A stretch of DNA of 64,000 nucleotides, taken from assembly GCF_000143415.4 (NCBI RefSeq), contig NW_003314423.1, positions 12,011 to 76,010 of the forward strand. Reading direction: 5' to 3'. The notes under the pieces are model-generated. The model was not told the DNA's origin and did not search any database. It worked only from the letters and a program-made list of their open reading frames with translations. Source of the stretch: Selaginella moellendorffii. Lineage: Eukaryota; Plantae; Lycopodiophyta. The position numbers and the translations under genes are program-made. This document shows positions 1 to 64,000 of this stretch, piece after piece. Position 1 is the first letter of the stretch, and each line of letters starts with the position of its first letter.

Positions 1-685
1 TCAACAGACGACAGCTTCTCTTTCTGGCCTTGCTGAAAAACTTAAAAGAGTGAGACAGAGAAAAAAAGACTAGTTGCCAAAAACTTCGCACATACCGGGC
101 AAGTCAACATGTATAGTTTAGGATCCTTCACTGATGGAAGTAACGCTTGCTGCTCAACCACAGTGGCCTCAGAGTCGTCGTACGTATCGTAGCTCGTAGT
201 TTTATAACGCTGCTGAAGCATCTTCTCAATTTCGATATCCTCCAGATCTTCTCCAGTATCGAGAAGAGCAGGACGCTGGGGAATTCTACTTCTTCGGGAG
301 CTCTCTTCTTCCGGGATAGTGTCCTCAATAAATCCTGTGAACAAAGCATGGAAAACTTAAACGGACAACAGGAAAACAAAAGAGAGAATTTACCCTCTTC
401 TTCCTCTTCTTCCTCCTCCTCCTCATCACTCGCAACCTGGGCAGCATCATCGATGAAAGCAGAAGCACGGCTTCTCCCCCTCTTCTTCCTAGACGGGGCA
501 TCGTCCTCCTCGTCTTCGTCTTCCTCAGCTACATCGTCGACATAGCTGTTCCTCTTCTGCTTGCGCTTGCGCTTTTTCCTATCCTCTTCCTCATAATCTT
601 CATCGTCGTCTAAATCCTCACCTTCTGGCTCTTCTTCCTCCTCCTCCTCGACCTCCTCGTCGTCGTCGTAATTCTGAGCTCCCAT
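1..685 (-). CDS. SPT5: Transcription elongation factor SPT5, 5' part (exons ~685-394, 334-96, <=32; continues off the window)
   Basis: ATG at 685. Acidic N-terminus with FIDDAAQV and GFIED, then EQQALLPSVKDPKLYMLTC leading into the NGN domain (EREAVVC). GT-AG introns at 393-335 and 95-33. Confidence 0.88.
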
Positions 686-881
686 CACCGCCTCGCGCTT
701 ACCCTTTCCTGAGATTGCCCAAGAACCCTAGAACTTTGGCGATGGCTTGGAAGGGCACTTCCAGCTCACCTATGGCGCCATCGCCAATGAACTATCGCTC
801 TAGGGTATGAATGGAACACCTGATTTTGCCCAAGAACCCTAATGTCGGGCATAAAAACTTTAGGGCAAAAAGGGGGGAGCG

Positions 882-2456
882 ATGGCGTGGAAGGCGCACG
901 CGGCACTGGTGCTCGTCCAGCTCAACTATGGCGCCTATCACGTCATCGCCAAGCTCGCGCTCAGTGTGGGGATGAATCAGATCGTGTTTTGTATGCTGCG
1001 GGACGCGGTCGCCATCGCAATTCTCGCCCCCATTGCTTTCGTCAAGGACAGGTTCTCTCCTTTGGTCCATCATATACATTCTTTAAGTGATGATCTTTCG
1101 TACAGTGAGATCCGGCCTCCACTCACTCGGAAGCTCGCATTTTCCTTTTTTTTCCTTGGGCTCACAGGGTGAGTGAAACTGCTGAAATCTAAAAGACTCG
1201 CCCGCGAGCGAGCGATCGATCGAAACTTTTGTTGCTGGATGGCTGTACCTCGCAGGATCTTTGCGAACCAGCTACTGTTCATGGTTGGATTGAAGCTCAC
1301 GTCTCCAGCTTATGCTGCGGCACTCCAGCCGGCGACGCCAGTTTTCACGTTTTTGCTCTCGCTCTTCATGGGGTCGGTTGGTCCGTTCTTACTCCCTCGT
1401 TTTCCATTCTCGTTGGTTTTTCTTCGTTGCTCTAGCTTGTTACTAACGCAGTGATCTTTCGTTTTTCTTTGAGCAGCTCCGAGACTGTGAAGATCCACAG
1501 ATACGATGGCCGAGCTAAAGTTGGTGGTGTGCTTCTAAGCGTGCTGGGAGCGCTCTTGATGTCCGGGTATAAAGGACCACAGGTTGTTCCTGGCTTACAA
1601 GGGATAGACTTCCAGACTGCAATGGGAGGAAAGCCTTCGCCGGAACCGCTTGGATGGTTCACGACAATTCTCGTGGAGATTGGAATCGACTTGTGGCACA
1701 TTGGTATCATTTGCCTCATTGGAAACTGCTTGTGCATGTCGATCTACATGGTCTTCCAGGTAAGAAACGACATCTCACTTCCGAGATCTCATGGCAAACT
1801 TCTGTTTTGTAGTCGCTACTACTGGCAAGGTATCCGGCCGCCTTGTCAGTCACAGCGTACTCCTACTTCTTTGGAGCGGGGATGATGGCTCTCGCGGCCT
1901 TGTTCACCACAAGAGAACCGTCAAACTGGTCACTAAACAGCTCGGAGGTCTTTTCTGTGATATATGCTGTAAGTTCCAACATTTTGCGTTCCTTTCCAGC
2001 TGATGGAAGACTTGGTTTCTCACAGGGCGTGGTCGCATCTGCACTAAATTACTGGTTACTCACTTGGACCAACAAGCTGCTTGGGCCGTCGCTGGTCGCA
2101 CTCTATATGCCTCTGCAACCATTTGCTACGGCAATTCTTGCACACTTTCTTCTCGGCAGTCCTATTTACCTCGGGAGGTCAGCTAAAAAACCGATTTTTT
2201 CAAGCTGTTTGTGTTGATATTTGTCTTCTCCAGTGTCTTTGGAGGTGGACTAATTATTCTCGGCCTCTACTGCGTGACATGGGGAAGATGGCAAACTGAG
2301 AAACTCCTGCTAGCCACGTCCCATAAACGAGAAGATCACTTCGAGCGATGGAGAGGAGAAGAAGATCTTCCTCTCACGGAATCGCTCTACAGGCTTCTGG
2401 ATCCCAAAGGCTTGACACAATTGCCACTGTCAAGATCCTGGGGAGAACCACAATGA
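882..2456 (+). CDS. WAT1-related / UMAMIT EamA-family transporter, multi-exon
   Basis: Exonic peptides [104 protein letters not shown]; separated by ~55-75 nt GT-AG introns. Confidence 0.92.
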
Positions 2457-2627
2457 CCAGCAATGAACTCCATCGAGGTACTTTACAAATCCTGCCTCTT
2501 TTTTGGTTTTCATTACAAGTGTAGAGAAAAATATGTATCACAACACCTTAGGCACTTCATACCTTGAGGGCTCTCTCTTTTGTCGATGTACAAAATTACT
2601 TACTGTTCCTAGTTCTTCCTAGCAGCA

Positions 2628-3016
2628 TCAAGGGACTTCCAGCAAGCTTGGAGAATCGTTTTTATCCGAGTTGAGATCGAGGGCGCTGAGATCTTTCGCC
2701 AGACTGGTGTTGTGCTGATCTTGCTCTTTGTTCTCTGTGAAAAGGACAATCAAAGGGGGTAAAGCTTAAAAGATTTGACTCACCACTGTTGTTGTAGGCA
2801 GCCGCGCTGTCGTCCTCGGCCAGGAATTCCATCTCTTCTTCCTCTTCCATAAGCTCCATCTCCAGCGCCTCTAGATCCTCGGGGCTCAGCTCCTCCTCCA
2901 TTCCCTGGTACCTCTCCCTGAGCCAGTAATCTCTAAACGCGGGGCAATTCTCTACCAGGCACCACCACTCGGGCGAGAAATCCTCCGTGTCGATGTAGGC
3001 CGCCGGGATGAAGAGC
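2628..3016 (-). CDS. ERD15: ERD15/CID-like PAM2-motif protein (N-terminus lost in assembly gap)
   Basis: LFIPAAY..EDFSPEWWCLVENCPAFRDYW matches the PAM2 tail and PEWW motif of ERD15. Acidic tract, intron ~2783-2735, predicted stop at 2628-2630. Confidence 0.8.
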
Positions 3017-3147
3017 NNNNNNNNNNNNNNNNNNNNNNNNNNNNNNNNNNNNNNNNNNNNNNNNNNNNNNNNNNNNNNNNNNNNNNNNNNNNNNNNNNNN
3101 NNNNNNNNNNNNNNNNNNNNNNNNNNNNNNNNNNNNNNNNNNNNNNN
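3017..3147. other. Assembly gap (N run)
   Basis: 131 consecutive N. Confidence 1.
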
Positions 3148-3667
3148 CCGCATCCAACGGCCGTGGATGTGAGAGCCGGGGCGCCGGACCGACGGCCACG
3201 ATGGGCGCTGCAGCGTCTTCCATTGGCACAATCGCATTGTTTTTTCATTGTTTTTCGCCACCACCCGCGGCTATGGCGGATCGCCGTGCGCATTGCGCTT
3301 CATGGACGTCGCGTTCGCCACGCCATCTCGCGCCGGGCGCGCTGGCGATGGCCGATCTGGCGGCTTGATCACGTAGGGGAGAATATCGCCTGTAGCCTCG
3401 CTCCTTCCAGTAGATTCTAGGGTTTTGGGCGATGGCGGGGGAGAGGCGGTCCGAGGTGCTGCGTCGGCGCCGGCCGCGCCCGGCCAATGCTAGGGATTGA
3501 GCTGCTAGCTAGGGATTGTGTGTGTGTGGGCGCGCCTCGATCAGCGAGCTCTCTGGCGGGCTCCAAGTTTTCTTCCCAGGAGGGCGATTCTTTTGCATGA
3601 CAACGCTCACCCGGGCTTCCAGGCGCTGGCAGGAGAAGAGATTCATCGTCGATAGCGTAGCTACAGC

Positions 3668-4655
3668 ATGGTTAACAAAGGAGTGAAGAAAGTGCTCGAC
3701 TCGTACACTATCAAGGGGACCAACAAGACCATCAAAGGTACGTGCTTTCCTCAGTGCATGTAGAGAGGAGAGGCAGCATTCTTCGAGAGGAAAGGCATTG
3801 ATCCAAGAAATGGATTCTTTGGTTTGCTTTCTTTTGCTTGCAGTTGGAGACGCAGTGTTGATGCGTGCTCAAGATCCCGAGAAGCCGCCATACGTTGCTC
3901 GCGTAGAGCAGATCGAGGCGGACACCAAGAACAATGCCAAGGTCCGGGTGAGGTGGTACTACCGGCCCGAGGAATCCATGGGCGGCCGGAGACAGTTCCA
4001 TGGATTCAAGGAGCTCTTTTTGTCGGACCACTACGACGTCCAGAGTGCCGATACCATCGAAGGCAAGTGCATTGTTCATACTTTCAAGAACTACACCAAG
4101 CTGGAGAGTGTGGCATCCGAGGACTACTTTTGCCGGTTCGAGTACAAGGCGGCCACGGGAGGCTTCACTCCGGATCGAGTCGCAGTGTAAGATTGACAAA
4201 GCTCTCACTTTGGATTCTCTATCTTATGCTCTCTTTTTTTGGGTTTGCGGAAACAGGTACTGCAAGTGCGAGATGCCTTACAACCCGGATGATCTTATGG
4301 TGCAGTGTGAGGAGTGCAAAGACTGGTAAGAATCAGTTTCTCTCAAATCCAAAAGCCTTGGCAGCCTCCGATGAAAAAAATGGCAGGTTTCATCCATCTT
4401 GCATCGGACTCCCAGTGGATCAAGTGAAGAAGATGGAGAGCTACTACTGCCCGGATTGCTCTCCGCAAGCACAAGACAAGTCCAAGCCCACGGGTCACAA
4501 GGTGTCGTCCTCTAAGCCGAAGCTCCCGCAGAAAGTTTCGCCTCCGCAAGAACTTAAGGTACTAAGCTACACGAGAGTGGAAAAAAAAAACTACCTTTTT
4601 CTATTTGAAGTGATTGATTTACCTGCAGGTGGATCCAAAGCGGCGAAAGAAGTAA
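3668..4655 (+). CDS. EBS: BAH-PHD chromatin reader EBS/SHL (5 exons: 3668-3738, 3844-4186, 4257-4325, 4388-4558, 4629-4655)
   Basis: [23 protein letters not shown] / [34 protein letters not shown] (BAH); [28 protein letters not shown] (PHD); ends in VDPKRRKK*. Confidence 0.95.
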
Positions 4656-5066
4656 TGGCAAGAAGCCTTGGCAGCAGCAGTGGGATGAGTAAAACAGAAA
4701 AAACACTTATTTTACTGAGAGCACAGTGTTGTGGCCACGGCAAAAGCTCAAGTGGCTGAGAGAGGGAGAGAGAGAGAGGAGATGTAAAGCCTCTAGCGAG
4801 AAGGGGAAGTGACTTGTCTCTGTTGTGTAAGATCATTGCGGGAAGGTGTAAGATCATCTCGAATCTCTGTTATAATCTATAATCAAAGTCACTATTATGG
4901 AGAAAGTTTTCTTCTGTTGGTTCAACGGTCTCCTCGTTTTTCGGTAGAACTTACATCTTCCTCGTTTTCCGGAGAAGTGAAGAGAAAATAGCTAGTTTCA
5001 CGGAACAGCAAAGAAACTCACGCTTTGATCACTGGAAGCATGCTCTAAGTTTGAGGCAACGTTTTG

Positions 5067-5440
5067 ATGCTTCCTTCGTCGCGAATCTCACTTCCAACAA
5101 GAGCTTTCAATCCTACAAACGCAAACTCCACGACATTTGCGGCGAGCCAGATGATCTTTCGCAAACCGAGAGCTAACTTTCTAGCTCCTCGCGAAAAGAA
5201 AGAAGCTTGCCATGTTTTGCGAGGAGCTAGAGGGTGGTGTTGTGACCTCTTATGCCGAGTGTGGCCGAGCAGCAAACTAACTCACGATTTTATCACACCC
5301 CCAAAGTTTAGGAACAACGATTCGACGCTTTCTTCGTCGCCACATTCACCTCCAACAAGAGCTTTCAATAATCATACAAAGCGCGAACTCCACGACATTG
5401 TTGTTTACTCGCGGTGATCCAGATGGTCTTTCGCAAAACC
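5067..5440. repeat. Imperfect ~100-bp direct repeat (5067-5168 and 5324-5440)
   Basis: Both copies share cttcgtcgc..ccaacaagagctttcaat..aactccacgacatt..ccagatg.tctttcgcaaa. Confidence 0.8.
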
Positions 5441-6532
5441 TTACAAAGCCACGATTCAAGCTATCGAAAGCGAAAGCTCTTCACAGATCATTTTCTGTTT
5501 TCGAATGTCAAAACGTACTTTGAGAGTGTTCGACACCACTGTTTTCTCTTCTTTTATTTTACTCGCTCTGTTGACAATTTGCCTCCTCATCCACTAGAGC
5601 CATATTCTATTCGATTTGATCGCGAGAATATAATCAAAGCCGCTGGTCTTTCCTTCCAGCCTCGATCGAAGACTCTCAGTTGTGTCAGTGCGACTCTTTC
5701 GAAACAAAGAAAAAAACACACAGGATATGATCCTACACACAAGATGACGAGGAATTCACAACATCGGGAGCACAGTAGTGCTACTGGTTGGTTTTGTTTG
5801 GTGGTTTGGACTCCAGCGAATCGTGAATTGGTGGCCGCGCACACGCAAAATCTCTTTTTTTTTTTTGGTCTTTTTCTTCCGTGCTCCTTGTCAACATTCT
5901 TGGGCTTGATCTCGCTCGCATCAGCGTATATTTCCACTGTACCGGCGAGCCAGCTCGAATCGGCCCACCACAAATCCGAATGGTCACCGCCAACTTCCAA
6001 ATCTCCCAGAGTTTCTCTTTCCTCCCCGGTTTTTTTTTTCTTTTTTTTTCATTTTTGCTCTCTTTTCTTTGGTTTTCCTTGAGGATAAAATCCTTGACTT
6101 CATGCCTCGCTTTTGTTCCAATAATGCAGAGATGTCCGCACTTTATTGACAAAAATGTGCACTCGGCGATGAGCGCAGAGTTACTCGCGGCTCGCCCGCC
6201 CGAAAAAAAGAAAAAGAGAGATTTTTAAAGAAAATCTAGGCGTGAAGATTTGGAAGACGGAAAAAAAACAAAAAAAGAACAAGCTGCGTGTTGATCTTGC
6301 AATCCGGGAGGAAAGCGAAAGCTGAAATGACCCTTCGACTTTTAAAGCTTTTGTGTTCCTGGGGAAGAAGCAAACGAGGTCAAGTTGAGAGGAGCTCACC
6401 GACGGGTGGATCAATGTCTAGAACTAGATAAGTTTCACGCCCACAAAGCTCTTCGCATGGCTCGCAAGATCCTCCGCGCTTCCTAGGAGATAAGCTTCCC
6501 CAAGAGCTCGCTACATCCACAAAGTTCTTGGC

Positions 6533-7222
6533 ATGGCTCGCAAGATCCTCAGCACTTCACCTCCACCGGAGGACTCGCGGAGCCCGCTCCACATCTCCTC
6601 GTACAGCCTCCCATCCGGCTCCCGGATCCCCAAGGTGATGATCGCGGTGGTGGCGGGATTCGTGCTCACCACCGCCATCATCTATTACACTTGCAAGTGG
6701 GTCTTCCGCAAGAAGTGCCCCGACGCCACCGACGCCACCGCCGCCGCCTCCGGCGCCCCTCCGCCACAGCCGGACTCGCTCGAGGAGCTCCAGGCCCGGG
6801 TCACCAAGAGCCTGGCGCAGCGCCTGGGCAGCAAGATCGCCACGGCCATCCCGACGGTGAGCTACGCGGAGCTGGCGGAGTTCCGCGCCAGGGGCGATCC
6901 CAGCGGTGGCGCCGCCGCCGCGGAGGCGGAGGCTTGCGCGGTCTGCCTCACGGACTTCTCCAAGAACCCGGCGGGGACCAAGATCAAGATCCTGCCCAAG
7001 TGCGCGCACGCATTCCACTGTAGCTGCATCGATCTGTGGCTCATGACCCACGCCTCGTGCCCGATCTGCCGCGCCAGCTTGTTCGTAGCGCTGGCGGACC
7101 TAAATGCCTGGGCCTCTCGCGGCGGCGCCTCCTCTTCCCCAACGCCGCCGCCGCCGCCTCCAATCGAGCATCGTCCTCCTCTTCCGCCCGAGCGCCGCCC
7201 CGAGGATCAAGGAGGCGTGTGA
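6533..7222 (+). CDS. ATL-family RING-H2 E3 ubiquitin ligase
   Basis: Intronless. N-terminal TM helix (VMIAVVAGFVLTTAIIYY), GLD-like motif (RLGSKIATAIPTVSY), RING-H2 CAVCLTDF..LPKCAHAFHCSCIDLWLMTHASCPICR. Confidence 0.93.
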   Translation: MARKILSTSPPPEDSRSPLHISSYSLPSGSRIPKVMIAVVAGFVLTTAIIYYTCKWVFRKKCPDATDATAAASGAPPPQPDSLEELQARVTKSLAQRLGSKIATAIPTVSYAELAEFRARGDPSGGAAAAEAEACAVCLTDFSKNPAGTKIKILPKCAHAFHCSCIDLWLMTHASCPICRASLFVALADLNAWASRGGASSSPTPPPPPPIEHRPPLPPERRPEDQGGV

Positions 7223-7260
7223 TAGTGTCCGAGAATCCCTAGATCTGTGAGGATTGGCTT

Positions 7261-8943
7261 TCACCCGTGTTCCCCGGCATCGAGACAGAGCATGTTGGAG
7301 ACCAGGATATGGGATGCCGGGGAATCTCCAGCATTCCAGGATCCAGTGGCGGCGGCGGCGATGGCGGCGGCACGGGAGCCCAGCTGGAGCTCGCCGTGGA
7401 TTCCACACGCCGCCAGTAGCGTCTTGGCGGTGGTGGAATCGGGCACGAAGGGCATTGCGCCCATGAGCTCGAGCGCGCGGTCCGTGTGGCCGGCCTTGCC
7501 CAGCGCCGCGATCACGCAGTTGTAGTGCTCGATCGTGGCGGCGATCTGGTGGTCCGAGATCATGGATTGGAAGAAGAATCGCGCCTCGCGCAGGGATCCG
7601 TGGTGGATGCAAGCGCCGAGAATTGCGGTGAAGGTGAGGTCGTCGGCAATTGCGCCACCCTCGAGCTCCATCACGCGTGCGCGGTGGAAGCTCGCGGCGG
7701 GCAGCCCCGCGTTCGCGTAAGCGGCGATCGCGGCCGTCCATGAGATGGAATTCCGCTCCGGAATGGACTGGAAAAGAGACTCGGCAGCCGCCGGATCCCC
7801 CGAGCGGGCATACGCTGCAAGAACAGAGTTCCAGCACGAAAGACTGCTCTGCGGCATTCGATCAAGCACAGATCTCGCAAGAAGTGGACAGTTGTTGTCG
7901 GAGTATGCCGCGCCGATTGCGTTCCATGACACAGCGTTTCTGCAGCACATCGATTGAAAGATCTCTTGCGCTTTCTGGATTTGCCCTCTCTGGGCATGAG
8001 CCGTAATCAGCGACGTCCACGAGATCGTATCTTTCGCAGGCATTCTCTCAAGAACTGCTGTGGCCGAGGACAACATCCCGTTTTCTATGTAGACATGAAG
8101 AATTGCGTTCCAGGAGACGATGTTCCTTTGCGGCATCTCATCGAAGACTTTCTTCCCATGAACCACATCTCCGCCAGCGGCAAAGGTGGCAAGAAGCGCA
8201 GTTGAGGAGCAGATATTGTTCTTGGGAATCATCCGGCACAGAGCCTTTGCAAGATCAATTTCAGAGCACTGCGAGCACGCAGCGATCATCGAACACCATG
8301 ACACGTCGCTCTTTTCTGGCATCAAATCAAACACCCTTTTGGCGCCGACTATATGCCCAGATTGGGCATACGCAGTCACCACAGCCGTCCACGCCACCAC
8401 ATTCCATGCGGGCATTTTCTCCAGAACGTCCCAAGCGCCATCTCCTGCGTACGATGAAATCATGGCCGTCCACGCGACTACATCCCTTCCAGACATTCCG
8501 GCATAGAACAATCTCCTCGCGCAAAGGAACCGGCCGTGCTTCACATAGGCTTGGATCAAGCTTGTGACTGCAATGGGATTGCTCTCCGGAATTCTTTCTA
8601 GAATGGCAGTGGCATCGTCTATGAGACCGTGTTGGGCGCAGCACTGAACCACCGACGCCCACGAGACCGAGTCGGTCTCGGGCATCTTCTCGAAGGTAGT
8701 CCGAGCTTCTTGTGGACGCCCAGACTGGGCATATGCAGCAATCAGCAAGTTCCAGGAGAAAACGTTTCGATTGTTTCGTCCGTGGAAGATGAACTCTCCA
8801 GCTTCTAAATCACCACACCTCACAAACATCTGGATGAGGAGATTGTGCAAGTAAGTGTTCTTGCTGTGGACAATGGCATTGTAAATCTGCCAACCTTGAT
8901 TGATATCTATACACTTTCTTATCAAGCTCGCAAACTTTTGCAT
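7261..8943 (-). CDS. PLS-class pentatricopeptide repeat protein with E domain, no DYW
   Basis: Tandem ~31-aa repeats (VVAWTAMISSYA, NIVSWNAILHVY); C-terminal HYNCVIAALGKAG..MPFVPD..LLAAC. First in-frame ATG at 8943. Confidence 0.93.
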   Translation of the reverse strand: MQKFASLIRKCIDINQGWQIYNAIVHSKNTYLHNLLIQMFVRCGDLEAGEFIFHGRNNRNVFSWNLLIAAYAQSGRPQEARTTFEKMPETDSVSWASVVQCCAQHGLIDDATAILERIPESNPIAVTSLIQAYVKHGRFLCARRLFYAGMSGRDVVAWTAMISSYAGDGAWDVLEKMPAWNVVAWTAVVTAYAQSGHIVGAKRVFDLMPEKSDVSWCSMIAACSQCSEIDLAKALCRMIPKNNICSSTALLATFAAGGDVVHGKKVFDEMPQRNIVSWNAILHVYIENGMLSSATAVLERMPAKDTISWTSLITAHAQRGQIQKAQEIFQSMCCRNAVSWNAIGAAYSDNNCPLLARSVLDRMPQSSLSCWNSVLAAYARSGDPAAAESLFQSIPERNSISWTAAIAAYANAGLPAASFHRARVMELEGGAIADDLTFTAILGACIHHGSLREARFFFQSMISDHQIAATIEHYNCVIAALGKAGHTDRALELMGAMPFVPDSTTAKTLLAACGIHGELQLGSRAAAIAAAATGSWNAGDSPASHILVSNMLCLDAGEHG

Positions 8944-8992
8944 CACATTCTTGTGACAAGAGCTTTGTGTCTAGACTTTAATCTCTATGGTT

Positions 8993-11152
8993 CTAGTTTG
9001 CGACATCAAAGTGATCGTCCCAAGCGCTCTCATTGTTTGCAAAGCTTTTGTGGAGATCAAAAGCCCAGGTGTTTGAAAGCAACACGTAAGAAGACGTGAG
9101 CCCCGCATCGATGGTGAAAACTCTCCTCGCAGCGGCCTGGCCGAGTTTGATCTCCCCTTGCATCGAGCAAGCGCCGAGAAAGCTTGTCCATGGAGCAGTG
9201 TGGCTTTGCTCGGGCATCCGGCGGAGCAGCTCCCCGGCCTCCTCCAGCCGCCCTACCCGACACAGAGAATCGATCACACACCCGTAGTGGCTGCGTAGTC
9301 TTGGGAGGCCGCGCTCGCCGAGAGACGCAAAATGGTGCCAAGCCTCGTCCAGCCTCCCGGCATGGCTGCAAGCAAAAATTACTGCCAAGATGGTCACCTC
9401 GTCCGGCCTATCACCCTCGAGTTCCATCAGCGAGAAGAGCTCCAGCGCCTCCGGGGAAGCGCCGTTCTGCGCATTCCCAGCGACGATTGCGTTCCAAGAC
9501 ATCACGCTCTTGCACGGCATTTGCAAGAACAGCTCCTTCGCTTCGTGGAGCTGCCCGTTTTGGGCATATCCGGCAACGATGGCGTTCCACGAAACCAGAT
9601 CCTTCTCTGGCAATCCATCAAACAATGCCCGAGCTTCGTCCATATACCCGTTTTGAACATACAGAGAGATCATCGCGTTCAAAGACACAATGTTCCACTG
9701 CGCCATCTTTTGGAACATTTCGAACGAAATCTCCATGTTTCTGTGCTGGCCATACGACGCCGCCAGCGTCGTCCACACAACCACGCCTCTCCCGCTCATG
9801 GAATCAAAAAGCATCTTAGATTCCTCAAAATGCCCGGCTTGGGCATATGCTGCGATTATGAAACCCCAAGATATTGTATCTGCCTCAAGCAAGCGATCAA
9901 AGAGCTGTCTAGTCTCGGAAAACTCACCACGGATCGCGTACGCTTCCATCATCACATTGAACGAGACGACGTCATGTTGGGGCATCATCTCGAAGAGCTT
10001 CCTCCCGGCATCCAAATCCCGCCTCGCGCTAAATCCCGACACCAGCATCGTCCACACAACAATGTCGCGATCGGGGATCGCCCAAAACAGCCTCACCGCG
10101 TCGCCCATCTCGCTCAACTTCACGAGACCGGAGAGCATCGTGGACCAGGTGACGGAATTCGAGTGAGGCATGAGGTGAAACACGGATCCGGCGTCCTCGA
10201 TCCTCGAGTTTTGGACGCACGCCGACAGCATCATCCCCCAGGCGACGACATCCTTGAACGGCAAGAGATCAAAGAGCTCTCTCGCTCGCCCAAATTGCCC
10301 GCTTCGTGAGTAACCATCGAAGAGAGCGCCCCAAGAGAAAACGTTCCTCTCCGGCATCGCGTCAAAGCACTGGTGGGCAAAATCCAGGTCTCCGGAGGAT
10401 GCAAATGCTCCGATCAGGACGTTCCATGTCACCTCGTTTCTCGCCGGCATGGAATCAAACAATCGACGCGCTTGGAAAAGATGCCCAGACCGGGCATATG
10501 CCGTTAGCATGGCTGTCCAGGACACCACGCTTCTCTGGGGCATCTTGGAGAATAATTTACTCGTATCTTCAAGTTTTCCGTTGTTAGAGAACCCAACTAA
10601 GATCGAGGTCCACGAGTAAACGTTTCTCTGATCCATGGATTGAAACAACGCGAGCGCCTTGATCAGATCTCTGCTTGCGGCAAATGCATGGATCATGATG
10701 TTCTGCGCAATTGCATCCGCGTAAGGCATAGAATCGAAGAGGCTTCTCACGTCGTGGAAATGACCAGATTGAGAGCAAGCGCTGAGGAGCGTCGTGTAAG
10801 CCACGAGATTTTGTTCGGGCATTTTGTCAAATATCTGTTTGGCCTGCAGCAAATGCCCGTTTCGGGCAAATGCCGCAAGCAGGAAGTTCCACGAGAACTG
10901 GCTCGTGCTGCCGCGGAGGGCGTTGAAAACCGCGAGAGCATCGCCAGGCGCGCCGCATCTCCCATACATTTCCACCAGACGATTGGCGAGAAATGTGCTG
11001 CAGGATTGGCTGCTGGATTGGATGAGCCTGTGGATCTTGCGCCCCACGGCCAGGTCCCGTGCCGCCCCACACGATTTGATGAGCTCGGCGTAGTAGCCAG
11101 TAAGATCGTCCGCCTGACCTTTGGAGCGCTTGGAGGACCGAGCCAGTGACAT
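8993..11152 (-). CDS. PLS-class PPR protein with E domain, no DYW (719 aa)
   Basis: About 19 PPR motifs, mostly 31-aa S/SS type; HYGCVIDSLCRVGRLEEA..WTSFLGAC..SSYVLLSN. Confidence 0.95.
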   Translation of the reverse strand: MSLARSSKRSKGQADDLTGYYAELIKSCGAARDLAVGRKIHRLIQSSSQSCSTFLANRLVEMYGRCGAPGDALAVFNALRGSTSQFSWNFLLAAFARNGHLLQAKQIFDKMPEQNLVAYTTLLSACSQSGHFHDVRSLFDSMPYADAIAQNIMIHAFAASRDLIKALALFQSMDQRNVYSWTSILVGFSNNGKLEDTSKLFSKMPQRSVVSWTAMLTAYARSGHLFQARRLFDSMPARNEVTWNVLIGAFASSGDLDFAHQCFDAMPERNVFSWGALFDGYSRSGQFGRARELFDLLPFKDVVAWGMMLSACVQNSRIEDAGSVFHLMPHSNSVTWSTMLSGLVKLSEMGDAVRLFWAIPDRDIVVWTMLVSGFSARRDLDAGRKLFEMMPQHDVVSFNVMMEAYAIRGEFSETRQLFDRLLEADTISWGFIIAAYAQAGHFEESKMLFDSMSGRGVVVWTTLAASYGQHRNMEISFEMFQKMAQWNIVSLNAMISLYVQNGYMDEARALFDGLPEKDLVSWNAIVAGYAQNGQLHEAKELFLQMPCKSVMSWNAIVAGNAQNGASPEALELFSLMELEGDRPDEVTILAVIFACSHAGRLDEAWHHFASLGERGLPRLRSHYGCVIDSLCRVGRLEEAGELLRRMPEQSHTAPWTSFLGACSMQGEIKLGQAAARRVFTIDAGLTSSYVLLSNTWAFDLHKSFANNESAWDDHFDVAN

Positions 11153-11543
11153 TCTCGGGTCTCCTCCATGACTTTCAATACTTCATCATCCCTAACAGTT
11201 TTACTGGAGTCTAATGAGTCAGTCCCTGAAGTAAAGTGCCAGCTTTTGTGAATGACCGCCACGACTTTCGTCCGTAAAAGAGAAAAGAGAAAAGTGATGG
11301 CTGAGCTATTTTGCTCTTTGCTGTATGTGGAGCATCTCATTGTACAACAAGGACTTTGAAGATTCCAAAGGTGTTTGTCGTGATGCAAGGTCTGACGGTT
11401 GACGGCCTCTAAATATATTAAAAAAGCATCCAAAAAGAGTTGATGAGAAGTCACATTGGCTTAAATAGCGAGTGACACAAACTCCTTGCTCTAGAACTGT
11501 TGTTCTAGTGAAGTTCCAAGGTTTTCATGGCTACTTGTGATCG

Positions 11544-14009
11544 ATGAACGCGGCCGCCTATGCCCGGCTCATCAAATCCTACACCGTCTCTCGCGATCTC
11601 GTCCAGGGCAAGTGCGTCCACGTCCAGATCCTCCACTCCCATCTCGCCACCAACACCTTTCTCGCTAATCTCATCGTCGAGATGTATGGCAAATGTGGTA
11701 GCCTGGGCGATGCGCGAGCGGTTTTTCACTCCCTGCCCTCGCCCAATCTCTTCTCCTGGAATATCGTCATCTCGGCGTGTGCCGCGAATGGGGATTTCTT
11801 CGAGGCCATGCGCCTCTTCCACGCCATGCCCGAAAAGACCCAAATCGCAGCCACTGTGATGATCCGTGTCTATACAGAGCTTGGTCACATAGAAGAAGCA
11901 AGGTCTATTTTTGAGAATTTGCCACGGCGAGATCCAGTATCCTGGACTTGCCTGCTTCAAGCATATGCCACACAGGGGCATCCAGTGCTGGCAAAACTTC
12001 TTTTTGACAAGATGCCCGAGTGGGATGTGGTGTCATCTACGGCAGCGATGGGTGCTTGCGTACACTGTGGCTTTTTGGGTGACGCAAAAGTTATGTTTGA
12101 TCGTATGTCAAGACGCAATGTAGTCACTTGGACGACACTTATTTCAGCAAATGCCTCTATTGGGCATTTGCTATATTTTGCAAGAGAAGCGTTTGATCGA
12201 ATGCCTGAGAGGAACATCGTCACCTGGAACGCGATGATCTCTGGCTATGGCGAGGCCGGTGAAGTAGCCGAGTCGCGGAGGCTTTTCGACTCCATGGCCG
12301 AGCAGAACGTTATCTCCTGGAATACGATGATGGGCACTTATGCCCAGCACGGGCATCCACTGCGCGTTTGGCAGCTCTTCGATGGAATGCCGCAGCGCAA
12401 CGTCGTCTCCTGGAATGGATTGATCGCCGCGCTCGCAATCAACGATCTGGAGCTCATGGACCAGGTGTTCGATCGGATGCCCCACACGGATTCCATCTCG
12501 TGGAACACGGTGATGACGGCGCACGCCCAATCCGGGGACCTGGAGCGCGCCAAGGCGGCGTTTGATCGATCGCCCAGGAGAGATCTCGTGTCCTGGAACG
12601 GGATGATCGCGGCGTACGCGCAGCACAGCCAGATGGATCGAGCGAGAGTGGTGTTTGACATGATGGGCGATCGAAACACCACGTCCTGGAACACCATGGC
12701 CGAGGGCTACTGCCGGAGTGGATGTGTTCCGGAGGCGTGCTCAATCTTCCACGGCAGCCCACAGCGCGATCTCCTCTCCTGGACCGCGATGATGGTCGCG
12801 TTCGCGGAGAACGGGATCGTCGACGGCGTCAAGAACCTCTTCGACCGGATCCCGCACAGGGACGCGGTGTGCTGCACGGCGATGCTGGACGCGCTGGCGG
12901 CGCAGGGGCGCGTGATCGAGGCGGATGAGGTGTTTGCCTCGATGCGCGAGAGGGATGGAGCGGCTTGGAACGCGATGATCCAGGCCAATGTCGTCAACGC
13001 GCGCCTGGATCAAGCCAAGGAGCTCTTCGATCAGATGGACCGCCGGTGCCGGATCTCCTGGGACACGCTGCTTCAGGGGTTTGTGGCCGATCGATCCGTG
13101 GAGTGCGCCAAGGATCTGTACGATCGGATGTCCCAGCACGGGGTCTCATCGTGGACGTCGATGATTCAAGCATTTGCCCAAAGAGGGCATTTCGAGAAAG
13201 CTAAGGATATCTTCACTCATATGCCACGAAGGGATGTCATTGTGTGGACGGCTTTGCTATCCGTGTTCTCGCAGGAGGGCCAATTGCAGTTTGCTACAGA
13301 GGTTTTCGAGCGAATTCCACAGGCAAATCTCGTCTCGTGGGCTGCAATCGTTGCAGCAAATGCCCAAAACGGGGATATTGGACGCGCGAAAGAGCTGCTT
13401 GATTGCATGCCCGAAAGCACTGTCTCCGCCTGCAACATTCTTATCGGTTCATACGCGCAGCACGGCAGGTTGGCGGAGGCGAAAGCCCTCTTCGACACAA
13501 TGCAGGAAAGAGATACTGTCTCCTGGACCGCGCTCGCAACAGCGAATGCCCACGCGGGGCATCACGGCGCCGTGCAGCTACTCTTCGCATCGATGCTGCT
13601 CGACGGGATCAAGCCGGACGAGCTGACGTTCCTGTGCCTGCTCTCGTCGGTGGCATACACGGGCATCGTGGACGAGGTCCGAGAGAGGTTCATGGCAATG
13701 GTGGCGGACAATTTCGTGGAGCCGACGCTGCAGCACTACTGCTGCCTCATCGCAGCACTGGCGAGGGCGGGGAGGCTTCGCGATGCCGAGGAGCTCATTC
13801 ACTCGATGCCATTCATGCCCGAGCAAGTGGCGTGGATGACACTCTTGTCAGCGTCAAGAAACGACACTGATTTGGTGCGTGGGCGTCACGCAGCGCAGCA
13901 TGTCATGAGGATCAAACCGCAAGACTCTGCATCGTATGTGTTGCTCTTCAACCTCTACAGTCATGGTCTAGCAAGTTCGGAAAATGTAGTAAAAGAGCGA
14001 ATGAAATAG
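11544..14009 (+). CDS. PLS-class PPR protein with E domain, no DYW (821 aa)
   Basis: Long run of 31-aa PPR motifs (MPERNIVTWNAMISGY); HYCCLIAALARAGRLRDAE..WMTLLSA..SASYVLLFNLY. Confidence 0.95.
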   Translation: MNAAAYARLIKSYTVSRDLVQGKCVHVQILHSHLATNTFLANLIVEMYGKCGSLGDARAVFHSLPSPNLFSWNIVISACAANGDFFEAMRLFHAMPEKTQIAATVMIRVYTELGHIEEARSIFENLPRRDPVSWTCLLQAYATQGHPVLAKLLFDKMPEWDVVSSTAAMGACVHCGFLGDAKVMFDRMSRRNVVTWTTLISANASIGHLLYFAREAFDRMPERNIVTWNAMISGYGEAGEVAESRRLFDSMAEQNVISWNTMMGTYAQHGHPLRVWQLFDGMPQRNVVSWNGLIAALAINDLELMDQVFDRMPHTDSISWNTVMTAHAQSGDLERAKAAFDRSPRRDLVSWNGMIAAYAQHSQMDRARVVFDMMGDRNTTSWNTMAEGYCRSGCVPEACSIFHGSPQRDLLSWTAMMVAFAENGIVDGVKNLFDRIPHRDAVCCTAMLDALAAQGRVIEADEVFASMRERDGAAWNAMIQANVVNARLDQAKELFDQMDRRCRISWDTLLQGFVADRSVECAKDLYDRMSQHGVSSWTSMIQAFAQRGHFEKAKDIFTHMPRRDVIVWTALLSVFSQEGQLQFATEVFERIPQANLVSWAAIVAANAQNGDIGRAKELLDCMPESTVSACNILIGSYAQHGRLAEAKALFDTMQERDTVSWTALATANAHAGHHGAVQLLFASMLLDGIKPDELTFLCLLSSVAYTGIVDEVRERFMAMVADNFVEPTLQHYCCLIAALARAGRLRDAEELIHSMPFMPEQVAWMTLLSASRNDTDLVRGRHAAQHVMRIKPQDSASYVLLFNLYSHGLASSENVVKERMK

Positions 14010-14044
14010 ATTCTTTCTTCAAGCAAAGAGCGAATAAAATTTTA

Positions 14045-14116
14045 CGCCGTTGCCGGGGATCGAACCCGGGTCGTCCGCGTGACAGGCGGAAATACTCACC
14101 AGTATACTACAACGAC
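14045..14116 (-). tRNA. trnD-GUC: tRNA-Asp (GTC)
   Basis: Minus strand reads GTCGTTGTAGTATACTGGTGAGTATTTCCGCCTGTCACGCGGACGACCCGGGTTCGATCCCCGGCAACGGCG (72 nt): plant cytosolic tRNA-Asp, followed by a TTTT Pol III terminator. Confidence 0.95.
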
Positions 14117-14299
14117 TTTGCTTATACAAACTTGATTATCAGGGTTAAAACTAATCTAGGTTCACGGAAAACAGAATGTTTATACGGCCGAGACGCGTCC
14201 TCTTGCTAGTGCGCTGCGATCTTTCATTTGGATCCCTTGATCTCTTTTGCAATGAATCCCTTCGCTGTGAGCGTCCCAACACTCACAGCACCAAAAGAG

Positions 14300-14720
14300 G
14301 CAATGAATGACGAGCAGGCAATGGATGAGCACGAGCTTTTGCTTCGTTTGCAGTCATCTATGGACAGCCAAGGCACTCCATGCCCACGCTCGATCGATTG
14401 CCCTCCCTGAGAATACATACCTCCTCAACCATGTCATCCAACCATGCATGGCTCATCTTCAATGCCATCGAGCCCAAGCATTCCTTCTCCTGGGATTTCA
14501 TGCTCATTGCCTACATATGCAGTGAGAGGCCAAGGCCTTGTTCGATGCGATATCCAGCTGGAATCTCGTTGCTTGGAATGTTATGCTGTGCCTGTATGCC
14601 CAGACTGGGCATTTGGATGTGCAAAGTTACAACCTTGTATCATTAAATGCCTTGATATTTGCTTATGCTATCAATGGCCACACGAAAAAGGCTAAACAGT
14701 TGTTTGACTCTATGCCTTAA
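14300..14720 (+). pseudogene. PPR gene remnant
   Basis: Frame-broken fragments NTYLLNHVIQ, FSWDFMLIAY, NLVAWNVMLCLYAQTGH, NALIFAYAINGHTKKAKQLFDSMP. Confidence 0.8.
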
Positions 14721-16189
14721 AGAAGCTAATGGAGCAGCCAACTCCAAATGCAATTGGATCCACAATCTCATCCCACTATCCAGATCTATACTTTAGGTAT
14801 TGAATGCATATATTAGCCTCATATATTTATTAAATTCTTTGGCATGTTCTTCCTCTAGTATAGTTATTTTCTACCTCCAATGCTCCAAGAGCAATGTCAA
14901 TATTTTTTCTTCAAGATCTTGCTCTATATATGGTAGGAGAGATTAATGTAAATATGTATTATCTTTGGTGTCCTATATGCTATTTTTATTTGAACAAGAT
15001 AGATGGTTATATGAGTTTGGTAAGTTTTATTGAGCATTATTGCAAATGCCCAAGAGTGGGTTTAGAAGGTGTGCACTTGTGGATATATAAGAAAATAAAA
15101 AAAGAATTAAAGACACACAACTATTATGATTTCATAGTGAAAAACAATATTTTATTAGTGAATATTGTATCAATGTTTGCTGAATATGGGATATTTAGGC
15201 CACCGTTTAACGTAATATGAAAGTCATTATGAGTAAAGTGGAGAATCTTATATTTTTTAGAATGATAGTATTCTAGTATGTATAAAGACATTATTATATA
15301 TACAAGTGGTTTTGACACTATTATAATTTAAAGTCTTATTTTTGAGACTGACAATCTACACTTTCAAAAACCCCTAAATACCGACAAGGGATGCTATCAA
15401 TATTGAAAATTCAATTTATTTAATATGTAAGAATGGCTAGAGAGAATGTTGTTACTATTTGCACTTGGTCCCCATGTATTTTATATAAATCTCTACCTCT
15501 ATCTCTAAGTTCTACTAACATTCCACCCTTCCCTCCACATAACAATTATTATAAGGCTCTTCTTTTTGTAACCCCTATTTGGATAAGATAGAAGGCTACA
15601 TAGGTCTAAAAATTTTAAAGAGCATTGTCACAATTGCCCAAGAACTAGTATAAAAGGTGTGTATAAATAAATGTATAGGAAAATCAAGAAAGAGTTAAGA
15701 ATATAAAATTATTATTATTTTATGGTGAGGAACAATATTCCATTAGTAAATACTACATTCACAAGTGTTGAATATAGAATTTTTTAGGCCACCCTACTAA
15801 AGTTCTAGCTACTAATAATTCTTATATTATGATATTATCCATCCCCCCCTTGCCATTTTTTTTATAAAAAAATGGTATTACCTGTAGGTAATAAACTCAT
15901 AATACTAGTAATTATGAAATTTGACAAATTGACATTGTAACTATCTCTAACATTGACACTTTCACTATCACTATTTTTGACATTATCACTATCATTATCA
16001 CATTGATATGTGACATGCTTTTCTCATTGCAAGTGGATGCATTCAACTGTCTTTTACTGTATTATTAATAAAAGATTTTTTATATGACTCCTCAATTCAG
16101 GGGAAGATTCATATTGCATATGTTGTGCCATGCATACCTAGGAAGACTTCTAGAAAACTAAATATATATTATATATAAATTTTTAAAAC

Positions 16190-18670
16190 ATCATAAATTA
16201 CCTTTTAGAAACAACTAATAGAGAAGGATGAAAATCTCTAAAATGGCATTTGAAGAACTTATATTCTTCAATTGCAAACACTAATCTGCTAGAGTCATGT
16301 GTTGCCTCAACCATTAAATCACTACTTGTTGTGCAATCAATGACAACACCCTTAGTTGGGCAATAAAGTTCAAGTAGGATATACATTGCCAATGGAGATT
16401 AGAACCAATACACAAACAATGTGTTGTGGATGTTATTGTCTATAAAATTTAGTATGATGTCAGTAGAGTTATTATACTTTGGCAAAACCTATGCAACACA
16501 CTTGCTATCACGAAAACCTTTATTTTCTCTTCTATAGAACACATGGTAAGTCTATATCATAACTTGAATAATAAAACTTTAAAGACAACCCAAAACACAA
16601 GATAATTTCTTACCTTCTTTGGCATGCCTAAGATGCCTTTGGTCTCGACCCTAACACTATCCATGATGCACCCGAAAGAGAACTTCTTGAAGTTGACTTG
16701 AGTTGCATACCTCATGAGGTAAGATATCCAATTGGGGTCATTTGGGAGAATGAAGGTAATTTGATCAGTTGTATAAAGGAGAACTACTGCTAGAAGGAAT
16801 GCATCCTTTAAGTGGTGTTTAGTCAGGATGTTTCAGCTTGGAACATCACCATTAACATTTGGAAAACCATTTAGCATATCAAAGAGCACGAAGTTTGTGC
16901 TCTTGAGTAGTTGCCTATAGATCTTTTGATAAAAACTCTCCAACTCCCAAGGACAAATTTGCAATTCCCAAGGTCAAGTTTGCTTTATCGCTGTTGGAAA
17001 CTTCATTGTTGTCATGTATATGCCTCCATCTCTTATGCCATGCTTCAGGAGTTGATTGCATATCGGTGTTTCAAGAGGAATGCCTTTATATCAGAAATAC
17101 CTACAATAGAATATAAAAAAATTAAGTATAGTTGAGAAATTGTATATTACTTAAAAGCTACTTGCCATATGAAGTAAAGTTGGCCAAGATGTTTATCAAA
17201 TGGAGTCATGCTGGTGGCCTTCTTTGGCAATCAATCATCTTTGAGTTTTGTAAGCTCAATGGTGATGAAGTCCTTGAATAAAAGTTATTTAGGATCATCC
17301 CCTATGAAAGGCACCAGAAACATCTCCCTTTCATATATAGTTTGTGAAATGTAGATGGTCCTCCTCATCACAGTTTCCATCATATTATCCAAACTTTTTT
17401 CTCCTTCCCTGAGTCTGTTATTGAGGTCATTCAAAATATGTATCTGCTCCTCATATGTAACTTTTGACTTTGAGATGTTGTAAATAATCTTATTTGGAGT
17501 TTTTCCCACTAGAAAACAACTTTTGTGAGTAACCTTCAAGTAAATGCACATAATACTTACTTTCATGATAAGCAATCTCTATTTTAATATCAAACCACTC
17601 CTTTGGGCATCAAGGGTCGGCCACGTTGAGTAATTGTTTTTACCTTTCTTTTCTTTATGATGTCAATTGCAGGTAAATGCTCTAAAAGTTCTTGATTATT
17701 TTCAGCTTGATGTGATTGTGCACATACGTCTTGACTAACCTTCACCAACGGCTGAAGACAACACAAACATTCAGTGATAAGAAGTATACTAAGAAGAACA
17801 TATCTTACTCCATACAGCTATCATAAAAGCTACTAGATTCTTATACCATTTATTGGCATCTTAACAACCTCGTTAATGCCAAATAAGTGATGCTAAATCG
17901 TCACCATAGTGGCTGTAGAATGCATCCTTGTTGAGATTGGCAAGAAACTGGATCTACTTGATATCATGCACTAGGCTTTACTTCTGCACTGCAAATTGTC
18001 CCAACCTGCAAAACATAAATTTGATAGAGGTTTTTACGCATTAATTTTGTGATAAACTATCACAAGCCTTACCATATCTAGAGATCCTCTCACATATACA
18101 TGTCCAACTAAAACATTGATGTGATAGATAGGATTGTGTCAAAAGCATGCATTAATGCACTTCATCTACACACACTAGTGATGATTCCCGTCGATAATGT
18201 AAAACATTTTCCCCACAAATTGTTGAGTCTTGAGACAGTTCAAAAGCATGTTGTCAAATTTGTGGGTCTTCATTTTCCATATGTCATCCCAAACCCTCTC
18301 AATTTCCAGTGACACTGAGAGGGTATTTGTTGTTCTTGGCTTGAACACCAAAACAAGGAATATACTTATATTTGTCCCAAAGCCGTTCAATTTGTAAAGA
18401 TTATAGATGTCCATGTTGATGAAGTGAGGTGAAGCAAACTAAACAATGCTTATCTGAGTGAATTGACATAGTGTAATTTTTTAGATCATGTCTCTTAAGC
18501 CTTCCCATATGAGAGACTCGAGAATCATGTGAATGGCTTTCTCTTGGAAGTGCTTGTCCATAATATATTCAAGTAACTCCACTTCTCTTTCAGCTTTAGT
18601 TACACCTCCAATAACACCATTATCAAATCTAGCCCCCAATTCAAGCCCAACACCCTCTTGAAGCATACAT
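16190..18670 (-). pseudogene. Decayed ParB-N-like + beta-class amino-methyltransferase-like gene (probable TE cargo)
   Basis: Fragments in order: KMFYIIDGNH (ParB/Srx-like, ~18180), TNFVLFDMLNGFP..VPS*N (motif IV-like, ~16880), LLELYCPTKGVVIDCTTSS..VEATHDSSRLVFAIEE (motif I-like, ~16270-16380). Many stops and frameshifts. Confidence 0.55.
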
Positions 18671-18745
18671 AGGCACTACTTTATAATGTAGTTAGTTTTT
18701 GCCATATTTTGCAAATATGTTAAGAGTAGTGGCATTGAGGGGGGG

Positions 18746-18845
18746 NNNNNNNNNNNNNNNNNNNNNNNNNNNNNNNNNNNNNNNNNNNNNNNNNNNNNNN
18801 NNNNNNNNNNNNNNNNNNNNNNNNNNNNNNNNNNNNNNNNNNNNN
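18746..18845. other. Assembly gap (N run)
   Basis: 100 consecutive N. Confidence 1.
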
Positions 18846-20269
18846 GTAATCCCCGGTATACCACTCTGGTGGGCCGCCCCAGTTGACTCAACATGCATAG
18901 GCCAGTTCAACTCAATGCCACTGCGGCATTGAGTCGAACGGCCTATCCTGCATAGGTTGAGGCAGGTGCGGTTCTCAAGCCAGTTCACTAGCGTACTAGG
19001 CTCAATTGAGCACCTAGGCCACCTATCCTGCATGGGCTGAGGCAGGCGCAGTGGGCCAGTTCATTGGTGTACCAGGCCCAGCCAAGCACCTGGGCCACCC
19101 GTCTTGTACAGGCTGGTTCACCAGCATATCAGGCCTAGCTGCCTGGGCCGCCTGGGTTGTGGCATGCTGCATATGGCAGATGGCATGCCAAGTGGCATGA
19201 TTCTGCAGCTGTTGTGCCTTGCCCTACAAGATGCCATGGGCCACATGTCCCATGAAGCACATTATCCTGGCCAAGCACGGTTCATTGGCATACCATAGGC
19301 TACAGCATTGTGCTGGCAAGGCATGGAAGCCACGGTGTTGTGCGGTGTGGCATGCCATATTGGCCCGTATGCCCCACGTGGCACAACATTGTGGCCCATA
19401 TCTGCCAACATTGGCACCGCCGCAACCTGTACACCCCACGTGGCATGGCCCCACAGCCCATGTGTGCCGCACTGCACACTATCCTGGTCAAGCTGGTGCA
19501 CCGTGGGCAATGACAATGCTCCGCCTGCTGATGCCCATAGTATGCCAGCGTACTATGGGGCTTGGTTGCAGATGAGGTGTGTGGGCTTGGCCTGCAGGGT
19601 GCAGCATAGGGGGTGGCCTGACCTGCGCGGTGCTCAACTTAGCACATGTGCAATAGTAGTGTGCAGCCCAGTTTGCATGGCAAGTGGAGGTGGTGGCATA
19701 GTGGCATCGAGCGATGTTGAAAGATGTAGATTGAGGTGGCACTATGAGGGGGAGGAGGAGAAAAAATAAGCCTTACTCTTAGTGGCATTGTTTTTGATGT
19801 TGATAGATTCCACAGAGTCACTCTTATCATAGTCATTCATTGTGGTTGTAGTAATTTTTATATGTCCATTATGTTGCAATTATTCGCTAGCAATCTACAA
19901 TTTCTACTCTGTCCTAGATTTGATCACGTGACAAAGTCCTTGAGTTATAACCTAGGTGTGCTATAATATCACTGTGCCATAATATGGAAATAATGTGACA
20001 ACCACATGTGTGGAATTGATCGCAGTATGAAATTATAAATGAGCATTATGTGTTTTCTTGCACATTATAAAATCTTGTCATAAAATATAAGAATTTCATA
20101 ATTGTAAGGTGTTATTTTCAAAGCAATATGATAGATAATTTACTATAGGTATAGATGGTAGTACATAGATAGAATATATTTAAATAAGTTCAGAAAAATG
20201 TGATGCCTTCTGGCTTTACTGAAGTACTAAAACTATGTATAATATTTAATTTTTTTGGCAATAGTTGAT

Positions 20270-20680
20270 CGATGGTAGATCATAGAATAAAATAATTCCT
20301 ATCTTTCACATTATGGCACATGCTTGAGGTGATATTTCTTTCTGTTGTACCAAAAGTTAGTCTATATAATAACTTTGAGCATGTTTTGAATTCAATGTAT
20401 ATTGACTTTAAATATTGTACAACATAGTCCTCTATACTTCATATAGACCTTATTATAACAATGTTAATTAATGGTAGATCCTAGAATAAAATCACCCTTA
20501 TGTTTCATATAATGGCATATTAGTAATGGCACATGTTTGAGATGATATTTCTTTTTGTTCTAACTCTAACTTTGAGCATATTTTTGAATCTAGTAAAAAG
20601 ATTGGAAGATAATATGGACATTTAGTATTGTATAACAACATAGCTTTTTTATACTTCTAATAGACTTTATCATAAAAGTT
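20270..20680. repeat. Degenerate ~200-bp tandem duplication
   Basis: atggtagatc.tagaataaaa..tggcacatg.ttgag.tgatatttctt..aactttgagcat recurs at ~20272 and ~20472. Confidence 0.75.
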
Positions 20681-21199
20681 TAGATTTCCAAAACCTAAAG
20701 GTAACAAAATAGAGAGCTTTCTTATGCATTACCAATATCACCCATTGTTTTCTTTCTCACAAAGTTTTGTTTTAGAAAATTTTCTTTACCAACATTTTGA
20801 TCTTTCTTGGGTTTTGTTTCATTGAAGGCTATGATTTGCAACAATACTAGTGTAGTTGAATGATCAGAGTTTCTTCTTTCGGGTATGGGTGAAAGTGGAC
20901 AGCATTGGGATTTGCAATATTCCAAATTCAAGGAGATTTGAGTTTTATGATCTCCAATCAAAGTACGAGCCTGTGATCATGCCAAAGTGAATGTGAAGCA
21001 AGAGTCAATCGTCATCATTTCTTCTTCTTCTAATTCTAGTGGAGATGCCAGCTTAGTACTAGCCAAGACCGACTTTACCAATATTCAAAGCTGTTTGTAA
21101 TGCTTTCCAGTTCTCCCACTTCTCTATCAACGTGCGCTCGTCTTTGCATAGGCCCATTAATGAGCTCCAATCTATATACAATGGCAAACATCTTCTTTG

Positions 21200-23965
21200 A
21201 AATACCACCTCTTGTTAAGTCAAAATGAAAAAGGATGGAGACCAAATAGGACATTCACAACTGGTGTAAGATCAAAACCATATATTTCTAGCATTTTGAA
21301 GGCATAGTGTCCATGGTTCATTGTGGTGGGTATTTTGATTGTGTGAATGAAGCATGCAATCAAGAGTGCAGTAAAAATTCCATTTTTTTTAAAGGATTTA
21401 TAATCAATCCTCCCATCCATGACACCATAGTGTTGGATTTAAGTATTGGTTTTGCAAGAATGCTCCATTATATCGTGTTATCTATGGGCTAAAATGTACT
21501 ATTTTCTTCCAGGGGATGGAGAGGTTGGTAGAGCTGTAATACATATTGGCATGCACATATATCCAATGCAGAAAGGGATATAATGGAGTTTAGTCAACCA
21601 TTTCAAAGATATAGTGCAGATAGAGATTGTGAGAAACTCATTTACAACTCCAAAGCATATTCAAAAGACAGTGCTAAAAGATTTTATGGCAAGCATCTTA
21701 CTTGATCCGGGCTACAAAAAGACTCAACTGGACAAGGCTAGCTTGCAAGAGTTACTATGATACATGCAACCTGCAACTAGCCTCAGAAGGTAAGAAAATA
21801 TTATTACATACTTTTCAATAGTATCTCTTTTATATTTTGTTTTATTTAGGATAAAATCTTGGATGTGTGAATCTCGAGAGGGGAAACTCTAGTAAAAAAT
21901 CGACTCTATCCTTGAACTAAAACAAATTTGTCCCTATGAGTTTATCCATGGGAGTTTATTTCCAGATCAAGTCATTAATGAGCAAGAGCGCCCTTTGTCT
22001 TTAAAATGTTTACCATAGGTGTTACCTTTGATGTAAATGTTGTTTCTTGAATACATATATCTAAGTCAAGTAACCTTGCTAATGCATGAGTATATTTTGA
22101 CCATATGGAGCGGGTAGTAAGCTGGACAACCATGGGAGCTTATGTGTATGATCCAAGGTAGTTATGTTTTCTCACTATCTTAAAATGGTTTTAAGCATTG
22201 ATTTTTTCATAAGCTACGTTCCAACTTGACAATTGTAACAGCAAAGTTTAAAGTATAAGATCAGATGGCCCAAAAAATATTTTGGAAATCCCTCTCTGAT
22301 ATTGTACTGAAGCGAACTGATAAGCCTACCAACGTTTGCAATTTCATAGTAGATCGGGTTGGGGCTAATTGGAATGGCATCTAGTATTTAGGAATGGTCA
22401 ACCCCTAGAAGGTTATAAAAGGACTTGTGAGTTCCATTTAGCTTAGAGCCTAAATCAACATTACCACTTTATCAAGCCAGATTTCTAATTAGCATTTAAG
22501 GAGTTGTGCAAACAATGGTAGGCTATACCTTCGATAGATAACTTATGTCTGTATACCCATCTTCATGCCACCACATTTGGATCTCATCTGCTTTTGCCAT
22601 GGTTGGAGTGGTGGGAAGTTAGAATATTCTAATGGGGATATCACTTTCTTCAAGTTTGTTTTCTTTTTTCTTCTCATTTTATTACCTTTTAATATTGTTT
22701 TTTTCATTAGAACCAACCACTTGAGGATCTTGCATACACCCCAACTGTGAATTTCTTAGAGAATAAATATTAGAGCTAGTGTTTCTTTGAGGTAGGGAAA
22801 GGGAAGATAAGTCTATATGAAGTATGTCTATTGAATTTGATACGTATTGTAAAGTAGTCTTCAAAAGCTTTGGCATTTGAGGAAGGAAACTATATATGAA
22901 TAAGACCTTTGGTTGAAATGTTACATATTAGATGAAGAAGAAAGTGATTTCACCAATATGAATAATGGCAACTGCAGTAAAGGAAGTGGTTTACAACACA
23001 TTTATGGAGTATACTTTCGCTTCTATTAATGATATAAAGATTGTTTGCTCAAAACATCACTTTTCCTTTGCTGGTGAAGAAGTTGGCATGGACCTTGGAG
23101 TGAAAAATTTCATAAGTCTGATGTTAAGTACCATTCTATTCCAATACATCACCCTTAGATCAAGCCACTTTAAATGGCTGATGAAAAGAGTGCATCACAA
23201 CAAGTTGAAATTGCTTACTATAGCATGGAGCCAAAGTAACAGGAAATCACCAAGTGCCAGCAAAATCAAATGTAAAGTGTGTGGGGATGCTTTCGAGGGG
23301 CAAATGTTGGGCTTAGATCCATGGTGACAAGTTTGCTTATGTTCCAGCCTCATGTTTCCATGAGGAACAAAAGCAAGCAGGATTTTCAAGATGGTGTTGG
23401 CTATATTGTTGTAATACTGATGCCAACCATACAAAGCAGCTTGAAGACACTATAGTGACTAAACTTGATGCAGTATCTAAAGAATGATGGGTTGCTAATG
23501 GGGTTGTACTCACTTCGAATAACATTGAAAACCTTGAGAAATTTTATTTCAATCTTGAGCAGAGAGTTGGGACATGAGTGACAAAATCAAGATTGTTCCC
23601 ATAGAGATGTATAAGAGGTTAGCAAAAATAGGTAAGGTAGTTAAATTTATTGGTATTGTCTCCAAACAAAAGTAAGGTAAAATAAACTTGGCTTAAACAC
23701 TTGAGTGTGAGATTCTCTTCACAAATTACATCACTACGTTTGCAAAGGAGTACATAGTGGAGACAATTGCCATTAAAGACTTTCCTTCTTGTACATGTCC
23801 AAACTTTACAAAATACAAGGAATATAAAAAGGTATATACTCATTGCAAGCATATGTATTACATCTTTATCAACATCTTACACTAGGATCCTAAAGTGGAT
23901 ATTCATATACACCAAGTAAGCCTTACTATTGTTAAATTGCAAATTTTTTTTGAAGCTAACTAGAT
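21200..23965 (+). pseudogene. Decayed gene ending in a SWIM zinc finger (possible MULE-like transposase remnant)
   Basis: 23778-23963 translates DFPSCTCPNF..THCKHMYYIF..IHIHQVSL (CxC..CxH SWIM). Upstream coding-like fragments with stops. Left boundary approximate. Confidence 0.45.
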
Positions 23966-24492
23966 TTTCCAAGACTATCAATGTCTATTTTTTATAAATA
24001 ATATAAACTTATTATACTTTATATAATTAATAAAAAATATTTTTTTCATTTCACTTTTTATTTTATATACTTGTTTTGTAATGCTGCCCATAGTACTCAT
24101 GTGTCTCCATTTCTGTCTTTACCATTTCAAAAAATATTTCATAGTAGTCTTTCAGGCGTGATGTTGTAGTGTGTCGCAAAAGCATATATACCATTATACT
24201 AATCATCGCCGTTATTTCCACTATAAACCAGAAAATATATAAAGCATTTCTTGAAAGTTATGAAATTGCAATTTTCTAAAACAAGAAGGAGAACATTCTT
24301 TTTCACCCAATTTGTAATGCCCTCTCTTATTGCATTTATTTTCAGCTTATGATCACTATCTTCACTATTCTTTCTTTCTTTCTCTTGTGTGGTTTAATTA
24401 TGTTGTGTAATGGGATAACTATTGCATCTCTTGGGATAACTATTGCAAACTGGTTCCACTAGAGTCCAACACTTACACTCTCCCTACTATAC

Positions 24493-25640
24493 TGTAGCGA
24501 ACGTGGTTTTAACCCTTTATCCTATGGTGATTTACCATAGGATAACACCACGAAGCGGAACCTAAACCCTCTTTGTGCCACGTGACAGATGCCACGTGTC
24601 ACATGCCACGTGTCCATGCCACGTGTCCATAGGAACCCGAAGTTCAGGGCCTTGGGCCACTGAACGAAGGAACGGTGCCAAACTCCCAAGCACGAAGCCA
24701 AGGAGTGACGGAACCGAACCACGGAACAACTCCCGAGCATAAAGCCCAAGGAGCGAAGGGACAGGAGCCCGGAGCGACTTGGAACAGTCCTGGAGCAACT
24801 AGCATCCCAATGCCAGGACCAGCACACAAAACGGAGCCAAACAGAGTCTGGTGCTATTTCGGCATACCGGTGGCCTAACGTGAGGACATGGGTACTCCAC
24901 CAACTAGCATGGAATGGAACTTGGGCTTAGACCCAAGCCGGACGCAGAACAAGGACAGGCACGCAAGCGGGAGCTAGACTATGCCTCAGGTTGGTCGGCC
25001 ATGCCCGATCTACCCACTATCCCTACTATACATTTGGAACCCCCCACAGCCCCCCCCCCCCTGAGGAACACACGCTTTGGGCTTTCACCCTAAGCCTCCC
25101 TTAGTATCAGGAGTTAGTCTCTGGGACAAGCTCGAAACTTACTAAATATGGAATGTCCCTAGATTGCGAATTTGGACATGGGACGAACACCATTGTGTTC
25201 AGGACGATCTCTACATTCCGTAGATATGCCAAATGAGCGAATCTGGACACTTTCCATAAATAGCATTTGGGACCGAAATGAGACTAACACAAAGGGCATG
25301 ATAGCGAGGGTGTTTGGCAGACACGGTAAGCTATCATGTAGCGATATTGAGGGACCAATCTCAATACGCGAGGGTTCTTGTCAAGCCAGTGCAAGACAGA
25401 GCAAAAGAGAACTAACAAGCCGGGCCAAGTATGCTCAGCTCAATAGACACTTAGGAATTCCTTCCTTATGCTCATCCGGCCAAGTACAGATGCAAAGTCC
25501 AGTTTACTAACACTTGAACAAGAGGGGCCGATAAAAGGAACCAGCAATACCGACCTCTTGCCATCGTGGCAGTAAGGTAAGAGTGTCTGTAAGGACTAGT
25601 CGACAGGTAACTTTCGATACCCGAAGTCACATTCGCGACA
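24493..25640 (-). repeat. 3' LTR of element 24493-31780
   Basis: About 99% identical to 30633-31780 (12 transitions counted by eye). Confidence 0.95.
24577..24627. promoter_or_regulatory. Four tandem G-box/ABRE motifs in the LTR (also 30717-30767)
   Basis: gccacgtgac, then gccacgtgtc three times at 13-14 bp spacing. Confidence 0.6.
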
Positions 25641-28600
25641 CTCTCCCCCCCTAGGGAAGATCGACGTCCTCGTCGATGCATACTCGAGTCTAGAATACTG
25701 CCAAGGAAACAACTCCAGAAAAAGTTCACGGTACTCACACTATGTGAGAAATGCACCAACTTAAATGAGTTAGGAGGCAACCTCTTTGTCTAACGCGGAT
25801 GCGCTACCAGCTCAGACACCTTCCGGCCGTCGCCGACAAGGAAATGACCAACGGAGTCAGCCACCCTTGCTGCTCTGGGAGTCACCCAGCTTACAAAAGT
25901 GTGATATGCCCCTGCCCACAGGAACATAGAGAGAGAAGCCAGAGGCCCCAACCCTCCTAAGCAAAGAAACCAAACCCATCGGTAAGGTTTAGATAGACTA
26001 CTGTAAACAGGCAGTTAGAGTTGTTTACACGGTCACGCCCTTTCAACGGAATAAGGAACATCAACAAAGAGGCGGGTTATGTGACTAGTCGACAGTAGCT
26101 ACCCCATGACTAGAGATTTCAACATGCACACGAAGTGCCGAAGCCAGTCTGCCTTTACTGGCCCAAACTCAAAGATCAATAGATGGACAATATCAAAATC
26201 AGAGACAATGATATCTTAGAAGCTGAATTATCAGTGATTATATCTTAGATTAGAACACAAAAGTATTCCAAGTAAGTTATCATCTGATAAACTAGTAGTA
26301 TAGTGCAGGAACCACCAAGATCATCATAATTGGAAAACATAGGATTCACTATCCAACAAAATTCAATAGCTAGTGTATCATCAAGAACACTTAATGAAAA
26401 AACATAACTATCAAAGATAGCAGACAGTAAGCCAACAACTTACTAGAGATAACTCAAAGAACACAAAGTATCATTGACTGACAGGCACAATGCTCGCGAA
26501 TGTATCACCCGAAGGAAATAACATCCCAACCTATCAGAACTAACTCGAGCAATAATCAACAGAACAGAATGAATGCGGTAAGACCAACAAACACCCATTC
26601 ATGCCAACTATCACACTAGCCAATCCAAATAAATCCCAGCCAACAACACCAAGGAACTCAAGTTGCCTAAGCAAGTGTTAGCAACATCCTTTTGATGTCT
26701 CAAACCCAAGAGACCAATCCAGAGCAAATCACAAAAAACATGTGATATTGCAAAAAGCCACAAGCCATCAAAGAGAACAACTAACTATCACGAAAGATCA
26801 TCAATCATCCCATCAATAAAGAGATGCATAATTATCGTCTAAGAAAGAATCCACTATCTCAAAGAGCAGCGAATCATTCTATATCAACAACAACCAAGCA
26901 AAACCCTTGACAAGGATAATCAACTATCTTAGATGATAATTAATCATCACCAATGATTGCCAGATGCAAATATTAACTTTATCGAAGCTAACAAGCCAAA
27001 ATGCCCTCCCCAACAACTTCTAACAAATGGAACAACGAGCATAAAGCTCAAAGAACCAAAAGCTCGAAGAAGTCTATAGCTAAATCTTTCCTAACAATGA
27101 TCACAAGTTTCGCATGAACTAACTTCAATGCTAAAGAAGAAATTATAGTTCAACCCACAATATCCTCCTCAACACATCCATAAGCTAAACTTCATAATGC
27201 TAAGCTAATGAAGAGCATGTCTGCATCAATCCAAAAGCTAAGCATAACGAAGCTATGCTGGACAAGTGATCACCAAACGATCCTCCATGAATCCATCCAT
27301 AGCAAGACGTAACTCACTTCATAACAAACACAAAAAGAATCATCAATGATCAATATATTTCAACTAAAATCCCATAAGGATTCAAATATTCCAATATTGA
27401 TCCCTAACTCTCCCATTTGTAGAGTTAGCATAGTCCATGACTAAATCACTTTTCAAGGAAAAGCCAAAGCTCAACCCCTACTAAATAACCTCGTCTAGAA
27501 CACAACTAATTCAAACTTGTCATTCCGCTTGTTTGAACGTCAACACAGTTGCTAACTAGCAAATGCACGAATGCCAATAACACAAAGCCATAGCCAAATC
27601 ATTAACACTATTTTCATCGAGACTAATGAAACGCAATATCAATCCTAAGGATAGACATTTCATTTCACTTGAATCTCAACGTCAATAATATCAATGACAA
27701 GGCATCACCTCAATGCCATCAACATCAGAACAAAGCTAAAAGAAAGCAAGAGTGAATCACCACTCAAAACTCTCTTGCAACCAAGCTAATGAAAGTCGAA
27801 GATACTTTAGTCAGTATCCGAGATTAGTTCTTCAACATTACTCAGGTACAGATAACACTTCCTCAAGGAGTGCATCACCACATCCAAGACTCAATGAAAT
27901 CCAACACTATGAACTAAACGCAACCAAATAATACCAACAGAGGTAGAGTCGACATGCCAACATGGAAAACCCATGTAAGTCAAATGACACGATCCTCCGC
28001 AATACCATCCGGTAAAGTAAACCCATCACTGCTAAATCTTCATCAAGCGAAGCAAGTGTCCAAAGCCCTTGACAAAGTCTACAAGCAATCACTAGTTGCA
28101 AAGCAACCAACAATCACTTGTCTTGCTTTTCACAAGACCCAAACACTAACTCATGCCATTGAGTTACACACTTGTCCAACATGAACGTAATACCCCAAAT
28201 ATGAGATAAAGGTTCATGGACAAGCACAAACTAAATGACCACTCGAATCCAACTCAACCGCGATAAGCTCACCAATGCATTTAGCCACTAGCTCTGAGCA
28301 TGCCTTGAAGAGGCTAGCTATGCATGACCAACACTTAGCCGAAACTAAAGTGAAGACCATGAGATGGACTCATATTGGTACACAACCTCCTCATAGACAA
28401 AGCTACAGTATGGGTACCAACATCTCAAACTCAAACAACTAAGTTGAACATCACCATCCTCAGCCAAGGCACAGGGCCACCAAGACCAAGTCAAGATCAG
28501 TGAGAGCTCACTACTCTCATAGAGTCTAACAAAATGCAAAGTGCAACCTGCCACCAAGCATAACGCTACAAAAGAAAGGCACAAGGGTCACCTTTCTAGA

Positions 28601-30632
28601 AAAGTGCAACGGCCACTTTTCTACACTAACTCCAGACTCTATCCAACTCAATTGCCTTAGCCCCAAAAGTCAGCATCCCTTTCAGGCCGCATCATACAAA
28701 CTACATACTAAGGTTTAAGCCAACCGAAGTCAACTCCAACCCCTTCACTAGTTTGTACTGGCTTACGAAAACGGAATGGTTTTCGGACAAAGTGATAACA
28801 GATCAGCTATTGGAAAAGTCTAAGAAAATTTGTGGAAAATTTCCATCCTAGAAAAAGAATGACTTTCAGTCCAGGAATACAAACTTTCAAGACTCAACCA
28901 ACTTCCTCCTACTAACAACTTCACATAGGTTCACCTCAACACAAATGCTCATGACCCATAGTATGCTTAAGCCTCGAACATCTTTTTGCCCATTCTTTCG
29001 ACATTCAACACTGATATCCGTAAAAATGCAAATGGAATATCCAAGGCTTGATCACGAAGACCACATCTTCGGATATCCACATTGCACTAACATTGTTCTT
29101 CAATCACCTTCAAGATCCCATGTGAAGCTAAAACACTAACAAGAAAAAATGACATGGAAAATCAAGCTCTAAGGAAAATTCCTCATTACTCGAAGTAACA
29201 ATGCCACTTCCACTAACACAAGTGCTAGTGATGTCAATGCCCCAACTACACACCTTCTCCATCCAACAATCTACTCCAAGTGCTAACGGATCAACTAATG
29301 AGCTATAGCAAATGCTACAACCCTTTCCAACACCACAATGGGCAAACTCAAGGAACTAAGGAATCAACTTAAGCTTAGCATAATGGACCACCATTAAGAA
29401 TCCAGTCAAAGCTACTACAATGCTACTTCGTGCAAGTAGACTTAGCTTCACCATCAACAACTTTCTGGTTGATCATCGTTTAACCAAGCAACTTCGTAAA
29501 CACATTGCTCATTATCACATGGATATGATATAGAAATCACAATGACTTGATCATCAATTGAGCAACACCACGAGCAATGCCAATGTTATTACTTCAAAGG
29601 TTTATGTGAGTATCAAGTGCTAACTCAATTCGACAAAATGCAACATAAATGCCACACTCCACCGATAGAGACTTACAACACCCAACATCACTAACTTTTG
29701 TTCACTACATGGACAAGCTTATGCCACTCTCTTTCCGAACAAACTCAAAACTTAATCCAACACCAAGCTACTCAAGGAGCAATAGCAAGGTTCCTCAGAA
29801 AAGAATTGAGCATTGCAACCCAAGTCTTTCAATAGCAAGCCTAGACAAAATGGTTTAGCGCTTCACCGCTATCCATCCCATAACTCACCATTTGTAAGAC
29901 CATCATCTCCAAGATGCATCAAGGTAGGGACTCTTGATTGCATGATGTGAACACGAGCAATGAGTCACCCCTCGTTGCAAACCATCTCTCCAAAAGAGAA
30001 GATGATTTACGTGTTTGATCCTTCGTCCCCGACGACTCTCTTTTCGGTCTCATCTTTGACTACACTTCAAGCTTGCGTTCGCACTGCCTTCAGTCCAATC
30101 CAAGAAAAGTTTATAAGAGAGCACGGCAATGATTACTTGAACCAATAGACTAATCCCTACAGTCTTGATTGATCCACTTGTAATCATGCCTAGGAAGGAT
30201 CTACTAGTGCCGTGCTAAATAGCTACGGACCAGCCTATTTGCCACTCATAGCAAACTCAAGGAAGGTTTGCTCTTACCCACGGTACATGGAACAACTCAT
30301 GGAACCACTCGAACAACTCATGGAACCACTGAGAGGCTAACATTAATCCTGCCAACTCAAAGTGTAACCTTAAGTTGCTAATGTGCCTCACTCACGAGCC
30401 CAAGCGTAAACTCGTGTAACCGGAACAACTCAATCCCTTTTGTGAGCCCAAGCTCAAGCTCACAGAATATGGTACAAAAGGTAACCAAAACCATACCCAA
30501 GGAACGAATGTGAACCCTTTGCACCAAACGTGTACCCACTCGGATCATCGTTTTCATCTCTGCGTATGCAACGAGACTAGTTGCCCAATCTCATTGAATA
30601 GTACTCGCTGAGACTCATCCTCTGATACCAAA

Positions 30633-31780
30633 TGTAGCGAACGTGGTTTTAACCCTTTATCCTATGGTGATTTACCATAGGATAACACCACGAAGCGGAA
30701 CCTAAACCCTCTTTGTGCCACGTGACAGATGCCACGTGTCACATGCCACGTGTCCATGCCACGTGTCCATAGGAACCCGAAGTTCAGGGCCTTGGGCCAC
30801 TGAACGAAGGAACGGTGCCAAACTCCCAAGCACGAAGCCAAGGAGTGACGGAACCGAACCACGGAACAACTCCCGAGCATAAAGCCCAAGGAGCGAAGGG
30901 ACAGGAGCCCGAAGCGACTTGGAACAGTCCTGGAGCAACCAGCATCCCAATGCCAGGACCAGCACACAAAACGGAGCCAAACAGAGTCTGGCGCTATTTC
31001 GGCATACCGGTGGCCTAACGTGAGGACATGGGTACTCCACCAACTAACATGGAATGGAACTTGGGCTTAGACCCAAGCCGGACGTAGAACAAGGACAGGC
31101 ACGCAAGCGGGAGCTAGACTATGCCTCAGGTTGGTCGGCCATGCCCGACCTACCCACTATCCCTACTATACATTTGGAACCCCCCACAGCCCCCCCCCCC
31201 TTGAGGAACACACACTTTGGGCTTTCACCCCAAGCCTCCCTTAGTATCAGGAGTTAGTCTCTGGGACAAGCTCGAAACTTACTAAATATGGAATGTCCCT
31301 AGATTGCGAATTTGGACATGGGACGAACACCATTGTGTTCAGGACGATCTCTACATTCCGTAGATATGCCAAATGAGCGAATCTGGACACTTTCCATAAA
31401 TAGCATTTGGGACCGAAATGAGACTAACACAAAGGGCATGATAGCGAGGGTGTTTGGCAGACACGGTAAGCTATCATGTAGCGATATTGAGGGACCAATC
31501 TCAATACGCGAGGGTTCTTGTCAAGCCAGTGCAAGACAGAGCAAAAGAGAACTAACAAGCCGGGCCAAGTATGCTCAGCTCAATAGACACTTAGGAATTC
31601 CTTCCTTATGCTCATCCGGCCAAGTACAGATGCAAAGTCCAGTTTACTAACACTTGAACAAGAGGGGCCGATAAAAGGAACCAGCAATACCGACCTCCTG
31701 CCATCGTGGCAGTAAGGTAAGAGTGTCCGTAAGGACTAGTCAACAGGTAACTTTCGATACCCGAAGTCACATTCGCGACA
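30633..31780 (-). repeat. 5' LTR of element 24493-31780
   Basis: Adjacent to the tRNA-iMet PBS; matches 24493-25640. Confidence 0.95.
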
Positions 31781-33432
31781 TATACATACTTTTGGAACCC
31801 CCTACAGGTCCCCCCCTCCCCATTCGGACTCAAACTTGGACTCATATTCGACTTGGACTTGGTCTTGAAGTCAAATTCGGTCTCGATTTCGGTCTTGGTC
31901 TCATCTTGGGTCCATCTCGAATTCCATCTCAGGCTCCATCTTAGGTCCATCTTGGACTCCATCTCGGATCCATATCAGACTTCATATCGTACTCCATCTC
32001 AGGTCCATCTTGGACTCCATATCAAACTCTATCTCGAATCCATTTTAGACTCGTTTTTGACACTTCCATATGTCACAACACTTGCCATGTATCAATTCTT
32101 CTTGTGTTCCTTTTAGAAACTCATTCACTGATTGCTTCATGCTCATTTCTCGAGCATTTCGTTGGGAGTTCCATTCCCGCCCTTGACTTTTTAAGTCAGA
32201 GCTTTTAGTCAAAACGTGTTATGCTTATTTGGCTTCCACTTCGGCCATTACCAAAGCTCCACTTTGGGGCTTAGGGGTTTGTGTCTCACAACTCCACCAC
32301 CCATGGAAGAAGTTTGATGTCCTCATTAAATAATAAACCATTTTATAAAGTAACACCATCATATATTACCCTTTCTATCCTTGGTATAGTTTGACACTTA
32401 ATGCTTGCCATACCTTACACATCCTTCAAAAAGTATAATCTCTCCAACTAAGAGACTCATTATACCACTTGTGGTGGTTCTCTCTCTTCATTTGGTTTAG
32501 TTCTCACTAAACCCATTAAAGACACCTTTTCTATCTCAATCCAACTATTCCTTCTCGAGTAGTCTCAGTTTCGATCAACATAACTATCACCCTTTTGGAA
32601 CATTTAATTTTGACTTCTCAAAATTAATTTCTTGGGTGTCTCCAACACCTTGTATTACATATGTCGTGTAAACTCCACTTCCCTATCCTAGGAAGTTCTT
32701 TACTTGAGGACATCATCATCCTCTTTTCTATTTTGTGCCACTCTAGACACTAAATTCCACTTATCTATAATTTGTGTTAGAGTTGTCCATAGCCTTATCA
32801 TTTACCTATCTTGCCACTCCCTCTATTGGAGTTTTCGAGTTTGTCAAATTGGAACATTTGGGAATCCATCTTTATAAACATATTTCATTTCCTAGAATCC
32901 GTTAATATCCAATACATAAGTGTTCATTGCTTAACTTTGTTGTTTGGATTTCTTTTAATGAATCCCATAGCCTTTTCTTAGCCACTAGTTTTTTGCTCCT
33001 ATCCTTTGATTGTTGCACTAAACAATATAGAATCATTACTTCCACCTTTCGATTCCACAACAAAGGCTTTGTTTTGCCAAATCTAAAAGGTGTTCAAACC
33101 TAGTAGGACTCTTTAGCATTTTCTGTTGTGGGCTCTATCCATAACCGAACTTCATGACCCACCCACGGGTCGTTCCTTAGGGATTATTTTCTTGAACTCA
33201 TAATACCATTACATTGTTATAGTTCATTTCCCTTAGATATCCTTCCCATTTAGTCATTTTGACTAAGCCACACCATTACCAACAATTCAAATCAACACTT
33301 TGAACTAAGAACTTTATTCTTTAACTTCAAAAGAACTTTGTCTTTATTTAGCCGTAAAATCACCTAGTGATCTAGCCTTAACACTTTAACAAATTTACTA
33401 ATAGGTACTATGTATTGACCTTCAAGTTGTTA
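31781..33432 (-). mobile_element. Older decayed LTR retrotransposon fragment (LTR split by the 24493-31780 insertion, then pol remnants)
   Basis: LTR-like sequence ends in ..ctcaca at 32290, followed by a PPT complement (actccaccaccc) and degenerate pol-like sequence. Contains the same tttggaacccc motif and hexamer-like repeats as other local LTRs. Confidence 0.55.
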
Positions 33433-34181
33433 TGTAAACCACAAATTTTTCCTTTCCAATTTGCCAGCTTATCTTATCTATCCAACTAATACTGCCTTAG
33501 CCTTAATTAAGTTCCCTTGCCAAGGTTCTCACCTATTGTATCAGCTCCTACTTCGTCCTTGATTTCAGCTATTCCCTGCACAAACAACAGAGTGTTTGCT
33601 ATCTATCCACAAATTCCCAAATCTCTCCTAATCCCCCTCTCTGGGTTAGATTAGACTTAAGGTTCAACTACATTCTCCACAAGCAACCAAGCACACCAAG
33701 CCACCAGGTTCCTAACATCCCTTGGTACAACAAAACTTTATCATGGAACCCTAAGCTCTATTTCGTTAAAGTGGGAATTGTCATTATCCCACTTGTAAAA
33801 TAAGGTTTCCAAACCTTTATATAGTATATAAATATAACAAAATTCAACTGCATTGAGGCACATGCCATTTTATTTTAAACAAGGAAATGTCTACTCAATC
33901 ACTTCTCCTCCCCCTGCCACTGCTTCACCTCTCTCTTCTCCTTGTCATCGTCGTCCAATTTCTTTCCATCCTTTTAATATTGGCTCAGTTGCTCCGAGTC
34001 TAGGTGGAGCCCAAGTCCCCATTCAATCTTTACTTTCCCCTTATTAATAAAACAACTTCGTAGACTTCCAATAACATGCTGTAAATGCAAATCCTCTCAA
34101 AGAATTGTCTTTTAATATTAATACAATGGCATGGAACCCCATGCCACAATAAGTTACATTTTTAAATAAATACATGCCATC

Positions 34182-35031
34182 TCAGACTGTTATTTTTTGC
34201 CTCCAATGCCTATACAATAATCTTGGAATTTCATCACTCTCCACACTATCAGGATTTAAACCCAATAGTAATGCCATCTCTTCTCTAATACGTCCACACT
34301 CATGTTCAGTGGTCGAAGAACCCATCCGGTTGAGCAGATTATGGAGATGCGGATAGTGCTTGGCTAGACAATATACATGCCATAAATGATGACTGGTGTC
34401 TGTCCGATCAAATGGCTTCTGATATACTGTTCCATCTACCATTTGGTTGATTTCTGCAGCCACCTCCTGGATTGGCCGGTTCTCTATCACCATCGCTTCA
34501 AGCCGTTTTGCAAGGTCCCCCAGAACATACGGTTTCTTCTCCCTAGTTTCCATACTGCAAGAGATGGGGTGCACTGCATATGTGTGCGTGTTCGCTGCAG
34601 TTTTAATCGGCGAGTCATCGATGATGAGGATTTCACTTGACCTAGCAGTCCGGTTCATCACTACAGCCTCTGGCTTGACGAAGATGGGCTTGCTACCCCT
34701 CACATGGACCATAGTCAAGCAATCCTCCTGCGTTAGGAGAAAGTCAAATGGTAATATTACTCGCGTCTGATCGTGCATCATCTGTAGCAACGTTAATGCA
34801 TTGTGGCGCATCATGGATGTCCAAACTTCCAATTGCAAATTGAACCCGGCCCTCTGTTTTAAGTGTCGCATGGTCATTATTAGATCCCGCAGTTTCTCCC
34901 GTGTGATTAATGTGAATCTGTCTCTTTTGACCAACTTGCGACCGCAGGCTTTGGAGGGTGCAGTGACATTCGAGGACGAGCCACGCTCATGGGAGAAAAG
35001 GACACCGTTCAGATCAAAAACGATACAGTAC
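34182..35031 (-). CDS. FCP1/NIF-like HAD phosphatase domain (last exon of the cargo gene)
   Basis: FDLNGVL motif just upstream of and in frame with the 250-aa ORF; later LEVWTSMM and IIDDSPIK motifs. Confidence 0.7.
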
Positions 35032-38000
35032 TTTCACCGTGACTCTGAAATGAAATGCGTCAGCATAAAAAATGGTACAAGTCAATTTTACCATCTACAA
35101 TATTAGCGAATGGTGCTCCCGATGGTCGTTTAGAGGGTTTTGGTCGAGGAAACGTGAAGGGCGGAAATACTCTCCTCTGCAATGTGGGGTCAATCGCATC
35201 CGATGGCGTGTGGGCACATGCCATTTCAGCTGTAGACTCTGGTACAACTGGCTCAACAGTGGCATGGGGTGGTTCCGATGGCGTGTGATCACACGCCATT
35301 TCAGCTGGTGCCTCCGTTGGCAAAGTGGACATGACCGAACAGGCAGCAGGGGCGGTGTAGGGAGGTTCCAACGGCGCGTAGTCAGACGATTGGGCACACG
35401 TTGGAAATGAGGATACGACCGGCTTGGCGGCTGGGGCGGCCTCATGCGGGTCCAATGGCGCCTGGTCACCGTCAGTTGGATACGTGGACAAGATTGACTC
35501 AGTGGTATGGGCAGCATCAAGTGGAGCGTGGTCAGCTTGCTTGGCGTTGATATGGATAGTAGCCTCCACCAGCTCTGATGACTCTTGCAGGCAAGTAGAG
35601 TCCACTGGCGGATCCATATGCATGTCCAAATATCTCCCTTCGATTGAGATGGTATCCTCCCGTGCTACTAAAAACAAACTCATTAGCACATTGAATCGAC
35701 TATACTGTATTTACCATCAACTGCTATTGAGGAACTAGGACCGATATCACTTGGGCGCACTGCTGATTCTGAAGGATTGGACATACGTTTCGACCCTTGC
35801 TTGGCACTATCCTTCCTCGACACTAAAGGCTAGAGTTTGTATCTTAATTCAACTGAATAATCTCTACTTACCATTTCTTCTGCGACCTACATGGACAATG
35901 TTAGAAATGGTAAAAGGTTAGGAATGGATGTACTATTATTTACCTGATGGTTTGTCTTGTATGACCTTCCTCCGCTGCTCTTTGGCCACCTCAGGCTGGC
36001 CATCGTCGTCATCATCGTCATTGTCGTTATTGTGATCGTCACCATTGTGAGGACCATCCAAGTCCTCTTCGTCCTCCTCTTCTTCATCCTCCTCTTCTTC
36101 GTCCTCCTCTTCTTTGTCCTCCTCTTCGTCCTTCTGCTCTTCCTGCTCATTATCTTTCTCTGGCTCCTCATCCCCCTCCTACATTTCTTCCATAGGCTGC
36201 TCAGGCTGGATGGCTTGTTTTTCCAGGACCATCTTGCGAAAATCATCTGGCCGAGTCTCCATCTCAAAATACAAGACATCCATAGCCTGTTTTAGTGCGT
36301 GACCTAGGACCGTATCCTCACCCGACTATCTTAACATGGTTTCTGCACGTTCTTGCACCCTTCGAAGACGACGAGATGAGAAAAACGTGGCCCTGACTTG
36401 AAAAGCATCCCTCATCCATTGTACCTCTCTATTGAGATTGGGGAAGGGGAGTCCGCCATAGGAATTTGAGTCAGAAGGTGGTGATTGGCTCCTTTCACTC
36501 AGCCCTTGATCTGCAATGAATGGCATGAGCACACACGCCATAACCGCGAGGCATTACCTATCATCTTTTCGTTGCCCTTCTTCCTTTTCGAATCAAACGC
36601 CTCTGATCCCGACGACTATCCAACATGCTTTCGCTTTTTATGACCACTGTCAGTTTGAGCTTGGCTGGTGCTTGCCTGTTTTGCCTTTGAAGAAGTGTCT
36701 CCTGCAAGGAATGGCATGAGACCACACGCTATTGCAAATATAATTTGTACCTCCTTTTTTCCTATTGCTTGTCTGTTTGTCCTTCTTCGACACGCCACCA
36801 GTGCGCTTTTCAGTCCTCGTGTCTGAATATTCACAACGATCTATAATCAAAATGGCGTGAGGCCTCACGTGACCTTACCTTGTGCAGGTTGTGAGCTCGG
36901 CCTAACATCAGTAGCTGTTAACGCCGTTTCAGCATCTGGGGGTGGCCACGCTCCTGCATACAGAGCTTGTGAAATAACATTTAAACTTAAAGTGCGTACT
37001 CACCAGGTTTGTAGAGAAGATACTGTTTTTCTATGGCAACTGTAATTATATGCTCCATTGAAGTCACCTCTTCAATGGAGTTTGTCACCGCAACACACGG
37101 GACACCCTTGAGTAGTGCGGCTCGAAAGAATAGTCCGCCGCAGTTGTACTCGACAACGCATTTGCCCTTGGAGTCACCTGCTATTGCGTTGAAGACCCAG
37201 CTGAGCATTTCCCATGCTGCACCTGGAGCTTTCTTTGGATTCGAAAGCTCCATAGCCGTCTTCAGTTCCTCAGGCACGGGTAAATTGACCTCCCTCAGAT
37301 CAATTCGATCGGCTTTGTTGAACGAAGCTGGGAAGTCACTCCAGTCCCACTCTGCTGCAGGACCAATAACAAGGGCGAGTGTGAAGATGCGGACATTCGT
37401 CGGTATCTTCTTCTTAGCCATTATCCCATGGATCTCCCGCATCTCCTTGCCTTTCAACCGAGCCTTCACCTCGTTCAAGGCCTTCCAGAACTTGTGATAG
37501 GATTCGGAGTCGTAGATCATATAGTGGACTGAAGATTCCACCTCCGCAAGTCCCACCATTAAGTCAATGATGGAGCTGACTTCGTCTGCATGAGTGATCT
37601 CCTCATTTGTGAAGTCCATCACACAAAAGATGTTCTTGACCTGCTCATCTACGCGGGAAACGATGCTCCTCCACCTTTGATCCTCATCCGAATTCACGTA
37701 TACCTGGTAAGGTTCTCGATAGGCCTCTGCTGCGGGGTCGAGCTGTTTCTAAAGCCGGTGGTCGACATCCCTCTTAATGAAATTTGGATACTGATCCAAC
37801 TTCTCAGCTTTACTTTTCATGGCATCCCGCAGCAGATCGATGAACTTGGGGGCCCCCTTCACGTAGTCGTCGATGTCTTCATTTGACAACTCCAGCTCTT
37901 CCATCATCTCTTGCGTGGTGTCGATGCTCACCCTCGCCACGGCCACTTGCTCGAAGATCCAATCCTTCAATAGCGCACGAGCTCTCAGAGTCGTGCACAA

Positions 38001-39787
38001 GTCCTTGTATGTCACAATATGGCCGGGAGTCATTTTGGTCTTGTTGAAGACTACCTCACCACGTAGAAGAGCATTAGCCACTGTCAGAAGGTTGTCGTCG
38101 TCTAGAGACCGCGAGAAACGCAAGGCGTTGAGCTTCAAATCATTGGGCTTCCGACCGTCCTCCACACCCATTGAGTTTAGCAACTCCCCGTCATGGTACC
38201 TCCTCAGCACATCTACCCATTTGTCAAAAACAACTTTTGTCGCGAGTAGAATGTTATGGATGCTGAGTGTGTCATTGACCCCCAGTGTTTTCGAGAGAAG
38301 ACTCGAGAATTCCTGCAATGGAAATGGCGTGAGGCCACATGCTATGCCACATGCAACGAGGCTTACCTGCCAGGCGCTAGTTGCTAGTGCACGTCCTTGT
38401 CCTGGTTTTTGTGGCTTCTTCAGTTGAACCCAGAGCTTCCGTGTTCGTGCCAATGTCTCGTGCAGACCCGATTTGTAGCACGTTTCTTGCTTGACATTCT
38501 GCGCGTGGGAGATGTATATGATAGATCGGAGGGGCGAGTTGCCTTTTATCAGGCGGACAACTCTTGTCTTGAAGACTTTCTTTACCTCCTCGCCCACCAT
38601 AATATCCACAACTATCTGTTGCATCGCCAAGCTAGAATGCTGCCCGGAGACGGCATAGAACCGGATGTTCTGATCGTCCAACACCTTCCTATTGATCAAG
38701 TCTGGAAACCTCGTCTCGCCCTTCATTGTTCGGTAGTAGGGGATCACGTCTGCGATGTCGGGTGTTACTGGACTTGCCAGCATCTTCTGCTTCTGTTTCT
38801 CCACCCACTCATCAGATACTAGCCTGTGGTTGTATTTGCTTTGGATCTCGATACGGCTCACGTCGATTGTATATACTTTGTTGGAATAGTAACAAGTACT
38901 ATTATCTGCGACGATTTTTGCTGCCTCTTCTTGCTCTTTCTGCTCTTTGCGGCTCTTCTTTTTGGTGGGTGTAGTGTTCGAACCCGAGGCAATGGCATCA
39001 CCGAGTAGCTTCTTTTTTGGAGCAGCAGAGTCGGACGTCGGCTTGAGCTTGACCACCCTTTTCTGCTTCGGGGTAGTTTCCAGATCGACCCCCTTCCCCT
39101 TCGCTTCGCAAACTGGAGGCACTCTCAACGGCTCAATGTTGGAATATAGTTTTTGAACATCGCCGTAGGTGAGGTCCGTGGATTCCATGTGATCTTCATA
39201 GACCCGCAGCGTCTTTGAAATTGTGGGCCTCCTGGACAACCTCTCCCTAGCTCCCTCTAGGAATTCCTCATAGCCGCTGCCCCCCTCCGGGAAGCCGCTA
39301 GGATGTGCAAGGTGGATCTTGAAGGCGGACGCTGTCTCTACCACAAGTGCCAGTCCATATTCTTGCATGGAACTACATGGAGTGTCTGTCACTTGGATGA
39401 GGATCCCCATGCATTCTTTTCTCCCACCATCTGTGTTGTACAGCATCAGATCCTCGCCTTCCATCCCGAAAGTCCAACTGGTGAGCTCCTCCCCCTTCTC
39501 TGCATCCACATTGACAGTAGCTGGAAGAAGAACGCAATTCCTCGCCTGTTCAGAAATGCACAACAATTAGAGCTGACAGATGAAAAGCTAGCAGCTGGAA
39601 ATAACGTGAGGCCACACGCCATTCACCACTGCATCAGATGTCTTGAGGTTGCATCCTAAGATGGCGTGAGGCTACACACCATCTGTAACCGGACTGCACT
39701 CGAGAGCCCAATCGGTGCATGCCAATGTTGCTACTGAATGGCATGTGGCCTCATGCCATTTTCTACTTGGCCTAAAAGACTTACCAT
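34182..39787 (-). pseudogene. Multi-exon TE cargo gene: ParB/Srx-like + degenerate DNA amino-MTase-like + acidic linker + FCP1/NIF-like HAD phosphatase; at least 4 in-frame nonsense codons
   Basis: Predicted ATG 39787-39785, intron 39784-39546, then the 605-aa and 236-aa ORFs, which are in one frame separated by a single TAG (37749-37751). Motifs: IDVSRIEI..FYAVSGQHS; KCVVEYNCGGLFFRAALLKGVPCVAV; D/E tract at 36000-36180; YCIVFDLNGVL..VWTS..ILIIDDSPIK. Confidence 0.65.
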
Positions 39788-42737
39788 TTGAAGCCGAATG
39801 GAGGCCGTGACAATCGAGGCCGGACTCGCTGGCGAATGTGCACTGTGTGTGCAGCGGATCGTAGCAGCAAGGCTACTCTACCACTTACAGTTGGAGAGTG
39901 GTGCTGAAATCTCCCGGGACGCCAAGTGGGCTGCGTGTGGGTGGCGGAGTGGGCGGCGGAGTTGGCGGCGAAGTTACAAACTGGGTGTGTCTTGAAGTGG
40001 ACGCCGATGCACACGAGCGCGATGCGAGCGCGAGTGTGATGCAAGCGCGAGTGGATGCCGATGCACACGAGAAACCTGTAGAGAAGTGAGCGTGATCGCG
40101 AGTGGGAGCGCGATGCGAGCGGGAGCGCGATGCGAGCGGGAGCGCGAGTGTGATACGAGCGCGAGCGCGAGTACAAAGCAAAATGCAAAACCTAACCTCA
40201 CACGCGCGAAATGTCACAACGGTTGGTAATCCTGCCACGTCATCATTCCTCGGACTTGGGCGCCACCATTAATTTCTGGATTGCCGCGCGCATGCAAGCA
40301 CGCAAAATCCAAAAGAAATCCGCAACGTCATCATTCCTCGGACTGCATGCACGCGAAATCCAAAAGAAAGATCATGATTGGGATATCATTTAATACCCTC
40401 GCTATATTTATACCATGCATGATTGGATATTCCAAAGCATCTTGTATTTCCAAAAATGGCAGATGTTCAGCTAAATAAAGAAATTCTATCTGTTTCTATT
40501 TTTCTCTCAAATCAATATTATAGCGTGTGGGCTCATGCAATTTTGAACCAAAGAAACCCAAAAAACGTTAGACCCAAAATATTTTGAAAAAACCCAAAAA
40601 ACCCTAAACATTTTAAACCCAAAAATCCAGGTGTCCTGTGGCGTTATTCCTTGAATGGCGTGTGGGCGCATGCCATTTTCAGGGCCAAATGCTGAATGGA
40701 GAAAAATTCCCTTTCAGTGCAAATGCTGCAAGAGGCAGATGCCGAGCACAAAGGACTGTAACTACCTCACATGACACAGATAAACTTTTCTCTATTTGGC
40801 AAAGATAAACTTTATAGCGTGTGGGCTCATGCAATTTTGAACCCAAAAAATGCACCAAAAAATTCTCGGCGTCATCTGGCGTTATCTCTTGAATGGCGTG
40901 GGGCCGCATGCCATTTTCAGGGGCACATAGGAGTATATTCCTAGGATATTCTGACACGCGCGAGATTTTTTTGAGTTTTCTGGAGATCCAACCGTTAGAT
41001 CGCAACTAGATTTTACAGAATGGTATACAATGTCTTTCTTGATGACCCTGCAAAGAAGCATCTCGATCGGACACCACATAAGACCACACGAGCCTTACAA
41101 TATTTCAGGGGCATTTGCCATAGATCCGACCGTTATTTTGCTCCAAGATTTTACAGTTTGGTGTGCATTGACCTTTCCATCGACACTGCAAAGGGACATC
41201 ACAATCAGATGCGGGATCACAAGAAACTAACTTCACTAACTCTGGTTTCACCAAGATCTACGTAAGGAGTTATGAAATGAAAGGACCCTCTCTATTGAAA
41301 TGTGTTTATGGTTCTAGGGGCATTGTGACATATCAAAGGATTTTGCATCAAGTTCTGTATTTACATGTTTATCAAGCTACTGAATTGCTAAACCCTAAAC
41401 CCTAAACATGTGGCAAATGCTGTGTGAAGAAAGATGCCCTTTCTGGGCAAATGCTGTAAGAGGCAGATGCCGAGCAGATGTATCTCAGGCTAGCGAAGGG
41501 GACAAACGAAAGCTAGCTATAAACATGACGGGATGCAAATAGATTACTAGGCTGGTCCTACGAAAATCAAAAACCATAATTGAAAACATTGAAAATGCAA
41601 AAAGAAAGGTTTATAATATTTTTGAATTTTAAGCAACCAAAGGAATGTAAGTAGGGCATGTGTTTGTAAGTTTAAAAATGCCTCAACCACTTAAATTCCC
41701 AAGTAAATAAAGCTGTTTCTATTTTTGGTACAGGTAAACTTTATAGCGTGTGGGCTCATGCAATTTTGAACCCAAAAATGCACAAAAAAATGCTCGACTA
41801 GCATTATTCTTTGAATGGCGTGTGGCCTTATGTCGAGCATTATTCTTTGAATGGCGTGTGGCCTTATATTGCCATAAATGGACGTACACACACAGCATAA
41901 TTATTCCTTTACACGGCAAATAATCTTGGTGCGGATCGCTGACATGGCATGGCAAAGTTCGAATCACTGACATGGCACAGCTGGATCGAGGCAAGGACAT
42001 GATGTGACAAAGTTCAACCTCCGACAGCAAAGTCTAGAAGCTACTCAGTTTGAAATTTGTCAAAGGAATCATAAGATCTGGTTTGTCAGAGGATTTGATG
42101 TGACGTTCAAGCGTGTGTTATTTTTGAATTCTCGAACTCATTCCTAGGTCTATCATTTTTGTGCGCCGTGTTCTTGGTTCTGCTGAGCGCAGTGAGCGCT
42201 GCTTGTGTAAGCGGCGTTGTGGGCTGTGGTTTATGCGTCTACGAGCGGTTGCGGCATTGCGAGCGCCATTGCGAGCGGCAGTTTATGTGAGTGGCAGTTT
42301 GTGCGAGCGGCGCTACGAGCAGTTGCGGTGTTGCGAGCGACGCTACGAGTAGTTGCGGTGTTGCGAGCGGCACTGTCTTTGGTGTGGCTACCGCTTCCTC
42401 TTGATATTCGGCACTTGTGCTTCCTGGTATGTTCACCATGGAATGGCTTAGGACCACATTTAGAAATGGCATGAGGCCACATGCCATCTTGGGCCCTTGC
42501 AATTTCATGGCTAGCGTATTGTCATGTATGTTTTTACTTGCCTGCAGTTGTGTGTATATCAAGATGGCATGAGGGCTCATGCCAATTTTGTGAATGCGAA
42601 ATTTCACGTGGGTGTCAATAGCATGTTTGAATAATGGCATGTGGCCTCATGCTATTGAGGTTGTTTGGTATGTTATGATTTAGGCCATTCTCCAATCATT
42701 TTTTGTATGGTCTTAACTTCTTTTCTGCACTTTCAGA

Positions 42738-45700
42738 ATGGCCTTCAGGGTTGGGGAAAAGGTTTACATTTTGAATGGTGGGAAGAGAGTTGCAAAAGGG
42801 ACCCTTGTGTCTATGGATCGGAACTTTGTTATACACTGTCAAAGGCTTAGGGAAGGCAATGCTGCTGTATCAGTAGAGACTGTCTTCGATGGGAATGTGG
42901 TCGCTATTGAACGAGGAGAGATGGTCGTCGGGGTAAATGTTGTTGTTGCCTTGAAAAATCTTCAGAAGAAAGCAGATGTTGGGGACAGCGCAAGTGCGAT
43001 GCATGTTCCCTCCGTGGATCTTAAGAACCGTGCTACATGGATTCAGGCAAAGGTGTTTCTAAACAACCCCGAGGGGGAGGTGGTAGCTGAGGGCTTAGCC
43101 ACAGTTGTCGATCCAAGAGATGCGGTTGCTAATCAAGAATTGGGCTGGGATGATATTGGAGTTGCGATTTTAGAGGTTGTTGACACAGAAGAAAACAGTC
43201 TGACTATTGGAAGCATTGTGCGGTGGAAATTGAGGCACTTAGTGTTTGAGAATGTGAAGGATTCACAATCAAACACCATTACAACTGATGACAGAACATC
43301 TCTTCATGGGAAAAGAAAGTACACCTTCCTAAAGCGCAGCCAAAGGGATCTGAGCAACGAACCGAAAAGGCAGAAAATGGCGATGGAGGTTCGAATGGTC
43401 TCGACAGTTGCTTGTTGCAAGAGGAGGTGCTGTCAACATGCTGATTGGGATGCTATTGAAGAGGAGAGAGCAAGATACAAGACATTGTCCTGGAAGGCAG
43501 CTCGCAATTTTGTGTATGAGGCATTACGGTCATCTGTTGATGCTTCAGAACATCAGGTGGGGGGCATGGTCTTCCAGAAGGGTTTGGTCTGCATGAAGGC
43601 ATGGAGAATCATTTATGGAGTCCCTCGAACCACATTCTACAGAATCAAAACTGAGTTCGAGGAACAAAGGGTTCAACAGGCAGTCCATGGGAACGACGGT
43701 ACGCACAAAACCAGGGGTCATGTTGTATATGGAGAGGCAATCTTCAAGAGGTTTGTCGAGACATGTAGCGAGCAGCAACCACATAAAACCCGCCTCTTGG
43801 AAGATGGAACACGAGACACCCAACGAGTTCTCCCTTCCATGTATACCAAGGGGGCCATATTGGAAGATGTGAATCGGGAACTCCAGAGTAATGGCTACAG
43901 GAAGCTGAGCCAATCTAGATTTAGTAGATTGTGGAGCAACAGGTTCAGGGATGTGAGTATAGGAAAGTACTCCAGCTTTTCAAAGTGTGACGAGTGCACT
44001 GCTATCAAAATGGCTTTGTCGAAGAATTTTTGCAGCGCTCAAGAGCGAGAGATGTTGGTTAGAAGGCGGCTCGACCACAACATCGAGCAGAGAAGCTGCA
44101 GGACTGCATATTATCATAACAGGATTCTCTCCATGGAGAGACCTGACTCTTACCTCTGCATCATCCACGACAAAATGGACCAGAAAAAGACATGCTTACC
44201 TCGACTCAATCCTGCCCCCAAGGCAATCTCTTCATCCATGCAGCTGCCTGTGTCTCTGTTTGGCATAATCGCTCATGGGCATGGTGCCCAGAACTATGGG
44301 AACTTCTTTGTACCTCTATGGGGTGGCGGGGGTGCAAACATGATGATTGCGTCCCTAGCAAAACACTTAAGGTCTCTGCAAAGTGCGCAGACTGAGCTGA
44401 ACGGCCAACCCTTGCATAAGGCCCTTGTCGATCAAACCCCATACAGGGTTCAGCTGGAGGAGGAGCAAAGGCTTGCAGTATCGCGTGGGGCCCCATGCCA
44501 TCCCAGTGAATATGTTGGCCGTCAGATTGTAGGGTTATCACGTGAGGCCTCATGCCATTCCGACGAGGCTGGTCGCCCGGTGAATGCACAGCCTCATCCA
44601 AACGAAGCAGAATCTCAAGGAAGTTCTTGCGGCCGATGTGGCCTTCCACCCCATCTTCTGCTCCAAACAGACAATGCTGGCAGTGAGAACAAAAACATGT
44701 ACGTCTTCGCGTACTTGGCGATGCTTGTTGCCAAAGGCATATTTGAAACGGTTACACTTGGCTTTCTCATGGTTGGGCACACTCATGAAGACGTCGATGC
44801 CATGTTCAGTCACCTAGCAGAGTCCCTCTGGCGATCCAATGTCCTCACCCTCCCACAACTCTACGATGAATTCCAAAATTGCATCAAAGGCACTGTTGAA
44901 GCTGCACTTCTGACAGAGGTTCCAGACTTTAAGGGGTTTGTAAGAGGCTACATCAGGGACGGATCCGAAATGCTGATTAGCCACTCCAAGCCTCTTCAGT
45001 TTCATTTCAGCATGTGTGACGATGCTCCAGTGATGAGGTACAAGATGAGAGAATGGGACACAGTGTGGCTGCCAGTGGACGGCATTGAACTCTTCAAGAG
45101 AGATCCCATAACTGGGGAACCTATGATTCCTCAGGGTTCCCCACGGCCGATGCACCCGGATGGACTCAAAGACCAGGAAAGTATAGTGGCCGGGATTAGA
45201 CAGCATATTGCCTTCTGGAAGAGGGGGTTGGTGTTTGGTGGAGAATCCTATTTTCAGAGGTGCAAACCTTTGCTCGAATACTGGGAGAAGATTATATCTG
45301 CTATCCAAAATGGGCCGGTTGTATATGAAGAATTGGAAGAGTCCTTTTGGCCAGAACCCAGAGCACCAGATAGTAGCGGAACAATGTCCTCTGGAAATGC
45401 AGTGACAGATAACGATGTTGAGGATCACTATTGTGGGCCGAGGAACAAGAAGCCGGATTCAGCATTCAATCCAGTACAGGTCTGCAAAGGAATGGTCGTG
45501 CTTGTCAGACCCAGTAATAAAAAACAAATGATATGGGTGGGGCGCTGCATCACTGATGCAGAGGAGGACGCAGAAACTAACTCCTTCAATATAACTGTGG
45601 AGTGGTTCAAGCCAAGTTCCGGATATACGAACGATTGCCTAGAAAAGAGATGGGTGCTGAATCCAAGGGATCCCAGCATGAGCATATCGGTGGATAATGT

Positions 45701-45879
45701 TGTGCATGGTTGGATGCGGAAGCAGAGTGCCACCATCACCTTGCCAGACCATGCAAGAGATGCAGCAAGAGCATTCATAACCCGGGTTCAAGGTGAGATT
45801 CATGAATATTCCTTTACTAAGTTTCTAATGTATTTTATTTCAAGGTGAACAATCCGAATCTGAATCAGAGGAGGCGTGA
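42738..45879 (+). CDS. DD(D/E) transposase, Sola-like (DUF7869-type), about 1030 aa; small terminal exon 45845-45879
   Basis: Open 1036-codon ORF with CCKRRCC, FSKCDEC..H, IIHDKMDQKKT, LLLQTDNAGSENKN, FLMVGHTHEDVDAMFS. Predicted intron 45793-45844 gives ..TRVQGEQSESESEEA*; 5'-UTR intron 42427-42736. Confidence 0.88.
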
Positions 45880-47669
45880 TGGCATGTGGCCTTACGCCAT
45901 TCCTAAGTGAGATGATACAAATAACAAATAACAAGATCTTTCTCTAAAATGTTATTTAGCATGTGGCTTCATGCCATTGCTCTCCACAATCATGCATTGA
46001 ATTTCTATCCTTGCATAATACTTCTCCATATATATAGCATGTGCGCACATGTGATAGGGTTCATTAGGCCTGATATAGTGTGTGAGGTAAAACAAAGATG
46101 ATGTGACATATGCATTTACCAATCACACGTGCATAAATCTAATAATATGGCGTGTGGCCCATATTAATGGCACATAAACCCATATTGTGGGCTTACGTGC
46201 TTTATGTACCATCATTCCCTTGCAGCGTGTGTGTTGGTTTCCTTTTATAACACAACGAACTCCATATTTTAGGGTGAAGAGCGTTCTCATGGCAAGCACA
46301 AAATCTGTAAGTGAGGCAGAAAAGGAGACGGAGAAGGAGATAGGTGAAGATGTAGAATATATAAGTCTTCCAAACTCCCTGTACTATACTCCAGGTGATC
46401 ATTTTTCTGAACAAACGGCAACATTAACAACTATCGAGAACGCCCCAGTAACGTCAGAGACAACAATCCAAAGCAAAACAACTGACCCGGAGAAGGATGA
46501 TAGTACCGCTGAGAGTACCAAAAAGGAGGTGTCCACTAGCGCTTAGGCTTATAATGGCGTGTGCCCTCATGCCATTTACTTGATCACCAAATACCTTTTT
46601 CCCTTTGCACTAGTATATCTTAATACCGGTCTGAGAAATAGAATGGCATGTGCCCTCAGGCCTTTTACTAAATCACCTTTGAAAGAAATGCAAGCCTCTA
46701 TGTCGTAAAAAAAAGGTACTAGAGAAATTCCTTAATAATATGAATGTTATTTAGTTTCATGAAAATACACTAAGGGTCAAATGAGTTAAATGACTTCTCC
46801 AGACTAGCAATGCCTCTTGCTACACCTTCACAATTAGATTCGTTAGAAAAAGATAACATTGAATAATATCTAAATGTTCTCACCATTAAGTTATATGTCT
46901 GGCTAATAGGAATGACGTTCATCTTGGAAAGCTCACCACACGCTCAATGAACAAACAAATAGTGTGTGCGCGCATGCCATCGCTCTTCTTTAGCTTCAGA
47001 TTCGGCTTGTTCACCTTGACAATGAGATTTATTATACAACCAGATGGACTCAGTCTGGACATAAAGTCACCGCGCTAGTCACCATGCCCCAGATATGTCT
47101 AGCCCCTGGACAAAAAACGTATAATTTCACGTCATTTTCAAATACTTGAAAATTTGTACCTAGTCCCATTTTACTGAATAAATCCCACTTTAACGAAATA
47201 GAGCATCCCTTTAAATCCTAAACCTTGGGCGTAACATTTACTTCGGGACATCAGGGGTAAACATCATGGCCTAATGGCTTGGTATGGGTACCCCTACTCC
47301 CCCACTTCCATCCCAAAGGGAAAACTTAAGCCCTTAGAAAGGGTGAGGACCAATGAGCCGCAAAGTACTCAAGTGGGGCACCACTCCACATGAGCCGAAA
47401 GCACCGCAATCAATTTCCTTTCTGGGAGTGGGAGCTACTCTTGAACACTTCCTTGGGTGGCCCCTCCAGCACCACCTGAGTCCATGCTCATTCCCCTCAG
47501 CTATAGTCTCAACCTCAAGTTAGTTTGGAAGCATCATTAAAGAGTTCCTTCAAAACTAATTCCTAGACCTCACTATATACTTTTGGAACCCCCTACAGCT
47601 GTGCCCCCCCCCCCCCTTAGGAGACACACGCTTTGGGCTTTCACCCCACGACCTATATTAGTATTTAGA

Positions 47670-47935
47670 CTCAATCTCGCACTCGATCTTGGATTTGATT
47701 TCGGACTTGACCTTGGACTCTACCTCGAACTCGGTCTTGGACTCGATCTGGGACTCGATCTTGGACCGACCTTGGACTGTCTCGTACTTGATCTCGGATT
47801 GGATCTCGGACCCCATCTCAGATCTCAGACTCGGTCTCAAACTCAGTTTCGGAGTCGGTTTTGAACTCAATCTTGGACTCAGTCTCGAACTTGGTCTTAG
47901 AGTCGGTCTCGAACTCGATCTTAGACGCAGTCTCA
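47670..47935. repeat. Degenerate hexamer-like tandem array within LTRs (also 31830-32050, 55260-55335, 60415-60565)
   Basis: Repeating ggactc/gatctt/ggtctc/gaactc units. Confidence 0.7.
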
Positions 47936-49974
47936 TCCGATGAACTCTTTATCATTTGGGTCATACTCTTGGGGATCCTTTAGCCTTCGACATCTAGGGG
48001 AGTTAGTTCTTTATAACTCCACCACCTATAGAAAAAATTCGATACCCACATTCAACGCCTCTTTTTTAATCCTACAATGTGTTGACCATGTTTCCAAGGG
48101 CATCCCCCACTTAGCGGTGTGCCTGAGTTAGCCTCCCAAGCCGAAAGCCCATGACAACAGAATATAAGTGTCCCTATACCCCTCTCATCACCATGCCCTA
48201 GTATGGGGTTGGGACTTGAACCCAACCTTGCTTTACTAGAGGGTTGGGAGTCGAACCCAACCTCTGTAGAATACATTTATGGATTTGACATCCCCATGGG
48301 GAGTCAGGCGTAGTTCCCTACACATGGTCAATATAGCTAACCTATGCTAATTAGCTTACTTTCGGGTCCTAACATACGACATTGCTCAATTTCTCAAAAT
48401 AGATTATTTTAATTGAATTTTGCATAAGTACATAAAGTTCTACCTTGCAAAAATTCCTCCACTAAATCCCATGCGTTCGCTAGGTTTTCCTCCGGTTCCC
48501 ATATTGCTTCATAGTATGGAAATCCTTTCCACTTCACATGGAACTCCCTCACCTCACGTCTTTATCGCTTATTCTTACACGCATTGAGGATGGCCTCGGC
48601 TTCGTATTCCTCTTCCCTTGGATAACCTCAGGTAAAGGTCTTATTTGGTCCTTGCGAAACGGATCCTCAAAGTATTGCTTGAGTAAGTTACATGGAACAC
48701 CGGGTGTATCTTCCCCATCTCTTGAGGAAATCGAAGGTGGTAAACCATATTACCAATTCGTGCTTCAATCTCGTAAGGCCTTACGAACCTGCTTAAAGAA
48801 CTCAAGATTAGTTCTTTTCAGGAATACATGCATTTTTACCTTTGGGTTAGCTTTCGGCTAATCCCACTTGGTAGCCTTAGATTTTTGGTGTTCAGCCACA
48901 CCTTCTCCCCAGGTTAGAATTCCACATCCTAGTGCTTATGGTTCACATATTTGGTTTGCATTTGTTGAGCCTGTTCAAAAGAATCCCTCACTAAATTCCA
49001 AATGTTGAGTCTTTCCACTGTGAATGCCTCCACTATGGGTAACTCTCCATGATATTCGGCCACACCGAGTTCCACAGAACCTTCAATAGCTCGCTTATTG
49101 ATGACTTCTCATGGACTCACCTTGATACTTGAGTGTGGTGAGTTGTTATGGCACATTTCTACAAGAGGTCTGTCATGACACTCTTCCAGGTTACCTTCCT
49201 CAGTTCCCCTTTTGGAATATACACCCTCATTTGTTTATAATAGATAAGCCTATTGCATTTTGCATAACCTATTTTCTCTTCCGTTGGCAGCTCCCCTCTT
49301 TAGTGAGCTTCCTGTGCCTCTTGGTTCCTCAGCAACATTTCTTGTGCTAGACCATCGATTTCATACACTATCCACACATCATTCCAAAAAGTTGTTGTCG
49401 CGCTGGATATCACCAATTTCAAGTTCGCTTTTCAACTTAGAGCATCCACCATGATGTTGCTTTTCCCAGGTTTATACAGAATCTCACAATCAACTCGGCC
49501 AAAGCATTGGCCCACCGACCCTATTTCTCTCTCAGGTTGGGTTGTGACAAGAAGTGTTTTATTGCCACATTATTTGTGTAAACTTTGAAGTGTCTCCCAA
49601 GGTAGTGTCACCACTCCTTGAGTGTCTTGACCACCGCAAACAATTCCTTCTCATGGAACAGACCACTTTCGCTGAGCCTTGTCCAACTTCTTCAAGAAGA
49701 ACACTATTGGATGGTTGTCTTGCTTCAAAATTGCGCCCAATGCAAACTCTGAAGCATCCATTTCCACCTCAAAGTCCTTACTAAAGTCTGGTAACACCAA
49801 TACAGTAGTCTTCCTCAACTTCCTTTTGAGGTGGACAAATGCCGCTTCACATTCCACTGTCTATACCATTTTCCCTTTTCCTATTTGGTCAGTTGAAGGT
49901 AGGGTTACTCTCGAATAGTGTTTGATAAACTTTTGGTAGTAGTTGCATAGCCTCAAGAATGCCCTTAACTTGTG

Positions 49975-50954
49975 TGTAAGCAACCAAAGGGAACGACTCG
50001 AGATATGATCCATTGGGGTTCAAATATAGAGGGAAAGGGCCCATGAACAAGAGCACCCCCTTTTCCAATCGGTTAAGGGTCTTGGGATATTTGGGGTTAA
50101 GTGTCCTTGGGTTTGAATAGTACTAGGTTGGGTGACCTCTCAGGAAGTCCAAAACTCAGGAGCTTACATTTGGTATCAGAGGGGTCTCGAGTCCGACTCT
50201 GTTGGTTGGCTAAGGGAATCACACCACATGTTGATTGACATCTGGCTAGTCCAGTTTGCTCCCACTGGGCTCAACTCGAGAGGTAGGGTGTCAAGAGAGC
50301 TGCGGCTCTCAGCTTCCGTTCACGAGGGCGTGAACTTGCAGGGAAGCATGGTGGATTGTAAGCAACCAAAAGGAGGGCGTGAACTTGCAGGGAAGCATGG
50401 TGGATTGTAAGCAACCAAAGGGAACAACTCGAGAGACGATCCATGGGGTTCAAATATAAAAGGAAAGGGCCTATAAACAAGAGTGCACCCTCTTTTCCAA
50501 TCGGTTAAAGGTCTTGGGATATTTAGGGTTAAGTGTTCTTGGGTTTGAATAGTACTGGGTTGGGTGACCTCCCGGGAAGTCCAAAACTCAGGAGCTTACA
50601 TTTAGTATCAGAGGGGTCTCGGGTCCGACTCTGTTGGTTGGCTAAGGGAATCACACCACATGGTGATTGACATCTGGTTGAGGGGTAGGGTGTCAAGAGA
50701 GCTGCGGCTCTCAGCTTCCGTTCACGAGGGCGTGAACTTGTAGGGAAGCGTGGTGGATTGTAAGCAACCAAAAGGAATGATTCGAGAGACGATCCGTTGG
50801 GGTTTAAATATAAAGGGAAAGGGCCCATGAACAAGAGTGCACCCCCTTTTCCAATCGGTTAAGGGTCTTGGGATATTTGGGGTTAAGCGTCCTTGGGTTT
50901 GAATAATACTGGGCTGGGTGACCTCTCGGGAAGTCCAAAACTCAGGAGCTTACA
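49975..50954 (+). mobile_element. Cassandra TRIM tandem array (LTR-int-LTR-int-LTR) with 5S rRNA-derived LTR segment
   Basis: ~195-bp TG..CA LTRs at 49975-50168, 50406-50600, 50759-50954; PBS tggtatcagag after the first LTR; purine-rich PPT; TSD TTGTG on both sides. Each LTR has GTTAAG(C/T)GT..TTGGG..TAGTACT.GG.TGGGTGACCTC..GGAAGTCC, the 5S internal control region. Confidence 0.92.
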
Positions 50955-52848
50955 TTGTGTACGTTCGATAGTCATTCCCATTTCTAAAGTCCACCTTGAG
51001 CCCATCTTTGCCCACCACATGCCCGAGAAACTTTACCTTTTGTTGAGCAAAGTCACATTTGCTCTCTTTAGCATATAGCTAGTGTTCCTTTAGTTTCTCA
51101 AACACCTTTGTTAAATGTTTGGCATGCTCCTTTAGCATCTCACTATAGATCAAGATGTCGTAAATGTATACAACCACGAAATGATATAGGTAGGGTACAA
51201 AGATGTGGTTTATCAACATTGAGAATGTTTCTAGTGCATTGCATAGCCCAAAAGGCATCATTAGAAACTCAAAGCTTCTATACCTTGTTTGACAAGTTGT
51301 CTTCTCCACATCTTCCTCTGCTACCCTGATCTGGTAGTATCCTGACCTTACGTCGATCCTCGAGAAGTATTTCGCCTTTCCCAACCTATCAAACAGGTCC
51401 TCAATCCTTGGTAAAAGGTATTTGTTCCTTTTTGTATAATTGTTAAGCAACTAGTAGCCTATGCACATGCACATAAATCTATATTTCTTTTTCACAAATA
51501 ACATCGGTGCACTATATGATGACTTACTCAATTTAACATACCCTTTTTCCACCAACTCCTCAAGTTGGCATTTGAGCTCCTTGAATTCCTTTTCGTTCAA
51601 CCAATAGGAGGGACGAACCACCACATTAACACCCTTGACCAACTCAATCTTATGTTTTATCAGTTGTTTGGGGGGTAAACCCGCTAGTAGCTCTTCCGAC
51701 ATAGTATCTTGGAATTGGTCCAACCCTGTTGGATCACTAAAGGTACTTCTTTTGTTCCTGTTTTTTTTTTCACTCCTCACCGAGAGTAAGCACAAAAATG
51801 TTGCCTTGGTTCCTTTAGTGAGTTGTCCTCTCATGGACACTAGATTCAAGCAAGAGTCTTTGGCTTTATATTGCCCTATCTTTAGTCCATGTAGAGCTAC
51901 TATGAATCGATTGAACTAACCCGTCCCAAAGATTATGTCAAATCCCGCTATGTCCAATACGGTAAAATCCATATCTACTTTCCATGTCCCTACTTCAACT
52001 CTTGCTTTTCGAAGTACCTCATCGGTGCTTTGGCTACCTTGAACAAACTCTATAATCCTTGGTTCACCTAACCGCTGCACTAGTAGTCCAACTTGCCAGA
52101 CTATGTTTACAACTACAAAATTATCTAAAGCACCCGTATCAATAAAGATTTTAACAAAGCTACCTTCGACCTTCCTTTGGAGGGCTAGTAGATGTCGCGA
52201 ATGACTCTCTAGCAAAGTTGGTCGTATAATGAATAACTTTGAACTAAGGACTGGATCATGTACCTCAATTTAAATTTCACCCGGCTTAATGGCTATATTG
52301 GCTTTGGCCTTTTTCGGGTAAGGACATTCCCTCGAAAAATGTCCCACTTCACCACAGTTGAAGCATATGTTATTTCCCATGCTACTAGTAGACTTGACTT
52401 TTTAATCCGTGGGTTTGTCCCTTTTTGCTTGACTCCCCCACGTACTTGCTTGCTGGCCCCTGGATCTACCTTTCCGAAACCCTAAAGACTTATTCTTAAA
52501 AAAACTCTTCTTGAATTTCCTTTTGCCATATATCCCCTTGGTTTGGCCCCTTTGCTAAATGTGGACCCTGACCCTGTTGTGTTCCCCTTTCGTAGGTTAT
52601 CATTGAAATGCACTTTGATAGTTACATCTAATGCTTCCTTGCAGTTAGTCGGGTTCCAATACATCACCTTGCCACGAGCTCAAATTTGCAAGCTTGATAT
52701 GAAGGTATGGAATGCATCTATATCACCCATGTCTATGACAAGTATCCTCTTTGCCATGAACGCATTCATATACTCTTGAATGGTTTCAGTCTGCTTCAGT
52801 CTACTTAACTCATCCTTTAGGTGCAGAGTAGCATTTAGAGGAACATAA

Positions 52849-53626
52849 TGTAAGCAACCAAAGGGAATGATTTAAGAGACGATCCATGGGGTTCAAATAT
52901 AGAGGGAAAGGGCCTATGAACAAGAGTGCACCCTCTTTTCCAATCAGTTAAGGGTCTTGGGATATTTAGGGTTAAGTGTTCTTGAGTTTGAATAGTACTG
53001 GGCTGGGTGACCTCCCGGGAAGTCCAAATTTAGGTATCATAGGGGTCTCGAGACTGACTTTGTTAGTTGGCTAAGGGAATCACACCACATATTGATTGAC
53101 ATCTGGCTAGTCCAGTTTGCTCCCGCTGGGTTCGACTTGAGGGGTAGGGTGTCAAGAGAGCAGGGCTGCTGTAGCTCTTAGCTTCCGTTCACGAGGGTGT
53201 GAACTTGTAGAGAAGCATGGTGGATTGTAAGCAACCAAAGGGAACAACTTGAGAGACGATCCATGGGGTTCAAATATAAAAGGAAAGGGCTTATAAACAA
53301 GAGTGCACCCCCTTTTTTAATCGGTTAAGAGTCTTGGGATATTTGGGGTTAAGCATCCTTGGGTTTGAATAGTACTGTCCCGGGTGACCTTCCGTTCACG
53401 AGGGTGTGAACTTGCAGAGAAGCATGGTGGATTGTAAGCAACCAAAGGGAATGACTCGATAGACGATCCATGGGGTTCAAATATAAAGGGAAAGGGCTCA
53501 TAAACAAGAGTGCACCCCCTTTTCCAATCGATTAAAAGTTTTGGGATATTTTGGGTTAAGCATCCTTGGGTTTGAATAGTACTGTCCCGGGTGACCTCCC
53601 GGGAAGTCTAAGTTTAAGAGCTTACA
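52849..53626 (+). mobile_element. Second Cassandra TRIM tandem array (3 LTRs, internally deleted)
   Basis: LTR starts tgtaagcaaccaaaggg at 52849, 53226 and 53433; same 5S-like box; flanks CATAA/CGTAG differ only by two G/A transitions (decayed TSD). Confidence 0.88.
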
Positions 53627-54769
53627 CGTAGGTTGTACGAATCCTCACCTCCATCATTTCTTAAGTGGCCACCGGTCCTTTGTTAGCCTCTGTTGTTCTC
53701 TACTAAGACTTAACATTATCTGCCAAGTATGGTTTTGCATATGGGACCTTCTTTAAGCTCAGTAACTACAACGCTCAGAAGTAATTTTCCATATCATAAA
53801 ACCAATCCTCCACCACCTTATAGTCATTCATTCCCTTGAAGACCGATGGGGGCTTTATTTTGTACTTGGGAATTGCCTGAGGGACTGATTCCACTTTAAT
53901 TTATTCGACCTTGTTCGGTTCCACCTCAGTCCCTACCAAAGGGTCCACACCTTCTGCATTGCTAACATCTGTAGTCTTTCACTTTTTCTTCCGCTTTTTA
54001 TTTTGTATACAAGAGTCTCCAATAGGGCATTGGTCTGAGCCAATTGTCCTTCTAGAACATCCAATTGAGCCTTGGATGACCGAACCTCACCACTGGACTC
54101 CTGTTTGGAAGTTTCCTCACTGGAGTCCTCCTTATGTAAGGATTCCTCATCCATAGCCTCTTGTTTGACTAGAAGCTCCAGCTCTAAAAGAGGTTCTATC
54201 TCCGCCTTACAAACTACCTTTGTCATCTCTTAGCAATCCGCCTTTATCCTTCGCTAAAACTGAGGAAAAAGTTTTGATACCAAATTGTAAGCCATAAATT
54301 TTTCCTCTATAATTTACTAGCTTACCCCGTCTATCCGACCAATATTGCTTTAGCCTTAATTAAGTTCCTTTGTTAAGGTTCCCACCTATTGTACTAGCTC
54401 CTACTTCGTACTACTTGGTTTCAACTACTCCCTACACAAACAATGGAGCATTAGCCATCCATCCACGGATTCTCAAATCTTTCCCAATCCCCTTCCCTAG
54501 GTTAGATTAGATTTAAGGTTCAATTACACTCTCCGCAAACACAAGCAACCAAGCACACCAAACCACCAAGTTCTTAACATCCTTTGGTACAACAAGACTT
54601 AATCATGGAACCCTTTAAATCCCAAGCTTTAGGTGCAACACTTGCTTCCGGACACTAGGGGGAAATACCATGGCCTAATGGCCCAATATAGGTACCCCTA
54701 CTCCCCCACTTCCATCCCAAAGGTAAGGCCCAAACCTCTAGGAAGGGCAAATATCAATGAGCCGCCATA

Positions 54770-55525
54770 GTTGCCATGTGAGTGTCTAGATTGCTGACCA
54801 TCCGCTGCAAGCCACTGTTGTTTGGGTTATCTTCAATCATAGCCTTTGTGACCATCTAGAAGAGTTGTGCACCCCCAGCTCGGATCACATCAGCAACTGG
54901 ACCTTCTTTGCCCAACTTGCTGCCCTAGTGTAGTACATGGGTGAACCGGCTGAAGCAACCAGCTTTCTGCTTGTCTTCGTCCACAAGAGTCCCAATGCAA
55001 GCTAGGATAGGCATCACTTATTCCTAATGAGGGCATCCACGGTGATAGGGGCATCCCTGCAGAGAAAGAAGAAGAAGCAGAGGTGTTTCTTACGCATCTG
55101 AACGGGATAGTGACTGGGACAGAGTGTGCTCACGTGTTGGCAACAATTGGATGCCTAGAATCAGTGATTGTAGTGGAAGCAATTAAGTGCTCCAAAACGA
55201 TCCATTGCTCGGAAAACGCAAAAACCTCTAGAGCAAAGATGATCAAGAATTGCAACCATTCCCGGTCTCAGATTCGGACTCAATCTTGGTCTCAGTTTCG
55301 GTCTCGGTTTCAGTCCTGATTCCATCTTAGACTCAGGAGCTAGAAATAACTTTTAATGAGTATTACAACAACATGAGAAAGTTGTTCTTCCTCCACTAAC
55401 CTACCCTTCCAAACCGGAACATCTTCCTTCTTGCTCACCTCAAACACCCGTGCAACTGTCGAGATCTCTGGCGGTGCCACCATGTGGCAGTATCCTCCGG
55501 CTCCAGCGACCGCTGCCGCCATGCT
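54770..55525 (-). pseudogene. Scrambled pseudogene paralogous to the 271-aa orphan gene
   Basis: Minus 55522-55380 VFEVSKKEDVPVWK; plus 55083-55190 FLTH..TECAHVLATIGC.E.VIVVEAI; minus 55018-54765 FSRFTHVLH*GS..IRAGGAQLF*MV..NPNNSGLQRMV. These match successive parts of 55590-56405. Confidence 0.7.
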
Positions 55526-55589
55526 CAATGCTCAGCTCACCCTGAATTTAGGGCTAAAAGAACTTTGATTAGGGCTACTGGATTTTGCA

Positions 55590-56405
55590 ATGGCGGAGGG
55601 TCACCACATCTACTGCTGTTCTCCGGTGTTGGAGCGCTCGAAAGAGGCGATTTTCAAGATCTCCCGGGATCAGGGTGTTCCCGTGTGGAAGGTGAGGAGG
55701 GTGAATGCGCCAGGAATGCTGGAACCCGGTGAGCTGTATGTCACTCATTACAGGATAAGCAATGAGATCGAGTGCGCCCATGCACTTGCTGCTTTAGGCT
55801 GTTCCGAAGTCATGCTTGTGGTTGAGGGGATAATCAGATTAGAGGTAGAGTACAACCAGGTAACAAGAAAGTGTGCCGCATCCAGAGGATGTAGATGTGA
55901 TAGCCTAAAATCGGGGGAGGCTAAGGATTCTTTTAGTCGTTTTGCTCATGCACTTTACAAGGGAAGTAGCCCAAGGACGGATGCTCGTCTTAGGACTGCA
56001 ATTAGTAGGACAGGGGCTCGCCTCTTCTGGGAGGTTGCACACAGTGTAGCTTCAAAGTATCCAGACAATCTTTGGCTGCAGAAAATGCTTGCGTCGGACG
56101 ACGCCCGCTTCCAGATGATTGCGGCTTGGAGCCACGTTTTCACCTTGAGGACGGAGAGGCTGTCACATCCTTACAACGTCATCAGGGGGGACTTGGAGAT
56201 CGCGGCTAAAGCTCTGGGAGTTTTGCATTATGTGGCCCAGAAGTGTGAAGAGAACAAGGTAGCCAACCGCAGGAACCTCAGCCATCTCCTTCGGGCTAGC
56301 CTGCCTTTTGTTGAGGCTTCGGTTGCGAGCCACAAGAAGGAAGTTCGCCGCAGAGAAGAAGAAGAGTCTGAAGCTGAGATGAAGAAGCGCTTGCTGCTCC
56401 AATGA
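55590..56405 (+). CDS. Hypothetical protein, 271 aa, intronless, family unrecognised
   Basis: ATG-initiated ORF with globular-looking composition; a diverged paralogue next door is conserved at protein level, which supports coding. Confidence 0.7.
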   Translation: MAEGHHIYCCSPVLERSKEAIFKISRDQGVPVWKVRRVNAPGMLEPGELYVTHYRISNEIECAHALAALGCSEVMLVVEGIIRLEVEYNQVTRKCAASRGCRCDSLKSGEAKDSFSRFAHALYKGSSPRTDARLRTAISRTGARLFWEVAHSVASKYPDNLWLQKMLASDDARFQMIAAWSHVFTLRTERLSHPYNVIRGDLEIAAKALGVLHYVAQKCEENKVANRRNLSHLLRASLPFVEASVASHKKEVRRREEEESEAEMKKRLLLQ

Positions 56406-56832
56406 AACAACACTCGCTTTCTATGTTTGTTAAGTGTTTTGGAGCAGCCTTTAGCACACGTGTTCGACTGGAAGAATCGTGTTCCAGGAGACGCAATATC
56501 TTCAAGGTTAAATTTATAGTTCCAAGACTAATAATAAAAGCATATATGGCTTACACAAAAAAAAAAGAAAAAAAGAAAAAAACTTTTATTATATAGATAA
56601 CTTTTCGAGCCTAAACTTGTATAATGCCATTGCGTAAATAATGTAAGTAGATTCTCCGCCTTATCTCTGTTCTTTATTTGCATCTCGGCTTCAAGCAACT
56701 ACAACATCTTCAGTGTCGACTCGAGACCATCAGGTTTGTTTCAAATCTTGCAAAGTTCCATTTTCAACCGTCAGAGCGGGATATACCTTATTTCTTGTGA
56801 AGTTCCAAGTTTTCCATGGCTACTTGTGATCG

Positions 56833-58572
56833 ATGAACGCGGCCACCTATGCCCGGCTCATAAAATCCTACACCGTCTCTCGCGATCTCGTCCAGGGCAA
56901 GTGCGTCCACGCCCAGATCCTCCACTCCCATCTCGCCACCAACACCTTTCTCGCCAATCTCATCGTCGAGATGTATGGCAAATGTGGTAGGCTGCGCGAT
57001 GCGCGGTTTTTCACTCCCTGCCCTCGCCCAATCTCTTCTCCTGGAATATCGTCATCTCGGGGGATTTCTTCGAGGCCATGCCCTAAAAGACCCAAATCGC
57101 AGCCACTGTGATGATCCGTGTCTATACAGAGCTTGCCCACATAGAAGAAGCAAGGTTTATTTTTGAGGATTTGCCACGGCGAGATCCAGTATCCTGGACT
57201 TGCCTGCTTCAAGCATATGCCACAAAGGGGCATCCACTGTTGTCAAAACTGCTTTTTGGCAAGATGCCCGAGTGGGACGTGGTGTCATCTACGGCAGCGA
57301 TGGGCGCTTGCGTACACTGTGGCTCTTTGGGTGACGCTAAAGTTATGTTTGATCGTATGTCAAGACGCAATGTAGTCACTTGGACGACACTTATTTCAGC
57401 AAATGCCTCTATTGGGCATTTGCTATATTTTGCAAGAGAAGCGTTTGATCGAATGCCTGAGAGGAACATCGTCACCTGGAACTCGATGATCACCGGCTAT
57501 GGCGAGGCCGGTTACGTAGCCGAGTCGCCGACTCCATGGCCGAGCAGAACGTTGTCTCCTGGAACACGATGATGGGCACTTATGCCCAGCGCATCCACTG
57601 CGCGCTTGGCAGCTCTTCGATGGAATGCAACATCGTCTCCTCGAATGGATTGATCGCCGCGCTCGCAATCGCCGATCTGGAGCTCATGGACCAGGCGTTT
57701 GATCGAATGCCCCACACGGATTCCATCTCGTGGAACACGGTGATGACGGCGCACCCCCAATCCGGGGACCTGGAGCGCGCCAAGGCGGCGTTTGATCGAT
57801 CGCCCAGGAGAGATCTCGTGTCCTGGAACGGGATGATCGCGGCGTACGCGCAGCACAGCCAGATGGATCGAGCGAGAGTGGTGTTTGAAATGATGGGCGA
57901 TCGAAACACCACGTCCTGGAACACCATGGCCGAGGGCTACTGCCGGAGTGGATGTGTTCCGCGTGCTCGATCTTCCACGGCAGCCCACAGCGCGATCTCC
58001 CCTCTCCTGGACCGCGATGATGGTGGCGTTCGCGGAGAATGGGATCGTCGACGGCGTCAAGAACCTCTTCGACCGGATCCCGCACAGGGACGCGGTGTGC
58101 TGCACGGCGATGCTGGACGCGCTGGCGGCGCAGGAGCGCGTGATCGAGGCGGAGGAGGTTTTTGCCTCGATGCGCGAGAGGGATGGAGCGGCTTGGAACG
58201 CGATGATCCAGGCCAATGTCGTCAACGCGCGCCTGGATCAAGCCAAGGGGCCGATCGATCCCTGGAGTGCACCAGGATCTGTACGATCGGATGTCCCAGC
58301 ACGGGGTCTCATCGTAGACGTAGCATTTGCCCGAGGCGGGTATTTTGAGAAAGCCAAGGATATCTTCACTCATATGCCACGGAGGGATGTGATTGTGTGG
58401 ACGGCTTTGCTCGCCGTGTTCTCGCAGGAGGGATGACACTCTTGTCAGCTTTAAGAAACGACACTGATTTGGTGTGTGGGCGTCACGCTGCCGCAAGACT
58501 CCGCTGCTCTTCAACCTCTACAGTCATGGTCTAGCAAGCTCTGAAAATGTAGTAAAAGAGCGAATGAAATAG
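56833..58572 (+). pseudogene. PPR pseudogene, copy of 11544-14009
   Basis: Same start (MNAATYARLIKSYTVSRD) and end (gagcgaatgaaatag); multiple frameshifting deletions and a ~555-bp deletion near 58432. Confidence 0.93.
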
Positions 58573-58602
58573 ATTCTTTCTTCAATCAAGCATATAATTT
58601 TA

Positions 58603-58663
58603 CCCCGTTTCCGGGGATCGAACCCGGGTCGTCTGCGTGACAGGCGGAGTATACTCCAACGAC
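58603..58663 (-). pseudogene. tRNA-Asp pseudogene
   Basis: Copy of 14045-14116 with an 11-nt deletion in the D-arm and acceptor-stem substitutions. Confidence 0.88.
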
Positions 58664-59974
58664 TTTTTCTTATGTAATCTTGATTATCATGGTTAAAACT
58701 AATCTAGAATGTTTTGTTTGTATCCGTCTCCTTGCGATGAGCCTCTTGCTAGTGCGCTGCAATCTTTCATTTGGATCCCTTGATCTCTTAAGCAATGAAT
58801 CCCTTGCTCCCAGCACTCACAGCACCAAAAGAGGCAATGAATGACAAGCAGGCAATGGATGAGCCGAGCTTTTGCTTTGTTTGCAGTCATGCAGGGATCT
58901 ATGGGCAGCCCAGGCACTTCACACCCGCACTCGATCGATCGCCTGCCCTAATGATACATTCCTCCTCAACCATGTCCTCCAGATCTATGGCAACTGCAGC
59001 ACCACCTACCATGCACGGCTCGTCTTCGATGCCATCGAGCCCAAGGATTCCTTCTCCTGGGATTTCATGCTCATTGCCTATGCATGTAGTCCCAGTTGCG
59101 AGAGGCCAAGGCCTTGTTTGATGTGATGCCCAAGTGGAATCTTGTTGCCTGGAACGTTATGTTGTGCCTGTATGCCCAGAATGGGGCTTTTGGAGGGTGC
59201 AAAGAACCTCTTTGATGGGATGCAAAGCTACAACTTTGTATTGTTAAATGCCTTGATGTTTACTTATGCTATCAATGGCCACATGAGCTAATGGAGCAAC
59301 CAACTCCAAATGCAATTGGATCCAACTATCTAGATCTATACTATAGGTTTTTATAAAGTTTATGAACACATATGTATCCTAATATATAGATATAGTGACT
59401 ACCTTATAGGTTTCTTCAATTATGGCATTCAATACCTTTTGTAACAATTTATACAATATATAAACCATAACTGTATTGAAAATGATGTAAATATTTACCT
59501 CTAGTTTCTTTGCCACAACTACAATATAAATTTTAATATGTAATATTGTAATTATGTTAGTGTATTTTGTAACAGCTTGTAAAAAAACCACATATGTTAA
59601 AACTATATTGAAAGTTAAATAAATATATATCACAAAGTTTACTGAAATTGCAAGTGGTTTTTTTAGCAAGAGAATGACCTTCTTAAGTGTAATTCCTTAT
59701 CAATCGCAAATTAATATTATTTAATTTTAAAAAAAATTATTAGATTAGAAAATATATAGAATTTAAAAGTAATATTTCATTCTTCCTTTGTCATTTGCAC
59801 TTAGCTTCATATATTCATTAAATTTTTTTGCACGTAATTCCACCACCTCCTTTGATATAGTTTTTTTTGTGTATAATCTTCATAATTTTTTGCAAATTCA
59901 CATGTATTATATATATCGTAAGTTCCTTAAAATATTGAAGTATCTCAAGTGTGGTGGTATACTCATCTTGCCAT

Positions 59975-60647
59975 TGTAACCTTAATTAGATTTGTTATTA
60001 TACTTCATAGTCTTAATATAAAACTTTAGCCAATAAATATTCTCCCCTCCATCCTAAAGGGAAGGCCCATGCCCCTAAGAAGGAAAAAAAACTAATAAGT
60101 TATATAGTACTCAAGTGGGGCATCATTCTATATAATTTAAGAGCATTATAGTCAAGTTCCCTTTTGGTAGTGGGAGTTGTTCTTAAACACTTTCTTGGGT
60201 AACCTCTTTCACACCACCTGAGTCCATGTTCACTTCCACCCAAGACCTTTAACCCTTAAGTCATTTTAAAAGCACCACTAAAGAGTTCCTTCAAGACTGA
60301 TTTTTAAACTTTATTATTTCTACTGCACTTTTGGAACCTTTTACAACACCCCCCCCCCCCCCCCCCCCAAACAGACGATTGCTTTACGCTTTCACGCCAT
60401 AACATATATTAGTATTCAGACTCAGACTCGACCTTAAACTTAACCTTAAACTCAATCTTGGACTCAGTTTTGGACCTAGTTTTAGATCTCAGACTTGGTT
60501 TTACACTTAGTCTTGGACTCTATCTTGAACTCGGTTTTGGACTTAATTTTAGACTTGGTTTCATCCGATAAATTTTTCATCATTCCGATTGTGGTTTCGT
60601 AGATCCTTTAACTTATGACACCTCGAGGAGTTGATTCCTTACACATA
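59975..60647. mobile_element. Degenerate solo/partial LTR related to 47207-48374
   Basis: Shares agtactcaagtggggca, caccacctgagtccatg, aaagagttccttcaa, ttttggaacc..poly-C..gctttcac and the hexamer array. Ends approximate. Confidence 0.65.
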
Positions 60648-61607
60648 GTTTCATCTAGCAAGTACTCATACTTACCCAAATCCTTCACCATTTACTTAAC
60701 TTTTTTCACACATTATTGTAGACCAATTTTCTACTTAGTAATATAATAGCTTTGGTCATTTAATACTAAGTATATACAATATATTCAAATCTTATCCTAT
60801 AATTACATATGTGACATTTATGCATTTTATTATCATTTGTGTCATATGTCACATGACACTCCAGTGATGTTTGGGTAAAAAATGGCCAAGTTATTAAAAG
60901 GAGACTCCTCATCTAAAATACTTCTACACTTTTTGGTTTGCATTTGAGTCAAGTAAGATTTTACTCTCTATATTGTTAATCTAAGAGTCAGTAAAAACTA
61001 TATAGTTTTTACTAAATGTAAAAATTATACAATTTTTTACCTGATGCAAGATTTTTCATTACTCTTCAAATCTTTATTGCATCCCCATCATATGTGCCAA
61101 GCTCTAGAAACTTTTCATACTTGACCTTAAGTAGATCCTCAGTAATATAACTAAATGGCAATTGCACACAACAAATCATTTAGTTTGACCCATATAGCTC
61201 CTTGAATCAAGCATGAGTCATAGTCATTCTTGTGAACCTAAAAAGGGAAGAAAACAGCAATAGAAGAAACAGTGGAAGGAAAGCAAAGTAAAAACTTAGT
61301 TGATTTATGGCTTATAGTGCAACTCTTATTGCTAATGCTACCAATCCTCACATAATTAATATGGTCAGCCTTGTTTAATAAAATGCTCACTAAGCAGTCA
61401 CTACTAGGGACTATGTCTAAACTCTCAATCCCTATTAATCACAAGACCACTTGAGCATGGCCACTATAATATGTGCGTATGAAGCAAGGCATGAATGCCA
61501 GGTTTTATAAAAGACCATTCTTGCCACGAAAATACACTCACGCGTATTCTCTCTTGCCACGAAAATACACTCACACGTATTTTCTCATTTGCCTTTTGTT
61601 CAGGAGA

Positions 61608-61718
61608 GAAAAGGGAAAAAAAGGTGGATGTGATGGCTGAGCTATTTTGGTATGTGTTGTCAATTGCAACACATAGCAAAATAGCTCAGCCATCACATCC
61701 ACCACTTTTTCCCTTTCC
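61608..61718. repeat. Near-perfect inverted repeat (hairpin)
   Basis: ggtggatgtgatggctgagctattttg (61623-61649) pairs exactly with 61677-61703; inner tatgtgttg/caacacata stem; 7-nt loop. Confidence 0.9.
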
Positions 61719-61985
61719 ACTTTTCAAATAAAGTCTAACAACCGTGTAGACTACAAGAAGAAGACTTTTTATCTACTAGAAGTTTTAGTTGAATTTCAAG
61801 GAATTTGTACATCTAATGGAAAGTTTATTGCACATTTTCAGTCTTTGACCAGAAAAGATCTTTGATCCACGCTAGAAAAGACATGGAACAACACTTTGAA
61901 TACTAGTGGGAGGATACTTTGAAATTGTCACCCCTGCATCACTATAATATATGTCATGGATCTGCAATTCTAATTTTTGGGTGAG

Positions 61986-64000
61986 ATGGCTGCAAATTTA
62001 TCTCAATGTTTTCTGCTATTGCTGAGCATTCTTTGCTGCACAAGAGCATGGGATGCAGAGGAGCTGAATGCACTTTTGGCATTCAAAGAAAGTGTTACAA
62101 ATCACAGCAGCAGCAACATATTTCTGTCAAATTGGAGTCAGCGCAACTCTCAAGAACTATGCTTCTCTTGGGCAGGAGTTTCCTGTAACAACATCACTAG
62201 TCATGTTCAAGAGCTCAATTTCTCTGGTTGGATGCTTGGGGGAAACCTCAGCTCCCTCTTCTCTGGGCTTACTCATCTCACTACCATCGACCTCTCTACT
62301 AATGCTATTCAAGGAGAAATTCCTGCCCTCATTGGTAAGTTACACAACTTGACATCTTTGAATCTCCAAAGCAACAATTTATCCGGCAACATTCCAATTG
62401 AAATGGGAAAGCTCTTGAAGCTCAAGTACATGAAACTAACACATAATTTTCTCAGTGGGAACATTCCAAAAGAGTTTGGATGCTTGAAAGACCTTCAATT
62501 TCTCATCCTCTCCTACAATTTATTGACTGGGAACATTCCAAAAGAGTTTGGATGCTTGAAAGACCTTCAAGTTCTCAGCCTCTCCTACAATTTCTTGAAT
62601 GGCCCACTCCCAAAGGAGCTTGGTTCACTAGAACAATTGCAGTTTCTTGCCCTTGGCATGAATAATATCACTGGAGAAATTCCAGCTGAGCTGGGAATGC
62701 TGAAAAGGCTCAAATTACTTGGCCTAGATTACAACTTGCTGAACAGCACTATACCAGAGTCTCTTGGCAACTGCTCATCACTGGTAGAAATACGTATTGG
62801 TCAAAACCCCCTTCTTCATGGCAAAATACCAGCATCCTTAGGCCAGTTGAAGAACCTTGAATATTTCTCTATGTTTGACGTTACAAGCGTTAGTGGGCAA
62901 ATACCTCCTGAGCTTGGCAACTGCACCAAACTCCAATGGTTTGACATCAATGGAGACTTCTCCACAGAACCACATATAAATGGTCCAATTCCCTTGTCAC
63001 TTCTTCAAATACCATCACTGACAACATTGGGACTCAATCATCTCAATCTTACACACTTGCAATTGCCTCAAGAATTGTGGAATATGAGTCAGCTTCAATA
63101 TCTTAGCATGGCTAACATTGGGTGTGAAGGGACACTTTCTTCACAAATTGGTGACATGATTAATCTCACTTATTTGAATTTGGGGGCAAACACTCATATC
63201 AAGGGAGTCATACCGGAGGAGATAGGCAGATGTGAGAGCTTGGAGTATCTTTTTCTTGATGGTAACATGTTAAGTGGCCACATCCCACATTCGCTGGGAA
63301 AACTACAGTACTTGAAGCAGCTTAAACTGGGAAGCAACGGATTGAGCGGAGAGATCCCTTCATCTCTAGTGCAACTCTCCAACCTTGAGGCTTTACAGTT
63401 GGAGAACAATAATCTTACTGGAGAGATACCTTCGTCACTAGGACAACTCAAAAGCTTACAACTTTTATATCTATTCAATAACAGCTTCGTGGGAAGGATT
63501 CCACAAAGCTTGGGGGACATGAAGGGCCTCCAAAGACTGGATATTTCAGCCAATTTTCTCAAGGGGGAAATCCCGGTTGAACTGGGAAATTGCACTTCTT
63601 TGCAGCTTCTCGAATTGTCAAAGAACAACTTGACGGGAGAAATTCCATGGGAGGCATTTGAAACGTTGTGCAAGCACAACCTTCAAACCCTTGGAATGGA
63701 AAGGAACAAGCTGGTTGGACATATTCCACGTGTGCTGCTTGAGAACTGCACAAAGCTGGAGCGGCTGAAGCTCGGGAATAACTCTCTCAAAGGCACCAGC
63801 ATTGACGTGAGTAAGCTTCCAGCATTGAAGATCCTCTCACTCGCAATGAATCATCTCGAAGGCAGATTTCCTTTGCTTCCCTCTGGCAACACTAGCTTGG
63901 AGTTGATTGATCTCAAGAGAAACAACTTCTCTGGTGAGCTTCCTGCCTCTCTTGCTAACCTCCACCAGTTGCGAGTTTTAAGCTTGGGAGGCAACCATTT
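61986..64000 (+). CDS. Leucine-rich-repeat receptor-like protein/kinase, ectodomain (runs off the window)
   Basis: Missing from the ORF track because no stop is reached. Signal peptide MAANLSQCFLLLLSILCC, LRRNT ELNALLAFK..LSNW..CFSWAGVSC, then more than 20 plant 24-aa LRRs (LxxLxLxxNxLSGxIP). Confidence 0.93.
   Translation, partial: MAANLSQCFLLLLSILCCTRAWDAEELNALLAFKESVTNHSSSNIFLSNWSQRNSQELCFSWAGVSCNNITSHVQELNFSGWMLGGNLSSLFSGLTHLTTIDLSTNAIQGEIPALIGKLHNLTSLNLQSNNLSGNIPIEMGKLLKLKYMKLTHNFLSGNIPKEFGCLKDLQFLILSYNLLTGNIPKEFGCLKDLQVLSLSYNFLNGPLPKELGSLEQLQFLALGMNNITGEIPAELGMLKRLKLLGLDYNLLNSTIPESLGNCSSLVEIRIGQNPLLHGKIPASLGQLKNLEYFSMFDVTSVSGQIPPELGNCTKLQWFDINGDFSTEPHINGPIPLSLLQIPSLTTLGLNHLNLTHLQLPQELWNMSQLQYLSMANIGCEGTLSSQIGDMINLTYLNLGANTHIKGVIPEEIGRCESLEYLFLDGNMLSGHIPHSLGKLQYLKQLKLGSNGLSGEIPSSLVQLSNLEALQLENNNLTGEIPSSLGQLKSLQLLYLFNNSFVGRIPQSLGDMKGLQRLDISANFLKGEIPVELGNCTSLQLLELSKNNLTGEIPWEAFETLCKHNLQTLGMERNKLVGHIPRVLLENCTKLERLKLGNNSLKGTSIDVSKLPALKILSLAMNHLEGRFPLLPSGNTSLELIDLKRNNFSGELPASLANLHQLRVLSLGGNH

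Follow-up and report, generated by a model that had tools for sequence, protein, structure and literature searches.

The window, a 64,000-nucleotide stretch of Selaginella moellendorffii DNA, contains a whole DNA transposon of 13,454 bp (33753..47206), along which 29 copies of a 24-bp quasi-palindrome are dispersed, from 33846 to 46981. We put at about 0.5 the probability of the reading that we favor from the sequence, in which this palindrome is a candidate element-specific docking site for a dimer that the element itself encodes, likely its ParB-like/methyltransferase (MTase)-like accessory protein. The palindrome is present in high copy number, is confined to the element, avoids predicted coding DNA and is polar, and different palindromes occur beside related transposases.

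The limits of the element come from a junction alignment with an empty-site-like copy. The element sits in a repeat that recurs uninterrupted at ~54490-54680, where CCCT occurs once, and is bordered by two CCCT target-site duplications (TSDs), placed by the alignment at 33749..33752 and 47207..47210 (plus strand). Within these lie 24-bp terminal inverted repeats (TIRs), the left one at 33753..33776 (plus strand) and the right one at 47183..47206 (minus strand), which match at 23 of 24 positions. Contigs from other sequencing runs stop matching at 33751/33752 and 47206, which are the element ends. Because they leave at the same ends, and because 64,304 contigs of one DNA run align along the 64-kb window with 85-100% identity, the sequence data indicate that the element belongs to a many-copy family, from which the window copy differs mostly by C-to-T changes. 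Sola DNA transposons are described as having a 4-bp TSD, TIRs of 11-1124 bp and a DDD transposase (PMC10741241). The CCCT duplications and the 24-bp TIRs lie within these limits and, together with a DUF7869 transposase, appear to fit Sola, an assignment in which the link between DUF7869 and Sola is inferred and the comparison with Sola is by description only. Two runs carrying other organism labels (X5 and X6) contain ~70% of the words of the element, and long X5 contigs match it at ~99%; these matches may come from close species, mixed samples or transfer.

The position weight matrix (PWM) that gives the 29 copies was trained on the window itself. In the rest of the window (~50 kb), it has one weak match, at 26746, itself part of the training set, and it finds on average 0.45 and at most 2 copies in 60 simulated 13.4-kb sequences. 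With a degenerate 22-nt pattern (two mismatches or fewer), we obtained 21 distinct sites, 21/21 inside the element, and none in 100 shuffles. These counts agree with the first-pass annotation, which had reported about 30 copies across the element and TIRs devoid of copies (the 24-bp TIRs indeed hold none); its range of 34127..46981 captures the element-wide spread but leaves out the copy at 33846, located 93 nt inside the left end. The sequence that it gave for its best copy, at 39737-39760, is correct. That copy is, as described, self-complementary except for a T/T mismatch, but it is the only one that is otherwise perfect: the 10/15 base pair is complementary in 29% of copies, and pairs 1, 4, and 7 in 39-46%. 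All motif statistics were computed on 28 copies, the one at 41814 being left out as a local duplicate, and 19 of the 28 are strictly polar. Mean pairwise identity is 0.73 within the motif versus 0.26 and 0.27 in the flanks, with a sharp conservation boundary at the 22-24 bp of the palindrome. Within the window, no outcome that the first-pass annotation named as refuting was seen; the motif is far more alike than its flanks, is confined to the element but for the one weak match, and lacks the TSDs of a tiny MITE: direct repeats of 2 nt flank 2/28 copies and repeats of 3-8 nt flank 0/28. A MITE is ruled out by this absence of TSDs, which, with the lack of shared ends (flank identity 0.26-0.27), also speaks against an introner; a tandem satellite is ruled out by the spacings between copies, which range from 57 to 1,846 nt, and by the lack of any TRF array covering them.

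The earlier description of isolated copies with unrelated flanks holds for most of the element but not for the central cluster (copies 40519, 40654, 40813, 40892, 41742, 41814, and 41850; 40519..41873, plus strand), which lies between two divergent genes in a segment repeated three times. There, copies 40519, 40813, and 41742 have common flanks (repeat family D17) and copies 40654, 40892, and 41814 common upstream flanks, so that these copies are parts of a repeated segment; copy 41814 arises from a 36-bp duplication that is skipped in three of four sequencing runs. Such local duplications, which create and remove palindrome copies, would be expected if the copies were neutral relics of a tiny mobile hairpin or of a host transcription-factor site that slippage had multiplied and that persisted only where it was tolerated, in non-coding DNA, and purifying selection on the proteins alone would clear them from coding sequence. 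We nevertheless hold this explanation to be improbable, given the missing TSDs, the sharp 22-24-bp boundary, the weakness of the single-strand hairpins (median -3.5 kcal/mol), the confinement to the element, and the independent words (palindrome sequences) found in many related elements.

The copies are far from randomly placed. Predicted coding DNA makes up 60% of the element but contains only 4/28 copies (P=7e-7): two of these, 35202 and 35277 (35202..35300), neither of them strictly polar, fall in a repeated low-complexity linker within a predicted exon, and two, 44479 and 44536 (44479..44559, plus strand), in a length-variable insertion of the transposase ORF that separates the first two conserved aspartate blocks (alignment columns ~930-1000). 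Among the nine copies within the accessory gene, seven are in predicted introns (P=4e-7), including 39600, 39660, and 39737 (39600..39760), which occupy two predicted 5' introns and the last of which is the best copy mentioned above. The remaining copies surround the genes. Copies 33846 and 34125 (33846..34148) lie 3' of the accessory gene stop, near the left end; 42465, 42563, and 42633 (42465..42656) lie upstream of the transposase start; and 45878, 45955, 46033, 46553, 46642, and 46958 (45878..46981, plus strand) lie downstream of that gene, the first of them overlapping its predicted TGA stop. Because family contigs have loose ends at 42465, 42564, and 42584, the data suggest that other family members carry extra palindrome copies near 42564. 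GCGAGC-rich microsatellite-like tracts (40021-40172 and 42270-42371), variable among family members, precede each of the two divergent genes. The interval 46178-46960 contains an acidic ORF of 122 codons and, after it, GT-AG stretches in which copies 46553 and 46642 lie; this may be a small spliced gene, the third of the element, or else a 3' extension, and a Pfam search with the ORF gave no match.

Orientation is equally structured. To the left of 40300, six polar copies are on the minus and one on the plus strand, versus eleven plus and one minus to the right (p=0.002; p=0.009 with duplicates collapsed). Polar copies therefore point outward from the center of the element, in the same sense as the two divergent genes, a pattern missed by the statement in the first-pass annotation that both orientations occur, correct as it is. 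Four copies, 36519, 36710, 36851, and 38323 (36519..38346, minus strand), occur one per predicted GT-AG intron of 38-54 nt and end 8-10 nt upstream of the predicted 3' splice site; one of them is non-polar, and the other three are strictly polar and run in the gene's sense. In these four short predicted introns, the 3' half of the word gives a branch-point-like CTCAY 16-18 nt from the predicted 3' splice site, about where a branch point would be expected. This arrangement, together with a polarity that overall follows transcription, is what one would expect from a word that acts mainly at the RNA level through its branch-point-like half, or that seeds introns, its insertion having made them in an introner-like way. 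Against such a role, 21/28 copies are outside mapped introns and 6/12 introns have no word; intron sequences are unrelated beyond the word and lack TSDs; and a branch point does not need dyad symmetry. Moreover, three homologous ORFs end at the W-K/Q-V donor position of intron 38366, and this intron is thus probably older than the word. We consider an RNA-level or intron-seeding function very improbable as the main explanation.

The accessory gene, on the minus strand (34182..39842), was modeled with 12 exons totaling 5,013 nt (~1,670 aa; start not fixed), drawn in one frame through 12 GT-AG introns of 38-129 nt, all predicted. In the window copy it contains five internal stops, at least four of which are sense codons in all four sequencing runs compared. 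Contigs from run X20 cross the predicted introns without gaps; this run was guessed to be RNA but may be DNA, and its contigs therefore say nothing on splicing. Besides a helical middle region and acidic and low-complexity linkers, the predicted protein comprises a weakly supported ParB-like domain (~38550-38890, minus strand) and a degenerate N4/N6-MTase-like domain (~37005-37700, minus strand), both identified by profile comparison, and a NIF/HAD phosphatase domain in the last exon (34182-35033, minus strand; Pfam NIF, E=1.6e-5). HMMER returned 16 proteins at E <=0.001, of which 13 are credible homologues; P0041, P0044, and P0054 were rejected as repetitive false matches and excluded from alignments, and searching a word index with the accessory protein gave no match. 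The named homologues are from S. moellendorffii, Calypogeia fissa, and Riccia sorocarpa; like the nearby PPR genes and the very short introns, they point to a seed-free land plant as host. Four annotated S. moellendorffii genes (P0040 and P0056-P0058) retain the middle and MTase-like parts and have no ParB-like part; they are possibly domesticated.

An invariant F-x-x-x-GQH block in the N-terminal domain can be aligned with Box II of ParB. Compared untrimmed with the ParB_N profile, the ParB-like part reached a probability of 9%; once a variable loop was removed post hoc, this rose to 71% (E=4e-5), with a score of 32.9 versus at most 20.3 for shuffles, above all shuffled and reversed controls. 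A family-profile search with this part gave no match, the single P1 ParB sequence could not be aligned to it, and its single-sequence fold had a pLDDT of 32. The arginine of the Box II GxxR motif (aligned GERR), whose role in ParB is described in PMC12704722, is replaced by GQHS or GQHT in 11/11 sequences (the window protein and 10 homologues). Neither ParA nor a helix-turn-helix (HTH) was found with the accessory protein above cut-off, two Selaginella homologues giving a faint HTH_17 score below it (E 0.14-0.17). The MTase-like part reached a probability of 88.8% (E=2.5e-6, 58 columns) against a profile of nine bacterial N6_N4 methyltransferases, with a score of 48.8 bits versus at most 17 bits for controls. 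Its C-terminal HPxxKP...VLDPFxGSG SAM-binding block (PF01555) is degenerate in the window protein. The catalytic motif of beta-class N4C/N6A MTases is (D/N/S)PP(Y/F); neither PPY nor PPF is present in the domain in any of the eight aligned sequences, which share a single invariant aspartate at the likely position. The first-pass annotation had guessed that the palindrome was a parS-like site for a dimeric protein. The weak ParB-like domain of the predicted accessory protein lends support to this guess, and a candidate dimer site is still the best reading; the missing Box II arginine makes a true parS/ParB clamp doubtful. Searches of phages by tblastn gave nothing useful, and viral contigs, when scanned, contained neither an exact motif nor a relative of one or the other protein.

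On the opposite strand, the transposase gene (42738..45879, plus strand; predicted short last intron at 45793-45844) encodes a putative DDD-type, Sola-like protein whose only Pfam match is DUF7869. The acidic blocks are invariant in 11 relatives at 27-36% identity. A structural model of low confidence (mean pLDDT 59) gave middling matches to Tudor/KOW-like domains at the N terminus, to a winged-helix-like domain (residues 325-411) and, at the C terminus, to a BAH/chromo-like domain, and Foldseek returned no match at E <=0.001. Residues ~894-1025 weakly resemble BAH/chromo/PWWP domains and residues 1-176 Tudor/KOW domains, both below significance; in this model they could be histone readers.

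To survey relatives of the transposase, we scanned metagenomes and obtained 80 loci, 57 of them non-redundant. The window PWM revealed no array in the 80 loci, with six single matches. Another palindrome, likewise in several copies whose flanks are for the most part unrelated, is present in 11/57 non-redundant loci (L001, L003, L009, L018, L032, L038, L039, L053, L062, L064, and L079; transposase identity 28-35%), for which a count at least 2 above the maximum of 8 shuffles per locus was required and flank identity reached up to 0.46. Other flagged loci were set aside as tandem or simple repeats; of three control stretches taken from the window, two also raised a flag, for coding or tandem repeats. 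The clearest case is L009, in which GTCGGCTGCCCGCCGAC occurs, always in the same orientation, in two coding linkers, in the intron, across the stop codon and at two places downstream; this is the layout of the window with another word. The related loci L030, L032, and L038 have related words, and L010 has an additional 31-bp palindrome. One word family recurs at least three times in 34/80 loci, in many of them on both sides of the transposase (loci not de-duplicated, seeds taken from four of them). We identified no TIR pair among the five longest inverted repeats listed per locus. In L037 (1536-8056), L070 (619-6287), and L035 (3043-8120), which belong to the large word family, isolated motif copies stand ~5 kb upstream of the main cluster, as if the element had once extended over a second gene; some of these loci share DNA.

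No accessory gene was detected in the 80 loci, which counts against the accessory protein as the reader of the palindrome, an argument weakened by the short and decayed contigs. It also raises the alternative that the palindromes are the transposase's own sites, an extended subterminal and internal set, inverted between the two halves of the element, that would serve end pairing or transcriptional self-activation. The palindromes track the clade of the transposase, including loci in which an accessory gene is not seen; in one word family, they flank the transposase on either side in many loci; and their polarity is mirror-symmetric about the element center. The model includes the winged-helix-like domain noted above, and a 2026 preprint describes transposases as sequence-specific activators (10.64898/2026.08.24.746577). 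Yet the TIRs hold no copy, most copies are kilobases away from the ends and many are in introns of the accessory gene, and in another transposase superfamily it is ParB-like cargo that goes with inverted repeats (10.1101/2025.02.11.637652). We regard binding by the transposase as somewhat unlikely, and retain the accessory protein as the favored candidate reader.

This preference is in keeping with several known systems. In the 21.5-kb Ectocarpus element Sola1-1_Ec32, a gene opposite the transposase encodes a 1,104-aa protein with ParB-like and N4C/N6A MTase domains; this protein is suggested to bind the element that encodes it and to modify it (PMC12477816). The window element (13.5 kb, ~1,670 aa) is likewise large and Sola-like, with its accessory gene opposite the transposase and an apparently similar domain pairing; as far as the descriptions can be compared, its protein differs by degenerate catalytic motifs, an added NIF/HAD domain and its occurrence in a land plant, and the main text on Sola1-1_Ec32 leaves palindromes unmentioned. 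The red-algal Plavaka protein PAG3 is ParB-like, adjoins tandem inverted-repeat arrays and is proposed to bind its own transposon (10.1101/2025.02.11.637652). It thus shares with the window element a ParB-like accessory protein and inverted-repeat units, but belongs with another transposase superfamily, is described as fused to a 2OG oxygenase and has its arrays beside it, whereas the window has single copies through introns and both genes. ParB-methyltransferase fusions are commonly reported in phages (PMC12704722), certain ParB activators of phages withstand the loss of residues that bind nucleotides (PMC13229309), and ParB-linked methylases are described in algae and fungi (PMC4738411). A many-copy dyad site and the putative domain pairing recall ParB/parS and the phage ParB-N6_N4 fusions; in contrast to ParB/parS, the window protein has no Box II arginine, HTH or ParA, and its gene is eukaryotic and intron-rich. 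Finally, VANC21 of Arabidopsis binds a motif in the introns, intergenic and terminal regions of VANDAL21 (PMC5735166), which, like the palindrome, is element-specific, has one orientation, is gained and lost by duplication and differs between related families. That motif is described as a 9-bp non-palindromic tandem motif in a Mutator-like element, read by an unrelated protein, and binding and demethylation have been demonstrated for VANC21, whereas binding of the palindrome is proposed from sequence. ParB-MTase cargo, and ParB-like cargo beside inverted repeats, are thus already published for algae, and the land-plant version is new; among the openly accessible main texts searched, we found no land-plant element with dispersed intronic palindromes.

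We therefore favor a scenario in which the accessory protein would label the DNA of its element from end to end and so keep the element transcribed or mobile, a VANC-like regulatory or anti-silencing role exerted without methylase or clamp activity. Because it has lost the usual catalytic motifs, the protein would bind or scaffold, perhaps by way of the phosphatase domain, rather than work as a DNA methylase or CTP clamp. Copies would have spread via local duplication and unequal recombination and been kept where no protein was broken, in short introns, at gene ends and in variable linkers. Protein and word would drift together, each family reading its own copies only, as with VANC and VANDAL. 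In a broader version, which we find unlikely, a clade-wide lock-and-key self-recognition would operate in transposons of seed-free land plants: a ParB-methyltransferase fold of phage origin, deprived of its catalytic activity and joined to a phosphatase, would read a family-specific parS-like palindrome element-wide, the asymmetric half of which would serve as the branch point of minimal introns, letting sites sit inside genes, and word and reader would re-diversify in each family. The element combines a sharply defined candidate site of 24 bp with a candidate for its reader, within a high-copy family whose relatives use different words. If the scenario is true, plant transposons would have a second self-recognition system, unrelated to the first, and dyad-reading proteins would be available as a natural series.

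The first-pass annotation had attributed the main variation among copies, CG versus CA/TG, to methyl-C decay. In the 12 motifs of 39540-42760, a single CpG differs from the family contigs (at 39678), although contigs collapse repeats and places that are not listed may still differ. CpG loss is 1/12 in motifs versus 10/145 outside (p=0.6), hence not lower in motifs. Copy-specific decay is thus ruled out as the main source and explains little. Because only this one motif CpG differs, the variation appears to be mostly fixed in the family, with little coming from decay of the window copy; decay long ago in a founding copy is a possible source.

Elsewhere in the window, 24493-24792 and 30633-30932 are 100% identical direct repeats, 6.1 kb apart and extending further, each holding a 29-bp palindrome (24517 and 30657) and a short tandem array; they are likely the LTRs of a young element, and the sole outside motif match (26746) falls between them. 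A cluster of three PPR genes occupies 7261-14009, and a broken partial copy of one of them, 94-97% identical, lies 45 kb away at 56792-58260.

Follow-up and report, generated by a model that had tools for sequence, protein, structure and literature searches.

A Sola-type (DUF7869) transposon in the land plant Selaginella moellendorffii with a predicted ParB-fold accessory gene and dispersed copies of its own palindrome

Introduction

Palindromic parS sites are bound by dimers of ParB. In the plant DNA transposons En/Spm, with TnpA and subterminal 12-bp motifs, and VANDAL, with VANC, a second protein recognizes short motifs that are repeated in the element, and takes part in transposition and in the removal of methylation-based silencing.

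ParB-type accessory proteins in eukaryotic transposons have been reported recently, and from algae only. In Sola1-1_Ec32, a Sola1 element of Ectocarpus, a gene for ParB and a DNA methyltransferase (MTase) lies on the strand opposite to the transposase, and its product has been suggested to attach to the element that encodes it and to alter the epigenetic state of that element (Genome Biol 2025, PMC12477816). In Plavaka (EnSpm/CACTA-like) of the red alga Bostrychia, PAG3 has an N-terminal ParB-like domain fused to a 2OG oxygenase, and tandem inverted-repeat arrays beside the ParB gene have been proposed as binding sites, with the idea that the protein "binds and marks its own DNA" (10.1101/2025.02.11.637652; Curr Biol 2025). 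KDZ transposons of basidiomycetes are mentioned in the former paper as carriers of TET/JBP genes (Iyer et al., 2014, cited in PMC12477816). For none of the reported ParB-type accessory proteins has a binding site or a function been demonstrated in the literature.

Here we describe a transposon in a 64-kb stretch of Selaginella moellendorffii DNA, referred to below as the window. A first-pass annotation had read from it exact terminal inverted repeats (TIRs), a target-site duplication (TSD) and a visible empty site, an intact DD(D/E) transposase of ~1030 aa, and about 30 palindromes confined to the element, all of which are borne out below. It had also proposed a divergent, multi-exon ParB-MTase-phosphatase cargo gene of ~5.6 kb. 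The minus-strand coding blocks (39787–34185), the ParB/Srx fold (Foldseek) and a NIF-like domain (Pfam) stand, whereas the exon structure is unconfirmed and the MTase has no Pfam or PDB match.

The element and its target site

The element is a real, recently mobile cut-and-paste DNA transposon with a 4-bp TSD that has inserted into another repeat (Table 1). Its flanks belong to a host repeat, a paralogue of which, about 80% identical and free of the insertion, lies at 54286–54765. Alignment within the window shows that this paralogous empty site joins both element flanks exactly; the left-flank alignment ends at 54614 and the right-flank alignment begins at 54611, giving a 4-bp overlap, and the alignment reads ...GGAACCCT|TTAAATCC.... 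The TIRs are 24 bp long, with 22 bp exact, and the full termini read 5'-AAGCTC...GAGCTT-3'. The 22-nt core, GCTCTATTTCGTTAAAGTGGGA, occurs exactly twice in the 64 kb, at 33755–33776 (+) and 47183–47204 (-), in inverted orientation.

A second copy of the family (L003), which lies at another locus and is 97.7–99.5% identical, has internal deletions, a shared right terminus (...GAGCTT) and a different flank, which on the right starts with AAAG; it has kept only 132 bp of the right end, and these 132 bp hold no copy of the palindrome described below. PPR-E genes are present in the window, the host being a land plant.

Table 1. Features of the transposon and its empty site (positions in the window)
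Feature	Position	Strand	Remarks
Whole transposon	33753–47206		13,454 bp; bounded by TIRs and CCCT duplication
Left TSD copy, CCCT	33749–33752		Single CCCT in uninterrupted paralogue (junction alignment)
Right TSD copy, CCCT	47207–47210		Single CCCT in uninterrupted paralogue
Left TIR, AAGCTCTATTTCGTTAAAGTGGGA	33753–33776	+	Outer AA backed by copy L003 ending GAGCTT
Right TIR	47183–47206	-	One mismatch at 47205, the second-last base
Paralogous empty site	54570–54660		Another host-repeat copy without insertion
Accessory gene, divergent to transposase	34185–39787	-	Coding blocks in three frames, 5.6 kb; predicted exon model
ParB/Srx-fold domain (predicted), motif FYAVSGQHS	38370–38972	-	aa about 199–399 of 605-aa block
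In-frame TAG	37749–37751	-	Separates 605-aa and 253-aa blocks, one frame
253-aa block, MTase-motif-I-like string VVEYNCGG...	36990–37748	-	Putative MTase-like
Possible middle exons	35063–36178	-	Gene membership suggested by translations
NIF/FCP1-type HAD phosphatase-like domain	34185–35033	-	Pfam NIF above threshold
Two degenerate left-end palindromes	33846–34148		33846 (5 mismatches), 34125 (4 mismatches)
Six palindromes inside accessory gene	35202–38346		35202, 35277, 36519, 36710, 36851, 38323
Region between two start codons, densest cluster	39600–42656		13 palindromes (39600, 39660, 39737, 40519, 40654, 40813, 40892, 41742, 41814, 41850, 42465, 42563, 42633) and GC-rich tandem repeats
Right subterminal cluster	45878–46981		6 palindromes: 45878, 45955, 46033, 46553, 46642, 46958
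Transposase gene	42738–45848	+	Single 1036-aa ORF, no stop; Pfam DUF7869 (Sola-type)
Hypervariable linker in transposase ORF, aa about 551–635	44388–44643	+	Two palindromes, 44479 and 44536

Transposase and Sola assignment

The transposase matches Pfam DUF7869 with E=2e-41 and 142 bits (gathering cut-off 26), and it has 12 homologues, at 27–36% identity plus one at 97%. Every residue that is invariant in a 10-sequence alignment of the family is kept, namely those of IIHDKMD (D478/D481), LQxDN (D645), H681, H683 and VGHTHEDxD (E684/D685/D687). The gene is intact and of the DDD/E type. Exact look-up of the 764-aa and 1036-aa transposase sequences returned no matching record. Homologue alignments stop near aa 550 and resume from about aa 601–636, the linker between being very variable in length throughout the family. 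The one HTH-like stretch recognized, HGISKxTFYRYK (Pfam HTH_psq match insignificant, E=0.15), is nearly unchanged among lineages with different palindromes, and is therefore not the specificity determinant.

This is an autonomous, recently active element of the DUF7869 transposase family in a land-plant genome, and it is Sola-type, a label that refers to its 4-bp TSD, a weak TIR resemblance and the Ectocarpus precedent rather than to comparison with a reference Sola transposase. The 4-bp TSD of Sola is found here as the duplicated CCCT, with one CCCT in the empty site. An AT-rich AWWT target preference is given as the hallmark of Sola1 in a passage of PMC3845634 that cites Bao et al. (2009); neither the sole verified TSD nor the AAAG right flank of the second copy follows it, which at n=1–2 is weak evidence. 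The TIR of a published insect Sola1 MITE (GGACCGTTTATTTTGAAAGTGG...) and that of the element both read AAAGTGG from base 16, and match at 15 of 32 bases without gaps, a weak resemblance. Sola2 sequences from a published supplement show, as judged by eye, the same order CxxC...D...D...H-x-x-x-D as the transposase here.

The divergent accessory gene

The model of the accessory gene combines a three-frame map, translations and plausible GT/AG sites read from the sequence, and its exons are predicted; the splice-like strings are ATG/GTAAGT at about 39787–39779, an acceptor AACAG/ at about 39547 and a donor G/GTGAGT at about 37004. A ParB/Srx fold in the product is supported by structure prediction. 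The AF2 model of the domain has a pLDDT of 74, and the top 50 Foldseek matches listed are all of ParB/Srx type (Noc, ParB, PadC, KorB, sulfiredoxin, SbnI, serine kinase), the best being 7ol9_B (E=1e-4, prob 1.0); TM values are only 0.35–0.39. About 12 weak but consistent relatives of the domain share PxxADxxP...ISGQHS...RxRIL...N...ARxQ. At the position of the ParB signature GERRxR, SGQHS is found in the accessory protein and (I/V)(S/D)GQH(S/T) in all relatives. Pfam ParBc gave no match to the protein, a ParB-domain profile found nothing relevant among PDB sequences, and neither an HTH nor a C-terminal domain was identified, the canonical CTP-dependent ParB clamp having GERRxR, an HTH that reads parS and a dimerization domain.

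With the 605-aa block as query, an exhaustive search of representatives found no more than 17 matches. P0036 (an RTX-repeat protein), P0039 and P0043 were rejected as relatives of this block, being repeat or low-complexity artifacts. Most ParB-domain relatives lie on contigs of 1.6–2.2 kb without neighbors; the exception is Selaginella P0040, which sits among ordinary host genes and is without ParB core, transposase or palindrome. Neither the full-length alignment A4, used as a profile, nor the NIF block retrieved any match or extra family member, and therefore there is no sign of recent host-gene capture.

The accessory gene of the present copy is broken by at least one in-frame stop, the TAG lying within coding sequence because P0040 matches on both sides of it; same-frame stops at 36326–36328 and 36179–36181 may be further breaks. 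A methyltransferase is not supported beyond one motif-I-like string, which has the counterpart IVEYGCGG in P0040. N6/N4 DNA methyltransferases are marked by a (D/N/S)PP(Y/F) catalytic motif and an FxGxG SAM motif; the 253-aa block and its motif-I region have no Pfam or PDB match and no DPPY, and the model of the block (pLDDT 42) is unusable. The putative middle blocks comprise an acidic run (EDEEE..., 35939–36178), a Pro/Ala-rich repeated block (35063–35710) and a 15-nt tandem repeat. With 25.1 bits and E=1.6e-5, the NIF-like domain exceeds the Pfam gathering cut-off of 21.8; it covers positions 1–126 of the 160 in the profile, and has motif I FDLNGV (Asp-x-Asn) and motif IV LIIDDSP. Where the catalytic motif is DxDx(T/V) it reads D-L-N-G-V, and phosphatase activity is doubtful because the catalytic second Asp is replaced by Asn. 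PDB sequence searches with the three main blocks of the gene found nothing meaningful. In addition, the protein has a helical region and low-complexity linkers.

The palindrome and its counterparts in transposase relatives

The palindrome has the consensus ATGGCRTG-N6-CAYGCCAT and is present in 27–29 copies, or about 28. Scanning the window gave 24 matches at no more than 2 mismatches, where 0.08 are expected, and 27 at no more than 6 of 24; all lie inside 33846–46981, and the other 50 kb of the window have none. Information is 1.4–2.0 bits at most core positions and 0.4–0.9 at four degenerate ones, and falls to about 0.1 bit just outside the 24-mer although many of the sites arose by local duplication, the arrays having a unit spacing of about 57–120 bp that is typical of tandem duplication. 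CpG decay in the half-sites is one-sided (CA 32, CG 22, TG 2; binomial p=7e-8), and therefore one base is tolerated as R while its neighbor is held. Overall, these figures support a real, element-specific palindrome under constraint. The copy at 38323 lies in a 16-codon (48-nt) in-frame insertion relative to P0040, with which BLASTP of the accessory protein leaves a 16-residue gap exactly over LVACGIACGLTPFPLQ. The TIR bears no likeness to the palindrome. Three single metagenome sites, isolated and without related genes, were taken as chance.

All of four transposase relatives have, just 5' of the transposase ORF, an array of a palindrome of their own that differs from that of the present element (chance expectation no more than 0.04). 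There are 17 copies in L001 and 9 in L002 of TATCGTCG-N3-CGACGATA, 12 copies of CCTATGGCC-N4-GGCCATAGG in L012, and 6 copies of GCTCRAAC-N4-GTTYGAGC in L011. The transposases of L001 and L002, which have their palindrome in common, are 85% identical, whereas transposases about 30–36% identical go with different palindromes. None of these arrays extends beyond the region 5' of the ORF, unlike the both-end layout expected of simple end-recognition sites; TIRs and element boundaries of the relatives were looked for and not located.

No ParB-like ORF was detected on the contigs of the four relatives (tblastn and a domain profile on six-frame ORFs), the upstream DNA searched being 8–10 kb in two of them and only about 1.5 kb in L011 and L012. 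Absence of the cargo holds for the stretches of these contigs that were covered, and a ParB gene carried by another copy might act in trans. Because the four relatives have their own arrays and no detectable ParB-like ORF, the palindromes track the transposase lineage. This weakens the pairing of a cargo protein with cognate sites that the first-pass annotation had put forward. It had named in advance, as the finding that would speak against this pairing, family members lacking the cargo, and such members are what the DNA covered contains.

Comparison with described systems

The type of accessory gene seen here, ParB-class, is already known from Sola1 and Plavaka elements of algae. The arrays of palindromes accompany the transposase family and do not need the second gene. 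The earlier statement that no description of this combination was known is superseded by published accounts of the Ectocarpus Sola1 ParB-MTase gene (PMC12477816) and of Plavaka ParB genes with arrays (10.1101/2025.02.11.637652). Like Sola1-1_Ec32, the present element is a large Sola-type element with an opposite-strand gene for a ParB-like and a further enzymatic domain, the two proteins being alike by description rather than by sequence. Unlike it, the element is hosted by a land plant and not a brown alga, measures 13.5 kb and not 21.5 kb, has a NIF-type phosphatase-like domain and no demonstrable methyltransferase, and has an interrupted accessory gene. The combination of a ParB-like and an enzyme domain in one accessory protein, with inverted-repeat arrays in the element, is shared with Plavaka PAG3; however, Plavaka has another transposase superfamily and a 2OG oxygenase as partner domain, and its arrays adjoin the ParB gene, whereas the sites here are dispersed and those of the relatives precede a transposase with no detectable ParB-like ORF.

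The likeness to bacterial ParB-parS lies in the predicted ParB/Srx fold and in a palindromic site of about 16–24 bp in several copies. Unlike the bacterial system, this one has SGQHS for the CTP-binding GERRxR, no Pfam ParBc match, no HTH found and no ParA partner, and the palindromes of its relatives are not tied to a ParB-like gene. The folds of En/Spm TnpA and VANC are unrelated to those here, and what they recognize are short motifs instead of long perfect palindromes; the present element, in contrast to both, is known from sequence alone. We know of no repeated palindromic sites described for KDZ elements with TET/JBP genes. As far as the citing account of those elements goes, they too are eukaryotic DNA transposons that carry a modifier of DNA or chromatin, believed to influence the epigenetic state of the element itself, the transposase and the passenger both being different.

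What reads the palindromes

The explanation we prefer, with about an even chance of being right, is that of an autonomous DUF7869 (Sola-type) element with a ParB-class accessory gene, in which the palindromes are a family-wide trait and are probably read by the transposase. They would represent, in this element, a trait that all of the transposase family shares (6–17 repeats in each relative examined), and are candidate sites, rich in information, at which a dimeric protein encoded by the element would bind. The transposase itself is the most likely binder, and its binding might serve to recognize the element, to assemble the transpososome or to autoregulate the bidirectional promoter region. 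The intact ParB-type protein would then be an add-on, which may load on the same sites to mark or protect element chromatin. The 5'-only arrays in the relatives, the dissimilarity of TIR and palindrome, the right end of L003 without a palindrome, and the near-constancy of the HTH-like stretch across lineages with different palindromes speak against this explanation.

It is rather doubtful that the ParB-type accessory protein is instead the binder, forming dimers at the palindromes in the manner of ParB at parS, with its enzymatic domains marking or de-silencing copies of its own family. Its predicted ParB/Srx fold and the established binding of ParB dimers to palindromic parS sites would fit such a role, the same idea has been put forward for Sola1-1 of Ectocarpus and for PAG3 of Plavaka, with inverted-repeat arrays beside a ParB-type gene, and the sites here are far more dispersed than in transposase-only relatives, with 27 or more over 13 kb, gene bodies included. 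However, the four relatives have lineage-specific arrays with no detectable ParB-like ORF on their contigs, and the protein itself has SGQHS for GERRxR, neither a Pfam ParBc match nor an identified HTH DNA-binding domain, an unconfirmed MTase and an Asp-x-Asn phosphatase motif; its gene is broken here, and yet the sites are well kept. Also unlikely is a self-recognition code in transposons of this transposase family, in which a long palindrome would co-evolve with a dimeric binder encoded by the element and be multiplied even in frame within the element's own genes. In this land-plant lineage the code would have been joined to a protein that combines a ParB fold and a phosphatase-like effector domain, and that would change the chromatin or transcription state of its own copies by loading on the sites. 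A ParB fold, a CTD-phosphatase-like domain and dispersed sites were not found described in combination in the literature search.

We consider it improbable that the palindromes are promoter or enhancer modules for a host factor, driving or insulating the two divergent genes and multiplied by tandem duplication. The array spacing is what such duplication would give, and the sites are most densely clustered in the interval between the start codons and immediately 5' of the transposase ORF, a placement seen in all four relatives too; but a palindrome of 22–24 bp holds far more information than usual host factor sites, is wholly different in sequence between lineages, and occurs also in the subterminal regions and within coding sequence. 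The more specific idea of host YY1-like or RY-like factor sites was dropped because the full 24-bp palindrome is conserved and its sequence is wholly different between lineages. Very improbable, finally, is action through DNA or RNA hairpins or cruciforms, or an origin as tiny self-propagating insertions with no protein partner. In its favor, the consensus arms are perfectly complementary, the 48-nt in-frame insertion of the accessory gene contains one copy, and the hypervariable linker of the transposase contains two. Against this, the one-sided CpG tolerance (CA 32 vs TG 2) is better explained by a protein contacting specific bases than by pairing, in many sites a CG arm faces a CA arm and so breaks the base pair, and the sites have no flanking insertion signature in common, information outside the 24-mer being about 0.

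Significance

With the present element, the ParB-type accessory class is no longer confined to algae but includes a land plant, and it gains a phosphatase-like module. It also provides a precisely defined candidate site, 22–24 bp long, with about 28 copies and visible selective constraint. Because arrays that differ between lineages precede the transposase gene across the family, the choice between the transposase and a ParB-type protein as reader is directly testable. Should a lineage-specific code indeed be read by a protein that the element encodes, this would account for the way in which related families within a genome escape cross-mobilization or target their own regulation.

Element boundaries and second copy

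The first-pass annotation had delimited a transposon with terminal inverted repeats (TIRs), a 4-bp target site duplication (TSD) and a visible empty site, and repeat search and three-way alignment bear this out. Exactly two copies of the 22-nt string GCTCTATTTCGTTAAAGTGGGA are present in the 64 kb of the window, one at 33755-33776 (+) and one at 47183-47204 (-), against 0 expected by chance. Both flanks are repeat DNA, of which a paralogue without interruption lies at 54286-54765 (~80% identity); in the alignment to it the left flank ends at 54614 and the right flank begins at 54611, a 4-bp overlap, and the three-way alignment places the junction in the paralogue between ...ATCATGGAACCCT and TTAAATCC....

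A second copy of the family (L003, a contig of a public short-read assembly) terminates in ...AATAGAGCTT with unrelated DNA beyond, which indicates that the true termini are 5'-AAGCTC...GAGCTT-3', a 24-bp TIR with a single mismatch, at 47205, in the window copy. L003 is 97.7-99.5% identical to the window copy and lacks 42747-42988 and 44871-47072 (window numbering), and is therefore an internally deleted derivative at a different locus; such a near-identical, deleted copy elsewhere shows that the family moved in the recent past. From its transposase, both the initial 84 codons and the catalytic half are missing. In L003:1-3577, four of the palindromes described below are kept at orthologous positions, one carrying two base changes.

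Coordinates of the features (window positions, or locus positions for L001, L002, L011 and L012, the loci of four transposase relatives)
Feature	Position	Strand	Details
Whole element	33753-47206		TIRs, TSD, paralogous empty site
CCCT on both sides of insertion	33749-33752 and 47207-47210		Three-way alignment
Transposase ORF	42738-45848	+	1036 aa, uninterrupted
Transposase linker	aa ~551-635		Length highly variable across family (family alignment); 2 palindromes
Accessory block	39566-37752	-	605 aa, open frame
In-frame TAG	37749-37751	-	Between 605-aa and 253-aa blocks
Accessory block	37748-36990	-	253 aa, same frame as 605-aa block, only TAG between
Accessory block	36178-35939	-	Acidic run
Accessory block	35710-35063	-	Pro/Ala-rich
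Accessory block	35033-34185	-	283 aa
Palindromes between two start codons	39600-42656		13 sites
Palindromes, right subterminal 1.3 kb			6 sites
Palindromes within accessory gene			6 sites
Degenerate palindromes near left end			2 sites
L001 array	8213-9513		TATCGTCG-N3-CGACGATA, 17 copies; ORF start 10001
L002 array	7848-8460		TATCGTCG-N3-CGACGATA, 9 copies; homology start ~9151
L012 array	16-1497		CCTATGGCC-N4-GGCCATAGG, 12 copies; ORF start 1661
L011 array	259-1065		GCTCRAAC-N4-GTTYGAGC, 6 copies; ORF start 1476
RING-H2 ORF	6533-7222
PPR ORF	7261-8946	-	Long, intronless
PPR ORF	8993-11152	-	Long, intronless
PPR ORF	11544-14009	+	Long, intronless, E motif
tRNA	14045-14116	-
Additional PPR fragment	57536-58348

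Transposase

The transposase, initially described as intact at ~1030 aa, is indeed so, and matches Pfam DUF7869 (142 bits, E=2e-41). A search of 5.8 billion clusters yielded no more than 12 homologues, of which the L003 copy is 97% identical and the others 27-36%. Every invariant column of a 10-sequence alignment is kept, including CC..C.Q, C..C...K, IIHDKMDxxKT (D478, D481), LQxDN..NKN (D645) and VGHTHEDxDAxF (H681, H683, E684, D685, D687), and the protein looks functional. The label "Sola-like" is given by analogy, from the 4-bp TSD, a weak likeness to a published Sola1 TIR (AAAGTGG at equal offset) and the Ectocarpus Sola1 precedent; the single verified target, CCCT (n=1), differs from the Sola1 hallmark target AWWT (PMC3845634).

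Accessory gene

The divergent ~5.6-kb second gene was recovered as open minus-strand blocks, but its multi-exon structure, with a putative start ATG near 39787, is proposed because splice-site-like strings (ATG/GTAAGT, AACAG/ and G/GTGAGT) fit, and the frame is broken. Because the Selaginella protein P0040 aligns on either side of the TAG, this stop sits in coding sequence; two other same-frame stops, 36326 and 36179, may break the gene further. The P0040 locus (L007:10001-11425, Selaginella moellendorffii GL377575.1) holds an annotated 451-aa gene amid the host genes ArfGap, VQ and SCAR, whose product is homologous to the helical and motif-I-like regions of the accessory protein. No ParB core, transposase or palindrome is present at this locus, and its gene is a relative that has been domesticated or has decayed.

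When 1.84 billion representatives were searched exhaustively with the 605-aa block, just 17 matches came back, the best no better than E=1e-11; the genuine relatives are about a dozen short proteins with one common domain (PxxADxxP ... F.A(I/V)SGQHS ... R.RIL ... N ... AR.Q). An AlphaFold model of this domain (pLDDT 74) retrieves ParB/Srx-fold proteins throughout the best 50 listed matches (Noc, ParB, PadC, KorB, sulfiredoxin, SbnI, serine kinase). The best match is 7ol9_B (E=1e-4), and TM scores are modest, at 0.35-0.39. The ParB assignment of the cargo is therefore supported as a predicted ParB/Srx fold, but the accessory domain has no sequence-level support for ParB membership and lacks the CTP-binding arginines, reading SGQHS where GERR is expected. 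The proposed phosphatase-like domain holds: the last block has a Pfam NIF/FCP1-type match of 25.1 bits (threshold 21.8), motif I FDLNGV (Asp-x-Asn) and motif IV LIIDDSP. The methyltransferase, by contrast, stays putative, being suggested only by the string VVEYNCGG..., conserved in P0040: neither profile nor PDB search supports it, and the predicted structure of the block is too poor for use. No relatives were retrieved with the phosphatase block or a family profile as query, so nothing suggests recent capture of a host gene.

Palindromes and their arrays

The ~30 palindromes said to be confined to the element are confirmed as 27-29 sites, all within 33846-46981, with none in the other 50 kb of the window. 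ATGGCRTG-N6-CAYGCCAT has 24 matches with at most 2 mismatches (0.08 expected), and a 24-mer version has 27 with at most 6. Information content is high at most 24-mer positions and about zero immediately outside, even though many sites are products of local duplication; adjacent sites are frequently 57-98 bp apart. GC-rich short tandem repeats at 40015-40182 (GAGCGCGATGCGAGCG...) and 42269-42381 (TGCGAGCGGC...), intergenic and one beside each start, may be promoter-associated.

Each of the four transposase relatives with retrievable DNA carries its own palindrome array immediately 5' of the transposase ORF (chance expectation at most 0.04 for each). Transposases 85% identical (L001 and L002) have one common palindrome, whereas lineages ~30-36% identical have different ones, the window and L012 motifs having only the ATGGC/GCCAT core in common. 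In the L001 array the asymmetric 3-nt centre switches between ACC and GGT in neighbours ~57 bp apart; consecutive sites therefore alternate in orientation, with a unit of ~115 bp. Neither tblastn nor domain profiles on six-frame ORFs detected a ParB-like ORF at the four loci, in 8-10 kb of upstream DNA at L001 and L002 and only ~1.5 kb at L011 and L012. For this reason the arrays are a trait of the transposase lineage, which their sequence follows, needing no ParB-type gene nearby, and the proposed pairing of cargo protein and cognate sites is weakened.

Genomic surroundings

The window carries three intronless pentatricopeptide-repeat (PPR) genes (one with an E motif), a RING-H2 gene, a tRNA and leucine-rich-repeat-coding repeats, and is therefore land-plant nuclear genome. 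The region 6533-14116 is GC-rich and gene-dense, and 26-34 kb has extreme GC and AT skew. Two tandem arrays, at 24576-24627 and 30716-30767, lie 6.1 kb apart and agree in period, in copy number (x3.8) and in their consensus unit, TGCCACGTGTCACA; together with further pieces of the element-flanking host repeat at 25027-25107 and 31167-31247, they look like a pair of long direct repeats, possibly LTRs. A degenerate 12/24/48-nt array at 47640-47935 (GACTCGATCTCG...), within the host repeat, adjoins the insertion on the right, and a 23/35-nt array at 31897-32052 is related to it. The duplications at 50324-50423 (49-nt x2) and 53182-53601 (207-nt x2) have the string GTGAACTTGCAG(G/A)GAAGCATGGTGGATTGTAAGCAACCAAA in common, which indicates another repeat family near the empty-site paralogue. 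The stretches 62456-62623 and 57512-58514 hold tandem 72-nt units coding for a plant-type leucine-rich repeat (...IPKEFG.LKDLQVLSLSYNLL) and the additional PPR fragment (57536-58348).

Discussion

What has inserted here is a mobile element of Sola type. Its transposase is intact, its ParB-class accessory gene is broken, and its palindromes are under constraint and form part of the architecture of the transposase family. As a reading of the whole, the first-pass annotation stands for the element, its two proteins' recognizable domains and the palindromes, but the methyltransferase is unconfirmed, the cargo-site pairing is weakened, and the combination is not new in outline, which was already published for Ectocarpus and Bostrychia. 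In Ectocarpus, a transposon survey reports Sola1 elements of 21.5 kb in which a ParB-methyltransferase gene runs on the other strand from the transposase (PMC12477816), and in Bostrychia Plavaka elements PAG3 combines a ParB-like domain with a 2OG oxygenase and adjoins inverted repeats in tandem arrays (10.1101/2025.02.11.637652); Sola2 elements with Fanzor genes are also known. The window element is of this kind, already known from algae, and differs from the algal cases in its land-plant host, its phosphatase-like domain, the lack of a demonstrable methyltransferase and its dispersed sites.

A dimeric protein encoded by the element would bind the palindromes. Since there are arrays at loci that show no ParB gene, the transposase is the favoured binder, and may use the sites to recognise the element, to assemble a complex or to autoregulate the shared promoter region; the ParB-type protein could be an add-on using the same palindromes. 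Against the transposase, the relatives' arrays lie on one side only, palindrome and TIR are unrelated in sequence, and the sole visible HTH-like stretch is conserved across lineages with different palindromes; ParB genes could, moreover, act in trans from other copies. A ParB-type protein as the binder is rather unlikely.

Under neutral decay, a methylated CpG yields CA and TG equally often. The half-site CpG (ATGGCGTG) appears as CA 32, CG 22 and TG 2 times (binomial p=7e-8), so that one position is free to vary as R while its neighbour is held, a signature of base-specific reading. That the sites are promoter modules read by a host factor is improbable. The 38323 site lies inside a 48-nt (16-codon) in-frame insertion at 38299-38346 relative to P0040, which suggests that palindromes can be added by insertion beyond tandem duplication alone; a structure-based or self-propagating nature of the palindromes is given the least credence. 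Of most interest are the palindrome arrays, which occur across the family and are specific to each lineage, and through them it becomes directly testable which protein is the binder.

What the first reader, a model, noticed from the sequence alone, without database searches (positions are those of the whole stretch)
34182..39787. Cargo gene reconstructs as one ParB-N / MTase-like / acidic / FCP1-like polyprotein
The ORF track shows disconnected pieces, but splicing and read-through join them. ParB/Srx-like domain ~38880-38480 (IDVSRIEI..NHRLVSDEWVE..FYAVSGQHS, compare the GxHR motif). Rossmann MTase-like domain 37700-37010 (FCVMDF at the motif IV position; CVVEYNCGG..AALLKGVPCVAV resembling VLDPFxGSG..AAxxxGRxxIG; beta-class order, probably catalytically dead). 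Long D/E tract, then a HAD domain with DLNGVL. ParB-N + N6/N4 methylase fusions are known from phages; FCP1-family enzymes dephosphorylate the Pol II CTD. Fusion in a plant TE suggests a DNA-binding chromatin/transcription modulator (inference). Junctions between 35.7 and 36.0 kb are the least certain.
Basis: partly seen in the sequence, partly recalled or inferred. Interest (0 to 1): 0.82.

Follow-up and report, generated by a model that had tools for sequence, protein, structure and literature searches.

The report
Transposon accessory gene: ParB–dead methylase–phosphatase
A 13.5-kb plant DNA transposon carries, opposite its transposase, one long decayed gene for a protein joining a ParB-like domain, a probably inactive DNA-methylase-like domain and an FCP1-like phosphatase domain, and the element is studded with its own palindromes that such a protein could recognise.

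Summary
On the minus strand, 39787 to 34182, ten canonical GT-AG introns (38-239 nt) join the ORF pieces into one frame of about 1,640 codons. All three domain calls were confirmed:
- ParB/Srx fold, by AlphaFold plus Foldseek.
- Beta-class N6/N4 DNA methylase, by a profile hit to M.RsrI (E 3e-7) and Foldseek. The catalytic DPPY-type motif is missing across the family.
- NIF/FCP1-like HAD domain, above the Pfam threshold. Motif I is DLNGV, not DxDxT.

- The "read-through" is five in-frame stops (four TAG, one TGA), so this copy is a pseudogene.
- The gene is not captured cargo. It is the conserved second gene of a transposon family with a DUF7869 transposase, TIRs and a 4-bp TSD. An uninterrupted copy of the insertion site lies in the same window.

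The liverwort Riccia sorocarpa has the same two-gene layout, at least 49 paralogues and single gene models with all four domains.

ParB+methylase accessory genes were recently reported in algal transposons (Ectocarpus Sola1). The land-plant version with an added phosphatase-like domain is a new variant.

Each of four element lineages carries tens of copies of its own palindrome, often in introns. These are plausible parS-like sites.

The parts
33753..47206 (.). Whole DNA transposon (13,454 bp). It is flanked by the 4-bp duplication CCCT (33749-33752 and 47207-47210).
   Evidence: An uninterrupted paralogous copy of the flanking repeat at 54286-54765 aligns to 33433-33752 and then directly to 47207-47361, sharing CCCT.
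33753..33779 (+). Left terminal inverted repeat. Its partner is 47180-47206, matching at 25 of 27 positions.
   Evidence: Inverted repeat I2; sequences read.
47180..47206 (-). Right terminal inverted repeat.
34182..39787 (-). Accessory gene. It has 11 exons and 10 GT-AG introns: 39784-39546, 38366-38313, 37003-36954, 36878-36841, 36750-36702, 36557-36511, 35943-35887, 35871-35823, 35714-35665 and 35091-35045. The frame is about 1,640 codons with 5 in-frame stops.
38925..39545 (-). N-terminal region of unknown fold plus a Lys-rich (NLS-like) linker.
   Evidence: It aligns to the N-terminal parts of P0002, P0003 and P0010. No family match.
38367..38924 (-). ParB/Srx-fold domain with the conserved motif SGQHS.
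   Evidence: Alignment A1. AlphaFold model pLDDT 73. Foldseek against PDB gives Noc 7ol9_B at E 9e-5 and all top 50 in the ParB/Srx superfamily. BFVD agrees.
37752..38312 (-). Middle helical domain of unknown family.
   Evidence: Homologous to P0005, P0026, P0031, P0013 and the Riccia proteins. Its profile finds nothing significant among solved structures.
37749..37751 (-). First in-frame TAG. The other in-frame stops are TAG at 36618-36616, 36328-36326 and 36181-36179, and TGA at 35036-35034.
37004..37748 (-). Beta-class N6/N4 DNA-methylase-like domain. The motif IV position reads MDFT and the motif I position reads VVEYNCGG.
   Evidence: Profile A3 against M.RsrI 1eg2 gives E 3.4e-7. The Foldseek top hits are M.BceJIV, CcrM, M1.HpyAVI, MboIIA and PvuII, although the model is low-confidence (pLDDT 54).
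35990..36178 (-). Acidic D/E tract. It is preceded by a basic K/R/S-rich linker (36953-36182).
   Evidence: Translations.
35092..35664 (-). Pro/Ala/Thr-rich repetitive linker exon. It holds two palindromes read in frame.
34584..35030 (-). NIF / FCP1-SCP-like HAD domain. Motif I is FDLNGV and motif IV is IIDDSP. A C-terminal extension follows, down to 34185.
   Evidence: Pfam PF03031 at 25.1 bits (cut-off 21.8), E 1.6e-5. Profile A5 against UBLCP1 3shq gives E 8e-5.
42738..45848 (+). Transposase ORF, 1,036 aa, apparently intact.
   Evidence: Pfam DUF7869 at E 2e-41. About 160 columns of the 6-sequence alignment are invariant, including HDKMDQ, DN..ENKN and GHTHEDxD. Relatives occur in Riccia, bivalves and Symbiodinium.
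34126..46980 (.). Array of 25 copies of the 22-bp palindrome ATGGCRTG-N6-CAYGCCAT, all inside the element.
   Evidence: (expected by chance 0.02).
54286..54765 (+). Uninterrupted paralogous target site, used to define the element ends.

Best explanation
The region is the second, accessory gene of an autonomous cut-and-paste DNA transposon. The transposon has a DUF7869-type DDE transposase and is most likely of the Sola1 kind. It sits in a seed-free land plant.

The gene encodes one large nuclear protein with these parts in order: an N-terminal region, a ParB/Srx domain, a helical domain, a beta-class N6/N4 DNA-methylase fold that has lost the catalytic tetrapeptide, acidic and Pro-rich linkers, and an FCP1/SCP-type (NIF) HAD domain with an atypical motif I.

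Proposed mechanism (inferred, not shown). The ParB-like/helical part recognises the element's own palindromes. These are parS-like sites scattered through the promoters, introns and ends of the element. Binding would tether the methylase-like module, acting as a DNA or SAM binder rather than an enzyme. It would also tether the CTD-phosphatase-like module to the element's chromatin, where they could tune its transcription or protect it from silencing.

The copy in this window is no longer functional. It has five in-frame stop codons, while the transposase ORF next to it is still open.
For: Shown.
- Element boundaries, TIRs, a 4-bp TSD and an uninterrupted paralogous copy of the target site.
- A single continuous frame after removing canonical introns.
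- ParB/Srx fold.
- Methylase homology.
- NIF domain.
- The same divergent transposase/accessory-gene layout in Riccia sorocarpa locus L001.
- At least 49 Riccia paralogues at 36-83% identity that keep LVFLD[LV]T, HPxxK and VLDFFSGG.
- Single Riccia gene models (P0029, 1,064 aa) with ParB, helical, methylase and NIF parts.
- The same domain order on an unrelated ENA contig, L004.
- Element-specific palindromes in four lineages, each with a different sequence and each about 1,000-fold or more above chance. In three lineages a copy lies in the intron or gap just after the ParB exon.

Literature.
- Ectocarpus Sola1-1_Ec32 carries a ParB + N4/N6 methylase gene on the strand opposite the transposase, and the authors propose self-binding and self-modification (PMC12477816).
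- Red-algal Plavaka elements have a ParB-fusion gene next to arrays of inverted repeats (bioRxiv 10.1101/2025.02.11.637652).
Against: - There is no transcript evidence here. The introns are predicted only from splice-site consensus, frame continuity and homology, and the 38-nt intron is unusually short.
- One Riccia locus is annotated as two genes.
- The ParB-like domain lacks the GxxR arginines of CTP-binding ParB (it reads SGQHS). No HTH could be shown in the helical domain.
- The palindromes could equally be transposase-binding sites. L003 shows them beside a transposase, with no accessory gene on the contig.
- The methylase model has low confidence (pLDDT 54).
- Motif I of the HAD domain lacks the second Asp, so phosphatase activity is doubtful.
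- The Sola1 assignment rests on the TSD length (from my memory of the Sola description) and on analogy with Ectocarpus, not on a transposase phylogeny.
Confidence: 0.72

Rival explanations
1. The accessory protein is an active enzyme pair. It would write N6-methyladenine or N4-methylcytosine on the element's DNA, as proposed for the algal ParB-methylase proteins, and dephosphorylate the Pol II CTD.
For: The methylase fold and the HPxxK...VLDFFSGG block are conserved and resemble M.RsrI. The nucleophile Asp, the motif III Lys and the motif IV Asp of the HAD domain are invariant. The algal relatives are described as predicted 4mC/6mA methylases (PMC12477816).
Against: No family member examined has the (D/N/S)PP(Y/F/W) tetrapeptide: the window reads DFTN, Riccia D[LV]THP, Selaginella DLRR, and others DSAN and DATT. 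Motif I reads x[SCT]GG rather than FxGxG. HAD motif I is DxE/N, not DxD. The window copy has five stops in any case.
Confidence: 0.15
2. The palindromes are transposase-binding sites or structural features of transposition. The accessory protein would then act elsewhere, for example on host chromatin or the silencing machinery, without recognising the element.
For: Palindromes cluster in the subterminal regions and beside the transposase gene in the window, L001 and L003. Many DNA transposons have subterminal transposase-binding repeats (general knowledge).
Against: The sites are not confined to the ends. They lie in introns of the accessory gene and form a 15-copy tandem array at the 5' end of the ParB gene in L004. 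This pattern is more like parS or operator sites. A ParB-fold protein is encoded in cis.
Confidence: 0.25
3. The pieces are separate neighbouring genes (ParB-like; methylase-like; NIF-like), or a chance mosaic of captured host fragments as in Pack-type elements.
For: Riccia L001 is annotated as two genes. The Selaginella homologue P0005 has only the helical and methylase-like parts. There is no RNA evidence.
Against: A single frame persists across 4.9 kb and ten introns. The same order of parts occurs in Riccia, L004 and Selaginella. Three or more Riccia models span all domains. None of the domains has a close host paralogue: identities to anything else are below 35%.
Confidence: 0.08

Closest known systems
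Sola1-1_Ec32 accessory protein of the brown alga Ectocarpus (ParB-like + N4/N6 DNA methylase, 1,104 aa; PMC12477816), with the similar green- and red-algal transposon proteins cited there
   Same: A giant cut-and-paste transposon. The accessory gene is transcribed from the strand opposite the transposase. A ParB-like domain is followed by a beta-type DNA-methylase domain. The proposed role is binding or marking the element's own DNA. The 4-bp TSD here fits Sola (from memory of the Sola description).
   Different: This is a land-plant lineage. It has an extra C-terminal FCP1/SCP-like HAD domain and long acidic and Pro-rich linkers. The methylase lacks the catalytic tetrapeptide in all members seen. 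I could not compare sequences directly with the Ectocarpus protein.
Plavaka PAG3 (ParB-like + 2OG oxygenase) and PAG2 (N6A methylase + SET) of the red alga Bostrychia (bioRxiv 10.1101/2025.02.11.637652)
   Same: A ParB-like N-terminal domain is fused to a chromatin or DNA-modifying module in a transposon accessory gene. Arrays of inverted repeats lie next to the gene and are proposed as binding sites.
   Different: The transposase superfamily differs (KDZ/Plavaka). The effector domains differ. The methylase is on a separate protein.
Bacterial and phage ParB-methylase fusions and ParB-parS systems (Noc, ParB, KorB; PDB 7ol9, 6sdk, 8qa9)
   Same: The ParB/Srx fold is shared. It is linked to an N6/N4 methylase. 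Short palindromic sites are present in many copies on the replicon that encodes the protein.
   Different: The family has no GERRxR CTP-binding motif (it reads SGQHS, closer to the DGQHR/DGQQR wording of the DndB and GmrSD-N clade). No HTH was shown. The gene is eukaryotic, has introns and encodes a presumably nuclear protein. No ParA partner is present.
FCP1/SCP/UBLCP1 family of CTD phosphatases (Pfam NIF, PF03031; PDB 3shq, 1ta0)
   Same: The HAD fold family is shared. The nucleophile Asp, the motif III Lys and the motif IV Asp are conserved.
   Different: Motif I is D-x-(E/N)-G-(L/V) instead of DxDx(T/V). The domain is part of a transposon protein.

Membership tests
ParB/Srx superfamily | ParB/Srx alpha-beta fold | tested here: met
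   AlphaFold model (core pLDDT 85-95). All 50 best PDB matches are ParB/Srx proteins, the best at E 9e-5. BFVD gives mainly the same.
ParB/Srx superfamily | GxxR (GERRxR) nucleotide-binding arginine motif of CTP-dependent ParB | tested here: not met
   The strand-loop-helix at that place reads SGQHS in the window and S/DGQH(S/T) in relatives. No Arg is present.
ParB/Srx superfamily | Sequence-profile match to Pfam, NCBIfam or PDB ParB families | tested here: not met
   No hit in Pfam, NCBIfam or a PDB profile search. Membership rests on fold only.
ParB/Srx superfamily | Adjacent HTH DNA-binding domain with cognate palindromic sites | tested here: inconclusive
   Palindrome arrays are present, but the helical domain matches nothing. 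Binding is not testable here.
Beta-class N6/N4 DNA methyltransferase (Pfam PF01555) | Homology and fold, with the permuted order motif IV before motif I | tested here: met
   The family profile hits M.RsrI at E 3.4e-7 over the HPxxKP...VLDxFxG block. Thirty-eight of the 41 Foldseek matches with E <= 0.001 are beta-class methylases. The invariant Asp strand precedes the GG loop.
Beta-class N6/N4 DNA methyltransferase (Pfam PF01555) | Pfam gathering threshold | tested here: not met
   The window piece has no PF01555 hit. Riccia copies score 19-20 bits against a cut-off of 26.7.
Beta-class N6/N4 DNA methyltransferase (Pfam PF01555) | Catalytic (D/N/S)PP(Y/F/W) tetrapeptide | tested here: not met
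   The window reads DFTN, Riccia D[LV]THP, Selaginella DLRR, and the others DSAN and DATT.
Beta-class N6/N4 DNA methyltransferase (Pfam PF01555) | FxGxG SAM-binding loop | tested here: inconclusive
   The loop reads EYNCGG (window) or DFFSGG (Riccia). A Gly pair is kept, but the spacing and flanks are altered.
FCP1/SCP (NIF) HAD phosphatases (PF03031) | Pfam gathering threshold and family profile match | tested here: met
   25.1 bits against 21.8. Riccia scores E 7e-11. The profile hits UBLCP1 at E 8e-5.
FCP1/SCP (NIF) HAD phosphatases (PF03031) | DxDx(T/V) motif I with both aspartates | tested here: not met
   The window reads DLNGV. Most Riccia paralogues read DVEGL or DIEGL. Only the first Asp is invariant.
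FCP1/SCP (NIF) HAD phosphatases (PF03031) | Motif III Lys and motif IV acidic residues | tested here: met
   K120-P121 and D139 are invariant. The window keeps IIDDSP.
Sola1 DNA transposons | TIRs and a 4-bp target-site duplication | tested here: met
   27-bp TIRs (25 of 27 matching) and a CCCT duplication, shown against an uninterrupted paralogous copy of the target site. The 4-bp figure for Sola is from memory.
Sola1 DNA transposons | Transposase within the Sola1 clade | not testable with these tools
   Only Pfam DUF7869 and DUF8039 are available. No Sola1 reference sequences are at hand. The host range (bivalves, dinoflagellate, bryophytes) is compatible.
Sola1 DNA transposons | ParB-methylase accessory gene opposite the transposase (as in Sola1-1_Ec32) | tested here: met
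   The layout is divergent in the window and in Riccia L001. The comparison is with PMC12477816.

The most novel reading that the evidence does not exclude
A family of land-plant (bryophyte/lycophyte) transposons carries a self-recognition system. It consists of a ParB-fold protein and lineage-specific parS-like palindromes kept in introns, promoters and ends. The system would deliver a pseudo-methylase and a CTD-phosphatase-like module to the element's own chromatin, to steer Pol II (or Pol IV/V) activity and escape silencing. This would be a eukaryotic, transposon-borne analogue of ParB-parS. A truncated, apparently host-resident derivative exists in Selaginella.
Probability: 0.3. Interest if true: 0.78.

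Novelty: new variant of a known kind. Interest (0 to 1): 0.62.

Why it matters
Accessory genes of eukaryotic DNA transposons are poorly understood. ParB-methylase proteins were noticed only recently, and only in algae.

This work extends them to land plants and adds a CTD-phosphatase-like domain that points at transcription. It also shows that the methylase has probably become a non-catalytic module.

It gives a concrete, testable candidate for the DNA target: a different short palindrome in each element lineage, present in tens of copies. If the ParB-like part binds these sites, the system would be a simple model for how a transposon marks its own DNA. It would also supply programmable protein/site pairs.

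Tried and rejected
- The word-based homologue search with the 605-aa piece found nothing. The exhaustive search found 17 hits, of which P0001, P0004 and P0008 are low-complexity artefacts.
- The metagenome scan with the ParB alignment found no confirmed locus.
- Single-sequence searches of solved structures gave nothing for any piece. Neither did Pfam or NCBIfam scans of the individual ParB-like sequences, nor the ParB profile against PDB sequences.
- The profile of the middle helical domain gave no significant match.
- I tried to explain the first TAG by an intron. One 84-nt GT..AG span would keep the frame, but the segment is alignable coding sequence in homologues, so I rejected it. No frame-preserving intron fits the other stops.
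- I considered that the Marchantia 4mC methylases (MpDN4MT1) might be relatives. They keep TSPPY (bioRxiv 10.1101/2021.02.12.428880), and nothing links them to this family.
- Literature searches for DUF7869, and for a ParB/CTD-phosphatase transposon protein, found no prior description.
- I could not obtain the Sola founding papers to check motifs.

Full report
**Context**

The window is nuclear DNA of a land plant. Several intronless PPR genes with E motifs lie at 7.2-14 kb and at 57.5-58.3 kb. The finding lies inside a 13,454-bp DNA transposon at 33753-47206.

The transposon's ends are defined precisely. Another copy of the flanking repeat, at 54286-54765, is uninterrupted. It aligns to 33433-33752 and then directly to 47207-47361, and the four bases CCCT are shared by both junctions. 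The element starts and ends with 27-bp inverted repeats that match at 25 of 27 positions.

Two genes diverge from a 2.9-kb central region:
- An open 1,036-codon transposase ORF on the plus strand (42738-45848). It matches Pfam DUF7869 at E 2e-41.
- The gene of the finding, on the minus strand.

**Checking the observation**

- a 605-codon piece, followed in the same frame, after one TAG, by a 253-codon piece;
- several short pieces, including an acidic tract;
- a 216-codon Pro-rich piece;
- a 283-codon piece starting ...CIVFDLNGVLF.

I located nine internal introns with canonical GT...AG ends and good consensus, of 54, 50, 38, 49, 47, 57, 49, 50 and 47 nt. Removing them gives 4,944 nt, an exact multiple of three, in one frame down to the terminal stop at 34184-34182. 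It is followed by a 239-nt intron whose acceptor restores the same frame.

The intron after the ParB domain is independently supported. ORFs called in several relatives end at W-K/Q-V exactly there. The annotated Selaginella protein joins ...EWQ to ASEFESF where the window joins ...AWQ to EFSSLL.

Five in-frame stops remain: four TAG and one TGA. The first lies in a stretch that is alignable coding sequence in relatives, and it has no usable splice sites. The 'read-through' is therefore nonsense mutation, and this copy is a pseudogene. Stops that are mostly TAG would fit C-to-T decay of methylated CAG in a silenced element; that is inference only.

**Relatives**

An exhaustive HMMER search with the 605-aa piece found 17 proteins, 14 of them credible, at 23-34% identity. 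They come from the liverworts Riccia sorocarpa and Calypogeia fissa, from Selaginella moellendorffii, and from unnamed ENA, Logan and JGI assemblies.

The Riccia locus L001 has the same layout. A transposase homologue on one strand (E 3e-46) diverges from a ParB-like gene, which is followed by a gene with methylase-like and NIF parts.

A search seeded with the Riccia protein P0029 found 49 paralogues on many chromosomes at 36-83% identity. Many are labelled FCP1-homology proteins, and one is labelled a DNA methylase N-4/N-6 protein. P0029 (1,064 aa) contains in one model the ParB-like, helical, methylase-like and NIF parts. P0035 and P0037 (1,265 and 1,367 aa) carry the same ParB and methylase motifs and a NIF domain.

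An ENA contig, L004, shows ParB-like, then helical, then methylase-like in the same order.

The gene is therefore not captured cargo. It is a conserved accessory gene of this transposon family.

**ParB/Srx domain**

Ten sequences were aligned over window 38924-38307 (alignment A1). The invariant residues include G-Q-H within S/DGQH(S/T), two Arg and an Asn.

The AlphaFold model has a mean pLDDT of 73, with 85-95 in the core. Its 50 best PDB matches are all ParB/Srx-fold proteins: Noc, ParB, PadC, sulfiredoxin, SbnI, KorB, Atu1540 and Pfu-392566. The best is 7ol9_B at E 9e-5. In the viral library the matches are phage ParB-like nucleases, GmrSD N-terminal domains, a DndB-like protein and phage DNA methylases.

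No sequence profile detects the relationship, and the GERRxR arginines are absent. The fold is established. CTP-dependent clamp behaviour is not.

**Methylase-like domain**

Six sequences were aligned (alignment A3). Their profile matches the beta-class N6-adenine methylase M.RsrI at E 3.4e-7. The match covers the block HPTQKP...VLDFFAGSG...GR... Riccia copies give sub-threshold Pfam N6_N4_Mtase hits.

The AlphaFold model of the window piece is poor (pLDDT 54). Even so, 38 of its 41 matches with E <= 0.001 are beta-class N6A/N4C DNA methylases: M.BceJIV, CcrM, TTHA0409, M1.HpyAVI, MboIIA, a type III Mod subunit, PvuII, RsrI and the rotifer N4CMT.

The strand that should end in (D/N/S)PP(Y/F/W) keeps only the Asp:
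- window: MDFT
- Riccia: LD[LV]THP
- Selaginella: ADLRR
- others: DSAN and DATT

The SAM loop is x[SCT]GG rather than FxGxG. The motifs LVFLD[LV]T, HPxxK and VLDFFSGG are nevertheless kept across divergent Riccia paralogues, which suggests a retained non-catalytic role.

**NIF/FCP1-like domain**

The last piece passes the Pfam NIF threshold, at 25.1 against 21.8 bits. Riccia copies score up to E 7e-11. A seven-sequence profile hits the CTD-phosphatase relative UBLCP1 (3shq, E 8e-5) and weakly hits SCP1.

The nucleophile Asp, the motif III Lys and the motif IV Asp are invariant. Motif I is DLNGV in the window and DVEGL or DIEGL in most Riccia paralogues, not DxDx(T/V). Catalysis is therefore uncertain.

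**Palindromes**

While translating, I saw the peptide strings MRPHAI and ACGLTPF recurring. They come from a 22-bp palindrome, ATGGCRTG-N6-CAYGCCAT. It has 25 sites, all inside the element, against 0.02 expected by chance. Their positions:

| Location | Sites |
|---|---|
| Short introns of the accessory gene, including the intron after the ParB exon | 7 |
| Between the two genes | 8 |
| A variable loop of the transposase ORF | 2 |
| The Pro-rich exon | 2 |
| Subterminal | 6 |

The other lineages each have their own palindrome:
- Riccia L001 has 27-34 sites of a different 16-bp perfect palindrome, TCGGGACGCGTCCCGA. They lie in equivalent places, including the transposase variable region and the intron after the ParB exon.
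- Contig L003 has a transposase 37% identical to the window's. It carries 20 sites of CCTATGGC-N6-GCCATAGG upstream of the transposase.
- L004 has about 28 sites of CAACGC-G-GCGTTG. Fifteen form a tandem array of 26-bp period at the 5' end of the ParB gene, and two lie in the gap after the ParB exon.

Lineage-specific palindromes in tens of copies, encoded alongside a ParB-fold protein, recall ParB-parS. They also recall the inverted-repeat arrays noted next to a ParB-fusion gene in red-algal Plavaka elements (bioRxiv 10.1101/2025.02.11.637652). Whether the ParB-like protein or the transposase binds them cannot be decided here.

**Comparison with what is known**

- The Ectocarpus transposon survey describes, in the 21.5-kb Sola1-1_Ec32 family, a 1,104-aa protein encoded opposite the transposase. 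It has a ParB-like domain and an N4/N6 DNA-methylase domain. [quoted passage not shown]
- Aravind and colleagues had catalogued eukaryotic methylases derived from phage ParB-linked loci (PMC4738411).
Its transposase family occurs in bivalves and a dinoflagellate as well as bryophytes. I could not run a phylogeny against Sola1 references, so that assignment is provisional.
- I found no description of a land-plant member or of the added FCP1-like domain.

**Verdict**

The gene is a decayed copy of a conserved transposon accessory gene. It is a new variant (land plant, pseudo-methylase, added CTD-phosphatase-like domain) of a recently recognised kind.

The mechanism, self-recognition through palindromes followed by modulation of transcription or silencing, is inferred. 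I hold it with moderate confidence.

Noticed in passing
window 34126-46980; L001 954-15568; L003 34-4663; L004 123-6425: Each of four related elements carries 20-34 copies of its own short palindrome. The sequence differs in each lineage. Copies often sit in short introns, including the intron right after the ParB exon, and in a variable loop of the transposase gene. Each set is about 1,000-fold or more above chance.
   Followed up: yes
window 37751-37749, 36618-36616, 36328-36326, 36181-36179, 35036-35034: Four of the five premature stops in the accessory gene are TAG, while the neighbouring 1,036-codon transposase ORF has none. This would fit C-to-T decay at methylated CAG, or relaxed selection on the accessory gene only. 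Neither idea was tested.
   Followed up: partly
window 38366-35045 (introns of the accessory gene): The predicted introns are very short (38-57 nt), and several are little more than a splice donor, a 22-bp palindrome and a pyrimidine-rich acceptor.
   Followed up: partly
L002 10001-11425 (Selaginella moellendorffii, protein P0005): A 451-aa annotated protein has only the tail of the ParB domain, the helical domain and the methylase-like domain. It lies among ordinary host genes (ArfGap, VQ, SCAR) with no transposase nearby. It may be a domesticated or stranded derivative.
   Followed up: partly
window 7261-14009 and 57441-59166: Clusters of intronless PPR genes (E-motif class), including three adjacent ORFs of 561, 719 and 821 aa.
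   Followed up: no
window 49975-53595: A complex of about 200-bp direct repeats (families D2-D5), partly tandem, of unknown nature.
   Followed up: no
window 31824-32052, 47653-47949, 55250-55314, 60410-60565: Blocks of a degenerate 12-nt periodic repeat (TCGGACTCNATC-like). They flank copies of the repeat into which the transposon inserted. Flanking repeats 47331-47648 and 60073-60399 are related.
   Followed up: no
window 62445-62588: Two tandem 72-nt units, 92% identical, that look like leucine-rich-repeat coding units (NxLxGxIPxxFG...).
   Followed up: no
window 3824-4759: An ORF with a weak PHD-finger match (E 0.003, below the Pfam cut-off).
   Followed up: no
protein P0083 (Logan assembly, 3.6-kb contig): A transposase fragment 97% identical to the window's transposase exists in a public sequencing run. 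No equally close relative of the accessory gene was found in the same collections.
   Followed up: no
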